Assembly: GCF_056712565.1 (NCBI RefSeq)
Contig: NZ_CM160072.1
DNA: 64,000 bases
Direction: 5' to 3' (one strand)
This document shows positions 1 through 64,000 of the stretch, piece after piece (position 1 is the first letter of the stretch; each line of letters begins with the position of its first letter). The position numbers were made by a program, and so were the translations under genes. A model generated the notes under the pieces. That model made no database searches. It saw only the letters and a program-made list of their open reading frames with translations, and was not told the DNA's origin.

Positions 1-435
1 TTCCTGTTTGCGGGCGAGAAAATTCTGGCATTTCTTAGCCTGCGGGCAGAAACCGTCTCCATTTCTGGCGGCATCATTCTGTTTCTGATCGCCATTAAGA
101 TGATTTTCCCCAGCGCTTCAGGAAATAGCAGCGGGCTTCCGGCAGGTGAAGAGCCATTTATCGTGCCGTTGGCAATTCCGCTGGTCGCCGGGCCGACTAT
201 TCTCGCCACGCTGATGTTGTTGTCTCATCAGTACCCGAATCAGATGGGACATCTGGTGATTGCTCTGCTGCTGGCCTGGGGCGGCACCTTTGTCATCCTG
301 CTACAGTCTTCGCTATTTTTACGTCTGCTGGGCGAGAAAGGGGTGAACGCACTTGAACGCCTGATGGGATTGATTCTGGTGATGATGGCAACTCAGATGT
401 TCCTCGACGGCATTCGAATGTGGATGAAGGGGTAA
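1..435 (+). CDS. yhgN: MarC-family inner membrane protein, C-terminal part; gene begins upstream of the window
   Basis: Frame is open from base 1 to the stop at 433-435; hydrophobic translation matches the YhgN C-terminus as I recall it. The ATG at 100 is internal. Confidence 0.8.
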   Translation, partial: FLFAGEKILAFLSLRAETVSISGGIILFLIAIKMIFPSASGNSSGLPAGEEPFIVPLAIPLVAGPTILATLMLLSHQYPNQMGHLVIALLLAWGGTFVILLQSSLFLRLLGEKGVNALERLMGLILVMMATQMFLDGIRMWMKG

Positions 436-458
436 CAAGGAGAGTTTTTCGAAAAGAG

Positions 459-482
459 CCCGGTAGCGTCAGAACTACCGGG
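459..482 (-). terminator. Hairpin cccggtag/ctaccggg between convergent yhgN and gntU; U-rich tail on the minus-strand transcript
   Basis: 8-bp perfect inverted repeat seen in sequence, followed on the minus strand by a U-rich run (448-458). Confidence 0.5.
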
Positions 483-491
483 TAAACAAAC

Positions 492-1832
492 TTAACTCAA
501 CAGCTGGAACGCAATCATCCCAACGATGGCACCGACAGTGCCGAGGATGGTTTCCATCATGGTCCAGGTTTTAAGCGTTTCGGCTTCGGTCGCGCCGGTA
601 AATTTACCGAACAACCAGAAACCCGCGTCGTTAACGTGGCTGACAACAATCGAACCACCGGCGATACAAATCGACAGCGCCGCCATTTGCGCACCGGAGT
701 AGTTCAGTTGTTCAATGACCGGCATCACCAGTCCCACCGCCGTTAAACAGGCAACGGTGGCAGAACCCTGAATGATGCGCACTGCAGCTGCCAGCACGAA
801 GCAGGTGATGGCAATCGGCAGGCCCATGCCGGTTAACGCTTCGCCCAGTGCCGGACCGACACCAGAGTCAACCAGCACCTGTTTGAACACGCCGCCCGCA
901 CCAATCACCAGCAGAATGATCCCCGCCGGTTGCAGCGCGTGACCGCAAATCTCCATCACTTTGTCTTTTGGCATACCCTGACGCATTGCCAGACCGTAAA
1001 TCGCCACCAGGCAAGCAACCAGAATCGCGGTAAACGGATGGCCGATAAACTCAAACCATTCGTAAGCGGTAGAACCTTCTGGCACAAAACGCGCGGCAAT
1101 GGTTTTCAGCCCCACCAGCACCAGTGGCAACAGGATCAGCGACAGGCTGAATCCGAAGGACGGCATTTTGCCTTCGCCGAGATGCGGTTCGCTGATGTCG
1201 TCAGGAATATGCAACTCCACGTAGCGGCTGATGAAATTACCCCACAGCGGCCCGGCAATAATCATTCCCGGAATTGCCGCGCACAGGCCAATCAGGATCA
1301 TCCAGCCAAAGTCGGCGTTCATCTGCGATGCCAGCAGCATTGGCGCTGGCCCAGGCACCAGGAACGCAGCCGCTGCCGCCACGCCTGCAAATAATGGGAT
1401 TACCAGCTTCACCAGGTTCGTGCCGGTGTGGCGCGCCATTGAGAAAGCAACGCTAATCAGCAGAACAATCGCCACTTCAAAGAACAGCGGTAGCGCACAA
1501 ACCAGCCCCGCAAGGCCGATAGCATAATGCACGCGGCTGTGACCGAAGGATTTGAGCATTTTGACGGCAATCTGATCGACCGCGCCGGTTTCATGTAAGA
1601 TCTTACCAAACATGGCTCCCAGGGCGACAACCACCGCCAGGAAGCCGAGGGTGCCTCCCATCCCTTTTTCCATCGTCGCTGCGATTTTATCGAGCGGCAT
1701 ACCAGAAAAAAGGCCAGCCCCCATGGACACCACCATTAAAGCCAGGAAAGCGTGCATACGCGCCTTCATGACTAAAAACAGCAGCAGTAAAACAGACCCT
1801 ACTGCTGTTAAAACAAGCGTTAATGTAGTCAC
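492..1832 (-). CDS. gntU: Gluconate:H+ symporter (GntP family), low-affinity gluconate transporter
   Basis: 446-aa polytopic membrane ORF; length and sequence match GntU; sits directly downstream of gntK as in the gntRKU locus. Confidence 0.9.
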   Translation of the reverse strand: MTTLTLVLTAVGSVLLLLFLVMKARMHAFLALMVVSMGAGLFSGMPLDKIAATMEKGMGGTLGFLAVVVALGAMFGKILHETGAVDQIAVKMLKSFGHSRVHYAIGLAGLVCALPLFFEVAIVLLISVAFSMARHTGTNLVKLVIPLFAGVAAAAAFLVPGPAPMLLASQMNADFGWMILIGLCAAIPGMIIAGPLWGNFISRYVELHIPDDISEPHLGEGKMPSFGFSLSLILLPLVLVGLKTIAARFVPEGSTAYEWFEFIGHPFTAILVACLVAIYGLAMRQGMPKDKVMEICGHALQPAGIILLVIGAGGVFKQVLVDSGVGPALGEALTGMGLPIAITCFVLAAAVRIIQGSATVACLTAVGLVMPVIEQLNYSGAQMAALSICIAGGSIVVSHVNDAGFWLFGKFTGATEAETLKTWTMMETILGTVGAIVGMIAFQLLS

Positions 1833-1835
1833 TAC

Positions 1836-2363
1836 TTATTTGCCTTTTTTAATAACCTCAATGGTGCTTGCCACAACACCTTCCAGCGGTTGATCAATAT
1901 CCACCACCAGTACATCGGTTTCGTCCGCACCCGGCTCCTGCAGCGTTTCAAACTGCGTCACCAGCATTTGGGTTTTAAAGAAATGGCCTTTGCGCGCTTT
2001 CAGGCGGCTTTCAATCACATCAAAATCGCCTTTCAGGTAGATGAAAGAGAGATTAGGATTACCTTCACGCAGCAAGTCGCGATAGTGTTTTTTCAGTGCA
2101 GAACAGACGATCAGCGATACTTTATTGGTGCGCTGCATAGCAAACGCGGCGTCGTTCAGCGCCTGCAACCACGGTTTGCGATCGTCGTCATTCAGCGGTT
2201 CGCCAGACGCCATTTTTTCGATATTGCAGCGCGGATGGAGGAAATCGCCATCAAGAAACGCGGCATGAAGTTGATGCGCCACTTCACTGGCGACCGCAGA
2301 TTTGCCGCTGCCCGATACGCCCATCAAGACGTAAATGTGGTGATCATGGTTAGTCGTGCTCAA
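1836..2363 (-). CDS. gntK: Gluconokinase (thermoresistant)
   Basis: P-loop GVSGSGKS; translation matches GntK. The ORF track extends to ~2384 from an upstream TTG; the likely native start gives 175 aa beginning STTNHDHH. Confidence 0.9.
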   Translation of the reverse strand: MSTTNHDHHIYVLMGVSGSGKSAVASEVAHQLHAAFLDGDFLHPRCNIEKMASGEPLNDDDRKPWLQALNDAAFAMQRTNKVSLIVCSALKKHYRDLLREGNPNLSFIYLKGDFDVIESRLKARKGHFFKTQMLVTQFETLQEPGADETDVLVVDIDQPLEGVVASTIEVIKKGK

Positions 2364-2394
2364 AGTGGTGCCCCCACAATACAAGAATTAAAAA

Positions 2395-2423
2395 TGTTAC
2401 GGGTAACTGTTATCGGTAACATT
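2395..2423 (-). promoter_or_regulatory. Putative GntR operator pair in the gntK promoter (atgttacgggtaac / gttatcggtaacat)
   Basis: Two overlapping imperfect palindromes resembling the GntR operator consensus ATGTTACCGGTAACAT, directly upstream of gntK. Confidence 0.5.
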
Positions 2424-2501
2424 GTCCAGCCGGACAATATCAGAAGCAATATCCATCCGTGCCTTAAGTGTATAAGTGTGAGCTACTTCAAATTTGTAGG
2501 C

Positions 2502-3497
2502 TTAAATAGATCCGCCCGGTGACAAGGTGAAACCTAAATCTAACATTTTCGGTATCACAGATTCGCCACGAATACGCGCCAGCAGGCGCTCAGCGCCAAT
2601 GCTGCCCATCCGCTCACGCGGCGTCAGCACACTCGCTAGCCGTGGCTCCATCACCTGACCAATGTCATGACCGTGGAAACCGGCAATCGCCATATCGTCA
2701 GGAACTTTCAACCCCAAACGCTGACATTCAAACGCCGCGCCGACCGCCAGGTCATCATTAGTACAGAACACGCCATCCAGCTGCGGATATTCCCGCCGCG
2801 CCTGGCGAATCAGTTCAATACCGGAAGAGTAAGAAGAAGATTGCTCAACCATCACGCTATACGGCACCAGGCCTGCATCCAGCATCGCCTGTTCGTATCC
2901 CTTCTGTTTGATGATAGTACGTTCGTCGAGGCGTGCGCCGAGATAGGCAATGTGACGATGCCCGCGAGCAATAATGGCGGTGGTCATCTGGCGTGCCGCT
3001 TCAAAGTTATCAAAACCGACGGCGATATCGAGGCACGGCGACTTACTGTCCATCAACTCCACCACCGGAATCCCCGCCACTTCAATCATCTTTAAGGTAC
3101 GCGGCGTGTGGGTACGTTCGGTGAGGATCAGGCCGTCGATATTCCATGAGAGCATTGATTCGAGGCGTTCTTGCTCCATTTCCGGTTTATAACCGTAGTG
3201 CGCCAGCATGGTTTGATAACCGTGCGCGTCGGTGACGCTTTCGATTCCGCGTAATACTTCCGCGAAAACCTGGTTGGTGAGAGAAGGTAACAGGACGCCA
3301 ATCGCCCGGCTGGTAGCGTTAGAGAGTATATCGGGCGCGCGATTGGGAATATAACCCAGTTCATCAAGAGCGGCGGCAATCTTGCCGCGTAGAGCGACGG
3401 AAACCTGCTCCGGGTTGCGTAAAAAACGGCTGACCGTCATTTTGGTCACGCCTACACGGTCAGCCACATCCTGAAGTACGGGTCTTTTCTTTTTCAT
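2502..3497 (-). CDS. gntR: LacI-family gluconate repressor
   Basis: 331 aa; N-terminal HTH (VTKMTVSRFLRN) plus periplasmic-binding-protein-like domain; matches GntR. Confidence 0.9.
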   Translation of the reverse strand: MKKKRPVLQDVADRVGVTKMTVSRFLRNPEQVSVALRGKIAAALDELGYIPNRAPDILSNATSRAIGVLLPSLTNQVFAEVLRGIESVTDAHGYQTMLAHYGYKPEMEQERLESMLSWNIDGLILTERTHTPRTLKMIEVAGIPVVELMDSKSPCLDIAVGFDNFEAARQMTTAIIARGHRHIAYLGARLDERTIIKQKGYEQAMLDAGLVPYSVMVEQSSSYSSGIELIRQARREYPQLDGVFCTNDDLAVGAAFECQRLGLKVPDDMAIAGFHGHDIGQVMEPRLASVLTPRERMGSIGAERLLARIRGESVIPKMLDLGFTLSPGGSI

Positions 3498-3589
3498 CGT
3501 CCTGAAGGTACAAAAGAGATAGATTCTCTTAGTTTAACACGGACGCATCAGAACCTTCCCGATTCCTCAGGAAGGTTTGTGAGATAAAT

Positions 3590-4285
3590 TTAGACTGGCG
3601 GTAAATCGAACAGCAGGATTTCACTGTCGCTATCAGCATGGATGGAAATCGCCTGCTCATCCCAGATTGCCAGGCCATCGCTGGTCGAGGCTTTCACGCC
3701 GTTAATGGTGACATTGCCTTTCACCACCTGGATCCAGACGCGGCGTTCAGCGGCAATCTGATGCACCGACTGCTCATCTTTCACCAGCGCCCAACGATAC
3801 AGTTCCATATCCTGATGCACTTTCAATGAACCATCACGCGCATCCGGCGAAAGCACCAGTTGTTTGCCCTGCACGGCATCGAAGCGACGCTGTTCATAAC
3901 GCGGCGTAATGCCGTTTTCTTCAGGCATGATCCAGATCTGATACAGATGCAGACGCTCGGTGCTGCTTGGGTTGTACTCTGAGTGACGAATACCCGTACC
4001 CGCACTCATAATCTGGAACTCGCCCGCCGGAACCTGCTCTTTATTGCCCATGCTGTCCTGATGCTCAACAGTACCTTCCAGCACGTAGGTCAAAATTTCC
4101 ATATCTTTATGCGGGTGAGTGCCGAAGCCCTGCCCTGCTTCAATCACGTCGTCGTTAATCACGCGCAGCGCAGAGAAGCCCATAAAATTCGGATCGTAAT
4201 AGTTGGCAAAAGAGAAAGTATGCCAGGAGTCCAGCCAGCCATGATTTGCATGACCGCGTTCATTTGCTTTGCGTAAGTAGATCAT
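3590..4285 (-). CDS. yhhW: Pirin-like cupin, quercetin 2,3-dioxygenase
   Basis: 231 aa; cupin His motifs (HPHKDMEI); matches YhhW. Confidence 0.9.
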   Translation of the reverse strand: MIYLRKANERGHANHGWLDSWHTFSFANYYDPNFMGFSALRVINDDVIEAGQGFGTHPHKDMEILTYVLEGTVEHQDSMGNKEQVPAGEFQIMSAGTGIRHSEYNPSSTERLHLYQIWIMPEENGITPRYEQRRFDAVQGKQLVLSPDARDGSLKVHQDMELYRWALVKDEQSVHQIAAERRVWIQVVKGNVTINGVKASTSDGLAIWDEQAISIHADSDSEILLFDLPPV

Positions 4286-4407
4286 TTGTATTCGCCCCCT
4301 GAATGATTTCGATGGGCTTAGTGTGGACCCGATCCGCCTGGGATGATAGAGGGTGAAAATTGACCCCTCTGTTCAAAAAAATTGAACTATTCGAGGGGCC
4401 ATCAAAC

Positions 4408-5445
4408 TTACCTCGCGAGAGTCACTGCGGAGGGAGAAGATTGCTCAAAACCGCGTTCAAGGATTTCCAGATTCGTAAGAACTTCAGATTCCTTGACGTA
4501 ATTTGGCGCACCGTTGGTGATGGTTTGATACAACGCATCATAAACGCGCCCATAATCGCCCATCTCTGGCTTCATCTCTTCTCTTACCGTCACGCCCTCG
4601 TCATTGACATACTCCAGCACACCGACCGAATCATCCGCTGCGAATCCTGGTTCGCCCGGCATAATATTAGCCTTCAGGCTGGTTTCCTGCTGGTCGATAC
4701 CGTATTTAATAAACGAACCTTTCTTACCGTGAACGATAAATTTCGGATAATCGATTTTCACCAGATGGCTGGTTTTGACGATGGCTTTTAGATCGCCATA
4801 AAACAGCTGCGCTTCAAAGGTGTCGTCCGGATTGGCTTTATTACGCAGGCTGCGGATGTCATAAGCGACGTGATCCGGGCGACCGAACAGAGAAATAATC
4901 TGGTCCATCGTATGCACACCAAGGCCATAGAACGCGCCATCCTGCGGCAGCCCCGGTTTGGTTTCTGCCACCGGGCGGTAATAGTCAAAATGGCTTTCCA
5001 CTTCGACAATCTCTCCCAGCTTGCCGCTTTCAATCGCTTTTTTCGCTGTCAGGAAGCAGGAATCAAAGCGACGATTCTGATACGGCGTAACGATCAGCCC
5101 TTTGCTTTTCGCCAGTGCAAACAGCTCTTTCGCCTGCGCAATTGTCGGAGTGAACGGTTTTTCGACCAGCACATTTTTCCCGGCTTCCAGCGCGCGCTTC
5201 GCGTACTCGAAGTGGCTGTCCGCGTGGGTGCAGACGACAACCAGCTTAACATCGGGATCGTTTAGCACTTCGTCGAGATCGCTGGTGAAATGGATATGGG
5301 AATAAATGGGGGCCTGTTCTTCCGGCTTCGCATGGCGGCGAAAAATATGCGCGACATGCCAGCTATCCTTGCGGTTAAGTACATACGGCAGATGGTAACG
5401 GGTGGTGCTTTTGCCGAAGCCAATAAAGGCGCAGTTAATGACCAT
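4408..5445 (-). CDS. yhhX: Gfo/Idh/MocA-family NAD(P)-dependent oxidoreductase
   Basis: 345 aa; N-terminal Rossmann GFGKS motif; matches YhhX. Confidence 0.9.
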   Translation of the reverse strand: MVINCAFIGFGKSTTRYHLPYVLNRKDSWHVAHIFRRHAKPEEQAPIYSHIHFTSDLDEVLNDPDVKLVVVCTHADSHFEYAKRALEAGKNVLVEKPFTPTIAQAKELFALAKSKGLIVTPYQNRRFDSCFLTAKKAIESGKLGEIVEVESHFDYYRPVAETKPGLPQDGAFYGLGVHTMDQIISLFGRPDHVAYDIRSLRNKANPDDTFEAQLFYGDLKAIVKTSHLVKIDYPKFIVHGKKGSFIKYGIDQQETSLKANIMPGEPGFAADDSVGVLEYVNDEGVTVREEMKPEMGDYGRVYDALYQTITNGAPNYVKESEVLTNLEILERGFEQSSPSAVTLAR

Positions 5446-5566
5446 GATTTCGTCCTTTTTAAGGTGGTTATTTACACCTTAGCGCAAAGCGGACGTGGTT
5501 CCTACTGGAGTGCGCATAACGAACACAAGCACTTCCCGAGGATAAATTGAGAACGAAAGGTCAAAA

Positions 5567-5657
5567 AAAAAGCCAGCACCCGGCTGGCTAAGTAATACTG
5601 GAAGCAATGTGAGCAATGTCGTGCTTTCAGGTTCTCCGCGAGGGTCTTCCTGATCGC
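5567..5657 (-). ncRNA. ryhB: RyhB small RNA (iron-sparing, Fur-repressed, Hfq-dependent)
   Basis: Minus-strand sequence gcgatcaggaagaccctcgcggagaacctgaaagcacgacattgctcacattgcttccagtattacttagccagccgggtgctggctttt matches RyhB, including its terminator hairpin and U-tail; lies in the yhhX-yhhY intergenic region as in K-12. Confidence 0.92.
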
Positions 5658-5659
5658 GA

Positions 5660-5680
5660 GACAATAATAATCATTCTCAT
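5660..5680 (-). promoter_or_regulatory. Fur box overlapping the ryhB promoter
   Basis: Sequence aataataatcattctc matches the Fur consensus (GATAATGATAATCATTATC) at about 13 of 15 positions, immediately upstream of the ryhB 5' end. Confidence 0.6.
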
Positions 5681-5778
5681 TCGCACTTGTCCAACACTTT
5701 TTGCAAAAAAATGCATTTGACTCGCATTTGAAAGTCAATGATGTTGAAAGGGACATTTACCCCAAAGAGGACAAAGGA

Positions 5779-6267
5779 ATGAGTGAGATAGTAATACGCC
5801 ACGCAGAAACACGCGATCACGAAGCCATCAGGCAGATTCACGCCCAGCCGGAGGTGTATTACAACACGCTACAGGTGCCTCATCCTTCAGAACAAATGTG
5901 GCTGGAACGACTCACCGCTCGCCCTGGCATCAAGCAGTTAGTCGCCTGTATTGATGGAATCGTCGTAGGCCATCTCACCATTGACGTGCAACAACGCCCA
6001 CGCCGCAGTCATGTTGCCGATTTTGGTATCTGTGTCGACTCTCGCTGGAAGAACCGCGGCGTCGCCAGCGCCCTGATGCGCGAAATGATTGATATGTGCG
6101 ACAACTGGTTGCGGGTAGATCGCATCGAGCTAACGGTGTTCGTCGCTAACGCGCCAGCAATTAAGGTCTATAAAAAATTCGGCTTTGAGATTGAAGGGAC
6201 TGGCAAAAAGTACGCATTACGTAATGGTGAATATGTCGATGCGTATTATATGGCGCGGGTGAAGTAA
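5779..6267 (+). CDS. yhhY: GNAT-family N-acetyltransferase
   Basis: Internal ATG gives 162 aa beginning MSEIVIRHAETRDHE; GNAT motifs (RGVASALM); matches YhhY. The ORF track start at 5701 is an upstream extension. Confidence 0.85.
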   Translation: MSEIVIRHAETRDHEAIRQIHAQPEVYYNTLQVPHPSEQMWLERLTARPGIKQLVACIDGIVVGHLTIDVQQRPRRSHVADFGICVDSRWKNRGVASALMREMIDMCDNWLRVDRIELTVFVANAPAIKVYKKFGFEIEGTGKKYALRNGEYVDAYYMARVK

Positions 6268-6274
6268 GATAGTG

Positions 6275-6299
6275 CCCTTTTTCTGAGATGGAAAAAGGG
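6275..6299 (+). terminator. Hairpin ccctttttc/gaaaaaggg downstream of yhhY
   Basis: 9-bp perfect inverted repeat 8 nt after the yhhY stop; the following U-tract is weak. Confidence 0.4.
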
Positions 6300-6502
6300 T
6301 GTCATTCAAAATCGGCATACCTTCCTTTAATGTATTTATTTTCCCAATAAATATATGAGATTTACCTCATAATTACTTCCTAAAGTGTAATATTTTATTT
6401 TTTAATATATACGCCTACAATTTCCTGGAGTAAATAAATAACAATTAACAAGCATAATATTGCCATTGATAAAATAGCATGCCATAAAAGGACTTTTCAG
6501 GG

Positions 6503-7681
6503 ATGAGTAATATTGTTTATCTGACAGTAACGGGAGAACAACAAGGAAGCATCTCCGCAGGTTGTGGGACTACTGAATCTATAGGTAATCGCTGGCAGAG
6601 CGGTCATGAGGATGAAATATTTACATTCTCACTCTTAAATAGTATTACTAATACGGGGCTTGGTTCACAGTTCCATGGTATAACATTTTGTAAATTAATT
6701 GATAAAAGCACTCCATTATTTATTAATTCCATTAACAATAATGAACAATTATTTATGGAATTTGACTTCTATCGAATAAATAGATTTGGTAGATGGGAAA
6801 AGTATTATTATATACAACTAAGAGGCGCTTTTTTATCGGCTATTCATCACCAGATCTTTGAAAACCAACTGGATACAGAAACAATAACTGTTAGTTATGA
6901 ATTTATCCTCTGCCAACATCTTATCACTAACACCGAGTTCAGCTATTTGGCACTCCCTGAAAATTATAACCGCTTGTTTTTACCAAATTCAAAAAACAAA
7001 ACAAATAATGGTTTAAAAACGTTAAACAGCGAAGCTGTTGGCAGGCTACTTGCTGCTGGTGGCGTATACAATGGGAACATTGAAGGATTCAGAGATACTG
7101 CGGAAAAACTGGGTGGAGATGCAATCAAAGGCTATGATCAAATACTAAATGAAAAAACAGCGGGCATAGCGATAGCAACAGCATCTATTCTTTTAACAAA
7201 GCGTTCTAATGTTGATACATATACAGAAATAAATAGTTACTTAGGCAAACTTAGAGGCCAACAAAAACTTCTTGATAGTATAGACATAATAGAAATAATA
7301 TAAATTAAGAGACCTTCAAAAGACTTAGCTAACTTACGAAAGGAGTTTAATAAAAATGTAAGAAAAAATTTTCTTATCAAACTTGCAAAAACCTCCGAAG
7401 CATCTGGAAGATTCAACGCCGAAGACCTTTTAAGAATGAGAAAGGGCAATGTTCCTCTAAATTATAATGTACACCATAAACTATCTCTAGATGATGGTGG
7501 TACTAATGATTTGGAAAATTTAGTATTAATCGAAAACGAACCATATCATAAGGTTTTTACTAACATGCAATCACGAATAGCTAAGGGAATATTAGTGGGT
7601 GAAAGCAAAATCACTCCCTGGGCCATTCCATCTGGCTCAATTTATCCTCCCATGAAAAATATTATGGAACCCACAAAATGA
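6503..7681 (+). pseudogene. yhhZ: yhhZ-like Hcp-domain polymorphic toxin with C-terminal HNH nuclease domain, interrupted by an in-frame TAA at 7301-7303
   Basis: ORFs 6503-7303 and 7436-7681 share one reading frame; codons after the TAA continue open (IKRPSKDLANLRKEF...) into an HNH motif (HHKLSLDDGGTNDLENLVLIENEPYHKVF). 266+1+125 codons equals the 392-aa K-12 YhhZ length as I recall it. Confidence 0.65.
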
Positions 7682-8172
7682 TGACTAAAACCCAAATAAA
7701 TAAATTAAAAAAAATGATGAATGATTTAGACTATCCATTTGAAGCACCGCTCAAGGAATCATTTATTGAAAGTATAATCCAAATAAAATTTAATTCTAAC
7801 TCAACTAATTGCCTGGAGAAGTTATGTAATGAAGTTAGTATTCTCTTTAATAATCAACCTGATTATCTTACTTTTTTAAGAGCAATGGATGGATTCGAAG
7901 TTAATGGATTACGATTATTTAGCCTCTCGATTCCAGAACCTTCAGTTAAAAACCTTTTTGCCGTAAATGAATTTTATAGAGATAATGATGATTTCATAAA
8001 TCCTGACTTACAAGAACGGTTAGTGATCGGGAATGATAGCATTTCAATATTTACTTATGACATTAAAAGTAACTTTTTTGAAATTAGAGATAATATTGGC
8101 ACAGAAAATATATTCAGTTCGTTTAGTGATTTCTCTTCATTCTTAAACGAAATCATGGACAGTTGTTCATAA
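7678..8172 (+). CDS. yrhA: Putative immunity protein for the YhhZ nuclease; intact here
   Basis: 164-aa ORF overlapping the yhhZ stop by 4 bp (ATGA), typical toxin-immunity coupling; AT-rich. In K-12 I recall yrhA being split by IS1; no IS1 sequence is present here. Confidence 0.65.
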   Translation: MMTKTQINKLKKMMNDLDYPFEAPLKESFIESIIQIKFNSNSTNCLEKLCNEVSILFNNQPDYLTFLRAMDGFEVNGLRLFSLSIPEPSVKNLFAVNEFYRDNDDFINPDLQERLVIGNDSISIFTYDIKSNFFEIRDNIGTENIFSSFSDFSSFLNEIMDSCS

Positions 8173-8621
8173 TAATAAAAAGGTAACCAAAATCATTGTA
8201 AACCATGCCATCTTTTTAGAGTTTACCAGCAGTAAATTTCTTGATCGAAATTTATCAATACAAGCTATAGAAAAACTTACAACGGAACTACACTCCTTAA
8301 GTGAGATGGACCGAAGACATGTAGTCGCTATTTAAACTGAAATAGCTAATGGCGATGATGATCTTAGTGACATGTTGATTTGGTTAGAATTTTACCCGAA
8401 TCATAAGATTCTGATATCTTAAATGAGCAAATCCGGTTCGACGTTCTGGAAAATAAATCACAAAATATTAGCAGATACTTATTTTGTGACTATACCTTAT
8501 CCGATGAACTCTTTTCAAAACCAGCATTTAATAATATCTTTGACGAAGATGAACGCGTCTTTGCTCAATGTATAACGCAGGAATAATAATATAACGCTAA
8601 ACAATAATATTTATTATAATT

Positions 8622-8906
8622 ATGATTACTTATCACGACGCATTCGCGAAAGCGAACAATTACCTTGATGATGCAAATCTCCCGGTCGTCATTACTCTAC
8701 ATGGACGCTTTAGCCAGGGCTGGTATTTCTGTTTCGAAGCACGAGAATTTCTCGAAACTGGAGATGAGGCCGCGCGCTTAGCTGGTAACGCACCTTTTAT
8801 TGTTGATAAAGGCAGTGGTGAAATTCATTCTCTGGGAACGGCAAAGCCACTGGAAGAATATCTACAGGATTATGAAATAAAAAAGGCTACCTTCGGCTTG
8901 CCCTGA
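8622..8906 (+). CDS. yrhB: Small heat-stable chaperone-like protein
   Basis: 94-aa ORF; translation matches YrhB. Confidence 0.8.
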   Translation: MITYHDAFAKANNYLDDANLPVVITLHGRFSQGWYFCFEAREFLETGDEAARLAGNAPFIVDKGSGEIHSLGTAKPLEEYLQDYEIKKATFGLP

Positions 8907-8943
8907 CAATACGGCCCTCTTCCCACTAAGAGGGCCGCTAACC

Positions 8944-21834: not shown

Positions 21835-22218
21835 ATGAAGCTGACCATCATTCGATTAGAAAACTTTAGCGACCAGGACCGGATTGACCTGCAAAAGATC
21901 TGGCCGGAGTATTCCCCTTCCTCTTTACAGGTTGACGATAACCACCGTATCTACGCCGCGCGTTTTAACGAGCGCCTTCTCGCGGCCGTGCGGGTAACCT
22001 TAAGCGGCACCGAGGGGGCACTGGATTCCCTGCGTGTGAGGGAAGTCACCCGCCGTCGCGGTGTGGGGCAATATCTGCTGGAAGAGGTTTTGCGTAACAA
22101 TCCTGGCGTTTCATGTTGGTGGATGGCGGATGCTGGCGTGGAAGATCGCGGCGTGATGACGGCGTTTATGCGAGCACTGGGATTTACGGCACAACAGGGT
22201 GGCTGGGAGAAGCGTTAA
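21835..22218 (+). CDS. panM: PanD maturation factor, GNAT-like
   Basis: 127 aa; translation matches PanM/YhhK; sits between livK and livJ. Confidence 0.85.
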   Translation: MKLTIIRLENFSDQDRIDLQKIWPEYSPSSLQVDDNHRIYAARFNERLLAAVRVTLSGTEGALDSLRVREVTRRRGVGQYLLEEVLRNNPGVSCWWMADAGVEDRGVMTAFMRALGFTAQQGGWEKR

Positions 22219-22246
22219 TCGTCAAGTTTGATTTCACAAGTGATAT

Positions 22247-22348
<102 letters not shown>

Positions 22349-22405
22349 GAAGCAACGTACTCGATATTAGCAATTTGGCGGCAACCCAAAGTTGCCGATT
22401 AATGA

Positions 22406-23509
22406 TTACTTCGCATCAGTCGCCGTGCCGTTGGCGTGCCAGTCAAACACACCGAACTCAAAGCCTTTCAGATCGCCTTTCTCATCCCAGGTCAGCGGCC
22501 CCATCACCGTATCAACCGAGTTCGCTTTCAGGTATTTAGCGATCTCCGCCGGATCGTCAGACTGATTCAGGCCCGCTTGCAAAGATTGCAGCGCGGCGTA
22601 GGTGGTCCAGACGAACGCGCCGCTTGGGTCCTGTTTTTTCGCTTTGATCGCGTCAACAATCGGTTTGTTCGCCGGAACCTGATCGTAGTTCTTCGGCTTG
22701 GTCACCAGCAGCCCTTCCGCTGATTCGCCCGCAATGTTAGACAGCGAGACGTTAGCCACGCCTTCTGGCCCCATAAACTGAGTTTTCAGCCCTGCCGCGC
22801 GTGCCTGACGCAGGATTTGCCCCATTTCCGGGTGATAACCGCCGTAGTAAACGAAATCGATATTCTCTTTCTTCAAACGCGCCACCAGGGTAGAGAAATC
22901 TTTTTCCCCGGCGGTGATGCCATCAAAGAACACCACGTTAGCATTGCCTTTCTTCAGGCCGTCCTGCACTGCACGCGCCAGACCTTCGCCGTACTGCTGT
23001 TTGTCGTGAACGATAGCAATGCGTTGCGGTTTCACTTTCTCAAGTATATATTTCGCCGCCGTCGGCCCCTGGTCTGAGTCCAGGCCGGTGGTGCGCAGGA
23101 TCAGCTGATAGCCACGGGCGGTCAGCTCTGGTGCGGTTGCCGCTGGGGTGATCATTAAAATGCCTTCGTCTTCGTAGATGTCAGACGCTGGCTGCGTTGA
23201 TGAAGAGCAGAGGTGACCAATCACGTATTTAATGCCGTCGTTAACGACTTTGTTCGCCACCGCAACCGCCTGTTTCGGGTCACAGGCATCGTCATATTTT
23301 ACGATTTGCAGTTTGTTGCCTTTGATACCACCTTTAGCATTGATATCCGCAACCGCCTGCTCTGCGCCAGTAAACTCCTGGTCACCGTACTGCGCCACCG
23401 GACCGGACATTGCGCCTACGACGGCGACTTTAATATCTTCTGCCAGAGCCATATTGCTGAATGCCAGCGCGATACATCCTGCCAGTAACGCTTTACCCTT
23501 TATGTTCAT
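22406..23509 (-). CDS. livJ: Leu/Ile/Val periplasmic binding protein
   Basis: Native start [11 protein letters not shown] gives 367 aa with signal peptide; matches LivJ. Confidence 0.9.
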
Positions 23510-24443
23510 CCTGAGAATCCCCACTCTTCTGGTTATTACGTGTGTTGTGATGTTGTTGTGCAGCACTTTATTTCGTTTTATACGTAGCTACCCGTGCTTT
23601 AGCAGCATACTCTGCTAAAACATACCCCATTTTTATGATATTGGAATAGCTATTTTGACAGTTTATTAACAATCTGCGGGACAGTTGGCTTTTTCTACAA
23701 GAAGAAATTCACCTAAACAAGCGTTGGGGTAAAAATAGCCTGGTACATCAAATGATGATGCCATCACGCATACCTCAAACCTGAGCACGATAAAGCTTAC
23801 CGAGCAAAATACATCACAATTCCCGTAATCAAATAAACAAAGTAATGGCAATAAACATTGCTGATAACTAGCCTGTACTCAGTTTTGGAATGGACCTCCC
23901 TTGAGCATTTTTCCTGATATGTTGTCTGGTTTCAAATATTCCTCATACCCCCCAAATGTTGCTCTATAGCATTTAATCTATTAGTAGAAACGGCTATAGC
24001 TCAATTGTGTTTTTCCAGATTGAGCATATCCCTTTTCCCATCCTGAAATTTAAAACAAGCATTAAATATATATAATTAGCATAAAGTCTATCTTCTTTAA
24101 GCGTAATACGTCCTCTTTTTATATATAATTCTTATAAATCATAAGTGTTGATTTATTTACTCGACGTATTTTTGGTTCACTGGAATATATTCATTAAATA
24201 AATATAAAAGTATTCAATTATCATTAATTATGATGAACAGCACATCATAAGCCCTGTTTTTTATTACAAACAATTTATTAGCAATTTTAGCTAATGCTAT
24301 CAACTGTGATCTTGCTAACATTATCGCCAAATAAAAACAATATAATCAAAGGCCAAAGGTTACCTTGCTGAAAGCTAAAAACATTCATGTGTTGAATATT
24401 ATTTATTATCTATCCTCTGTACATATTAAAAGGAATTTATCAT

Positions 24444-24845
24444 TTGAACCAGTTCAATATTATAATTCTGACACACGGTGAGGCAGGGAATGCTTTACTC
24501 GCCAGTAGCGAAATGATTGTAGGTAAAACACCGCATACTACAGCTATTTCTCTGATGCCGGGAATGTCACCTGAAGCACTTATGCAACAAGTAAAAACCA
24601 TACTCAATCCTGATGTAGAAACAATCATATTTACGGATATTTATGGCGGCACACCTTCAAATATCGCCTACCTTCTTTCACGAGAATTTCCCATTCGCTG
24701 CATCAGCGGTGTCAATCTGGCAATGTTAATTGAAGCCAACATGTTACAGGATTCTGACGAAGAACAGTCCTTTGATGAATATATTCAGCATATACATGAT
24801 GCTGGTAAAGAGATGATTCAAACTTATTGTTTTAATAAAGGATGA
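24444..24845 (+). CDS. PTS mannose/sorbose-family EIIA component (accessory)
   Basis: 133 aa; aligns with the ManX IIA domain (IIILTHGEAGNALL vs IVIGTHGWAAEQLL; TDIYGGTPSN vs VDTWGGSPFN; GVNLAMLIE). TTG start with an AAGGAA RBS. Confidence 0.8.
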   Translation: MNQFNIIILTHGEAGNALLASSEMIVGKTPHTTAISLMPGMSPEALMQQVKTILNPDVETIIFTDIYGGTPSNIAYLLSREFPIRCISGVNLAMLIEANMLQDSDEEQSFDEYIQHIHDAGKEMIQTYCFNKG

Positions 24846-24851
24846 TAAACT

Positions 24852-25337
24852 ATGAGTATAGTACATGCCCGTATTGATTACCGTTTAATTCATGGACAAG
24901 TCATAACAAAATGGCTAAAAAGGAGTGATGCAAATAAAATAATTGTTATTGATGATCCCTTGTCACGCGATCCTTTCCTGGCTGAAGTCTATAAGATGGC
25001 AGCGCCAAGTGGTGTTGAAGTCATAATGACCTCCATTGAAGATACGTTACAACGCTGGAACAGCAATAGTTTCTATGAAGGTAAATTACTAATTCTTTTC
25101 AAATCGATCGATTCTGCATTAAAAACTATACAAGGTGGTTTGATGTTAGAGGAATTACAAGTCGGTGGTGTTGAAAATACTCCGGGAAGAAAAATTGTCT
25201 TTAACCAAATATCACTCAACCACGAAGATGCCGACAAACTTCAAATCATCGAAGATAAGAATATCAAAGTTTATTTCCAAACTATTCCTGAAGAAGATCC
25301 TGCCAGCCTACAAAAAATCAAAAATAAGTTACCTTAA
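24852..25337 (+). CDS. PTS mannose/sorbose-family EIIB component
   Basis: 161 aa; conserved phospho-His motif ARIDYRLIHGQV as in ManX-IIB and LevE. Confidence 0.8.
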   Translation: MSIVHARIDYRLIHGQVITKWLKRSDANKIIVIDDPLSRDPFLAEVYKMAAPSGVEVIMTSIEDTLQRWNSNSFYEGKLLILFKSIDSALKTIQGGLMLEELQVGGVENTPGRKIVFNQISLNHEDADKLQIIEDKNIKVYFQTIPEEDPASLQKIKNKLP

Positions 25338-25353
25338 TTAAGGAGAGGAGCTT

Positions 25354-26100
25354 ATGTCTATTTTTACAGCAGCAATGATTGCCCTGGTATATTGGATATC
25401 CCAAGCAAAAGTATGGTACGGCTTTTCTATTATGCGTATGCCATTATCGATAGCACCTATTATGGGACTCATCTTTAATGATATGCCAACTGCTTTATCT
25501 GTTGGGGCCACCTTACAGATGATCTATATCGGGAGTATTGCCCCGGGAGGAAATCCTCCTGCAGATGAAGGTCTAGCCTCGTGTATAGCAATTCCAATTG
25601 CACTTACCGCAGGTATTAAACCAGAAATTGCTATCTCTTTGGCTATTCCACTGGGATTGCTCGGCGTTGTTCTGGAAAACGTACGTAAAACACTGAATAC
25701 CACATTTATCCACATGGCTGATCGCTACGCAGAAAAAGGTGATATAAAAGGCATCCAACGCGCAGCCACAATATATCCTCTCCTGTTAGCCTTTCCGATG
25801 CGTTTTGTACCGGTATTCATCGCCTGCCTGTATGGCCCGGATGCCATTGCCTCTTTTGTAAACCTGCTTCCCGCCTGGTCGACGAATGGCCTGGCAATTG
25901 CCGGTAATATTCTGCCTGCACTCGGTTTTGCGATAACCATAATTGTTATCGGTAAGAAACAATACATCCCTCTGTTCATTATTGGCTTTTTCCTCGTGAC
26001 CTATTCAGGCTTGAATACCATTGGCATCTCTATTTTTGGACTCTGTGCCGTCCTCTTATATATGCAGTCACAAAATACAAAAGGAACTAAAAATGGATAA
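25354..26100 (+). CDS. PTS mannose/sorbose-family EIIC membrane component
   Basis: 248-aa polytopic membrane ORF between IIB and IID; size and position typical of Man-family IIC. Confidence 0.75.
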   Translation: MSIFTAAMIALVYWISQAKVWYGFSIMRMPLSIAPIMGLIFNDMPTALSVGATLQMIYIGSIAPGGNPPADEGLASCIAIPIALTAGIKPEIAISLAIPLGLLGVVLENVRKTLNTTFIHMADRYAEKGDIKGIQRAATIYPLLLAFPMRFVPVFIACLYGPDAIASFVNLLPAWSTNGLAIAGNILPALGFAITIIVIGKKQYIPLFIIGFFLVTYSGLNTIGISIFGLCAVLLYMQSQNTKGTKNG

Positions 26101-26947
26101 TATAATTGAGTCAGGATACTCAGAATCCTCCCCTATTACGAAAAGAGACGTTCAGATTGTTTGGCTAAAATGGCACGCGTTCTCTGAAACATCATTGAAC
26201 TTTGAACGTTTACAAGCACTGGCATTTTGCAATGCAATGACAGGCGTATTGGCGAAGCTATACCCAGATGAAAAAGATCTCGCCAAAGCCTTACAGCGCC
26301 ATTTAACCATGTTCAACACACAGGCTAACTGGGGCTCGGTTATCGCTGGTATTAGTATTGCACTGGAGGAAAAAGCCGCCCAGGAATCAGAAGAACAACG
26401 TGAATCAACAACACAACTTGTTACGGGTTTAAAAACTGGTCTTATGGGGCCTGTATCGGGTATTGGTGACACGTTAGACTTTGGTACATTGCGTCCCATT
26501 GTTATTGGTGTCTGTATCCCGTTTGTTATTCAGGGATATGTTATTGCTGCACTTCTCCCCCTGATTTACCAGGTTAGTTATATGTTCTTCGCCAGTCGAT
26601 TTGCTCTTAATATCGGCTATAAAAAAGGGAAAGAGTCAATTCTGGAAATCTTGCATTCCGGGAGCATACATCGAATTATCGAAGGTGCTGGAATGTTCGG
26701 GCTGTTGATGATGGGGGCGCTTTCAGCAACGTATGTAAAAATTAAGACGCCATTGCATATTACAACCGGCGGTGGCAATACCATTGTCTTACAGGATATG
26801 CTAGATAAAATTGTCCCTAACATGTTGCCACTTATTGCCGTGTTGGGTATTTATTTTTACATACAAAAATGTGGCCCTCATTTCTTACGTATTCTGGTCA
26901 CTATTCTTGTTTTGAGTCTTGCATTTTCTTTCTTTGGCCTTTTATAA
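26093..26947 (+). CDS. PTS mannose/sorbose-family EIID membrane component
   Basis: ATG at 26093 with RBS AAGGAA, overlapping the IIC stop by 8 bp; 284 aa with hydrophilic N-terminus then TM segments. The ORF track start at 26021 is an extension. Confidence 0.75.
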   Translation: MDNIIESGYSESSPITKRDVQIVWLKWHAFSETSLNFERLQALAFCNAMTGVLAKLYPDEKDLAKALQRHLTMFNTQANWGSVIAGISIALEEKAAQESEEQRESTTQLVTGLKTGLMGPVSGIGDTLDFGTLRPIVIGVCIPFVIQGYVIAALLPLIYQVSYMFFASRFALNIGYKKGKESILEILHSGSIHRIIEGAGMFGLLMMGALSATYVKIKTPLHITTGGGNTIVLQDMLDKIVPNMLPLIAVLGIYFYIQKCGPHFLRILVTILVLSLAFSFFGLL

Positions 26948-26948
26948 A

Positions 26949-27869
26949 ATGAAAAAGATAATTATCACTCCCCGGCCTTTTGTGGGTAAAGGCAAGGTCT
27001 ATATTGATAAGTTAAAATCCGCAGGTTATCAAGTTGAATGTAATAACAGTGGAGGTCGATATAGCAAGGAAGAACTCATCGAGAAAATTAAAGACGCGAA
27101 TGCCATTATCACCGGAAACGATCCTCTGAGCAGAGAAGTTATTGATCAGGCAAAAAACCTGAAGGTTATTTCAAAATATGGCGTAGGGTTAGATAACATA
27201 GATGTCGATTACGCAAATAGTAAAGACATCGTGGTACATAAAGCTCTTAATGCTAACTCTATTTCTGTTGCAGAAATGACCATTCTGATGATGCTCTCCA
27301 GTTCCCGAAAATATGTTGAAATCGAGAGTCAGGCAAGAAATGGTAAGGACATCAGGCTTGTCGGGTATGAGCTATATCAAAAAAATCTGGGATTAATTGG
27401 ACTTGGTGCAATTGGTCAACATGTTGCTCATATTGCTCATTCTATGGGAATGACGATTACTGCTCATGATCCTCATATTGATAAAAGCAAGGTTCCATCC
27501 TATATAGAACTTAAATCACCTGATGAAATATATCAGTACAGCGATGTAATTTCTCTGCATTTACCTTTACTGGACAGTACTCGCAATATAATTAACGACT
27601 CTGTATTTGAGAAAATGAAATCTTCGGCTATTTTAATCAATACAGCCAGGGGTGGATTGGTCGATGAGAAAAGTTTATATACCGCACTTAGCAATCAGAA
27701 AATTGCTTTTGCCAGTGAAGATATTGAACTGAGAGAACGTTCAAAAGAACTCACCGAACTTAAAAATTATTCTATTACCCCTCATGCCGCTTCATTTACC
27801 GATGAGGCCGACCATAACACAATGCAAATTTCTATTAAAAACGTATTACAGGAACTGGAGAAAGAGTAA
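26949..27869 (+). CDS. D-isomer-specific 2-hydroxyacid dehydrogenase family, NAD-dependent
   Basis: 306 aa; Rossmann GLIGLGAIGQ and catalytic-region motifs (INTARGGLVDE, PHAA); start overlaps the IID stop region. Confidence 0.75.
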   Translation: MKKIIITPRPFVGKGKVYIDKLKSAGYQVECNNSGGRYSKEELIEKIKDANAIITGNDPLSREVIDQAKNLKVISKYGVGLDNIDVDYANSKDIVVHKALNANSISVAEMTILMMLSSSRKYVEIESQARNGKDIRLVGYELYQKNLGLIGLGAIGQHVAHIAHSMGMTITAHDPHIDKSKVPSYIELKSPDEIYQYSDVISLHLPLLDSTRNIINDSVFEKMKSSAILINTARGGLVDEKSLYTALSNQKIAFASEDIELRERSKELTELKNYSITPHAASFTDEADHNTMQISIKNVLQELEKE

Positions 27870-28753
27870 TGAAAGAGCTCAAAGGGATTATTACCGCAAT
27901 GGTAACGCCTTTCGATGAAACGGAAAAAATGGATATCACTGCGGCGAAAAAAATGGCGCGCTGGTTAGTAGATAATGGTGTTCATGGTTTATTCATTTGC
28001 GGAACTAATGGTGAATTCCATTTGCTTTCCGATGACGAAAAAGTTGAGTTAACAAAAGCCGTCGTTGAAGAGGTCGGTAATGAAGTTACCATTTGTGCAG
28101 GTGCTGGGTGCTGCAGCACAAAACAAACCATCGAATTGACTAAACGGTTAGTTGATGCGGGTGCCGATTATATTTCTGTTGTCACGCCGTACTATCTGGT
28201 ACCAAATCAGGAAGATTTATACCGTCACTATTACGATATTGCCTTTAGCACAACAGCCCCCATCATTCTCTATAACCTGCCGGGCCAGACAGGATTAAGC
28301 ATCGAATACGAAACGGCAAATCGTTTAGCCGATATCAAAAATATCGTAGCGATAAAAGACAGTAGCGGTAAATTCGAAGTCCAGAAACAGTATCTGGAAA
28401 TCGCTAAACATAAAAACTTTAAGGTATTAAACGGCTCTGACTCGTTAATGCTGGATGCATTTAAAGAAGGTTCTGTGGCTGCTGTCGCTGCAACGTCGAA
28501 TGTTCTGCCTACGATTGAAGTCGATTTATATAATTACTTCATGGCCGGTGAAATGGAGAAGGCGCAGGAAGAGCGTAATAAAATGGATGCACTGCGCATG
28601 ACGATCAAGAAAATGACCGCGCCTGCAGTAATGAAGGAAGCATTAAACCTGATGGGTGTGAAGGCAGGTATTACACGTAGACCAATTCATATGCCAAACG
28701 ACGCGATCGTTGAAGACATCAAGGAAATGTTGAAAGGCTATAATTTCCTGTAA
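27869..28753 (+). CDS. DapA/NanA-family class I aldolase or lyase (Schiff-base lysine)
   Basis: 294 aa; motifs GTNGEF, YNLPGQTG and AIKDSSG (Schiff-base Lys) as in dihydrodipicolinate synthase and N-acetylneuraminate lyase; TAATG overlap with the dehydrogenase. Confidence 0.75.
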   Translation: MKELKGIITAMVTPFDETEKMDITAAKKMARWLVDNGVHGLFICGTNGEFHLLSDDEKVELTKAVVEEVGNEVTICAGAGCCSTKQTIELTKRLVDAGADYISVVTPYYLVPNQEDLYRHYYDIAFSTTAPIILYNLPGQTGLSIEYETANRLADIKNIVAIKDSSGKFEVQKQYLEIAKHKNFKVLNGSDSLMLDAFKEGSVAAVAATSNVLPTIEVDLYNYFMAGEMEKAQEERNKMDALRMTIKKMTAPAVMKEALNLMGVKAGITRRPIHMPNDAIVEDIKEMLKGYNFL

Positions 28754-28796
28754 AGGACAAATGCCGGATGTATCTCTTGTCCTACAAGATAGCGTA

Positions 28797-28826
28797 AACA
28801 AAAACCCCCGGACTCAAATCCAGGGG
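28797..28826 (-). terminator. Rho-independent terminator of rpoH; also closes the convergent PTS island
   Basis: Minus-strand RNA cccctgga-loop-tccggggg followed by UUUUU, 30-60 nt after the rpoH stop. Confidence 0.6.
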
Positions 28827-28856
28827 TTATCTGTGGCAACTTAACGCGCTGCGCGA

Positions 28857-29711
28857 TTACGCTTCAATAGCAGCGCGAAGTTTTTTCATCGCGTTCTTTT
28901 CCAGCTGGCGCACACGCTCAGCGGAAACACCGTAACGGTCAGCCAGTTCCTGCAACGTGGACTTATTGTCTTCGTCCAGCCAGCGCGCGCGGATGATATC
29001 CTGGCTACGCTCGTCCAGACCTTGCATCGCGTCGGTCAGACGGTTTGCTGCCTGCTCTTCCCAGTTATCATCTTCAATGCCGTCGGCAAAGTTAGATGAT
29101 TTATCCTGCAGATAGAGCACCGGAGCCATCGGCTGGCTGTCGGAATCGTCGTCGGAAGACAGGTCAAAGGTCATGTCCTGTGCTGCCATACGTGATTCCA
29201 TCTCACGTACGTCTTTACTGGTTACGCCCAGTTCACGGGCCACCATTTCGACTTCATCCTGGTTAAACCAGCCCAGACGCTGCTTGGTTTTACGCAGGTT
29301 AAAGAACAGTTTGCGCTGCGCTTTGGTGGTCGCAACTTTGACGATACGCCAGTTACGCAGAACGTATTCGTGGATCTCTGCTTTGATCCAGTGGACGGCG
29401 AAGGAGACCAGGCGCACACCCACTTCCGGGTTAAAACGGCGCACTGCTTTCATCAGGCCGATGTTACCTTCCTGAATCAAATCCGCCTGTGGCAGGCCAT
29501 AGCCCGCATAATTACGAGCAATATGAACAACAAACCGCAGGTGAGACAGGATCAGCGTTTTAGCTGCTTCCAGATCGCCATGGTAATGCAGCTTTTCAGC
29601 CAGCGCCCGCTCCTCGTCAGCCGACAACATCGGCCACGCGTTAGCTGCCCGGATGTAGGAATCCAGGTTGCCAACTGGGGCTAAAGCTAAACTTTGCATT
29701 TTGTCAGTCAT
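28857..29711 (-). CDS. rpoH: RNA polymerase sigma-32 (heat-shock sigma factor)
   Basis: 284 aa; translation matches RpoH, including the RpoH box region. Confidence 0.95.
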
Positions 29712-29799
29712 TCAAATCCTCTCAATCGATATCTTCTGGCGCTTTAGTGGTAGCAACAACTGTGCCAGAGCTTAAGAGCAACGAGGTTATCATTCACTG

Positions 29800-29831
29800 T
29801 TTTATCAGACCGTGATTTTATCCACAAGTTC
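29800..29831 (-). promoter_or_regulatory. rpoH P3 sigma-E-dependent promoter (-35 GAACTT, -10 TCTGA)
   Basis: Minus strand reads gaacttgtggataaaatcacggtctgataaaacag, matching the rpoH P3 sigma-E promoter as I recall it. Confidence 0.5.
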
Positions 29832-29955
29832 AATGCAAGCTTGTGAATAAATTACGCACAAAATGTGACATAGAGATGAAATACCGGGAAGAGACAACGG
29901 GGTCTCTTTCCCTGCTACGGAACCCATTGCAGGGAAAGAGTATAACACGCTTTTA

Positions 29956-31014
29956 TTATTCCGGCGTAAAGTGGCGTAAATGTTGTACCGTGGCAAGCCA
30001 CGCTGCCACCCAACCAATCATCGAGCATACCAGCAGCAATAGCAGGCATTCATCGAACGATAAGCCATTGATATCAAACTTCGTTCCGAAAACCTGTGCC
30101 ACTTCTGCAACCGCCGATGACAAACGCAGTACCAGAATTTCTGACAAAATTAGTGACAACAATGCGCCAGAAAATCCCAGCAATGCGCCACCGTACAGGA
30201 ACGGACGCAGGATGAAACCATCCGTCGCACCAATCAGTTTCTGCACGTTAATGGAGTCACGGCGAGCAAAGATACTCAGGCGCACACTGTTACCGATGAC
30301 GAGGAACACTGCCGCCACCATCAACACGCCGATCATCGCGGAAACGCGCCCGACCAGCCCGGTTAACGCCGCCAGACGGGCAAACCAGCTGTCATCCATC
30401 CGCACTTCGTCAATGCCGTTGATCTGGGTGATACGATCACGCAGCGTATTCAGTGATTCCGTCCCCTGAAAATCGAGTTTCGGGATCACCACCGCCACTG
30501 CCGGAAGCGGGTTTTCTTCCAGCATATCCAGCGCACCACCAAAACCAGACCAGTTACGGAACTCGCCCAGTGCGTCTTCACGAGAAAGATAATTCACTTT
30601 CTCTACGCCTTGCTCGGCCTGTAACTGTGCCACCACACCCGCAGCGGCGTCATCATCCAGCGTTTTTTGCAGATAAACAGTGATTTGCGGTGACGGATAA
30701 TACTGCGTCGCCGCCTGGTTAACGTTTTTGTACACCATATAACAGACGCTGGGCAGCGTCAGGGAGATGGCGATAACCATCACCGTTAAAAACGTGGCGA
30801 ACGGTTTGCTTTTCAGATCCTGCAATGCGCCGTGGAAGGCATAGCGCACCTGTTCGTTGAAAACGTTGGTTTTGCGATTTACCGGTTTTGGCGAGGATTT
30901 CGCCCGTTTTGGCGCGTTACGACCGCCGTCGCCAGAGCCGCCGACCGATTTACGGAAGCGATCCAGACGCCCGCCAAACTGCCGAATATGATTGATTGCA
31001 TCGCGCTTATTCAT
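29956..31014 (-). CDS. ftsX: Cell-division ABC-transporter-like permease
   Basis: Native start [15 protein letters not shown] gives 352 aa. The ORF track start at 31041 is an extension. Confidence 0.9.
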
Positions 31015-31675
31015 GGCCCACGCCTCCATGCAAGTGACCATCGCTCAGGGTGAGCATGCGATAGGAACGCCGCGAGATCAGGTTGATGTCGTGCGTTGCC
31101 ATCAATACGGTTACCCCAACGCGGTTAAACTCTTCAAACAGACGTAAAATGCCTTCCGACAACGCGTCGTCCAGGTTACCGGTCGGTTCATCCGCCAGCA
31201 GTACCGCGGGCTTGTTCACCACCGCGCGGGCAATGCCAACACGCTGTTGTTCACCGCCGGAAAGCTGAATAGGGAAGTTCTTCGCTTTGTCCAGTAGCCC
31301 GACTTTATCCAGCGCCGCCGACACCCGGCGACGAATGTCATCACCGCTGGCACCGGCGATAATCAGCGGGATCGCCACGTTATCATAGACAGTACGGTCC
31401 ATCAGTAGATGGTGATCCTGGAAAATCATGCCAATCTGGCGGCGCAGAAACGGAACTTCACGGTTTTTCAGACGCGTGATGTCATGGCCGCTAAACCAGA
31501 TTTTCCCGGCGCTGGGCCGCTCAATCCCACAGATCAGCTTCAGGAGGGTACTTTTCCCTGCGCCGGAATGACCGGTCAGAAACGCCATCTCACCCGGCTG
31601 CATATGGAACGTAACGCCCTGCAGCGCCTGTCTCCCACCGAGATAAGCCTTGCTGACATGTTCAAAGCGAATCAT
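31007..31675 (-). CDS. ftsE: Cell-division ATP-binding protein
   Basis: 222 aa; Walker [10 protein letters not shown] and signature LSGGEQQR; matches FtsE. Confidence 0.95.
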
Positions 31676-31677
31676 TG

Positions 31678-33174
31678 TTAATCCTCTCGGGCAAAAAGTG
31701 CCTCTATAAAGTCGTCCGCCTTAAACGGACGCAAATCCTCAATACGTTCGCCGACACCAATGTAGCGGATAGGGATACCAAACTGGTCAGCCACCGAGAA
31801 AATTACCCCGCCTTTCGCCGTGCCGTCCAGTTTCGTTAGCGTGATGCCGGTTAAGCCAACGGCTTCGTGGAACAGTTTGGCCTGGCTTACCCCATTCTGC
31901 CCGGTGCTGGCATCAATAGTCAGCATAACTTCATGCGGAGCTTCAACGTCGAGTTTCTTCATCACGCGGACGATTTTCTTCAACTCTTCCATCAGGTGCG
32001 ATTTGTTCTGCAGGCGTCCGGCGGTATCGGCAATCAGGACGTCGATGTTACGCGCTTTAGCGGCCTGAATGGCGTCGAAGATAACAGAAGCGGAATCCGC
32101 ACCGGTATGCTGGGCAATCACCGGAATATTGTTGCGCTGCCCCCAGACCTGAAGCTGTTCAACCGCTGCCGCACGGAAAGTATCGCCTGCCGCCAGCATC
32201 ACCGATTTACCCTGCTGCTCAAACTGACGCGCCAGCTTACCAATCGTCGTGGTTTTACCCACACCGTTGACGCCCACCATCAGGATCACGAACGGCGTTT
32301 TACCTTCAACATTCAGCGGCTCATCGACTTTCGCCAGAATCTCGCCCATCTCTTCTTTCAGCAGGCCATAGAGCGCCTCGGCATCACGAAGCTGCTTGCG
32401 GGATGCGCCTTCCGTCAGATTGGTGATAATTTTACGAGTGGTTTCCACGCCCACATCGGCGATCAACAGCTGTTCTTCCAGCTCTTCAAACAGATCATCG
32501 TCGATTTTTTTACCGCGGAACAGGCTGATAAATCCGGAACCGAGATTTTCTTTGGTTTTTAACAGGCTGCGTTTCAGGCGCGCGAAGAAACCTTCTTTGG
32601 TCGGTTTTTCCTGCTCCTGAGCGATTTCTTCCACCGGCTGCTCTTCTTCTGCCGGAGAAACCACCATTACCGCCTCTTCTGCCACTTCGGCAGCCAGCGC
32701 CTGTGCCTCCGGCTCTTCGTCGGTGATTTCTTCTTTAGCCGCTTCTTCTTCCGCCGCTTCGACAATCTCTACGGTTTCCGCTTCGGCCTGCCACTCTTCT
32801 GGCGAAACCGCTTCGGCGTTGACGTCTTCCGGCAACGGCAGTTCTTCACGTTCGATAGCCACTGGCTCCGGCGTTTCTTCTACGACCGATTCCGGCTGTG
32901 CAACGACTTCCGCTTCAGGCTGCGCTTTTTCACTTTCAGCAACCTGTTCAGTAACTTCCACAACGTTGGCAGCAAAAGTTCCCGCCTCGGCTTCAGTATG
33001 CGCCTGCGGCTGCTCTTCAACGGCGTGTTCAGAAGCCTTCACAGGCTCTTGCGCCTGAACGATTTCTTCTACAACTGGTTGTTCATTCTGAACTTCTGTC
33101 TCTTTTTCCGGGGTCTGCTCTTTTTGACCAAAGCCCAGCCAGGAAAAAAAGCCACGTTTTTTTTCTTTCGCCAT
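31678..33174 (-). CDS. ftsY: Signal recognition particle receptor
   Basis: 498 aa; acidic repetitive N-terminal domain plus C-terminal SRP GTPase domain (GVNGVGKTTT, DTAGR). Confidence 0.95.
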   Translation of the reverse strand: MAKEKKRGFFSWLGFGQKEQTPEKETEVQNEQPVVEEIVQAQEPVKASEHAVEEQPQAHTEAEAGTFAANVVEVTEQVAESEKAQPEAEVVAQPESVVEETPEPVAIEREELPLPEDVNAEAVSPEEWQAEAETVEIVEAAEEEAAKEEITDEEPEAQALAAEVAEEAVMVVSPAEEEQPVEEIAQEQEKPTKEGFFARLKRSLLKTKENLGSGFISLFRGKKIDDDLFEELEEQLLIADVGVETTRKIITNLTEGASRKQLRDAEALYGLLKEEMGEILAKVDEPLNVEGKTPFVILMVGVNGVGKTTTIGKLARQFEQQGKSVMLAAGDTFRAAAVEQLQVWGQRNNIPVIAQHTGADSASVIFDAIQAAKARNIDVLIADTAGRLQNKSHLMEELKKIVRVMKKLDVEAPHEVMLTIDASTGQNGVSQAKLFHEAVGLTGITLTKLDGTAKGGVIFSVADQFGIPIRYIGVGERIEDLRPFKADDFIEALFARED

Positions 33175-33323
33175 TTGCGACTACACTCCTCGCTGTTGCT
33201 TCATGGCACAGCGTTAACGCTATGTACATAGCAGCTAAAAAAATGATGAAATAGTCTATCACTTAACTTAATTCACATCACCGCCTGCAAGTATGTGTTA
33301 TCTGGCGGATTGAGCAATTTATC

Positions 33324-33920
33324 ATGAAAAAACCGAATCATTCCGGCAGCGGCCAAATCCGCATTATTGGCGGGCAGTGGCGAGGCCGTAAACTCCCGGT
33401 TCCTGATAGTCCAGGTCTGCGCCCCACCACCGACCGCGTACGCGAAACGTTGTTTAACTGGCTGGCTCCGGTCATTGTTGACGCCCAATGTCTGGATTGC
33501 TTCGCCGGGAGCGGCGCGCTGGGGCTGGAAGCGTTATCGCGCTACGCTGCGGGGGCCACGTTGATTGAGATGGATCGTGCGGTTTCTCAGCAGTTAATTA
33601 AGAATCTGGCGACACTAAAAGCAGGCAATGCACGCGTGGTGAACAGCAACGCGATGTCATTCCTGGCGCAAAAAGGCACACCGCATAATATCGTGTTTGT
33701 CGATCCACCGTTCCGCCGTGGCTTGTTAGAAGAGACGATAAATTTACTGGAAGATAACGGCTGGCTGGCTGACGAAGCCCTGATTTATGTCGAAAGCGAA
33801 GTCGAAAACGGTCTGCCCACTGTTCCGGCAAACTGGTCATTACATCGGGAAAAAGTGGCGGGTCAGGTGGCTTATCGGCTGTATCAACGCGAAGCACAAG
33901 GAGAAAGTGATGCTGATTAA
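33324..33920 (+). CDS. rsmD: 16S rRNA m2G966 methyltransferase
   Basis: 198 aa; SAM-methyltransferase motifs (LDCFAGSGALGLEA, VFVDPPF). Confidence 0.9.
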   Translation: MKKPNHSGSGQIRIIGGQWRGRKLPVPDSPGLRPTTDRVRETLFNWLAPVIVDAQCLDCFAGSGALGLEALSRYAAGATLIEMDRAVSQQLIKNLATLKAGNARVVNSNAMSFLAQKGTPHNIVFVDPPFRRGLLEETINLLEDNGWLADEALIYVESEVENGLPTVPANWSLHREKVAGQVAYRLYQREAQGESDAD

Positions 33921-34179
33921 TATTGGTCGTTTGTTAATGCTCTGTGTTTGGGGATTTTTAATCCTCAACCTGGTGCATCCCTTCCCACGCCCGCTGAATA
34001 TTTTCGTTAACGTGGCGCTGATTTTTACCGTGCTGATGCATGGTATGCAGCTGGCGCTATTGAAATCCACTTTACCGAAAGATGGCCCGCAGATGACCAC
34101 CGCCGAAAAGGTGCGGATTTTCCTTTTCGGCGTGTTTGAACTGCTGGTCTGGCAGAAGAAATTTAAAGTTAAAAAATAA
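33910..34179 (+). CDS. yhhL: Small inner membrane protein (DUF1145)
   Basis: Internal ATG gives 89 aa beginning MLINIGRLLML, overlapping the rsmD stop by 11 nt. The ORF track start at 33787 lies inside rsmD. Confidence 0.75.
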   Translation: MLINIGRLLMLCVWGFLILNLVHPFPRPLNIFVNVALIFTVLMHGMQLALLKSTLPKDGPQMTTAEKVRIFLFGVFELLVWQKKFKVKK

Positions 34180-34181
34180 CC

Positions 34182-34541
34182 TTATTGTTCGCCTACAAAG
34201 CTGACAAAGCGCGTTCCTTTATAGCTCAGCGTACCTTTATCACCCACTGTCAGGGCGTGGTACTGCTGGGCGTCGAGGCGAAACGTCTGCTCCATTCCTC
34301 CGCTTTGCGGTTTGAAGCTTGCCTCATAGCGCATACTGGTGCCTGCCGGAGTCACTTCCTGCTGGCGCGAACGGCGATCGTTAATCGGTTTTTCCCGCTT
34401 GTTGCTCACCACCACCAGCTTTTGCTGGAGCGGTGCCATATCATTATCAGCTTTTTCCCGTCGTTGTTGCATAAAACGAAACGATGCGGCGACGATGATT
34501 AAGCCAATGATAACAATAAAGAAAAGAGGTGGTTTACTCAT
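34182..34541 (-). CDS. yhhM: Membrane-anchored DUF2500 protein
   Basis: 119 aa with one N-terminal TM segment; matches YhhM. Confidence 0.8.
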   Translation of the reverse strand: MSKPPLFFIVIIGLIIVAASFRFMQQRREKADNDMAPLQQKLVVVSNKREKPINDRRSRQQEVTPAGTSMRYEASFKPQSGGMEQTFRLDAQQYHALTVGDKGTLSYKGTRFVSFVGEQ

Positions 34542-34681
34542 CTTTATCCCTCATCGGAAAATGCGGAAATAAGCATACCCTGCCAGTTATGGTGTTGTCA
34601 TCCGTCCACCCTCGCCACTAAACTGGAAGCAAGACCGTAGGCATTCCGCTTACGAAAAAATAACGAATTCAAGGAACTAAG

Positions 34682-35308
34682 ATGCTTTGGTCGTTTATCG
34701 CTGTCTGTCTTTCCGCATGGCTATCTGTGGATGCATCGTATCGTGGGCCAACCTGGCAACGCTGGGTGTTTAAACCGTTAACCCTTCTTCTCCTGCTGTT
34801 GCTGGCCTGGCAAGCGCCGATGTTCGACGCCATTAGCTATCTGGTGCTGGCGGGGCTGTGTGCCTCACTGCTGGGCGATACGCTAACCCTGTTGCCACGT
34901 CAACGTCTGATGTACGCCATCGGCGCGTTTTTCCTCTCGCACCTGCTGTACACCATCTATTTCGCCAGTCAGATGACGCTCTCCTTCTTCTGGCCTCTGC
35001 CGTTGGTGCTGCTGGTTCTGGGCGCGCTGTTACTGGCGATTATCTGGACGCGTCTGGAAGAGTATCGTTGGCCTATCTGCACGTTTATCGGCATGACGCT
35101 GGTGATGGTGTGGCTGGCAGGTGAACTGTGGTTCTTCCGTCCGACCGCTCCGGCGCTCTCTGCGTTTGTCGGCGCTTCGTTGCTGTTTATCAGTAACTTT
35201 GTCTGGCTGGGTAGTCACTATCGCCGACGCTTCCGTGCGGATAACGCCATTGCCGCGGCCTGCTACTTTGCTGGTCACTTCCTCATCGTCCGCTCGCTGT
35301 ATCTCTGA
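34682..35308 (+). CDS. yhhN: YhhN-family (TMEM86-like) integral membrane protein
   Basis: 208-aa polytopic membrane ORF; matches YhhN. Confidence 0.85.
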
Positions 35309-35314
35309 TAAAAC

Positions 35315-35346
35315 TTGACTCTGGAGTCGACTCCAGAGTGTATCCT
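35315..35346 (+). promoter_or_regulatory. zntA promoter with ZntR (MerR-family) operator: -35 TTGACT, 22-bp perfect palindrome, 20-bp spacer
   Basis: Perfect palindrome actctggagtcgactccagagt at 35318-35339 between ttgact (35315-35320) and tatcct (35341-35346); a long-spacer promoter architecture typical of MerR-type regulation. Confidence 0.65.
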
Positions 35347-35381
35347 TCGGTTAATGAGAAAAAACTTAACCGGAGGATGCC

Positions 35382-37580
35382 ATGTCGACTCCTGACAATC
35401 ACGGCAAGAAAGCCCCTCAATTTGCTGCGTTCAAACCGCTAACTACGGTACAGAACACCAACGACTGTTGCTGCGACGGCGCATGTTCCAGCACGCCAAC
35501 TCTCTCTGAAAACGTCTCCGGCACCCGCTATAGCTGGAAAGTCAGCGGTATGGACTGCGCCGCCTGTGCGCGCAAAGTGGAAAATGCCGTGCGCCAGCTT
35601 GCAGGCGTGAATCAGGTACAGGTGTTGTTCGCCACCGAAAAACTGGTGGTGGATGCCGACAATGACATCCGGGCACAAGTTGAATCTGCGGTGCAAAAAG
35701 CGGGCTATTCCCTGCGCGATGAACAGGCCTCCGACGAACCACAAGAATCACGCCTGAAAGAGAATCTGCCGCTGATTACGCTTATCGTGATGATGGCAAT
35801 CAGTTGGGGGCTGGAGCAGTTCAATCATCCGTTTGGTCAACTGGCGTTTATCGCGACCACGCTGGTTGGGCTGTACCCAATTGCTCGTCAGGCATTACGG
35901 CTGATCAAATCTGGCAGCTACTTCGCCATTGAAACCTTAATGAGCATAGCCGCTATTGGTGCACTGTTTATTGGCGCAACGGCTGAAGCTGCGATGGTGT
36001 TGCTGCTGTTTTTGATTGGTGAACGACTGGAAGGCTGGGCCGCCAGCCGCGCGCGTCAGGGCGTTAGCGCGTTAATGGCGCTGAAACCAGAAACCGCCAC
36101 GCGCCTGCGTAACGGTGAGCGTGAAGAGGTGGCGATTAACAGCCTGCGCCCTGGCGATGTGATTGAAGTCGCCGCAGGTGGACGTTTGCCTGCCGACGGT
36201 AAACTGCTCTCACCGTTTGCCAGTTTTGATGAAAGCGCCCTGACCGGCGAATCCATTCCGGTGGAGCGCGCAACGGGCGATAAAGTCCCTGCTGGTGCCA
36301 CCAGCGTAGACCGTCTGGTAACGCTGGAAGTGCTGTCAGAACCGGGTGCCAGCGCCATTGACCGGATTCTGAAACTGATCGAAGAAGCCGAAGAGCGTCG
36401 CGCACCCATTGAGCGGTTTATCGACCGTTTCAGCCGTATCTATACGCCCGCGATTATGGCCGTCGCTCTGCTGGTGACGCTGGTGCCACCACTGCTGTTT
36501 GCCGCCAGCTGGCAGGAGTGGATTTATAAAGGGCTGACGCTGCTGCTGATTGGCTGCCCGTGTGCGTTAGTTATCTCCACGCCCGCGGCGATTACCTCCG
36601 GGCTGGCGGCAGCAGCGCGTCGTGGGGCGTTGATTAAAGGCGGCGCGGCGCTGGAGCAGCTGGGTCGTGTTACCCAGGTGGCGTTTGATAAAACCGGTAC
36701 GCTGACCGTCGGTAAACCGCGCGTTACCGCGATTCATCCGGCAACGGGTATTAGTGAATCTGAACTGCTGACACTGGCGGCGGCGGTCGAGCAAGGCGCG
36801 ACGCATCCACTGGCACAGGCCATTGTGCGCGAAGCACAGGTTGCTGAACTCGCCATTCCCACCGCCCAATCACAGCGGGCGCTGGTCGGGTCTGGCATTG
36901 AAGCGCAGGTTAACGGTGAGCGCGTGTTGATATGCGCTGCCGGAAAACATCCTGCTGATGCATTTGCTGGTTTGATTAATGAACTGGAAAGCGCCGGGCA
37001 AACGGTAGTGCTGGTAGTACGTAATGATGACGTGCTGGGTGTCATTGCGTTGCAGGATACCTTGCGCGCCGATGCTGCAACTGCTATCAGTGAACTGAAC
37101 GCGCTGGGTGTCAAAGGGGTGATCCTCACCGGCGATAATCCACGCGCAGCAGCGGCAATCGCCGGGGAACTGGGGCTGGAATTTAAAGCGGGCCTCTTGC
37201 CGGAAGATAAAGTTAAAGCGGTGACCGAGCTGAATCAACATGCGCCGCTGGCGATGGTCGGCGACGGTATTAACGACGCGCCAGCGATGAAAGCTGCCGC
37301 CATCGGGATTGCAATGGGCAGTGGCACGGACGTGGCCCTGGAAACCGCAGATGCAGCATTAACCCATAACCACCTGCGCGGCCTGGTGCAAATGATTGAA
37401 CTGGCACGCGCCACTCACGCCAATATCCGCCAGAACATCACCATTGCGCTGGGGCTGAAAGGCGTTTTCCTCGTCACCACGCTGTTAGGGATGACCGGAC
37501 TATGGCTGGCAGTGCTGGCAGATACGGGTGCGACGGTGCTGGTGACGGCGAATGCGTTACGGTTATTGCGCAGGAAATAA
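35382..37580 (+). CDS. zntA: Zn/Cd/Pb-exporting P1B-type ATPase
   Basis: 732 aa; N-terminal metal-binding GMDCAACARKVE, membrane CPC motif, DKTGTLT phosphorylation site, GDGINDAPA. Confidence 0.95.
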   Translation: MSTPDNHGKKAPQFAAFKPLTTVQNTNDCCCDGACSSTPTLSENVSGTRYSWKVSGMDCAACARKVENAVRQLAGVNQVQVLFATEKLVVDADNDIRAQVESAVQKAGYSLRDEQASDEPQESRLKENLPLITLIVMMAISWGLEQFNHPFGQLAFIATTLVGLYPIARQALRLIKSGSYFAIETLMSIAAIGALFIGATAEAAMVLLLFLIGERLEGWAASRARQGVSALMALKPETATRLRNGEREEVAINSLRPGDVIEVAAGGRLPADGKLLSPFASFDESALTGESIPVERATGDKVPAGATSVDRLVTLEVLSEPGASAIDRILKLIEEAEERRAPIERFIDRFSRIYTPAIMAVALLVTLVPPLLFAASWQEWIYKGLTLLLIGCPCALVISTPAAITSGLAAAARRGALIKGGAALEQLGRVTQVAFDKTGTLTVGKPRVTAIHPATGISESELLTLAAAVEQGATHPLAQAIVREAQVAELAIPTAQSQRALVGSGIEAQVNGERVLICAAGKHPADAFAGLINELESAGQTVVLVVRNDDVLGVIALQDTLRADAATAISELNALGVKGVILTGDNPRAAAAIAGELGLEFKAGLLPEDKVKAVTELNQHAPLAMVGDGINDAPAMKAAAIGIAMGSGTDVALETADAALTHNHLRGLVQMIELARATHANIRQNITIALGLKGVFLVTTLLGMTGLWLAVLADTGATVLVTANALRLLRRK

Positions 37581-37606
37581 AGAGGCTATCAGTCTACGGT
37601 CCAACA

Positions 37607-37745
37607 ATGCCGGATGCGGCGTGAACACCTTATCCGGCCTACACAGAGCATCGAACTCGTAGGCATGATAAGACGCGACAGCGTCGCATCAGGCATTGTG
37701 CACCGTATCGCCAGATGCAGCTTGAACGCCTTATCCGGCCTACAA
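37607..37745. repeat. REP/BIME cluster between zntA and tusA
   Basis: Three REP-like units (gccggatgcggcgtgaacaccttatccggcctaca; aggcatgataagacgcgacagcgtcgcatcaggca; cgccttatccggcctaca). Confidence 0.8.
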
Positions 37746-37848
37746 ACCGGTTTCAAGCAGCAACATTGAGCGCGATCGGTCCCCTCGCTCCTCTGGGGAG
37801 AGGGTTAGGGTGAGGGCAAAAGGCGGCATCGAAGCCAATCTTCCCCCA

Positions 37849-38094
37849 TCAACCGCCTTTACGAATCAAATAACGATAAGGCAGTCCATCGGTCTCTTTC
37901 GCAACCAGTTCGTGTTCCATAAAGGTACAAAACCCAGGAATATCGCGTGTCGTCGCCGGATCGTCAGCAATAATCAGCAACGTTTCACCTGGCTGCATAT
38001 TGCGCACAGTTTTGCGCACCATCATTACTGGTTCCGGGCAGCGCAGGCCAAGCGCGTCGAGTGTGTGGTCAGGGCTGGAAAAGAGATCGGTCAT
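37849..38094 (-). CDS. tusA: Sulfur carrier protein for tRNA 2-thiouridine synthesis
   Basis: 81 aa; CPxP motif (LRCPEPV); matches TusA. Confidence 0.9.
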
Positions 38095-38314
38095 TTTCTT
38101 CTCATCACATAAAAAAACGGCGCTAGTTTACGCCCTGTGAGTCCGTAAGCAAACCAGGTTAACGATTGCGTGAAAATTAACCATTGCATTGTCAACGTAA
38201 AGCAGTATCATGCGGCGGCTCGAAAAAAGGGTCAGCACGTTATTATGTTAAGGTAACAGACGTGTCGTACGTATTGGGTTCCCTCACCCCAATGGTTAAT
38301 CAAAAAGGTACAAT

Positions 38315-38980
38315 ATGAACGTTTTCTCGCAAACGCAACGCTATAAGGCGTTGTTCTGGTTATCGTTATTTCATCTTCTGGTGATCACCTCCAGTAACTA
38401 TCTGGTTCAGCTTCCGGTCTCCATTTTTGGTTTTCATACCACCTGGGGCGCGTTTAGCTTTCCGTTTATCTTTCTCGCTACTGACCTGACCGTGCGTATT
38501 TTTGGCGCGCCGCTGGCTCGTCGCATCATCTTTGCGGTAATGATCCCCGCATTGCTGATCTCCTACGTCATCTCATCGCTGTTTTATATGGGGTCATGGC
38601 AAGGATTCGGCGCGCTCGCCCACTTCAACCTGTTTGTCGCCCGTATCGCCACCGCCAGTTTCATGGCCTACGCGCTGGGGCAGATCCTCGACGTGCACGT
38701 TTTTAACCGCCTGCGTCAGAGTCGTCACTGGTGGCTGGCACCGACAGCGTCCACACTGTTCGGTAACGTCAGCGACACGCTGGCCTTCTTCTTCATTGCC
38801 TTCTGGCGTAGCCCGGATGCCTTTATGGCTGAACACTGGATGGAAATCGCGCTGGTCGATTACTGTTTCAAAGTGTTAATCAGTATCGTTTTCTTCCTGC
38901 CAATGTATGGCGTACTACTCAATATGCTGTTGAAAAGACTGGCAGATAAATCCGAAATCAACGCTTTGCAGGCGAGTTAA
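38315..38980 (+). CDS. yhhQ: Queuosine precursor transporter (DUF165)
   Basis: 221-aa membrane ORF; matches YhhQ. Confidence 0.85.
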   Translation: MNVFSQTQRYKALFWLSLFHLLVITSSNYLVQLPVSIFGFHTTWGAFSFPFIFLATDLTVRIFGAPLARRIIFAVMIPALLISYVISSLFYMGSWQGFGALAHFNLFVARIATASFMAYALGQILDVHVFNRLRQSRHWWLAPTASTLFGNVSDTLAFFFIAFWRSPDAFMAEHWMEIALVDYCFKVLISIVFFLPMYGVLLNMLLKRLADKSEINALQAS

Positions 38981-39052
38981 AGGTTCGTTATCAGAGTTGT
39001 GATAAGATGGATGAATGAGCCGTTATGGCCGTTTATCGAAAGGAAGAAGTCA

Positions 39053-39610
39053 ATGCGCAATCTGGTTAAATATGTCGGAATTGGCCTGCTGGTTATGGGG
39101 CTTGCGGCCTGTGATGATAAAGACACTAACGCTACGGCGCAGGGTTCGGTCGCAGAAAGTAACGCGACCGGGAATCCCGTCAACCTGCTTGATGGCAAGT
39201 TAAGTTTCTCGCTGCCAGCGGATATGACCGACCAGAGCGGTAAGCTGGGAACGCAGGCCAATAACATGCATGTCTGGTCCGACGCCACCGGGCAGAAAGC
39301 AGTCATCGTCATCATGGGCGATGATCCGAAAGAAGATCTGGCGGTGCTGGCGAAGCGTCTGGAAGATCAGCAACGTAGCCGCGATCCGCAGCTGCAAGTG
39401 GTAACCAATAAAGCCATTGAGCTGAAAGGTCACAAAATGCAGCAGTTAGACAGCATTATCTCCGCGAAAGGCCAGACGGCGTACTCTTCCGTTATTCTGG
39501 GTAACGTGGGTAATCAACTGCTAACCATGCAAATTACGCTGCCCGCTGACAATCAGCAAAAAGCACAGACCACCGCAGAAAACATCATTAATACGCTGGT
39601 TATTCAGTAA
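39053..39610 (+). CDS. dcrB: Periplasmic lipoprotein DcrB
   Basis: Native start [20 protein letters not shown] (lipobox) gives 185 aa. The ORF track start at 38999 is an extension. Confidence 0.85.
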
Positions 39611-39613
39611 GTT

Positions 39614-40831
39614 TTAAGATGATGAGGCGGCCTCAGGTATTTCCACCGGGGGCCGTTTTTTTAATCGCCACGTCAGTAATAACGCGATTGCAACCAGTCC
39701 CGCCGCCGCCAGATAAATCACCGGAACGCCCGCCCAACTCATCACCAGCCCAGCCAGTGGTCCGGTCACGCCAAGCGATAAATCCATAAATACGGTGTAA
39801 GTTGCCAGCGCCGCCCCCTGATTTTGCTGCGGAACCGCTTTTACCGCCACTACGCCCAATGCAGGGAACACCAGCGAAAACCCCGCCCCCGCCAGTAAGA
39901 CGCCGATTTTCGCCATCCACGGCATAGTCGCCACGCCAACCAGTAGCAGGCCGATTATCTCAACGCTAAAGCAAATCATCGCCACGTTTAAGCCGCCGAT
40001 ACGGTTAATGCCGTTAGGGAATAACAAACGCGTACCGACAAACGCACAGCTAAACAGCGTCAGCGCGAAAGCCGCACCGTCCCAACCTTTAGCGTCATAA
40101 AACAGCGTGATAAAGGTGGCGATAACGCCAAATCCGGCGGAAGCCAGTGCCAGCGCCATACCGTACAGCCAGACGCGCCCAAGCACCGCACGAAACGGCA
40201 GCGGTTTGCCTTTACTGGCTTTTACCGTCGGACGCGGGATCGCCAACAAAATGGCTACCAGTGCCACGCCCATAATGATTAACGCTAACGCCTGCAATCC
40301 GCCCCAGTGATAAAACACGACACCTAACGGCGCACCCATCGCCATCGCCCCGTAAGTGACAATACCGTTCCACGAAATCACCCGCCCGATATGTAGCGAA
40401 CCAACCACGCCAACGCCCCACAGGGTCGATCCCGTTCCGGCAAAACTTTGTCCAATCCCAAGGATTACGCGCCCCAGGCACAGTAATAACAGGCTGATGA
40501 CGGGCAGACTGGCGGTTAATCCTGCCGTCAGATATCCCAGACCGCTCAAAAAGCAGCCGCATAAACCGAAGACGACAATCTTTTTGGGTCCCAGCAAATC
40601 GGCGTAACGTCCGGCATGAGGACGGCTCAGCAAGGTGGCGAAATATTGCAGGCTGATAACCAATCCTGCCCAGAAAGCACTAAATCCCATTACATCATGG
40701 ACATAGCCCGGTAATACAGCGAGCGGCAACCCGATGGTGAGGTAGCTGGCGAAGTTAAACATGACAATGGAGACAATGCGCAAATTCAGGCGCAATCCGT
40801 TTAGCGCGGGTTCGGCTACGGGTTCGGGCAT
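39614..40831 (-). CDS. yhhS: MFS transporter
   Basis: Native start MPEPVAEPALNG gives 405 aa; 12-TM MFS-like. Confidence 0.85.
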   Translation of the reverse strand: MPEPVAEPALNGLRLNLRIVSIVMFNFASYLTIGLPLAVLPGYVHDVMGFSAFWAGLVISLQYFATLLSRPHAGRYADLLGPKKIVVFGLCGCFLSGLGYLTAGLTASLPVISLLLLCLGRVILGIGQSFAGTGSTLWGVGVVGSLHIGRVISWNGIVTYGAMAMGAPLGVVFYHWGGLQALALIIMGVALVAILLAIPRPTVKASKGKPLPFRAVLGRVWLYGMALALASAGFGVIATFITLFYDAKGWDGAAFALTLFSCAFVGTRLLFPNGINRIGGLNVAMICFSVEIIGLLLVGVATMPWMAKIGVLLAGAGFSLVFPALGVVAVKAVPQQNQGAALATYTVFMDLSLGVTGPLAGLVMSWAGVPVIYLAAAGLVAIALLLTWRLKKRPPVEIPEAASSS

Positions 40832-40962
40832 GAGGATCACCACATTTTTACAACAGTGTTTCATTTTTACCATGTGCTGACGTGAAAAACAGCAGTAAGA
40901 ATCAGAATATTGCTGGCGTGACTCCCGCTACACTTAATACAAAAAGTCACAAGGAAGCCCCA

Positions 40963-42012
40963 ATGGAAACCCCTCAACCCGATAAAACGGGCATGCACAT
41001 TCTGCTCAAGTTGGCCTCGCTGGTAGTGATCCTCGCGGGCATTCACGCAGCGGCAGATATCATTGTGCAGCTATTACTGGCGCTGTTTTTTGCCATCGTT
41101 CTCAACCCGCTCGTCACCTGGTTTATTCGTCGGGGGGTACAACGCCCCGTTGCCATTACGATTGTGGTTGTGGTGATGCTGATCGCACTCACCGCGCTGG
41201 TCGGCGTACTGGCGGCATCGTTTAACGAATTTATCTCTATGCTGCCGAGGTTTAATAAGGAGCTGACGCGCAAACTTTTTAAATTGCAGGAGATGTTGCC
41301 TTTTCTTAATTTGCATATGTCGCCGGAGCGAATACTACAGCGGATGGACTCGGAAAAAGTGGTTACCTTCACCACGGCGCTAATGACCGGGCTTTCCGGG
41401 GCAATGGCGAGCGTGCTTTTGCTGGTGATGACCGTAGTTTTTATGCTGTTTGAAGTGCGCCACGTCCCTTACAAAATGCGTTTCGCGTTGAATAATCCAC
41501 AGATTCACATCGCCGGACTACACCGCGCACTTAAAGGCGTTTCGCATTATCTGGCGTTAAAGACGCTACTCAGTTTATGGACAGGCATAATCGTCTGGCT
41601 GGGGCTGGAGCTGATGGGGGTGCAGTTTGCGCTGATGTGGGCAGTACTGGCGTTTTTGCTCAACTACGTGCCCAATATCGGTGCGGTAATTTCCGCCGTA
41701 CCGCCAATGATTCAGGTGCTGCTGTTTAATGGTATTTACGAATGTATTCTGGTCGGCGCATTGTTTTTAGTGGTCCATATGGTCATCGGCAATATTTTAG
41801 AACCACGGATGATGGGCCATCGCCTGGGGATGTCCACCATGGTGGTATTTCTTTCATTGTTAATTTGGGGATGGCTGCTCGGCCCGGTAGGGATGCTACT
41901 TTCGGTGCCATTAACCAGCGTGTGTAAAATCTGGATGGAAACCACCAAAGGCGGCAGCAAACTGGCGATTCTACTGGGGCCAGGCAGACCGAAAAGTCGG
42001 TTACCGGGATGA
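40963..42012 (+). CDS. yhhT: AI-2E/PerM-family membrane transporter
   Basis: Native start METPQPDKTG gives 349 aa. The ORF track start at 40882 is an extension. Confidence 0.8.
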   Translation: METPQPDKTGMHILLKLASLVVILAGIHAAADIIVQLLLALFFAIVLNPLVTWFIRRGVQRPVAITIVVVVMLIALTALVGVLAASFNEFISMLPRFNKELTRKLFKLQEMLPFLNLHMSPERILQRMDSEKVVTFTTALMTGLSGAMASVLLLVMTVVFMLFEVRHVPYKMRFALNNPQIHIAGLHRALKGVSHYLALKTLLSLWTGIIVWLGLELMGVQFALMWAVLAFLLNYVPNIGAVISAVPPMIQVLLFNGIYECILVGALFLVVHMVIGNILEPRMMGHRLGMSTMVVFLSLLIWGWLLGPVGMLLSVPLTSVCKIWMETTKGGSKLAILLGPGRPKSRLPG

Positions 42013-42066
42013 GGCGACAAGTGTTACGATACGCACTTTCATTTTCCATTAAACGTTGGCCCTGAT

Positions 42067-42654
42067 ATGTATCGGATAGTTCTGGGGAAAGTTTCGACCT
42101 TAAGCGCAGCTCCTCTGCCACCGGGTTTACGCGAGCAAGCACCGCAAGGTCCACGACGTGAACGCTGGCTGGCGGGGCGTGCATTGCTTTCGCACACGCT
42201 TTCCCCGCTACCGGAGATCATCTATGGCGAACAAGGCAAACCTGCATTCGCGCCGGAAACGCCGCTATGGTTCAACTTAAGCCATAGCGGTGACGATATC
42301 GCCCTGCTGTTGAGCGATGAAGGCGAAGTCGGCTGCGATATCGAAGTGATTCGCCCGCGCGCCAACTGGCGCTGGCTGGCGAACGCCGTATTCAGCCTTG
42401 GGGAACATGCCGAGATGGACGCCGTGCATCCTGATCAGCAACTGGAAATGTTCTGGCGCATCTGGACGCGCAAAGAAGCCATCGTTAAACAGCGTGGCGG
42501 CAGCGCCTGGCAAATCGTCAGCGTAGACAGCACCTATAACTCCTCGCTGTCAGTCAGCCATTGTCAGCTAGAAAATTTAAGCCTGGCGATCTGCACCCCT
42601 ACCCCCTTTACGCTCACCGCCGACAGTGTGCAATGGATCGATTCAGTTAACTGA
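42067..42654 (+). CDS. acpT: 4'-phosphopantetheinyl transferase
   Basis: 195 aa; translation matches AcpT. Confidence 0.85.
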   Translation: MYRIVLGKVSTLSAAPLPPGLREQAPQGPRRERWLAGRALLSHTLSPLPEIIYGEQGKPAFAPETPLWFNLSHSGDDIALLLSDEGEVGCDIEVIRPRANWRWLANAVFSLGEHAEMDAVHPDQQLEMFWRIWTRKEAIVKQRGGSAWQIVSVDSTYNSSLSVSHCQLENLSLAICTPTPFTLTADSVQWIDSVN

Positions 42655-42699
42655 TCCGCCCACCCGACTGCCCATCTATTGATCCAGAACAGGTAATCA

Positions 42700-42727
42700 G
42701 TATGACGAATACTTAAAATCGTCATAC
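42700..42727 (+). promoter_or_regulatory. NikR operator (GTATGA-N16-TCATAC) in the nikA promoter
   Basis: Sequence gtatgacgaatacttaaaatcgtcatac has exact half-sites with 16-bp spacing, about 40 bp upstream of the nikA start. Confidence 0.8.
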
Positions 42728-42764
42728 TTATTTCCGCCATCTATTTTAATCCATTGGGGTTACC

Positions 42765-44339
42765 ATGTTCTCTACACTCCGCCGCACTCTATTTGCGCTG
42801 CTGGCTTGTGCGTCTTTTATCGTCCATGCCGCTGCACCAGATGAAATCACCACCGCCTGGCCGGTGAATGTCGGGCCACTAAACCCGCACCTTTACACGC
42901 CTAACCAAATGTTCGCCCAGAGCATGGTTTATGAACCGCTGGTGAAATATCAGGCAGACGGTTCGGTGATCCCGTGGCTGGCAAAAAGCTGGACTCATTC
43001 AGAAGATGGTAAAACCTGGACCTTCACCCTGCGTGATGACGTGAAATTCTCCAACGGCGAACCGTTTGATGCAGAGGCGGCGGCAGAAAACTTCCGTGCA
43101 GTGCTCGATAACCGTCAACGTCACGCCTGGCTGGAGCTGGCAAACCAGATTGTTGATGTCAAAGCACTCAGCAAAAACGAGCTGCAAATCACCCTGAAAA
43201 GCGCCTACTATCCTTTCCTGCAAGAACTGGCCCTGCCCCGTCCTTTCCGTTTTATCGCACCCTCGCAGTTTAAAAACCACGAAACCATGAACGGAATTAA
43301 AGCGCCGATTGGCACCGGGCCGTGGGTTTTACAGGAATCGAAACTGAATCAGTACGATGTCTTCGTCCGTAACGAAAACTACTGGGGCGAAAAGCCAGCG
43401 ATTAAAAAGATCACCTTTAACGTGATCCCGGACCCGACTACCCGCGCGGTGGCGTTTGAAACTGGCGATATCGACCTGCTGTACGGAAACGAAGGGTTAT
43501 TACCGCTCGATACCTTCGCCCGCTTTAGCCAGAACCCGGCTTACCACACTCAACTGTCACAGCCGATCGAAACCGTGATGCTGGCGCTCAATACCGCCAA
43601 AGCCCCCACCAACGAGCTGGCAGTACGTGAAGCTCTTAATTACGCGGTGAACAAAAAATCGCTGATTGATAACGCGTTGTATGGTACCCAGCAGGTCGCC
43701 GACACCCTGTTTGCCCCTTCTGTGCCCTACGCCAACCTCGGCCTGAAACCGCGCCAGTACGATCCGCAGAAAGCGAAAGCGTTGCTGGAAAAAGCCGGTT
43801 GGACGCTGCCTGCAGGCAAAGACATCCGCGAGAAAAATGGTCAGCCGCTGCGCATTGAACTGTCGTTCATCGGCACCGATGCGTTAAGCAAATCGATGGC
43901 GGAAATCATTCAGGCTGATATGCGCCAGATTGGCGCAGATGTCTCGCTGATTGGCGAAGAAGAGAGCAGTATCTATGCTCGTCAGCGCGACGGTCGTTTT
44001 GGCATGATTTTCCACCGCACCTGGGGCGCGCCATACGATCCACACGCCTTCCTGAGTTCAATGCGCGTACCGTCGCACGCTGACTTCCAGGCACAGCAAG
44101 GTTTAGCCGACAAGCCGCTGATTGATAAAGAGATCGGCGAAGTGCTGGCGACCCATGACGAAACGCAACGTCAGGCGCTGTATCGCGACATTCTGACCCG
44201 TCTGCATGACGAGGCGGTTTATCTGCCTATCAGTTACATCTCAATGATGGTGGTTTCAAAACCGGAACTGGGTAACATCCCCTACGCGCCGATCGCCACC
44301 GAAATCCCGTTCGAACAGATTAAACCGGTGAAACCTTAA
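42765..44339 (+). CDS. nikA: Periplasmic nickel-binding protein
   Basis: 524 aa with signal peptide; matches NikA. Confidence 0.95.
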
Positions 44340-45279
44340 TGTTGCGTTATGTATTACGCCGCTTTCTGCTGCTGATCCCGATGGTGCTCGCCGCCTCGGT
44401 GATCATTTTTTTGATGCTGCGCCTCGGCACCGGCGACCCGGCGCTTGATTATTTGCGTTTATCTAACCTGCCGCCGACGCCGGAGATGCTGGCCTCTACC
44501 CGCACCATGCTGGGGCTGGATCAGCCGCTGTATGTCCAGTACGGCACCTGGTTGTGGAAGGCGCTGCATCTTGACTTTGGTATCTCATTCGCCAGCCAAC
44601 GCCCGGTGCTGGACGATATGCTGAATTTCCTGCCCGCCACGCTGGAACTTGCAGGTGCGGCGCTGGTATTAATTCTGCTCACCTCCGTGCCGCTCGGTAT
44701 CTGGGCGGCGCGCCATCGCGATCGTCTGCCGGATTTCGCCGTCCGTTTCATCGCGTTTCTCGGCGTGTCGATGCCTAACTTCTGGCTGGCGTTTTTACTG
44801 GTGATGGCGTTTTCGGTGTATCTGCAATGGCTACCCGCGATGGGTTACGGCGGCTGGCAGCACATCATTTTGCCTGCGGTATCCATCGCCTTTATGTCGC
44901 TGGCGATTAACGCGCGTTTGCTGCGCGCCAGTATGCTGGGCGTCGCCGGTCAGCGTCACGTCACCTGGGCACGACTGCGTGGTCTGAGCGACAAACAGAC
45001 CGAACGCCGCCATATTCTGCGCAATGCCTCGCTGCCGATGATCACTGCCGTGGGGATGCACATTGGCGAACTGATTGGCGGGACGATGATTATCGAAAAC
45101 ATCTTTGCCTGGCCGGGCGTCGGGCGCTATGCGGTGTCGGCGATTTTTAACCGTGACTATCCGGTGATCCAATGCTTTACGCTGATGATGGTGGTGGTTT
45201 TTGTGGTCTGTAATTTGATTGTCGATTTGCTCAACGCCGCGCTGGACCCGCGTATTCGTCGTCATGAAGGAGCGCACGC

Positions 45280-45283
<4 letters not shown>
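44339..45283 (+). CDS. nikB: Nickel ABC transporter permease
   Basis: 314-aa membrane ORF; matches NikB. Confidence 0.9.
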
Positions 45284-48087
<2,804 letters not shown>

Positions 48088-48285
48088 CACCTCCCAACGC
48101 GCCGTTATTTCCTGACGGCGCAGTAGACTTCTGCCAAATATCGACTCACGTCACATTTTGTTGATCACGATTTGGTCCCCTAAAATGTGAGACGCTTCGA
48201 TCCTCTTTTTCGCCTGTTCACCTACTATACGCTTGAAGTTGTCCATGATTGTCCATAGACAACTGTAAATGTTCAGGTGCGCGCC

Positions 48286-49032
48286 ATGAAATCATTGAGT
48301 AAGTCGTCACAAATACCGCTCTATCAACAAGCGGTGGAGTGGATAAGAGAAAGTATTTATACCGGGGATCTGGTGGAAGACGATCGCATTCCTTCGGAAT
48401 ACCAGATTATGGATATGCTGGAAGTGAGCCGGGGAACCGTTAAAAAAGCGGTCGCCCAACTGGTAAAAGAAGGCGTGTTGATACAGGTCCAGGGGAAGGG
48501 AACATTTGTCAAAAAAGAGAACGTGGCATATCCGTTAGGTGAAGGATTATTGTCATTCGCGGAATCGCTGGAAAGCCAGAAAATACATTTTACCACTGAA
48601 GTTATTACGTCACGGATTGAACCGGCTAATCGTTATGTGGCAGAGAAATTAAGAATAACGCCCGGTCAGGATATTCTTTACCTTGAGCGTTTACGTTCAA
48701 TTGGTGATGAAAAAGCGATGCTGATAGAGAACCGTATCAATATTGAGCTATGCCCCGGCATCGTGGAAATCGATTTTAATCAACACAATTTATTTCCAAC
48801 AATAGAAAGTTTGTCGCAAAGAAAAATTCGTTACTCGGAAAGTCGCTATGCCGCGCGATTAATTGGTAATGAACGCGGTCATTTTTTAGATATCAGTGAA
48901 GATGCACCCGTTTTGCATCTGGAGCAGTTAGTCTTTTTCTCCCGAGGATTACCCGTTGAGTTTGGCAACGTCTGGTTAAAAGGAAATAAATACTATCTTG
49001 GCACCGTGCTGCAACGGCGGGAAGTGAGTTAA
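48286..49032 (+). CDS. GntR/HutC-family transcriptional regulator (accessory island)
   Basis: About 248 aa; N-terminal winged HTH (YQIMDMLEVSRGTVKKAVAQLVKEGVLIQVQGKGTFV) and C-terminal UTRA-like domain. The ORF track offers a GTG at 48277. Confidence 0.75.
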   Translation: MKSLSKSSQIPLYQQAVEWIRESIYTGDLVEDDRIPSEYQIMDMLEVSRGTVKKAVAQLVKEGVLIQVQGKGTFVKKENVAYPLGEGLLSFAESLESQKIHFTTEVITSRIEPANRYVAEKLRITPGQDILYLERLRSIGDEKAMLIENRINIELCPGIVEIDFNQHNLFPTIESLSQRKIRYSESRYAARLIGNERGHFLDISEDAPVLHLEQLVFFSRGLPVEFGNVWLKGNKYYLGTVLQRREVS

Positions 49033-49056
49033 GTACACTTTTTTAAGAGGAATAAA

Positions 49057-49530
49057 ATGCAAGGCATACAGTTTCAGGAAAATTTTATTCAACGACTTCC
49101 GGCAGGGTTAAGCGTTGAACAGATCATCCATCAGTTAGCGCAACCGTTGGTTACCGCCGAACTGGTGGTCCCTGATTTTGCCGATCATGTACTGGAACGT
49201 GAGGCGACGTACCCAACGGGACTGCCTACCGAACCACCGTGTGTCGCCATTCCGCACACGGACCATAAACATGTCAGGCACAATGCAATTGCCGTCGGTA
49301 TCCTGCCGGAACCGGTAGTGTTTGCCGATATGGGCGGCGACTCTGATCCCGTACCTGTCAGGGTGATTTTTTTGCTCGCCTTAGGCGAAAGTAATAAACA
49401 ATTAAATGCCCTGGGCTGGATTATGGAGATGATTCAGGATACGCCCTTTATGCGCGCCCTGCTTACGATGGAAACAACAGAAATACACACAGCAATCTTA
49501 AACAAAATGAAAGAACGAGGTGAAATATGA
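49057..49530 (+). CDS. PTS EIIA component, fructose/mannitol/galactitol/ascorbate-type (PTS_EIIA_2)
   Basis: 157 aa; size and position immediately before EIIB and EIIC fit a GatA/UlaC-like IIA. Confidence 0.65.
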   Translation: MQGIQFQENFIQRLPAGLSVEQIIHQLAQPLVTAELVVPDFADHVLEREATYPTGLPTEPPCVAIPHTDHKHVRHNAIAVGILPEPVVFADMGGDSDPVPVRVIFLLALGESNKQLNALGWIMEMIQDTPFMRALLTMETTEIHTAILNKMKERGEI

Positions 49531-49808
49531 GTCAAACCATTTTATTTGTCTGCGCCACGGGTATTGCCACATCCACGGCAGTAACAGAAAAAGTCATGGA
49601 ATATTGTAAAGAGCACGGTCTTAACGTCAATTATTCCCAAACCAACGTTGCCTCTTTACCTGGAAATACTGACGGCGTAGCACTGGTAGTCTCAACGACT
49701 AAAGTGCCTTATGAACTCGACGTCCCGGTGGTTAACGGCTTGCCGATTATTACCGGTATTGGCGAAGAGAAAGTACTGGCGCAAATTGTTTCGATCCTTA
49801 AAAAGTAA
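49527..49808 (+). CDS. PTS EIIB component, GatB/UlaB-like
   Basis: 93 aa; N-terminal phospho-cysteine motif ILFVCATGIATS (Cys about position 9); ATGA overlap with the IIA gene. Confidence 0.75.
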   Translation: MSQTILFVCATGIATSTAVTEKVMEYCKEHGLNVNYSQTNVASLPGNTDGVALVVSTTKVPYELDVPVVNGLPIITGIGEEKVLAQIVSILKK

Positions 49809-49884
49809 TTAATAATAATTAATTTCAACCCACTCCATCAGGCGCTAACGCGAGGTGCGCTCTCGCCTGAAAAAGAGGTTTATT

Positions 49885-51243
49885 ATGAACGATATCGCGC
49901 ATACCCTCTATAATATTGTGCAATATATATTGGGATTTGGTCCCACGGTAATGTTGCCGTTGGTGTTATTTATTCTTGCTCTCTTTTTTAAAGTAAAACC
50001 CGCTAAAGCCTTACGTTCGTCATTAACGGTCGGCATTGGTTTTGTCGGTATTTATGCCATTTTCGATATTCTTACCAGCAATGTCGGGCCAGCGGCCCAG
50101 GCGATGGTTGAACGCACCGGAATTAATTTACCGGTGGTGGATTTAGGCTGGCCGCCGCTTTCCGCTATTACATGGGGTTCGCCAATTGCCCCGTTTGTTA
50201 TTCCCCTGACTATTCTGATTAACGTGGCGATGCTGGCGTTAAATAAAACCCGCACCGTTGACGTAGATATGTGGAACTACTGGCATTTTGCCCTTGCCGG
50301 TACGCTGGTTTATTACAGCACCGGCAGCCTGTTCTTTGGTTTGCTGGCAGCGGCGATTGCTGCGGTGGTAGTACTTAAACTCGCCGACTGGTCTGCGCCA
50401 CTGGTACAAAAATACTTTGGCCTGGAAGGGATCTCTTTGCCGACGCTCTCTTCGGTGGTGTTCTTTCCGGTCGGTCTGTTGGTCGACAAAATCATCGACC
50501 ATATCCCCGGCCTCAATCGTATTCATATCGATCCGGAAACCGTACAGAAAAAGTTTGGCATATTCGGCGAACCGATGATGGTTGGTACTATTCTGGGCAT
50601 TCTGCTCGGCGTAATTGCCGGATACGATTTCAAAAAAGTCTTGCTGCTTGGCATCAGCATTGGCGGTGTGATGTTCATCCTGCCACGCATGGTTCGCATT
50701 CTGATGGAAGGTTTATTACCGCTGTCTGAAGCCATTAAAAAGTATCTCAATGCCAAATACCCTGACCGTGACGATCTCTATATCGGCCTGGATATCGCCG
50801 TTGCCGTAGGTAACCCGGCGATTATCTCCACCGCCCTGCTGCTGACGCCAATCTCGGTCTTTATCGCGTTTGTCCTTCCGGGTAATGAAGTCCTGCCGCT
50901 TGGGGACCTTGCCAACCTGGCGGTAATGGCGTCGATGATTGCTTTAGCCAGCCGTGGCAACATTTTCCGCACCGTTCTGGCGGCGATTCCGGTGATTATT
51001 GCCGATCTGTGGATTGCGACTAAAATCGCGCCGTTTATTACCGGAATGGCGAAAGACGTTAATTTCAAATTTGCCGAAGGCTCCAGCGGCCAGGTCTCCA
51101 GTTTCCTTGATGGCGGTAACCCGTTCCGCTTCTGGCTGCTGGAAATCTTCAACGGCAATCTCATCGCCATTGGTCTGGTGCCGGTTATCGCCCTGGTACT
51201 GTATGGTATTTTCCGAATGACGCGGAGCACGGTTTATGCCTGA
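49885..51243 (+). CDS. PTS EIIC permease, galactitol/ascorbate-type
   Basis: About 452-aa polytopic membrane protein; ATG at 49885 preceded by RBS AAGAGG. The ORF track start at 49855 is an extension. Confidence 0.75.
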   Translation: MNDIAHTLYNIVQYILGFGPTVMLPLVLFILALFFKVKPAKALRSSLTVGIGFVGIYAIFDILTSNVGPAAQAMVERTGINLPVVDLGWPPLSAITWGSPIAPFVIPLTILINVAMLALNKTRTVDVDMWNYWHFALAGTLVYYSTGSLFFGLLAAAIAAVVVLKLADWSAPLVQKYFGLEGISLPTLSSVVFFPVGLLVDKIIDHIPGLNRIHIDPETVQKKFGIFGEPMMVGTILGILLGVIAGYDFKKVLLLGISIGGVMFILPRMVRILMEGLLPLSEAIKKYLNAKYPDRDDLYIGLDIAVAVGNPAIISTALLLTPISVFIAFVLPGNEVLPLGDLANLAVMASMIALASRGNIFRTVLAAIPVIIADLWIATKIAPFITGMAKDVNFKFAEGSSGQVSSFLDGGNPFRFWLLEIFNGNLIAIGLVPVIALVLYGIFRMTRSTVYA

Positions 51244-52744
51244 TAACAGCGCAGCTATCGTTATCGATATTGGCACCACCAATTGCAAAGTCACCTGCTT
51301 TTCCTGCCTGGACGCAACGACGTTGGGCGCGCATAAATTCGTGACGGCAAAACAGATCTCCCCACAGGGCAATGTCGATTTCGATATCGACGCCCTCTGG
51401 CAGGAGGTCCGCCAGGCGATAGCGCAACTGAACGCCGCTTCGCCGCTGCCAGTCAGGCGGATCAGCATTGCCAGTTTTGGCGAGTCAGGGGTGTTTCTTG
51501 ACAAACATGGCGAGATTCTGACGCCAATGCTGGCATGGTATGACCGTCGCGGTGAAGAGTATCTGGCAACGCTTAGCGAGGCAGACAGTGCGGCACTTTA
51601 TGACATTTGCGGGTTACCACTGCACAGCAATTACTCTGCCTTCAAAATGCGTTGGTTGCTGGAGCATTATCCGCTGCGCAATCGTCGCGGCCTGCGCTGG
51701 CTACATGCACCGGAAGTGCTGCTCTGGCGGCTGACTGGCGAACAGCGAACGGATATCACCTTAGCCAGCCGTACACTGTGTCTGGACGTGCGCAAAGGCG
51801 AATGGTCAGCGAAAGCGGCGGCGTTGTTACACGTTCCCTGTTCAGCATTTGCGCCATTGTTGCAGCCAGGTGAGCACGCCGGATGGGTCAGTGAGTCGCT
51901 CTGCAAAACGCTTGGGTTCTCGCAATCGGTCAGCGTGACGCTGGCCGGACATGACCATATGGTGGGTGCGCGGGCGTTGCAGATGATGCCGGGCGATATC
52001 CTTAACTCGACGGGCACCACGGAAGGCATTCTGCAACTGGATACACAACCGACGCTGGATGAACAGGCCAAACGTGACAAGCTGGCAAACGGCTGTTACT
52101 CGCTTGCCAACCAGTTCACCCTGTTTGCTTCTCTGCCCGTGGGCGGTTTCGCGCTGGAGTGGCTGCGTAACACGTTCCGGCTAACCGATGAGGAGATCGC
52201 CGTGTCGCTCAATCGTGGGTATGCGGATTACCTGGCGGGGAACTGGTCGCTCGATGACATTCCCGTTTTTATTCCGCATCTTCGCGGTTCGGGTTCGCCC
52301 TATAAAAATCGCCATACCCGAGGATTATTTTATGGGCTTGGCGATACGTTAAATATCGATATGTTAATTGCCAGCGTCTCACTGGGATTAACCATGGAAT
52401 TTGCCAACTGCTTCGCCTGTTTTAATGTGCCCGGCACCAGCGCGTTAAAAGTGATAGGTCCGGCAACCCATAATCCCCTTTGGCTGCAATTAAAGGCGGA
52501 TATTTTACAGCGTCCGGTTGAAGCAATTGCATTTAACGAGGCGGTTTCTGTCGGAGCATTATTAACCGCCGCACCGGATATTCCACCGCCGCAAGTCACC
52601 ATAGCCCAACGTTTGTTACCGAATCGGGCGAGATACCATCAATTACAGCGTTATCAGCACAAATGGAAAAGCTGGTATCAGTTGAAATTACAGCAAGAAG
52701 GCGTGATGCCATTACATCATCGGGAGGAGCACTATGTTGAGTAA
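51236..52744 (+). CDS. FGGY-family carbohydrate kinase
   Basis: 502 aa; N-terminal FGGY motif AIVIDIGTTNCKV; 8-bp overlap with the IIC gene. Confidence 0.75.
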   Translation: MPDNSAAIVIDIGTTNCKVTCFSCLDATTLGAHKFVTAKQISPQGNVDFDIDALWQEVRQAIAQLNAASPLPVRRISIASFGESGVFLDKHGEILTPMLAWYDRRGEEYLATLSEADSAALYDICGLPLHSNYSAFKMRWLLEHYPLRNRRGLRWLHAPEVLLWRLTGEQRTDITLASRTLCLDVRKGEWSAKAAALLHVPCSAFAPLLQPGEHAGWVSESLCKTLGFSQSVSVTLAGHDHMVGARALQMMPGDILNSTGTTEGILQLDTQPTLDEQAKRDKLANGCYSLANQFTLFASLPVGGFALEWLRNTFRLTDEEIAVSLNRGYADYLAGNWSLDDIPVFIPHLRGSGSPYKNRHTRGLFYGLGDTLNIDMLIASVSLGLTMEFANCFACFNVPGTSALKVIGPATHNPLWLQLKADILQRPVEAIAFNEAVSVGALLTAAPDIPPPQVTIAQRLLPNRARYHQLQRYQHKWKSWYQLKLQQEGVMPLHHREEHYVE

Positions 52745-53003
52745 AACCGTGGAAGTCAGAAACAGTACTGGCCTGCATGCACGTCCGGCGGCCTGTCTGG
52801 CGAAAGCCGCCAAAAAATATAGCTGTAAAGTGACGCTGCACTATGAAGGTAATGATATTAATGCCACCAGCATGATGAATATTATGCGCGCCGGAATAAA
52901 AGGCGGAAAAACGGTGGAAATACGCTGCGAAGGTGATGATGAAAACGAGGCAATACAAACTCTCACTACCTTATTTCGCGACCGCTTCGGTGAAGCTGAA
53001 TAA
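52734..53003 (+). CDS. HPr-family phosphocarrier protein paralogue
   Basis: 89 aa; active-site motif GLHARPA (His-15 equivalent) and a Ser-46-like region (ATSMMNIM). Confidence 0.8.
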   Translation: MLSKTVEVRNSTGLHARPAACLAKAAKKYSCKVTLHYEGNDINATSMMNIMRAGIKGGKTVEIRCEGDDENEAIQTLTTLFRDRFGEAE

Positions 53004-53034
53004 TTAACTGATATTAAAAGATGAGGTTTTCAAT

Positions 53035-53886
53035 ATGCCATTAGTTAATGGACGGATACTGCTCGACCGCATTCAGGAAAAACGGGTATTAGCGGGCGCA
53101 TTTAATACCACCAATCTGGAGACAACGATTTCAATTTTAAACGCCATTGAGCGTTCAGGATTACCCAACTTCATTCAGATTGCGCCCACCAATGCACAAC
53201 TGTCGGGATACGATTACATTTATGAAATCGTGAAACGTCACGCTGATAAAATGGATGTTCCGGTCAGTCTTCATCTTGATCACGGGAAAACTCAGGAGGA
53301 TGTTAAACAGGCGGTGCGCGCGGGCTTTACCTCGGTCATGATTGACGGTGCCGCATTCTCTTTTGAAGAGAATATCGCTTTCACCCAGGAAGCTGTCGAT
53401 TTCTGTAAATCCTATGGCGTACCGGTTGAAGCGGAGCTGGGGGCGATTCTCGGCAAAGAAGACGATCACGTCAGCGAAGCCGATTGCAAAACGGAACCGG
53501 AAAAGGTGAAGACCTTTGTCGAACGCACCGGTTGCGACATGCTGGCAGTTTCTATTGGTAACGTTCATGGCCTGGACGATATACCGCGGATCGATATCCC
53601 CCTGCTGAAGCGCATTGCCGAAGTCAGCCCGGTGCCGCTGGTTATTCACGGCGGCTCCGGTATCGCCCCGGAGATATTACGCAGTTTCGTTAATTATCGC
53701 GTCGCTAAAGTGAATATCGCCAGCGATCTGCGCAAAGCGTTTATCACCGCAGTCGGCAAAGCGTATGTGAATAATCACAACGAGGCGAATCTGGCACGGG
53801 TGATGGCATCAGCAAAAAACGCCGTCGAGGAAGATGTGTATAGCAAAATCCTGATGATGAATGAGGGGCATCGGTTGGGTAAGTAA
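53035..53886 (+). CDS. Class II (metal-dependent) ketose-bisphosphate aldolase, GatY/KbaY/FbaA family
   Basis: 283 aa; motifs LHLDHG, VIHGGSG and overall resemblance to tagatose-1,6-bisphosphate aldolases. Confidence 0.8.
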   Translation: MPLVNGRILLDRIQEKRVLAGAFNTTNLETTISILNAIERSGLPNFIQIAPTNAQLSGYDYIYEIVKRHADKMDVPVSLHLDHGKTQEDVKQAVRAGFTSVMIDGAAFSFEENIAFTQEAVDFCKSYGVPVEAELGAILGKEDDHVSEADCKTEPEKVKTFVERTGCDMLAVSIGNVHGLDDIPRIDIPLLKRIAEVSPVPLVIHGGSGIAPEILRSFVNYRVAKVNIASDLRKAFITAVGKAYVNNHNEANLARVMASAKNAVEEDVYSKILMMNEGHRLGK

Positions 53887-53891
53887 ATCTT

Positions 53892-53926
53892 CGCCGGATG
53901 CGGCGTGACGCCTTATCCGGCCTACA
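53892..53926. repeat. REP element at the right edge of the nikR-yhhJ island
   Basis: Sequence gccggatgcggcgtgacgccttatccggcctaca. Confidence 0.7.
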
Positions 53927-53995
53927 AAACCACTAAAATTCAATAAATTGCACCAATGCGTAGACCCTATAAGCTTACGCATCGGGCAACTGTAA

Positions 53996-55123
53996 TTACG
54001 CCATTGTCCCAATTGTCTTCCTGAATCTCAGCAGTGCGATGGTGAAAAACGCGCCGCCAATTGCCATCAGTGTCAGGAACTGCGGCCAGACGATTTCGAA
54101 TCCGGCACCACGGTAGAGGATGGCCTGCGCGAGGCTAACAAAGTGTGTCGTCGGCATGGTCAGCATAATGTCCTGCACCATCTGCGGCATACTTTCGCGC
54201 GGCGTGGAACCACCGGAAAGCATTTGCAGCGGCAGCAGCACCAGAATCACCAGCAGCCCCAGTTGCGGCATTGAACGCGCTATCGTCCCCATAAAAATGC
54301 CGATTGACGTGGTGGCAAACAAACTGAGCGCCACGCCCAGCATAAACAGCGGGATCGAGCCTTCAATCGGTACGCCCAGCACGCCTTTCACCATCAGCAC
54401 CAGCGATAATCCCGACACCACCAGCACCACCAGCCCCATCGACCAGACCTTTGCCATCATGATCTCAAACGGCGTTATCGGCATCACCAGTAAGTGTTCC
54501 ACCGTGCCGTGTTCACGCTCGCGGATCAGTGCCGATCCGGTCAACACAATCGCCAGCATGGTAATGTTGTTGATGATCGCCATCACCCCGCCAAACCACG
54601 CGGGATCGAGGTTCGGGTTAAAGCGCATCCGGGTTTCCAGCGATACCAACGGTTCGCTGTTATCACGGTAGCGCGCGACAAAGCTGTTCACTTCACCGTT
54701 GATAATATTCTGGATATAACCGTTGCCAGTGAATGCCTGGCTCATGCGCGTGGCATCGACGTTCACCTGAATATCCGGCTGGCGTCCGGCGAGGACATCA
54801 CGCTGAAAATTAGGCGGAATATTTATCGCGAAGGTATAACGTCCGGCGTCCAGTCCGGCATCCATCTCATCGGCGGTGATCATCTCCGGTGGCAAAAACC
54901 ACGGGCGATAGAAGCTGTTAACGATCCGGTTCGACAACTGCGATTGATCCATATCGGCTATGGCGATCGGCGCGAGGTTCAACGATCCTGGCGTAACGGT
55001 CGCTGACGAATACACCGACACCGTAAACGAGAAGACAATCAGCGTCAGCATCGCTTTATCACCGAGCAGACTGCGCAACTCTTTGATACCCAGATTAAAA
55101 ATATTGCGTAAATGGCGCATCAT
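53996..55123 (-). CDS. yhhJ: ABC-2 family transporter permease
   Basis: Likely native start MMRHLRNIF gives about 375 aa, overlapping the rbbA stop by 4 bp. The ORF track start at 55204 is an extension. Confidence 0.8.

Positions 55124-64000: not shown

Follow-up and report, generated by a model that had tools for sequence, protein, structure and literature searches.

An FGGY kinase encoded within a PTS operon of E. coli was found to belong to a conserved cassette of importer, kinase and class II aldolase genes. Judged from sequence comparison, this import-kinase-aldolase cassette is the mark of a widespread sugar breakdown pathway. A sequence-only reading of the same DNA had described the pairing of an FGGY kinase with a PTS as unusual. 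This description did not hold up: among the 86 related loci that we compared, the PTS-bearing cassette is conserved in at least 73, spanning Enterobacterales, Bacilli, Negativicutes, Clostridia and Coriobacteriia. The same reading had proposed two alternatives for the kinase: it would phosphorylate the PTS product a second time, or it would act on a non-phosphorylated product of cleavage. Both remain as models and neither is proven; the comparative genomics favours the former.

Organization of the operon

The window analysed is a stretch of 64,000 nucleotides of E. coli DNA (NCBI RefSeq assembly GCF_056712565.1, contig NZ_CM160072.1), in which the locus is flanked by nikR and yhhJ. Seven genes make up the operon, all on the plus strand and with intergenic gaps of at most 76 nt: a GntR/UTRA regulator, the PTS components EIIA, EIIB and EIIC (Gat-type), the FGGY kinase, HPr and a class II aldolase. 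Over the operon, the DNA of the window is 100% identical to that of E. coli ATCC 11775. The region was matched in 1915 of 5426 complete E. coli genomes (about a third), and the strains with a match include the ExPEC strains NU14 and APEC O18 and the probiotic Nissle 1917, in which the operon spans ECOLIN_RS19900-19930 and is intact.

The kinase gene overlaps both of its neighbours, as read from the junctions. Its ATG (51236), which follows GGAG, precedes the TGA stop codon of EIIC (51241-51243) with an overlap of 8 nt, and the ATG of the HPr gene (52734), which follows GGGAGGAG, precedes the TAA stop codon of the kinase (52742-52744) with an overlap of 11 nt. These overlaps bear out the earlier claim that the kinase is firmly part of the PTS operon, and the ORF is a genuine gene within a genuine operon rather than a chance ORF. 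A scan for promoter and terminator consensus sequences returned no more sites than in shuffled sequence. We found no functional study of the operon in the freely searchable literature.

The regulator encoded by the first gene (48286..49032, plus strand; RefSeq WP_001332161.1) is a HutC-type member of the GntR family and has a UTRA effector domain. Its RefSeq start lies at 48286; the longest ORF begins at 48277. The PhnF, TreR and HutC-type models of NCBIfam all match this protein below threshold, and its Salmonella orthologue carries the Pfam GntR and UTRA domains. The palindrome TTGTCCATAGACAA (48249..48262, no strand) is located 24 nt 5' of the RefSeq start; it has one exact copy in the window, where 0.23 matches are expected at one mismatch or fewer. 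In 19 related Enterobacterales loci, TTGTCNATNGACAA has a single exact occurrence at the same site just 5' of the GntR gene, and the same is true of L001, which is the window locus in ATCC 11775. We infer that the palindrome is likely the operator of the regulator.

PTS components and phosphocarrier

The sugar-specific PTS gene set is complete and, by family matches and motifs, retains the phosphorylatable histidine and cysteine. EIIA (49057..49530, plus strand) is of the PTS_EIIA_2 type and resembles galactitol and fructose EIIA proteins; it contains the histidine motif AIPHT, and its orthologues match Pfam PF00359. The start of the galactitol-type EIIB gene (49527..49808, plus strand; Pfam PF02302 in orthologues) overlaps the EIIA stop by 4 nt, and the EIIB N-terminal cysteine lies within the motif FVCATG. 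EIIC (49885..51243, plus strand, with the longest ORF beginning at 49855; RefSeq WP_001306345.1) belongs to the Gat family and matches TIGR00827 (EIIC-GAT). All three components score under the galactitol cut-offs of NCBIfam, with 57.8 bits against 139 for EIIA, 60.2 against 95 for EIIB and 475.6 against 542.2 for EIIC. The PTS is therefore best classified as a Gat-family system that is not galactitol-specific.

The HPr paralogue (52734..53003, plus strand) scores as a normal HPr (TIGR01003, 103.5 bits against a cut-off of 47.9) and keeps His15, within GLHARPA, and Ser46, as read from the sequence. It is probably the dedicated phosphocarrier of the operon's PTS. Alternatively, this HPr might mainly control the FGGY kinase rather than feed the PTS. 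The 11-nt overlap of the two genes in the window would fit such a regulatory pairing, and there are precedents for PTS proteins that regulate FGGY kinases: EIIAGlc and, in an activating manner in Firmicutes, HPr~P act on GlpK, and HPr binds LsrK in E. coli. Structures of LsrK and of Enterococcus GlpK are also among the PDB matches of the kinase. However, HPr adjoins the kinase only in Escherichia/Citrobacter/Enterobacter-type arrangements; it lies 3' of the aldolase in Salmonella, Klebsiella and others, and is absent from 49 of the 86 loci, including nearly all Firmicutes. In a Paenibacillus locus (L051), the kinase is followed by an HPr gene and an enzyme I gene, which form a phosphorelay set. 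With these observations and the retained His15, we regard control of the kinase as the main role of HPr as highly improbable.

A distinct clade of FGGY kinases

The kinase gene (51236..52744, plus strand) encodes an intact protein of 502 aa that begins MPDNSAAIVIDIGTTNCKV. Its assignment to the FGGY family by the earlier reading was confirmed in three ways. RefSeq labels the protein 'FGGY-family carbohydrate kinase' in ATCC 11775 (WP_001332160.1); an identical protein (P0001, in a cluster of 4169 member sequences) carries the Pfam domains FGGY_N (PF00370) and FGGY_C (PF02782); and the AF2 model (pLDDT 93.5) aligns in Foldseek with structures of xylulokinase, glycerol kinase and gluconokinase at TM scores of 0.78-0.85. 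In an alignment of 33 sequences of the kinase family, D11, G13, T15, D240, T259, G260 and T261 are invariant and T14 is nearly so. D240 aligns with D245 of GlpK. The catalytic aspartate and the N-terminal phosphate-binding motif D-x-G-T-T are conserved as in an active enzyme.

The protein scored far under the cut-offs of all 12 NCBIfam models that it matched; the best match was XylB (146 bits, cut-off 380), and the models matched include GlpK (129, cut-off 590) and FucK (119, cut-off 471). The kinases of the 86 related loci were monophyletic in 99 of 100 neighbour-joining bootstraps, outside eight E. coli references, and share the signature GHDHMxG plus LNSTGT[TS]EG. Identities to GlpK, XylB, LyxK, FucK, RhaB, AraB, LsrK and YgcE range from 17 to 22%. 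By tree or by fold, the kinase was equidistant from all references and nested in no characterised FGGY clade; it grouped with FucK and RhaB in only 36 of 100 bootstraps. Where the sequence-only reading had looked to the LsrK, LyxK and xylulokinase clades for a placement, the kinase falls inside none of them and forms a clade of its own. From the NCBIfam scores, the tree and the identities, it is classified as a distinct, uncharacterised FGGY clade orthologous to no kinase of established free-sugar specificity, and in this respect the interpretation given in that reading stands. The nearest outgroup kinases (P0142 and P0157) have no PTS or aldolase gene nearby.

A His-Asp pair at the catalytic base (GHDH) and an F/W-G-x-x-G motif are common to this family and the ketose 1-kinases FucK and RhaB. 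The GHDH motif is not proof of 1-kinase chemistry, because it extends across a large uncharacterised superclade. The closest solved structures found by phmmer are glycerol kinases (87 bits), and E. coli GlpK accepts glyceraldehyde and dihydroxyacetone. Both points would suit a fructolysis-like route, in which the PTS or, in Actinobacteria, the XylB-like kinase would produce a ketose 1-phosphate, the aldolase would cleave it to dihydroxyacetone phosphate and a free aldehyde such as D-glyceraldehyde or erythrose, and the FGGY kinase would phosphorylate this aldehyde as a triokinase does. The binding pocket speaks against this: the kinase has a glycine (SFGESG) where GlpK has the glycerol-binding Arg83, other pocket motifs also differ from those of GlpK, and the identity to GlpK is 19.7%. 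We consider the fructolysis-like route unlikely.

The class II aldolase

The product of the last gene (53035..53886, plus strand; WP_001131791.1) is a Zn-dependent class II aldolase belonging to the ketose-bisphosphate aldolase superfamily (NF005943, 555 bits against 364). Among solved structures, the tagatose-1,6-bisphosphate aldolase AgaY is closest to it (PDB 1gvf, 167.8 bits), and its identity to GatY, KbaY and YdjI is 32-36% (32% for GatY). The catalytic aspartate and three Zn-binding histidines (D82, H83, H178 and H205) are invariant in 79 of 79 family members. This aldolase, the constant companion of the kinase and its most informative partner, had been overlooked in the sequence-only reading.

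Two features of the aldolase are compatible with the fructolysis-like route. Its relative YdjI is annotated as cleaving a ketose monophosphate, and the residue expected to contact the distal phosphate varies among family members. In class II fructose bisphosphate aldolases, the C6 phosphate is bound by the arginine of the 'DPR' motif (R331 in E. coli FbaA). At the position next to this arginine, 54 of the 79 family aldolases have R or K and the other 25 have S, N, A, G or H, with the alignment offset by one residue there. With the position this variable, a site for a distal phosphate can be called no more than a candidate feature of this aldolase.

Distribution and variation of the cassette

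The kinase and the class II aldolase occur together in 83 of the 86 loci, the other three being contig fragments. A Gat-type PTS is present in 73 loci, Salmonella and enterococci being among the carriers of the cassette, and in 67 of these 73 the kinase lies directly 3' of EIIC, with overlapping genes in about 40. The 11 PTS-free loci all belong to Actinobacteria and all share the gene order ALD-FGGY-FGGY2, where FGGY2 is a second, XylB-like kinase whose copies score 719-1075 bits to the Arthrobacter copy. FGGY2 has the XylB-type motifs GQQHT, SGDNAAAA and SLGTSGV and adjoins XylB in the tree. None of the 73 PTS-bearing loci has an FGGY2 orthologue. In three PTS-free loci (L061, L088 and L089) the remaining genes were read as well, and these loci also encode an ABC or MFS transporter. 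The minimal locus, that of Catenuloplanes, consists of the aldolase and both kinases together with an ABC transporter and a GntR regulator, and has no further gene. Some cassette variants also carry phosphatases, SurE and a Cof-type HAD enzyme.

PTS and FGGY2 are mutually exclusive routes of uptake and first phosphorylation among the loci compared. Because they never co-occur, a transporter together with the XylB-like kinase appears to stand in for the PTS. This exchange implies that the first phosphate would come from either one of them and the second from the FGGY kinase. The sequence of FGGY2 suggests that it is an omega-carbon kinase. With its two phosphorylations and one aldolase, the fructolysis-like route is also compatible with the replacement of the PTS by a transporter and FGGY2, and the two-kinase pattern suits a kinase acting on a cleavage product as well as it suits a bisphosphate. 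However, the kinase found in place of the PTS is XylB-like, and the XylB enzymes known so far place the phosphate on the carbon distant from the keto group and not on C1, where the fructolysis-like route would need it. Polyol variants of the cassette point the same way. These variants (Bacillaceae, Staphylococcus pseudoxylosus and a Pantoea/Raoultella/Erwinia paralogue) add Zn-dehydrogenases whose best named match is galactitol-1-phosphate 5-dehydrogenase (GatD). GatD yields a ketose 6-phosphate, for which a C1 phosphate is still required for aldol cleavage, and GatD-like enzymes in these variants would yield omega-phosphates.

The PTS-free loci also bear on the possibility that the FGGY kinase acts on free sugar, leaked or dephosphorylated, and makes the same monophosphate as the PTS, with the second phosphate added by a housekeeping kinase such as PfkA. 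Such salvage or parallel entry should require this kinase alone in loci that have no PTS, yet 11 of 11 add an orthologous XylB-like kinase. Near-universal adjacency to EIIC and frequent translational coupling across phyla are likewise unexpected of a back-up enzyme. To our knowledge, no FGGY kinase acts on a phosphorylated sugar, which counts against a second phosphorylation of the PTS product. Every characterised member takes free substrates, and the nine functions listed in a review of the family all involve non-phosphorylated ones (PMC3245297), which would suit salvage, as would the phosphatase, SurE and HAD genes of some variants. Moreover, the gat pathway of E. coli and the tag pathway of Nissle use PfkA for the second phosphorylation (PMC9720028). 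Weighing both sides, we find the salvage explanation quite improbable, ranking below the fructolysis-like route.

A candidate bisphosphate pathway

The preferred reading remains a second phosphorylation of the PTS product. We propose an autoregulated catabolic operon in which a PTS-derived monophosphate would receive a second phosphate from the FGGY kinase before aldolase cleavage, a scheme that, taken whole, we give an even chance of being correct. The substrate would be a ketose or a compound turned directly into one. Phosphoryl groups would pass from the general enzyme I to the HPr of the operon, to EIIA and to EIIB, and the Gat-type EIIC would bring the sugar in as a monophosphate. Using ATP, the FGGY kinase would then add a second phosphate to the other terminal carbon, most likely C1 beside the keto group, a site taken from the distant relatives FucK and RhaB, giving a ketose 1,omega-bisphosphate for the class II aldolase to cleave. 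Cleavage would release dihydroxyacetone phosphate and a phosphorylated aldehyde (glyceraldehyde 3-phosphate in the case of a hexulose), both of which would enter glycolysis. Until a pathway intermediate binds it, the GntR/UTRA regulator probably keeps the operon repressed at TTGTCCATAGACAA. The comparison shows directly which genes are present, how the operon is laid out, to which families its products belong, that active-site residues are conserved and how the cassette is distributed across taxa; we infer in what order the steps occur, that the kinase substrate is phosphorylated, which carbon receives the phosphate and where the operator lies.

In this scheme the kinase would be a functional counterpart of TagK, FruK and PfkA in an FGGY fold. 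The sequence-only reading had remarked that the second kinases linked to PTS uptake, TagK and FruK, are of the PfkB type, and that FGGY kinases normally act on free substrates; both remarks are correct, the latter by the family review (PMC3245297). It is conceivable, though we put it at somewhat below an even chance, that the clade comprises the first FGGY kinases to act on a sugar phosphate. These would be ketose-phosphate 1-kinases, a non-homologous replacement of PfkB-type TagK and FruK in a widespread bisphosphate pathway, hitherto unrecognised, whose sugar or polyol is missing from the standard phenotype panels.

Candidate substrates

Published phenotypes were used to evaluate several sugars. 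D-tagatose was rejected as the substrate: Nissle, with its intact operon, does not grow on D-tagatose after deletion of the accC-yhdT cluster (PMC9720028). Nissle grows on D-psicose (allulose) and K-12 does not (PMC7924626). D-psicose is nevertheless not supported as the substrate, as strain DSM 30083T (= ATCC 11775), whose operon DNA is identical, tests negative for D-psicose (PMC4334874). The known routes for psicose proceed through AlsE (PMC6020474, PMC12216980). Phenotype arrays of DSM 30083T were also negative for dulcitol, adonitol, D- and L-arabitol, erythritol, xylitol and sedoheptulosan (PMC4334874), and the published phenotype data argue against common polyols. None of the obvious candidate sugars supported growth of this strain in the arrays, which counts against the proposed pathway. 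Silence of the operon may explain the negative arrays, the Salmonella island described below being reported as H-NS-repressed (PMC3604774).

Comparison with known systems

The fructose route FruBKA follows a similar logic, and the FPr of FruB is a dedicated HPr-like carrier. The D-tagatose route of Klebsiella and Salmonella (TagTH, TagK and GatYZ), in which equivalent logic was shown by experiment with non-FGGY kinases, likewise combines a PTS that yields a ketose monophosphate, a dedicated operon kinase that turns it into the 1,6-bisphosphate and a class II aldolase for the cleavage (PMC9720028). TagK and FruK belong to the PfkB/ribokinase family, whereas an FGGY kinase is the sole kinase of the operon described here; its PTS is of the Gat rather than the fructose family, and there is no GatZ-like partner. 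The galactitol route of E. coli, GatABC-GatD-(PfkA)-GatYZ, shares the EIIA, EIIB and EIIC families and a related class II aldolase, and GatD-like dehydrogenases recur in the polyol variants of the cassette. In contrast, no kinase is encoded in the gat operon, which relies on PfkA, and the type strain carrying the operon is dulcitol-negative (PMC4334874).

FucK/FucA and RhaB/RhaD also pair an FGGY kinase with an aldolase that cleaves the product of the kinase, and the kinase is 18-22% identical to FucK and RhaB. FucA and RhaD are aldolases of another family (Aldolase_II), and the compounds that they cleave are monophosphates. Those sugars are taken up by permeases, not by a PTS.

Within Salmonella enterica, the island STM3779-STM3785, beside the uhp genes, is orthologous to the operon: its kinase is 63% identical and its gene set is the same (GntR, IIA, IIB, IIC, FGGY, aldolase and HPr), with the order of HPr and aldolase swapped. 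The literature describes it as a PTS of 'unknown specificity' or for 'unknown sugars' that was gained by the ancestor of subspecies enterica and is repressed by H-NS (PMC3604774, PMC11000858). Its substrate is also given as 'unknown carbohydrate'. The same E. coli lineage has another accessory sugar island, the accC-yhdT cluster of Nissle and phylogroup B2. It breaks down D-tagatose with an ABC transporter, a tagatose kinase, PfkA and an aldolase, and it resembles the operon in its terminal GatY-like class II aldolase and two successive phosphorylations (PMC9720028). It differs in its locus, its ABC transporter, its sugar kinases of about 320 aa and its use of PfkA for the second phosphate.

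Implications

If the kinase acts on a sugar phosphate, the chemistry of a large and well-studied kinase family would be extended, and the generic labels given to this clade, among them 'L-fuculokinase' and 'carbohydrate kinase', would be corrected. The solute-binding protein encoded in actinobacterial cassettes offers a direct experimental handle on the identity of the sugar through ligand screening; its gene lies at 5246-6322 in the Catenuloplanes locus L089 and at 6413-7795 in the Arthrobacter locus L088. Carriers of the cassette include E. coli lineages, among them extraintestinal pathogenic ones, Salmonella enterica subspecies I, enterococci and many gut- and plant-associated bacteria. The identity of the nutrient would bear on the adaptation of these pathogens to their gut and host niches.

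Organization of the operon and its occurrence in E. coli

Seven close-packed genes on the + strand form the operon, which is flanked by nikR (47686-48087) and yhhJ (53996-55204, − strand). They encode a GntR/UTRA regulator (48286-49032), EIIA (49057-49530), EIIB (49527-49808), a Gat-family EIIC (49885-51243), the FGGY kinase (51236-52744), HPr (52734-53003), and a class II aldolase (53035-53886). The ATG of the kinase (51236) lies 8 nt within the EIIC gene and is preceded by GGAG, and the ATG of HPr (52734) lies 11 nt within the kinase gene and is preceded by GGGAGGAG; the sequence-only reading had described both overlaps, and they are exact. One 313-aa database protein (P0072) presents both FGGY_C and EIIC-GAT Pfam domains, with 98% identity to part of the window kinase; a frameshift or a wrong gene call across the overlapping EIIC/kinase junction probably accounts for it, rather than a true fusion.

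The window matches E. coli chromosomes of the phylogroup B2 type. Positions 48100-54000 were found to be 100.0% identical to ATCC 11775 (= DSM 30083T), NU14, APEC O18, and others. Matches to this segment were detected in 1915 of 5426 complete E. coli genomes, all chromosomal, and a single match spans at least 80% of it in 1635 of these 1915 genomes. Nissle 1917 possesses the intact operon (ECOLIN_RS19900-19930). The window also contains a second accessory sugar island of low GC (0.37-0.40) between rpoH and livJ (~24444-28753, − strand), which encodes a mannose-family PTS (IIA, IIB, IIC, IID), a 'phosphoglycerate dehydrogenase', and a DapA-family lyase according to the ATCC 11775 annotation; this island is not present in E. 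coli Nissle, where rpoH adjoins livJ. The lowest GC of the window (0.348) was found at ~6500-8420, a stretch with yrhB, a yrhD-like pseudogene, yrhA, and a tssD/Hcp-family gene; this tssD is a pseudogene (internal stop) in the ATCC 11775 annotation and is intact in that of Nissle.

The perfect palindrome TTGTCCATAGACAA (48249-48262) precedes the regulator gene by 24 nt, and 19 related Enterobacterales loci each contain TTGTCNATNGACAA a single time, at the corresponding position. The palindrome resembles HutC-family operators, which suggests that the whole operon may be autoregulated through this putative operator. A scan for consensus promoters and terminators yielded no more sites than shuffled sequence. 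The Salmonella copy, the island STM3779-STM3785 adjoining the uhp genes, was reported as H-NS-repressed and of 'unknown specificity' (PMC3604774), and a 2024 study still placed it under 'unknown sugars' (PMC11000858).

Family assignment of the kinase and its partners

The kinase scored below threshold against every NCBIfam FGGY model that it hit, including XylB (146 bits, cut-off 380), GlpK (129, cut-off 590), and FucK (119, cut-off 471). PF00370 and PF02782 are both present in a database protein identical to it, the catalytic Asp (D240) and the ATP-phosphate motif residues D11, G13, T15, T259, G260, and T261 are invariant across family kinases, and T14 is nearly so. Its AF2 model (pLDDT 93.5) superimposes on xylulokinase, glycerol kinase, and gluconokinase structures with a TM of ~0.8, at an identity of just 18-22%. 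In a neighbor-joining tree built with E. coli GlpK, XylB, LyxK, YgcE, FucK, RhaB, AraB, and LsrK, the family kinases were monophyletic in 99 of 100 bootstraps, shared 17-22% identity with each of these eight references, and were joined to FucK/RhaB in just 36 of 100. We therefore found no clear orthology to a free-sugar kinase, and the sequences indicate that this is a real FGGY enzyme outside every known specificity group compared.

EIIA, EIIB, and EIIC belong to the Gat family, yet scored under the galactitol cut-offs. HPr exceeds the TIGR01003 cut-off and retains His15 and Ser46. The aldolase exceeds the cut-off of its own equivalog, NF005943 (555 bits against 364), and among solved structures it is closest to the tagatose-1,6-bisphosphate aldolase AgaY.

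Many uncharacterised FGGY kinases (P0142-P0263), 26-33% identical to the window kinase, seem to make up an unannotated FGGY superclade. Of the 21 aligned, all except three carry the signature GHDH, G-E-[AS]-G or a near variant, and S-x-G-T-x-E, which was found in none of the eight E. coli reference kinases. No PTS or aldolase was found near the two members whose context was examined.

Conservation of the cassette across bacteria

Homologues of the kinase fall into two groups: one of 60-80% identity in Enterobacterales (Citrobacter, Salmonella, Klebsiella oxytoca, Cedecea, Rahnella, Sodalis, Pantoea) and one of 33-40% identity in Enterococcus, Listeria, Pediococcus, Pectinatus, Selenomonas, Olsenella, Gilliamella, Bacillus, Microbacterium, and others. 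The seven window proteins were scored against every ORF of 86 related loci (including a few duplicate assemblies). The family kinase is constantly accompanied by the aldolase, which was found in 83 loci; the exceptions (L015, L072, and L078) are truncated contigs. Gat-type EIIC was found in 73 loci; the kinase lies immediately 3' of it in 67 of these, with overlapping genes in about 40, and the remaining six have a dehydrogenase and the aldolase in between. Regulators vary by lineage, with GntR/UTRA in most cassettes and Mga/PRD-type regulators in Pectinatus, Staphylococcus pseudoxylosus, and Paenibacillus. HPr was detected in 37 of the 86 loci, mainly in Enterobacterales. A purely regulatory pairing of HPr and kinase is unlikely, since HPr adjoins the kinase in some Enterobacterales only, is missing from most Firmicutes loci, and is followed by enzyme I in Paenibacillus.

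Enterococcus raffinosus, E. malodoratus, and E. avium (L033-L035), of the E. avium group, present, besides the cassette's own aldolase, a second class II aldolase paralogue just downstream (~10826-11770, about 285-290 bits). A paralogous version in Enterobacterales (Pantoea, Erwinia, Raoultella, Buttiauxella, Serratia; loci L006/L040, L047, L048, L053, L055-L057, L073, L079, L082, L083, and L085), whose kinase is ~36% identical, is ordered IIA-IIB-IIC-FGGY, a gap of ~1.1-1.2 kb, then GntR-aldolase-HPr. In Pantoea rwandensis (L006/L040), the one such locus whose extra genes were read, one Zn-dehydrogenase gene occupies the gap, and another lies 3' of HPr along with a gene for a SurE-type phosphatase. 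This suggests a polyol-specific sister pathway.

Replacement of the PTS by a second kinase

Eleven loci, all from Actinobacteria, are PTS-free, and all present the order aldolase, family kinase, and a second FGGY kinase (FGGY2). FGGY2 is orthologous among them (719-1075 bits against the Arthrobacter copy) and XylB-like by sequence motifs and tree position; no orthologue was found in any PTS-bearing locus (73 with Gat-type EIIC, among the 86). The remaining genes were read in three PTS-free loci; these encode an ABC transporter or an RbtT/DalT-type MFS transporter, through which they would take up the sugar. The minimal locus, from Catenuloplanes, consists of an ABC transporter, the aldolase, two kinases, and GntR, and nothing more. 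Because FGGY2 and the PTS are mutually exclusive, a PTS and a transporter with a XylB-like kinase are interchangeable front ends to a common back end of family kinase and aldolase. The kinase is kept when the PTS is swapped and therefore does not merely repeat the PTS phosphorylation. A third, distant FGGY kinase (48-68 bits), with the GHDH catalytic motif of the family, was found in six of these 11 loci (L061, at 6341-7717, L049, L064, L068, L070, and L084).

Proposed pathway and candidate substrates

Our best reading is a route in which the front end would phosphorylate one terminal carbon, the family kinase would phosphorylate the opposite end, and the class II aldolase would split the resulting bisphosphate. 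Three observations favor C1 as the target of the kinase. First, the kinase substituting for the PTS is XylB-like, and known XylB enzymes place their phosphate on the carbon distal to the keto group. Second, family kinases resemble FucK and RhaB, the two known FGGY ketose 1-kinases, in the His-Asp of the catalytic base (GHDH in the family, GHDT in FucK, SHDT in RhaB) and in an F/W-G-x-x-G motif; GHDH is, however, common to a large FGGY superclade beyond the family, which weakens it as support. Third, polyol variants of the cassette carry Zn-dehydrogenases whose best named match is galactitol-1-phosphate 5-dehydrogenase; the products of this enzyme are ketose omega-phosphates, in which the C1 phosphate needed by a DHAP-forming aldolase is still missing. 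This reading has two further weak points. Just 54 of 79 family aldolases have a basic residue at the position adjoining that of the C6-phosphate Arg in FBP aldolases, and acceptance of a phosphosugar is not known for any FGGY kinase (PMC3245297).

The main alternative resembles liver fructolysis: the aldolase would cleave a ketose 1-phosphate, and the free aldehyde would then be the substrate of the family kinase. This accounts equally well for the two-kinase pattern but fits less well with the XylB-like identity of the other kinase and with the GatD-like dehydrogenases. The two options of the sequence-only reading, distal phosphorylation of a PTS product or action on a non-phosphorylated intermediate, were sound. 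The bisphosphate route has the same architecture as the experimentally established D-tagatose routes, in which TagK acts after the TagTH PTS or, in E. coli Nissle, an ABC transporter and a kinase are followed by PfkA (PMC9720028); their kinases are, however, unrelated to the FGGY kinase. The cassette would work like the tagatose and fructose PTS routes but falls outside them by its kinase family.

D-tagatose itself was rejected as substrate: Nissle 1917, with the operon intact, loses growth on it once a different cluster is deleted (PMC9720028). D-psicose, D-arabinose, and lactitol support growth of Nissle but not of K-12 (PMC7924626). DSM 30083T, the type strain, has operon DNA identical to that of the window and is negative for D-psicose, dulcitol, adonitol, D- and L-arabitol, erythritol, xylitol, and sedoheptulosan (PMC4334874). 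Published data thus exclude several candidates, and either the plates did not include the true substrate or the operon was not expressed on them. The chemistry makes a pentulose less plausible than a hexulose, which would yield DHAP and GAP, or a heptulose, which would yield DHAP and erythrose-4-P.

The sequence-only reading had correctly observed an FGGY kinase within a PTS operon but considered the pairing unusual, whereas EIIC accompanies the kinase in most loci and across phyla. A better description of the feature is a functionally orphan cassette, conserved between phyla, that combines a Gat-PTS, or a transporter and XylB-like kinase, with an FGGY kinase and a class II aldolase.

Follow-up and report, generated by a model that had tools for sequence, protein, structure and literature searches.

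Why should an Escherichia coli cell that has the general phosphocarrier protein PtsH hold a second HPr within a sugar catabolic operon? The window, i.e., the whole stretch of 64,000 nucleotides that was analysed, belongs to a B2-type E. coli chromosome and contains, between nikR and yhhJ, a tight operon of seven genes in the order GntR regulator, EIIA, EIIB, EIIC (galactitol type), FGGY kinase, HPr, and class II aldolase (Table 1). The genes lie on one strand throughout and are separated by short gaps or overlap by 4–11 nt, with the first 11 nt of the HPr gene, from its ATG onwards, lying within the 3' end of the kinase gene. The Shine-Dalgarno motif of the HPr gene, GGAGG, is located 6 nt 5' of this ATG, inside the C-terminal codons (REEH) of the kinase. 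An antisense ORF at 52596-52958 was set aside as a mechanical product of the ORF list opposite the Pfam-supported HPr gene.

Table 1. Features of the HPr operon and its borders, in window positions.
Feature	Position	Strand	Basis or remark
Predicted control region	48186..48262	+	Upstream of operon, conserved
GntR/HutC-family regulator	48286..49032	+	NCBIfam GntR-family matches; RefSeq WP_001332161.1; RefSeq start
PTS EIIA (PF00359 type)	49057..49530	+	NCBIfam GatA/FruA-type matches, all under equivalog cutoffs
PTS EIIB (galactitol type)	49527..49808	+	NCBIfam PRK10310, 60 bits
PTS EIIC, galactitol (Gat) family	49885..51243	+	TIGR00827 EIIC-GAT, 475.6 bits; RefSeq annotation; RefSeq start
FGGY-family carbohydrate kinase	51236..52744	+	Motifs DIGTTNCK, AGHDH
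HPr-family phosphocarrier paralogue	52734..53003	+	ATG, 89 codons, TAA stop
Class II ketose-bisphosphate aldolase	53035..53886	+	NCBIfam PRK07998 equivalog, NF005943, 555 bits vs. cutoff 364
REP-type palindromic element	53893..53925	.	Between operon end and convergent yhhJ

The HPr gene encodes a protein of 89 aa with the translation MLSKTVEVRNSTGLHARPAACLAKAAKKYSCKVTLHYEGNDINATSMMNIMRAGIKGGKTVEIRCEGDDENEAIQTLTTLFRDRFGEAE, in which the motif GLHARPA at residues 13-19 provides His15 and Arg17, Lys24 and Lys27 are also present, and Ser46 lies within NATSMMNIM. The active-site signature claimed by the first-pass annotation is hereby confirmed. The Pfam profile PF00381 (PTS-HPr) matches residues 3-82 with E = 2.7e-29; the NCBIfam model TIGR01003 gives 103.5 bits at a cutoff of 47.9, and the family match is far beyond chance. 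The catalytic histidine, on which that annotation had made the assignment depend, is kept together with Arg17 in the alignment with PtsH, NPr, and FPr. Gly13, His15, Arg17, and Pro18 are invariant among 15 sequences including these three as well as DhaM and FryA, and Gly13, His15, Arg17, and Gly67 in an alignment of 59 sequences. The AlphaFold2 model (pLDDT 97.2) predicts the canonical HPr fold, an open-faced beta-sandwich with the topology beta-alpha-beta-beta-alpha-beta-alpha (E2-7, H16-26, E32-37, E40-43, H47-52, E60-66, H70-82). The best match among solved structures is the HPr of Thermoanaerobacter tengcongensis (PDB 3LE1/3LE3; E = 1e-20, 44% identity); with Foldseek, the model reaches a TM-score of 0.94 against 3LE3 and of 0.86 against the HPr of E. 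coli (1POH). RefSeq already lists the protein as “HPr family phosphocarrier protein” (WP_000949581.1).

The partners that a phosphocarrier would serve are all present downstream of it in the relay, as the operon contains an EIIA with the active-site His67 in VAIPH, an EIIB with the N-terminal Cys9 in FVCATG, and a Gat-type EIIC. The PH motif of EIIA is conserved in the alignment with GatA, PtsN, and FruB, and the last 4 nt of the EIIA gene, stop codon included, are also the first of the EIIB gene. EIIA, EIIB, and EIIC all stay below the cutoffs of the GatA, GatB, and EIIC-GAT models (57.8 vs. 139, 60.2 vs. 95, and 475.6 vs. 542 bits, respectively), and according to the RefSeq annotation the operon contains neither a gene for the GatD dehydrogenase nor one for GatZ. 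The transporter is a member of the Gat family and not the galactitol system proper. The kinase has VIGPA in place of the GG motif of other FGGY kinases. No Enzyme I gene is present at the locus. For the GntR and EIIC genes, the longest ORFs begin with GTG at 48277 and 49855, respectively, upstream of the RefSeq starts.

It appears rather likely that the HPr paralogue is a working histidine phosphocarrier dedicated to the step between the general Enzyme I and the EIIA of the operon, with donor, acceptor, and pathway proposed as follows. The HPr gene would be co-transcribed and translationally coupled within the seven-gene catabolic operon, with GntR acting as repressor. PtsI, the general Enzyme I encoded elsewhere, would phosphorylate His15 of the paralogue from PEP, and the phosphoryl group would then be handed on to His67 of EIIA, from there to Cys9 of EIIB, and finally to the incoming ketose or related sugar. 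A second phosphate would be added by the FGGY kinase, and the aldolase would cleave the bisphosphate to triose phosphates. The free-standing 89-aa HPr may in this way connect the transporter to Enzyme I by a separate route, parallel to PtsH. Moreover, the cell probably needs the HPr of the operon, because related operons in many gut bacteria always carry an HPr gene.

The proposed relay from Enzyme I via HPr to EIIA would therefore resemble that of FPr, the HPr-like domain of FruB in E. coli and Salmonella, which is likewise encoded in the operon of one sugar PTS with a PF00359-type EIIA and uses the general Enzyme I. Similar to the proposed pathway, that of FPr continues with a second phosphorylation followed by aldolase cleavage. 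However, FPr forms the C-terminal part of a fusion protein (EIIA-M-HPr, 376 aa) encoded in fruBKA, whereas the paralogue is free-standing, shares 30% identity with the FruB domain, and reaches only 59.7 bits with the NCBIfam FruB model (PRK11109, cutoff 302). In addition, FruK of the fructose PTS is a PfkB-family kinase, whereas the kinase of the operon belongs to the FGGY family. With PtsH of E. coli the paralogue has fold, length, His15/Arg17, Lys24/Lys27, and Ser46 in common, but the identity is 34%, the score with the PRK10850 equivalog model is 52 bits (cutoff 153), and its gene is accessory and located outside ptsHI-crr, whereas ptsH is universal. NPr (PtsO) is also a stand-alone HPr paralogue of ~90 aa which pairs with a PF00359-type EIIA. 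The identity is 32% and the score with PRK10897 48.5 bits (cutoff 119). NPr has Glu24 and Gln27, where the paralogue and PtsH both have lysine, and its gene is part of the rpoN operon. It is also served by an Enzyme I paralogue of its own, whereas the HPr locus has a different context and encodes no Enzyme I.

In PtsH, Arg17, Lys24, and Lys27 face Enzyme I, and both lysines are missing from NPr. Lys24 and Lys27 are present in all HPrs of the related operons. Because the locus is without an Enzyme I and Arg17, Lys24, and Lys27 are kept, the paralogue is most likely a side branch which receives its phosphate from the general Enzyme I. The idea of a private phosphorelay, with which the annotation of this locus started, is thus supported in part, as regards a probable dedicated carrier, which is in line with the retention of the gene and the selection acting on it (see below), but not as regards full privacy.

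Of 5426 complete E. coli genomes, 1635 (30%) contain the operon, which is present either as a whole or not at all; the carriers include ST131, Nissle 1917, O157:H7, and B2 lineages from neonatal meningitis and birds. By contrast, ptsH is present in 5425 of the 5426 genomes, so that the HPr gene is indeed extra to ptsH and the designation as paralogue is justified. Apparent partial remnants of the operon in 280 genomes were rejected, as these matches span only the yhhJ flank of the query. In K-12, the nikR|yhhJ site is occupied by rhsB. The designation “island” given to the locus in the first-pass annotation overstates a recent acquisition, since the same nikR|yhhJ site holds the operon also in other Escherichia species and in Citrobacter amalonaticus, synonymous divergence (dS) between genera is saturated, and the identities of the operon proteins resemble those of the flanking NikR and YhhJ. 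A recently acquired island was therefore rejected, and because of the shared site and the saturated synonymous divergence the operon looks like an old locus that was lost from many E. coli lineages.

The reading frame of the HPr gene is conserved across several genera and its dN/dS is 0.06–0.24, from which it follows that the protein sequence is under purifying selection. Within the operon, HPr (dN 0.12–0.47), EIIA (0.18–0.27), and the kinase evolve fast, whereas EIIB, EIIC, and GntR evolve slowly (dN 0.02–0.08). In contrast to this variable accessory paralogue, the ptsH sequences of 5420 genomes agree to at least 99%, and the fast evolution of HPr and EIIA next to a near-invariant ptsH fits a carrier with few partners.

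Beyond E. coli, related loci were compared in Escherichia, Citrobacter, Enterobacter, Pantoea, Winslowiella, Salmonella, and Klebsiella, which show four gene orders. The HPr gene was found in all ten related loci of species-representative genomes and in every further locus that was fetched. The operons of Pantoea and E. cancerogenus end with HPr, placed after the kinase, whereas in Salmonella, Winslowiella, and Klebsiella it follows the aldolase, and in the Klebsiella-type order it is part of a GntR-aldolase unit and not of the EII unit, which speaks against a carrier dedicated to EIIA. The position between kinase and aldolase had been noted before and is correct, but the meaning given to it as an unusual arrangement is little, because it is only one of four gene orders.

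Phylogenetically, the HPrs of these operons fall into two lineages of only about 44% identity. The A/B type and the C/D type were recovered in 489 and 470 of 500 bootstraps, respectively, and a joint monophyly of both in only one of 500, which is why strict orthology of all operon HPrs was rejected. Both belong to a wider 20-member clade together with other Gat-operon HPrs. The nearest outside relatives (P0188, P0191, P0204) are encoded in EIIA-EIIB-EIIC(Gat) operons with other catabolic and regulatory genes (Aldolase_II, Fe-ADH, DhaK/L, PRD regulator). Since only the Gat-type EII genes are shared with these operons, the common partner of the HPr clade is the Gat-type PTS and not the kinase or the aldolase. 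Within that PTS, the specificity between HPr and EIIA cannot be very tight, because their pairings cross the lineages: orthologous EIIAs (61–75% identity) are paired with both HPr lineages, and the Salmonella-type HPr in Klebsiella is paired with an EIIA only 28% identical to that of Salmonella. A tight co-evolution of HPr and EIIA is likewise unsupported, as EIIA identities do not split by HPr type.

It is unlikely that the paralogue is a redundant spare copy, i.e., a functional HPr equivalent to PtsH which persists by hitch-hiking and perhaps raises the carrier dosage upon induction. Such a copy would agree with the fast evolution of HPr compared to EIIB, EIIC, and the aldolase, with the interchangeability of two HPr lineages in otherwise orthologous operons, and with the N-terminally disrupted HPr alleles of some E. 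coli assemblies, e.g., the 57-aa product P0045 on 55 contigs. Furthermore, the gat and sgc operons of E. coli K-12 have no HPr gene of their own, although GatA and SgcA belong to the same EIIA superfamily, which shows that a Gat-type PTS does not need a dedicated HPr in principle. Against redundancy stand the selection on the protein sequence and the presence of the HPr gene in all four operon architectures as well as in three further Gat-type operons, each in hosts with ptsH (tested in E. coli, and general knowledge for other Enterobacterales). A separate acquisition of the A/B and C/D lineages would mean two gains of the gene instead of a loss, which is hard to reconcile with a dispensable gene. 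As the HPr gene is kept in every related operon and is under purifying selection, a dedicated carrier fits better than a spare copy.

A more doubtful alternative is a signalling HPr whose His15-phosphorylated form mainly regulates the FGGY kinase, GntR, or other targets, similar to NPr. In Firmicutes, HPr-P activates glycerol kinase. In agreement with such a function, the HPr gene never adjoins the EIIA gene and is translationally coupled to the kinase gene in two gene orders (Escherichia, Pantoea), in the Klebsiella-type order it shares a unit with GntR and the aldolase, and two EII sets that differ greatly occur with one and the same HPr lineage. However, neither the kinase of the window nor the consensus of three orthologues has a histidine in the loop that aligns to the activation loop of glycerol kinase, the site of the phospho-histidine in Firmicutes. 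Moreover, NCBIfam profiles find no PRD domain in the GntR regulator, the nearest outside relatives have only the Gat-type EII genes in common with the operon, and the lysines facing Enzyme I are kept, unlike in NPr.

We regard it as very improbable that HPr makes the second phosphorylation PEP-dependent, in that phospho-HPr, directly or via EIIA, would phosphorylate or activate an atypical FGGY kinase in a DhaKLM-like manner. For this reading, three observations are kept in mind: VIG(P/A)A replaces the nucleotide-binding GG motif of the kinase in all four operon types, HPr and kinase are translationally coupled in Escherichia and Pantoea, and at one locus (L035) a related HPr gene is directly 3' of the DhaK/DhaL genes.

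Regulatory phosphorylation of Ser46, also raised as a question previously, is not supported, because the Salmonella- and Klebsiella-type relatives have Gly46: the serine is present in all six Escherichia/Citrobacter/Pantoea-type HPrs, whereas ten of ten operon HPrs of the Salmonella/Klebsiella/Yersinia/Serratia/Pantoea type have glycine at this position. That the paralogue might be the target of an HprK/P-type kinase with a role in Firmicute-like catabolite control is hardly credible, although it has Ser46, is nearer to a Firmicute HPr than to PtsH (44% vs. 34% identity), and has a 47%-identical relative flanked by hprK and ptsI in another bacterium, since Ser46 is kept in E. coli PtsH as well, Gly46 is found in these ten relatives, and enterobacteria are not known to have HprK/P. 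The HPrs of T. tengcongensis and other Firmicutes are general carriers in hosts with HprK/P and CcpA, whereas the paralogue is operon-specific and enterobacterial.

In Klebsiella oxytoca, the TPr domain of TagH is another sugar-specific HPr-like carrier, in this case for the PTS of the ketose D-tagatose; the sugar phosphate formed by this PTS receives a second phosphate before a class II tagatose-bisphosphate aldolase splits it. Unlike the free-standing HPr with its Gat-family PTS, TPr forms one polypeptide with EIIA, and its PTS is of the fructose family. An identity of the operon with the D-tagatose cluster of B2 strains and Nissle 1917 was rejected, since that cluster is different in using an ABC transporter (PMC9720028).

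The full-text search of the literature yielded papers on Salmonella only, and none that treats the operon of E. coli or the HPr encoded in it. The Salmonella locus STM3779-STM3785 has been described as a complete PTS of unknown specificity which is repressed by H-NS (PMC3604774), and STM3784 is activated by ArcA (PMC3075218). The gene content is homologous, and six of the seven proteins are 61–90% identical to those of the window. The HPr of Salmonella Typhimurium, STM3779, is the outlier with 44% identity, Gly46, and a gene position after the aldolase, and the operon is at a different chromosomal site.

The operon is present in 30% of complete E. coli genomes, and related ones are found in Salmonella enterica and many other Enterobacterales. 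If these Gat-type PTSs do require an HPr of their own, pathogenic E. coli would have one branch point more at Enzyme I than the textbook scheme of K-12 shows, ptsH mutants of carrier strains may keep PTS activity after induction of the operon, and sugar uptake could partly uncouple from HPr-based regulation. If redundant, the HPr gene is an ordinary and already annotated paralogue. As a constant part of the operon family, it is a useful marker for these operons and a handle for finding their substrate.

Regarding the borders of the operon, promoter- and terminator-like matches across the region were no commoner than in shuffled sequence, and an internal promoter or terminator near HPr was rejected. 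Upstream of the operon, the conserved control region contains a CRP-like motif, TGTGA-N6-TCGAT (48186-48201), a -10-like TACTAT (48223-48228), and a candidate GntR-family operator, TTGTCCATGATTGTCCATAGACAA (48239-48262). The putative functions as CRP site, -10 element, and GntR operator are proposed from consensus resemblance only; the same elements are also found 5' of the GntR gene in the Escherichia, Citrobacter, Pantoea, E. cancerogenus, Winslowiella, and Salmonella loci. At the other end, the operon is followed by the palindrome GCCGGATGCGGCGTGACGCCTTATCCGGCCTAC, which by the E. coli REP consensus is presumably a REP element.

The small gene downstream of the kinase gene encodes a real HPr paralogue that had been annotated before. 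Its product matches the Pfam family PTS-HPr (PF00381, E = 2.7e-29) and the NCBIfam model TIGR01003 "HPr family phosphocarrier protein" (103.5 bits, cutoff 47.9). The AlphaFold2 model, with a 59-sequence alignment as input, has a mean pLDDT of 97.2, the beta-alpha-beta-beta-alpha-beta-alpha order of HPr, and a TM of 0.94 to T. tengcongensis HPr and 0.86 to E. coli HPr. Therefore, the HPr-like ORF with a GLHARPA signature noticed by the first-pass annotation is a true HPr and not a chance ORF, and since RefSeq lists it as "HPr family phosphocarrier protein" (WP_000949581.1), this identity is prior knowledge. GLHARPA spans residues 13-19 and includes His15 and Arg17; Ser46 lies within NATSMMNIM. 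When the protein is aligned with known carriers, among them PtsH, NPr and FPr as had been proposed, Gly13, His15, Arg17 and Pro18 are invariant, and the catalytic histidine is thus present. Within this alignment, identity is highest to B. subtilis HPr (40%), followed by PtsH (34%), NPr (32%) and the HPr domains of FruB (30%), DhaM (27%) and FryA (24%), and all NCBIfam equivalog models of the known E. coli carriers stay under their cutoffs. Lys24 and Lys27, which in the EIN-HPr complex point towards the acidic side of Enzyme I, are kept in 16/16 HPrs of this and related operons, whereas NPr has Glu and Gln there. As ptsH is present in 5425 of 5426 complete E. coli genomes (at least 99% identical in 5420), the operon HPr is a true extra paralogue, and with mostly 95-99% identity among E. 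coli it is much more variable than PtsH.

Genes of the operon between nikR and yhhJ
Gene	Coordinates	Strand	Remark
GntR/HutC-type regulator	48286-49032	+	
EIIA	49057-49530	+	PF00359 type
EIIB	49527-49808	+	
EIIC	49885-51243	+	galactitol family
Sugar kinase	51236-52744	+	FGGY family
HPr	52734-53003	+	ATG start, 89 codons, TAA stop
Ketose-bisphosphate aldolase	53035-53886	+	class II; PRK07998 equivalog

In the window, the stretch from nikR to the convergent yhhJ holds seven genes of one orientation, which overlap by 4-11 nt or are spaced by short gaps. The ATG of HPr falls within the 3' end of the kinase gene, with an overlap of 11 nt, and GGAGG is found 6 nt 5' of this ATG, within the REEH codons of the kinase C-terminus. 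Terminator- and promoter-like matches in the operon region are not commoner than in shuffled sequence. EIIA conserves the AIPH histidine as His67 (aligned with GatA, PtsN and FruB) and EIIB has its N-terminal cysteine in FVCATG; the locus is thus predicted to encode all PTS steps but Enzyme I. Since all EII proteins score below the NCBIfam cutoffs of a true galactitol system and the operon contains no dehydrogenase gene, the substrate is probably not galactitol and most simply a ketose. The longest ORFs of GntR and EIIC begin at GTG 48277 and 49855, respectively; the RefSeq ATGs (48286 and 49885) fit the homologues better, and when the long EIIC ORF is aligned to other genera with tblastn, the match starts at its residue 4-6. 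Different genera share a strikingly conserved region upstream of the GntR gene (48186-48262), which contains a CRP-like TGTGA-N6-TCGAT, TACTAT and the repeated, palindromic TTGTCCATGATTGTCCATAGACAA, a likely GntR operator; TTGTACATAGACAA, which resembles it, is found upstream of EIIA in Klebsiella-type loci. The aldolase and yhhJ stops are separated by a REP-type palindrome, GCCGGATGCGGCGTGACGCCTTATCCGGCCTAC, at 53893-53925, which takes up the gap.

A scan of one genome per species with a kinase alignment gave 10 loci, 10/10 with an HPr gene, and additional related loci were found via HPr homologues. Four gene orders occur. Type A (GntR-IIA-IIB-IIC-kinase-HPr-aldolase) is found in Escherichia species, Citrobacter amalonaticus and two metagenome contigs, always at the nikR site. 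Type B (GntR-aldolase-IIA-IIB-IIC-kinase-HPr) occurs in Pantoea and Enterobacter cancerogenus, and type C (GntR-IIA-IIB-IIC-kinase-aldolase-HPr) in Winslowiella, an Enterobacterales MAG and Salmonella Typhimurium. Type D, from Klebsiella michiganensis, an Enterobacteriaceae genome and Pantoea agglomerans (loci L026, L028 and L031), runs IIA-IIB-IIC-kinase-Zn-dehydrogenase, then GntR-aldolase-HPr, then sometimes SurE and a second Zn-dehydrogenase. It is a mosaic of a GntR-aldolase-HPr module near the Salmonella type and a distantly related EIIABC-kinase set; together with its two Zn-dependent dehydrogenases, this hints at a variant that utilises polyols. The P. agglomerans locus is close to conjugation (Tra) genes. 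The Salmonella locus agrees with STM3779-STM3785 as published, a cluster described as a complete PTS under H-NS repression (PMC3604774), of which STM3784 is reported to be activated by ArcA (PMC3075218); a RelE/HTH pair directly follows its HPr gene. Hence, the HPr gene does lie between kinase and aldolase in the window, but this position, first regarded as unusual, is one of several permutations. What the present analysis adds is that an HPr gene is a constant part of this operon family across Enterobacterales.

Synonymous sites of all seven genes are saturated between genera, so that no recent transfer has taken place. E. coli and C. amalonaticus are as similar in the operon proteins (GntR 93%, EIIC 96%, aldolase 94% identity) as in the products of the flanking genes nikR (95%) and yhhJ (94%). 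Thus, the locus is apparently old and has been lost from some lineages, and the term "island" does not hold in the sense of a new acquisition. Relative to the window copy (Nei-Gojobori), dN is 0.02-0.08 for GntR, EIIB and EIIC and higher for EIIA (0.18-0.27), the kinase (0.15-0.24) and HPr (0.12-0.47), the latter with a dN/dS of 0.06-0.24. The HPr gene is thus under purifying selection, yet belongs to the fast-evolving set along with its presumed partner EIIA. Between the window and Salmonella, HPr shares only 44% identity (GntR 82%, EIIA 61%, EIIB 84%, EIIC 90%, kinase 63%, aldolase 90%). Among 1.84 billion cluster representatives, searched exhaustively with phmmer, there was a single close cluster, of A/B type (69% identity); no other match exceeded about 50%. 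A neighbour-joining tree built from 85 HPrs (500 bootstraps) resolves the two lineages A+B (489/500) and C+D (470/500) and recovers A+B+C+D together in only 1/500. Type D resembles Salmonella in aldolase (88%) and HPr (83%), but has a different set of EIIA (28%), EIIB (45%), EIIC (54%) and kinase (35%). From the lineage split and this mosaic we conclude, as a further result of the present analysis, that at least one relocation or replacement of the HPr gene took place in this operon family, although every locus found has such a gene.

It is most likely that the window HPr is an FPr-like carrier for the galactitol-family PTS; like FPr it would serve one sugar PTS, but unlike FPr it is free-standing. 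The main argument for EIIA as its partner comes from its relatives. In the best tree a 20-member clade unites the A-D HPrs with four outside members (P0180, P0188, P0191, P0204), three of which are in other galactitol-family PTS operons. These combine EIIA-EIIB-EIIC(Gat) and HPr with a PRD/Mga-type regulator and an enzyme of the Aldolase_II family; an Fe-alcohol dehydrogenase gene comes next, or DhaK/DhaL genes adjoin. Because the Gat-type EII genes are constant and the catabolic enzymes differ, the partner of this clade would be the transporter EIIA and not the kinase or aldolase. The window HPr thus belongs, as we add here, to a wider clade tied to Gat-type PTS operons. A fifth neighbour, P0207, has an ordinary locus with fruK, fruA, two HPr genes and ptsI, and a relative at 47% identity lies between hprK and ptsI. 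The A/B and C/D consensus sequences share 23 of the 32 residues that form the canonical interaction surface (10-29 and 46-57) versus 18 of the 57 outside it, which is weak support, since HPrs are generally most conserved in this surface. As the locus lacks an Enzyme I gene, the general PtsI would most simply charge this HPr, and its relay would be a branch parallel to PtsH. Of the private phosphorelay proposed initially, the dedicated service to one PTS thus stands as most likely, but not full privacy.

The main rival is redundancy with PtsH, which is favoured by the occurrence of orthologous EIIA with two HPr lineages, by the pairing of C/D HPr with two unrelated EIIAs, and by N-terminally disrupted alleles in some E. 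coli assemblies. With lower probability, HPr may regulate the FGGY kinase, as both genes are translationally coupled in types A and B, but the kinase loop aligned with the glycerol kinase activation loop lacks a histidine; the operon GntR regulator contains no PRD domain. The kinases of all four types share DIGTTNCK and AGHDHM, with the DxGTT and GHD motifs intact, and have VIG(P/A)A (in the region of residues 405-416 of the window kinase) versus VDGGA, the nucleotide-pocket GG motif, in glycerol kinase, the sole FGGY kinase aligned for this comparison; other FGGY kinases normally have this motif too. Its replacement prompts a reading of low probability, in which the second phosphorylation would be PTS-dependent. 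Regulatory phosphorylation of Ser46, raised by the first-pass annotation, is unsupported, since this serine, present in all A/B sequences, is Gly46 in 10/10 C/D sequences (Salmonella, Citrobacter rodentium, Yersinia, Serratia, Klebsiella, Pantoea, Erwinia) and is also found in PtsH of E. coli, from which no HprK/P is known.

The HPr gene occurs with the whole operon, all-or-none, in 1635/5426 complete E. coli genomes, including ST131, Nissle 1917, O157:H7, O55:H7, O103, O145 and O78, always on the chromosome and almost always in single copy. A further 280 matches to the first query cover only the yhhJ flank and were rejected as carriers. Around the HPr gene 5.9 kb are 100% identical to the phylogroup-B2-type chromosomes S88, UM146, IHE3034, NU14 and type strain ATCC 11775, and in K-12 rhsB-yhhH-yhhI occupies the nikR-yhhJ junction. 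O157:H7 carries a hicA/hicB toxin-antitoxin pair between aldolase and yhhJ (8212-8843 of its locus L017), which the window lacks (gap 53887-53995). In some E. coli assemblies the HPr product (P0045, P0046, P0013, P0027) begins at codon 33, or its N-terminus is scrambled and lacks His15. P0045 occurs on 55 contigs; an inactivated allele may thus exist in a minority of lineages, or else these are assembly errors. According to the RefSeq annotation of S88, a second accessory PTS cluster between livJ and rpoH (24444-28753) encodes mannose-family EIIA, EIIB, EIIC and EIID, followed by phosphoglycerate-dehydrogenase-like and DapA-like genes, and does not include an HPr gene. The S88 record, which is identical, also annotates tssD (Hcp-like, ~6502-7680) and yrhD (~8266-8421) as pseudogenes with internal stops.
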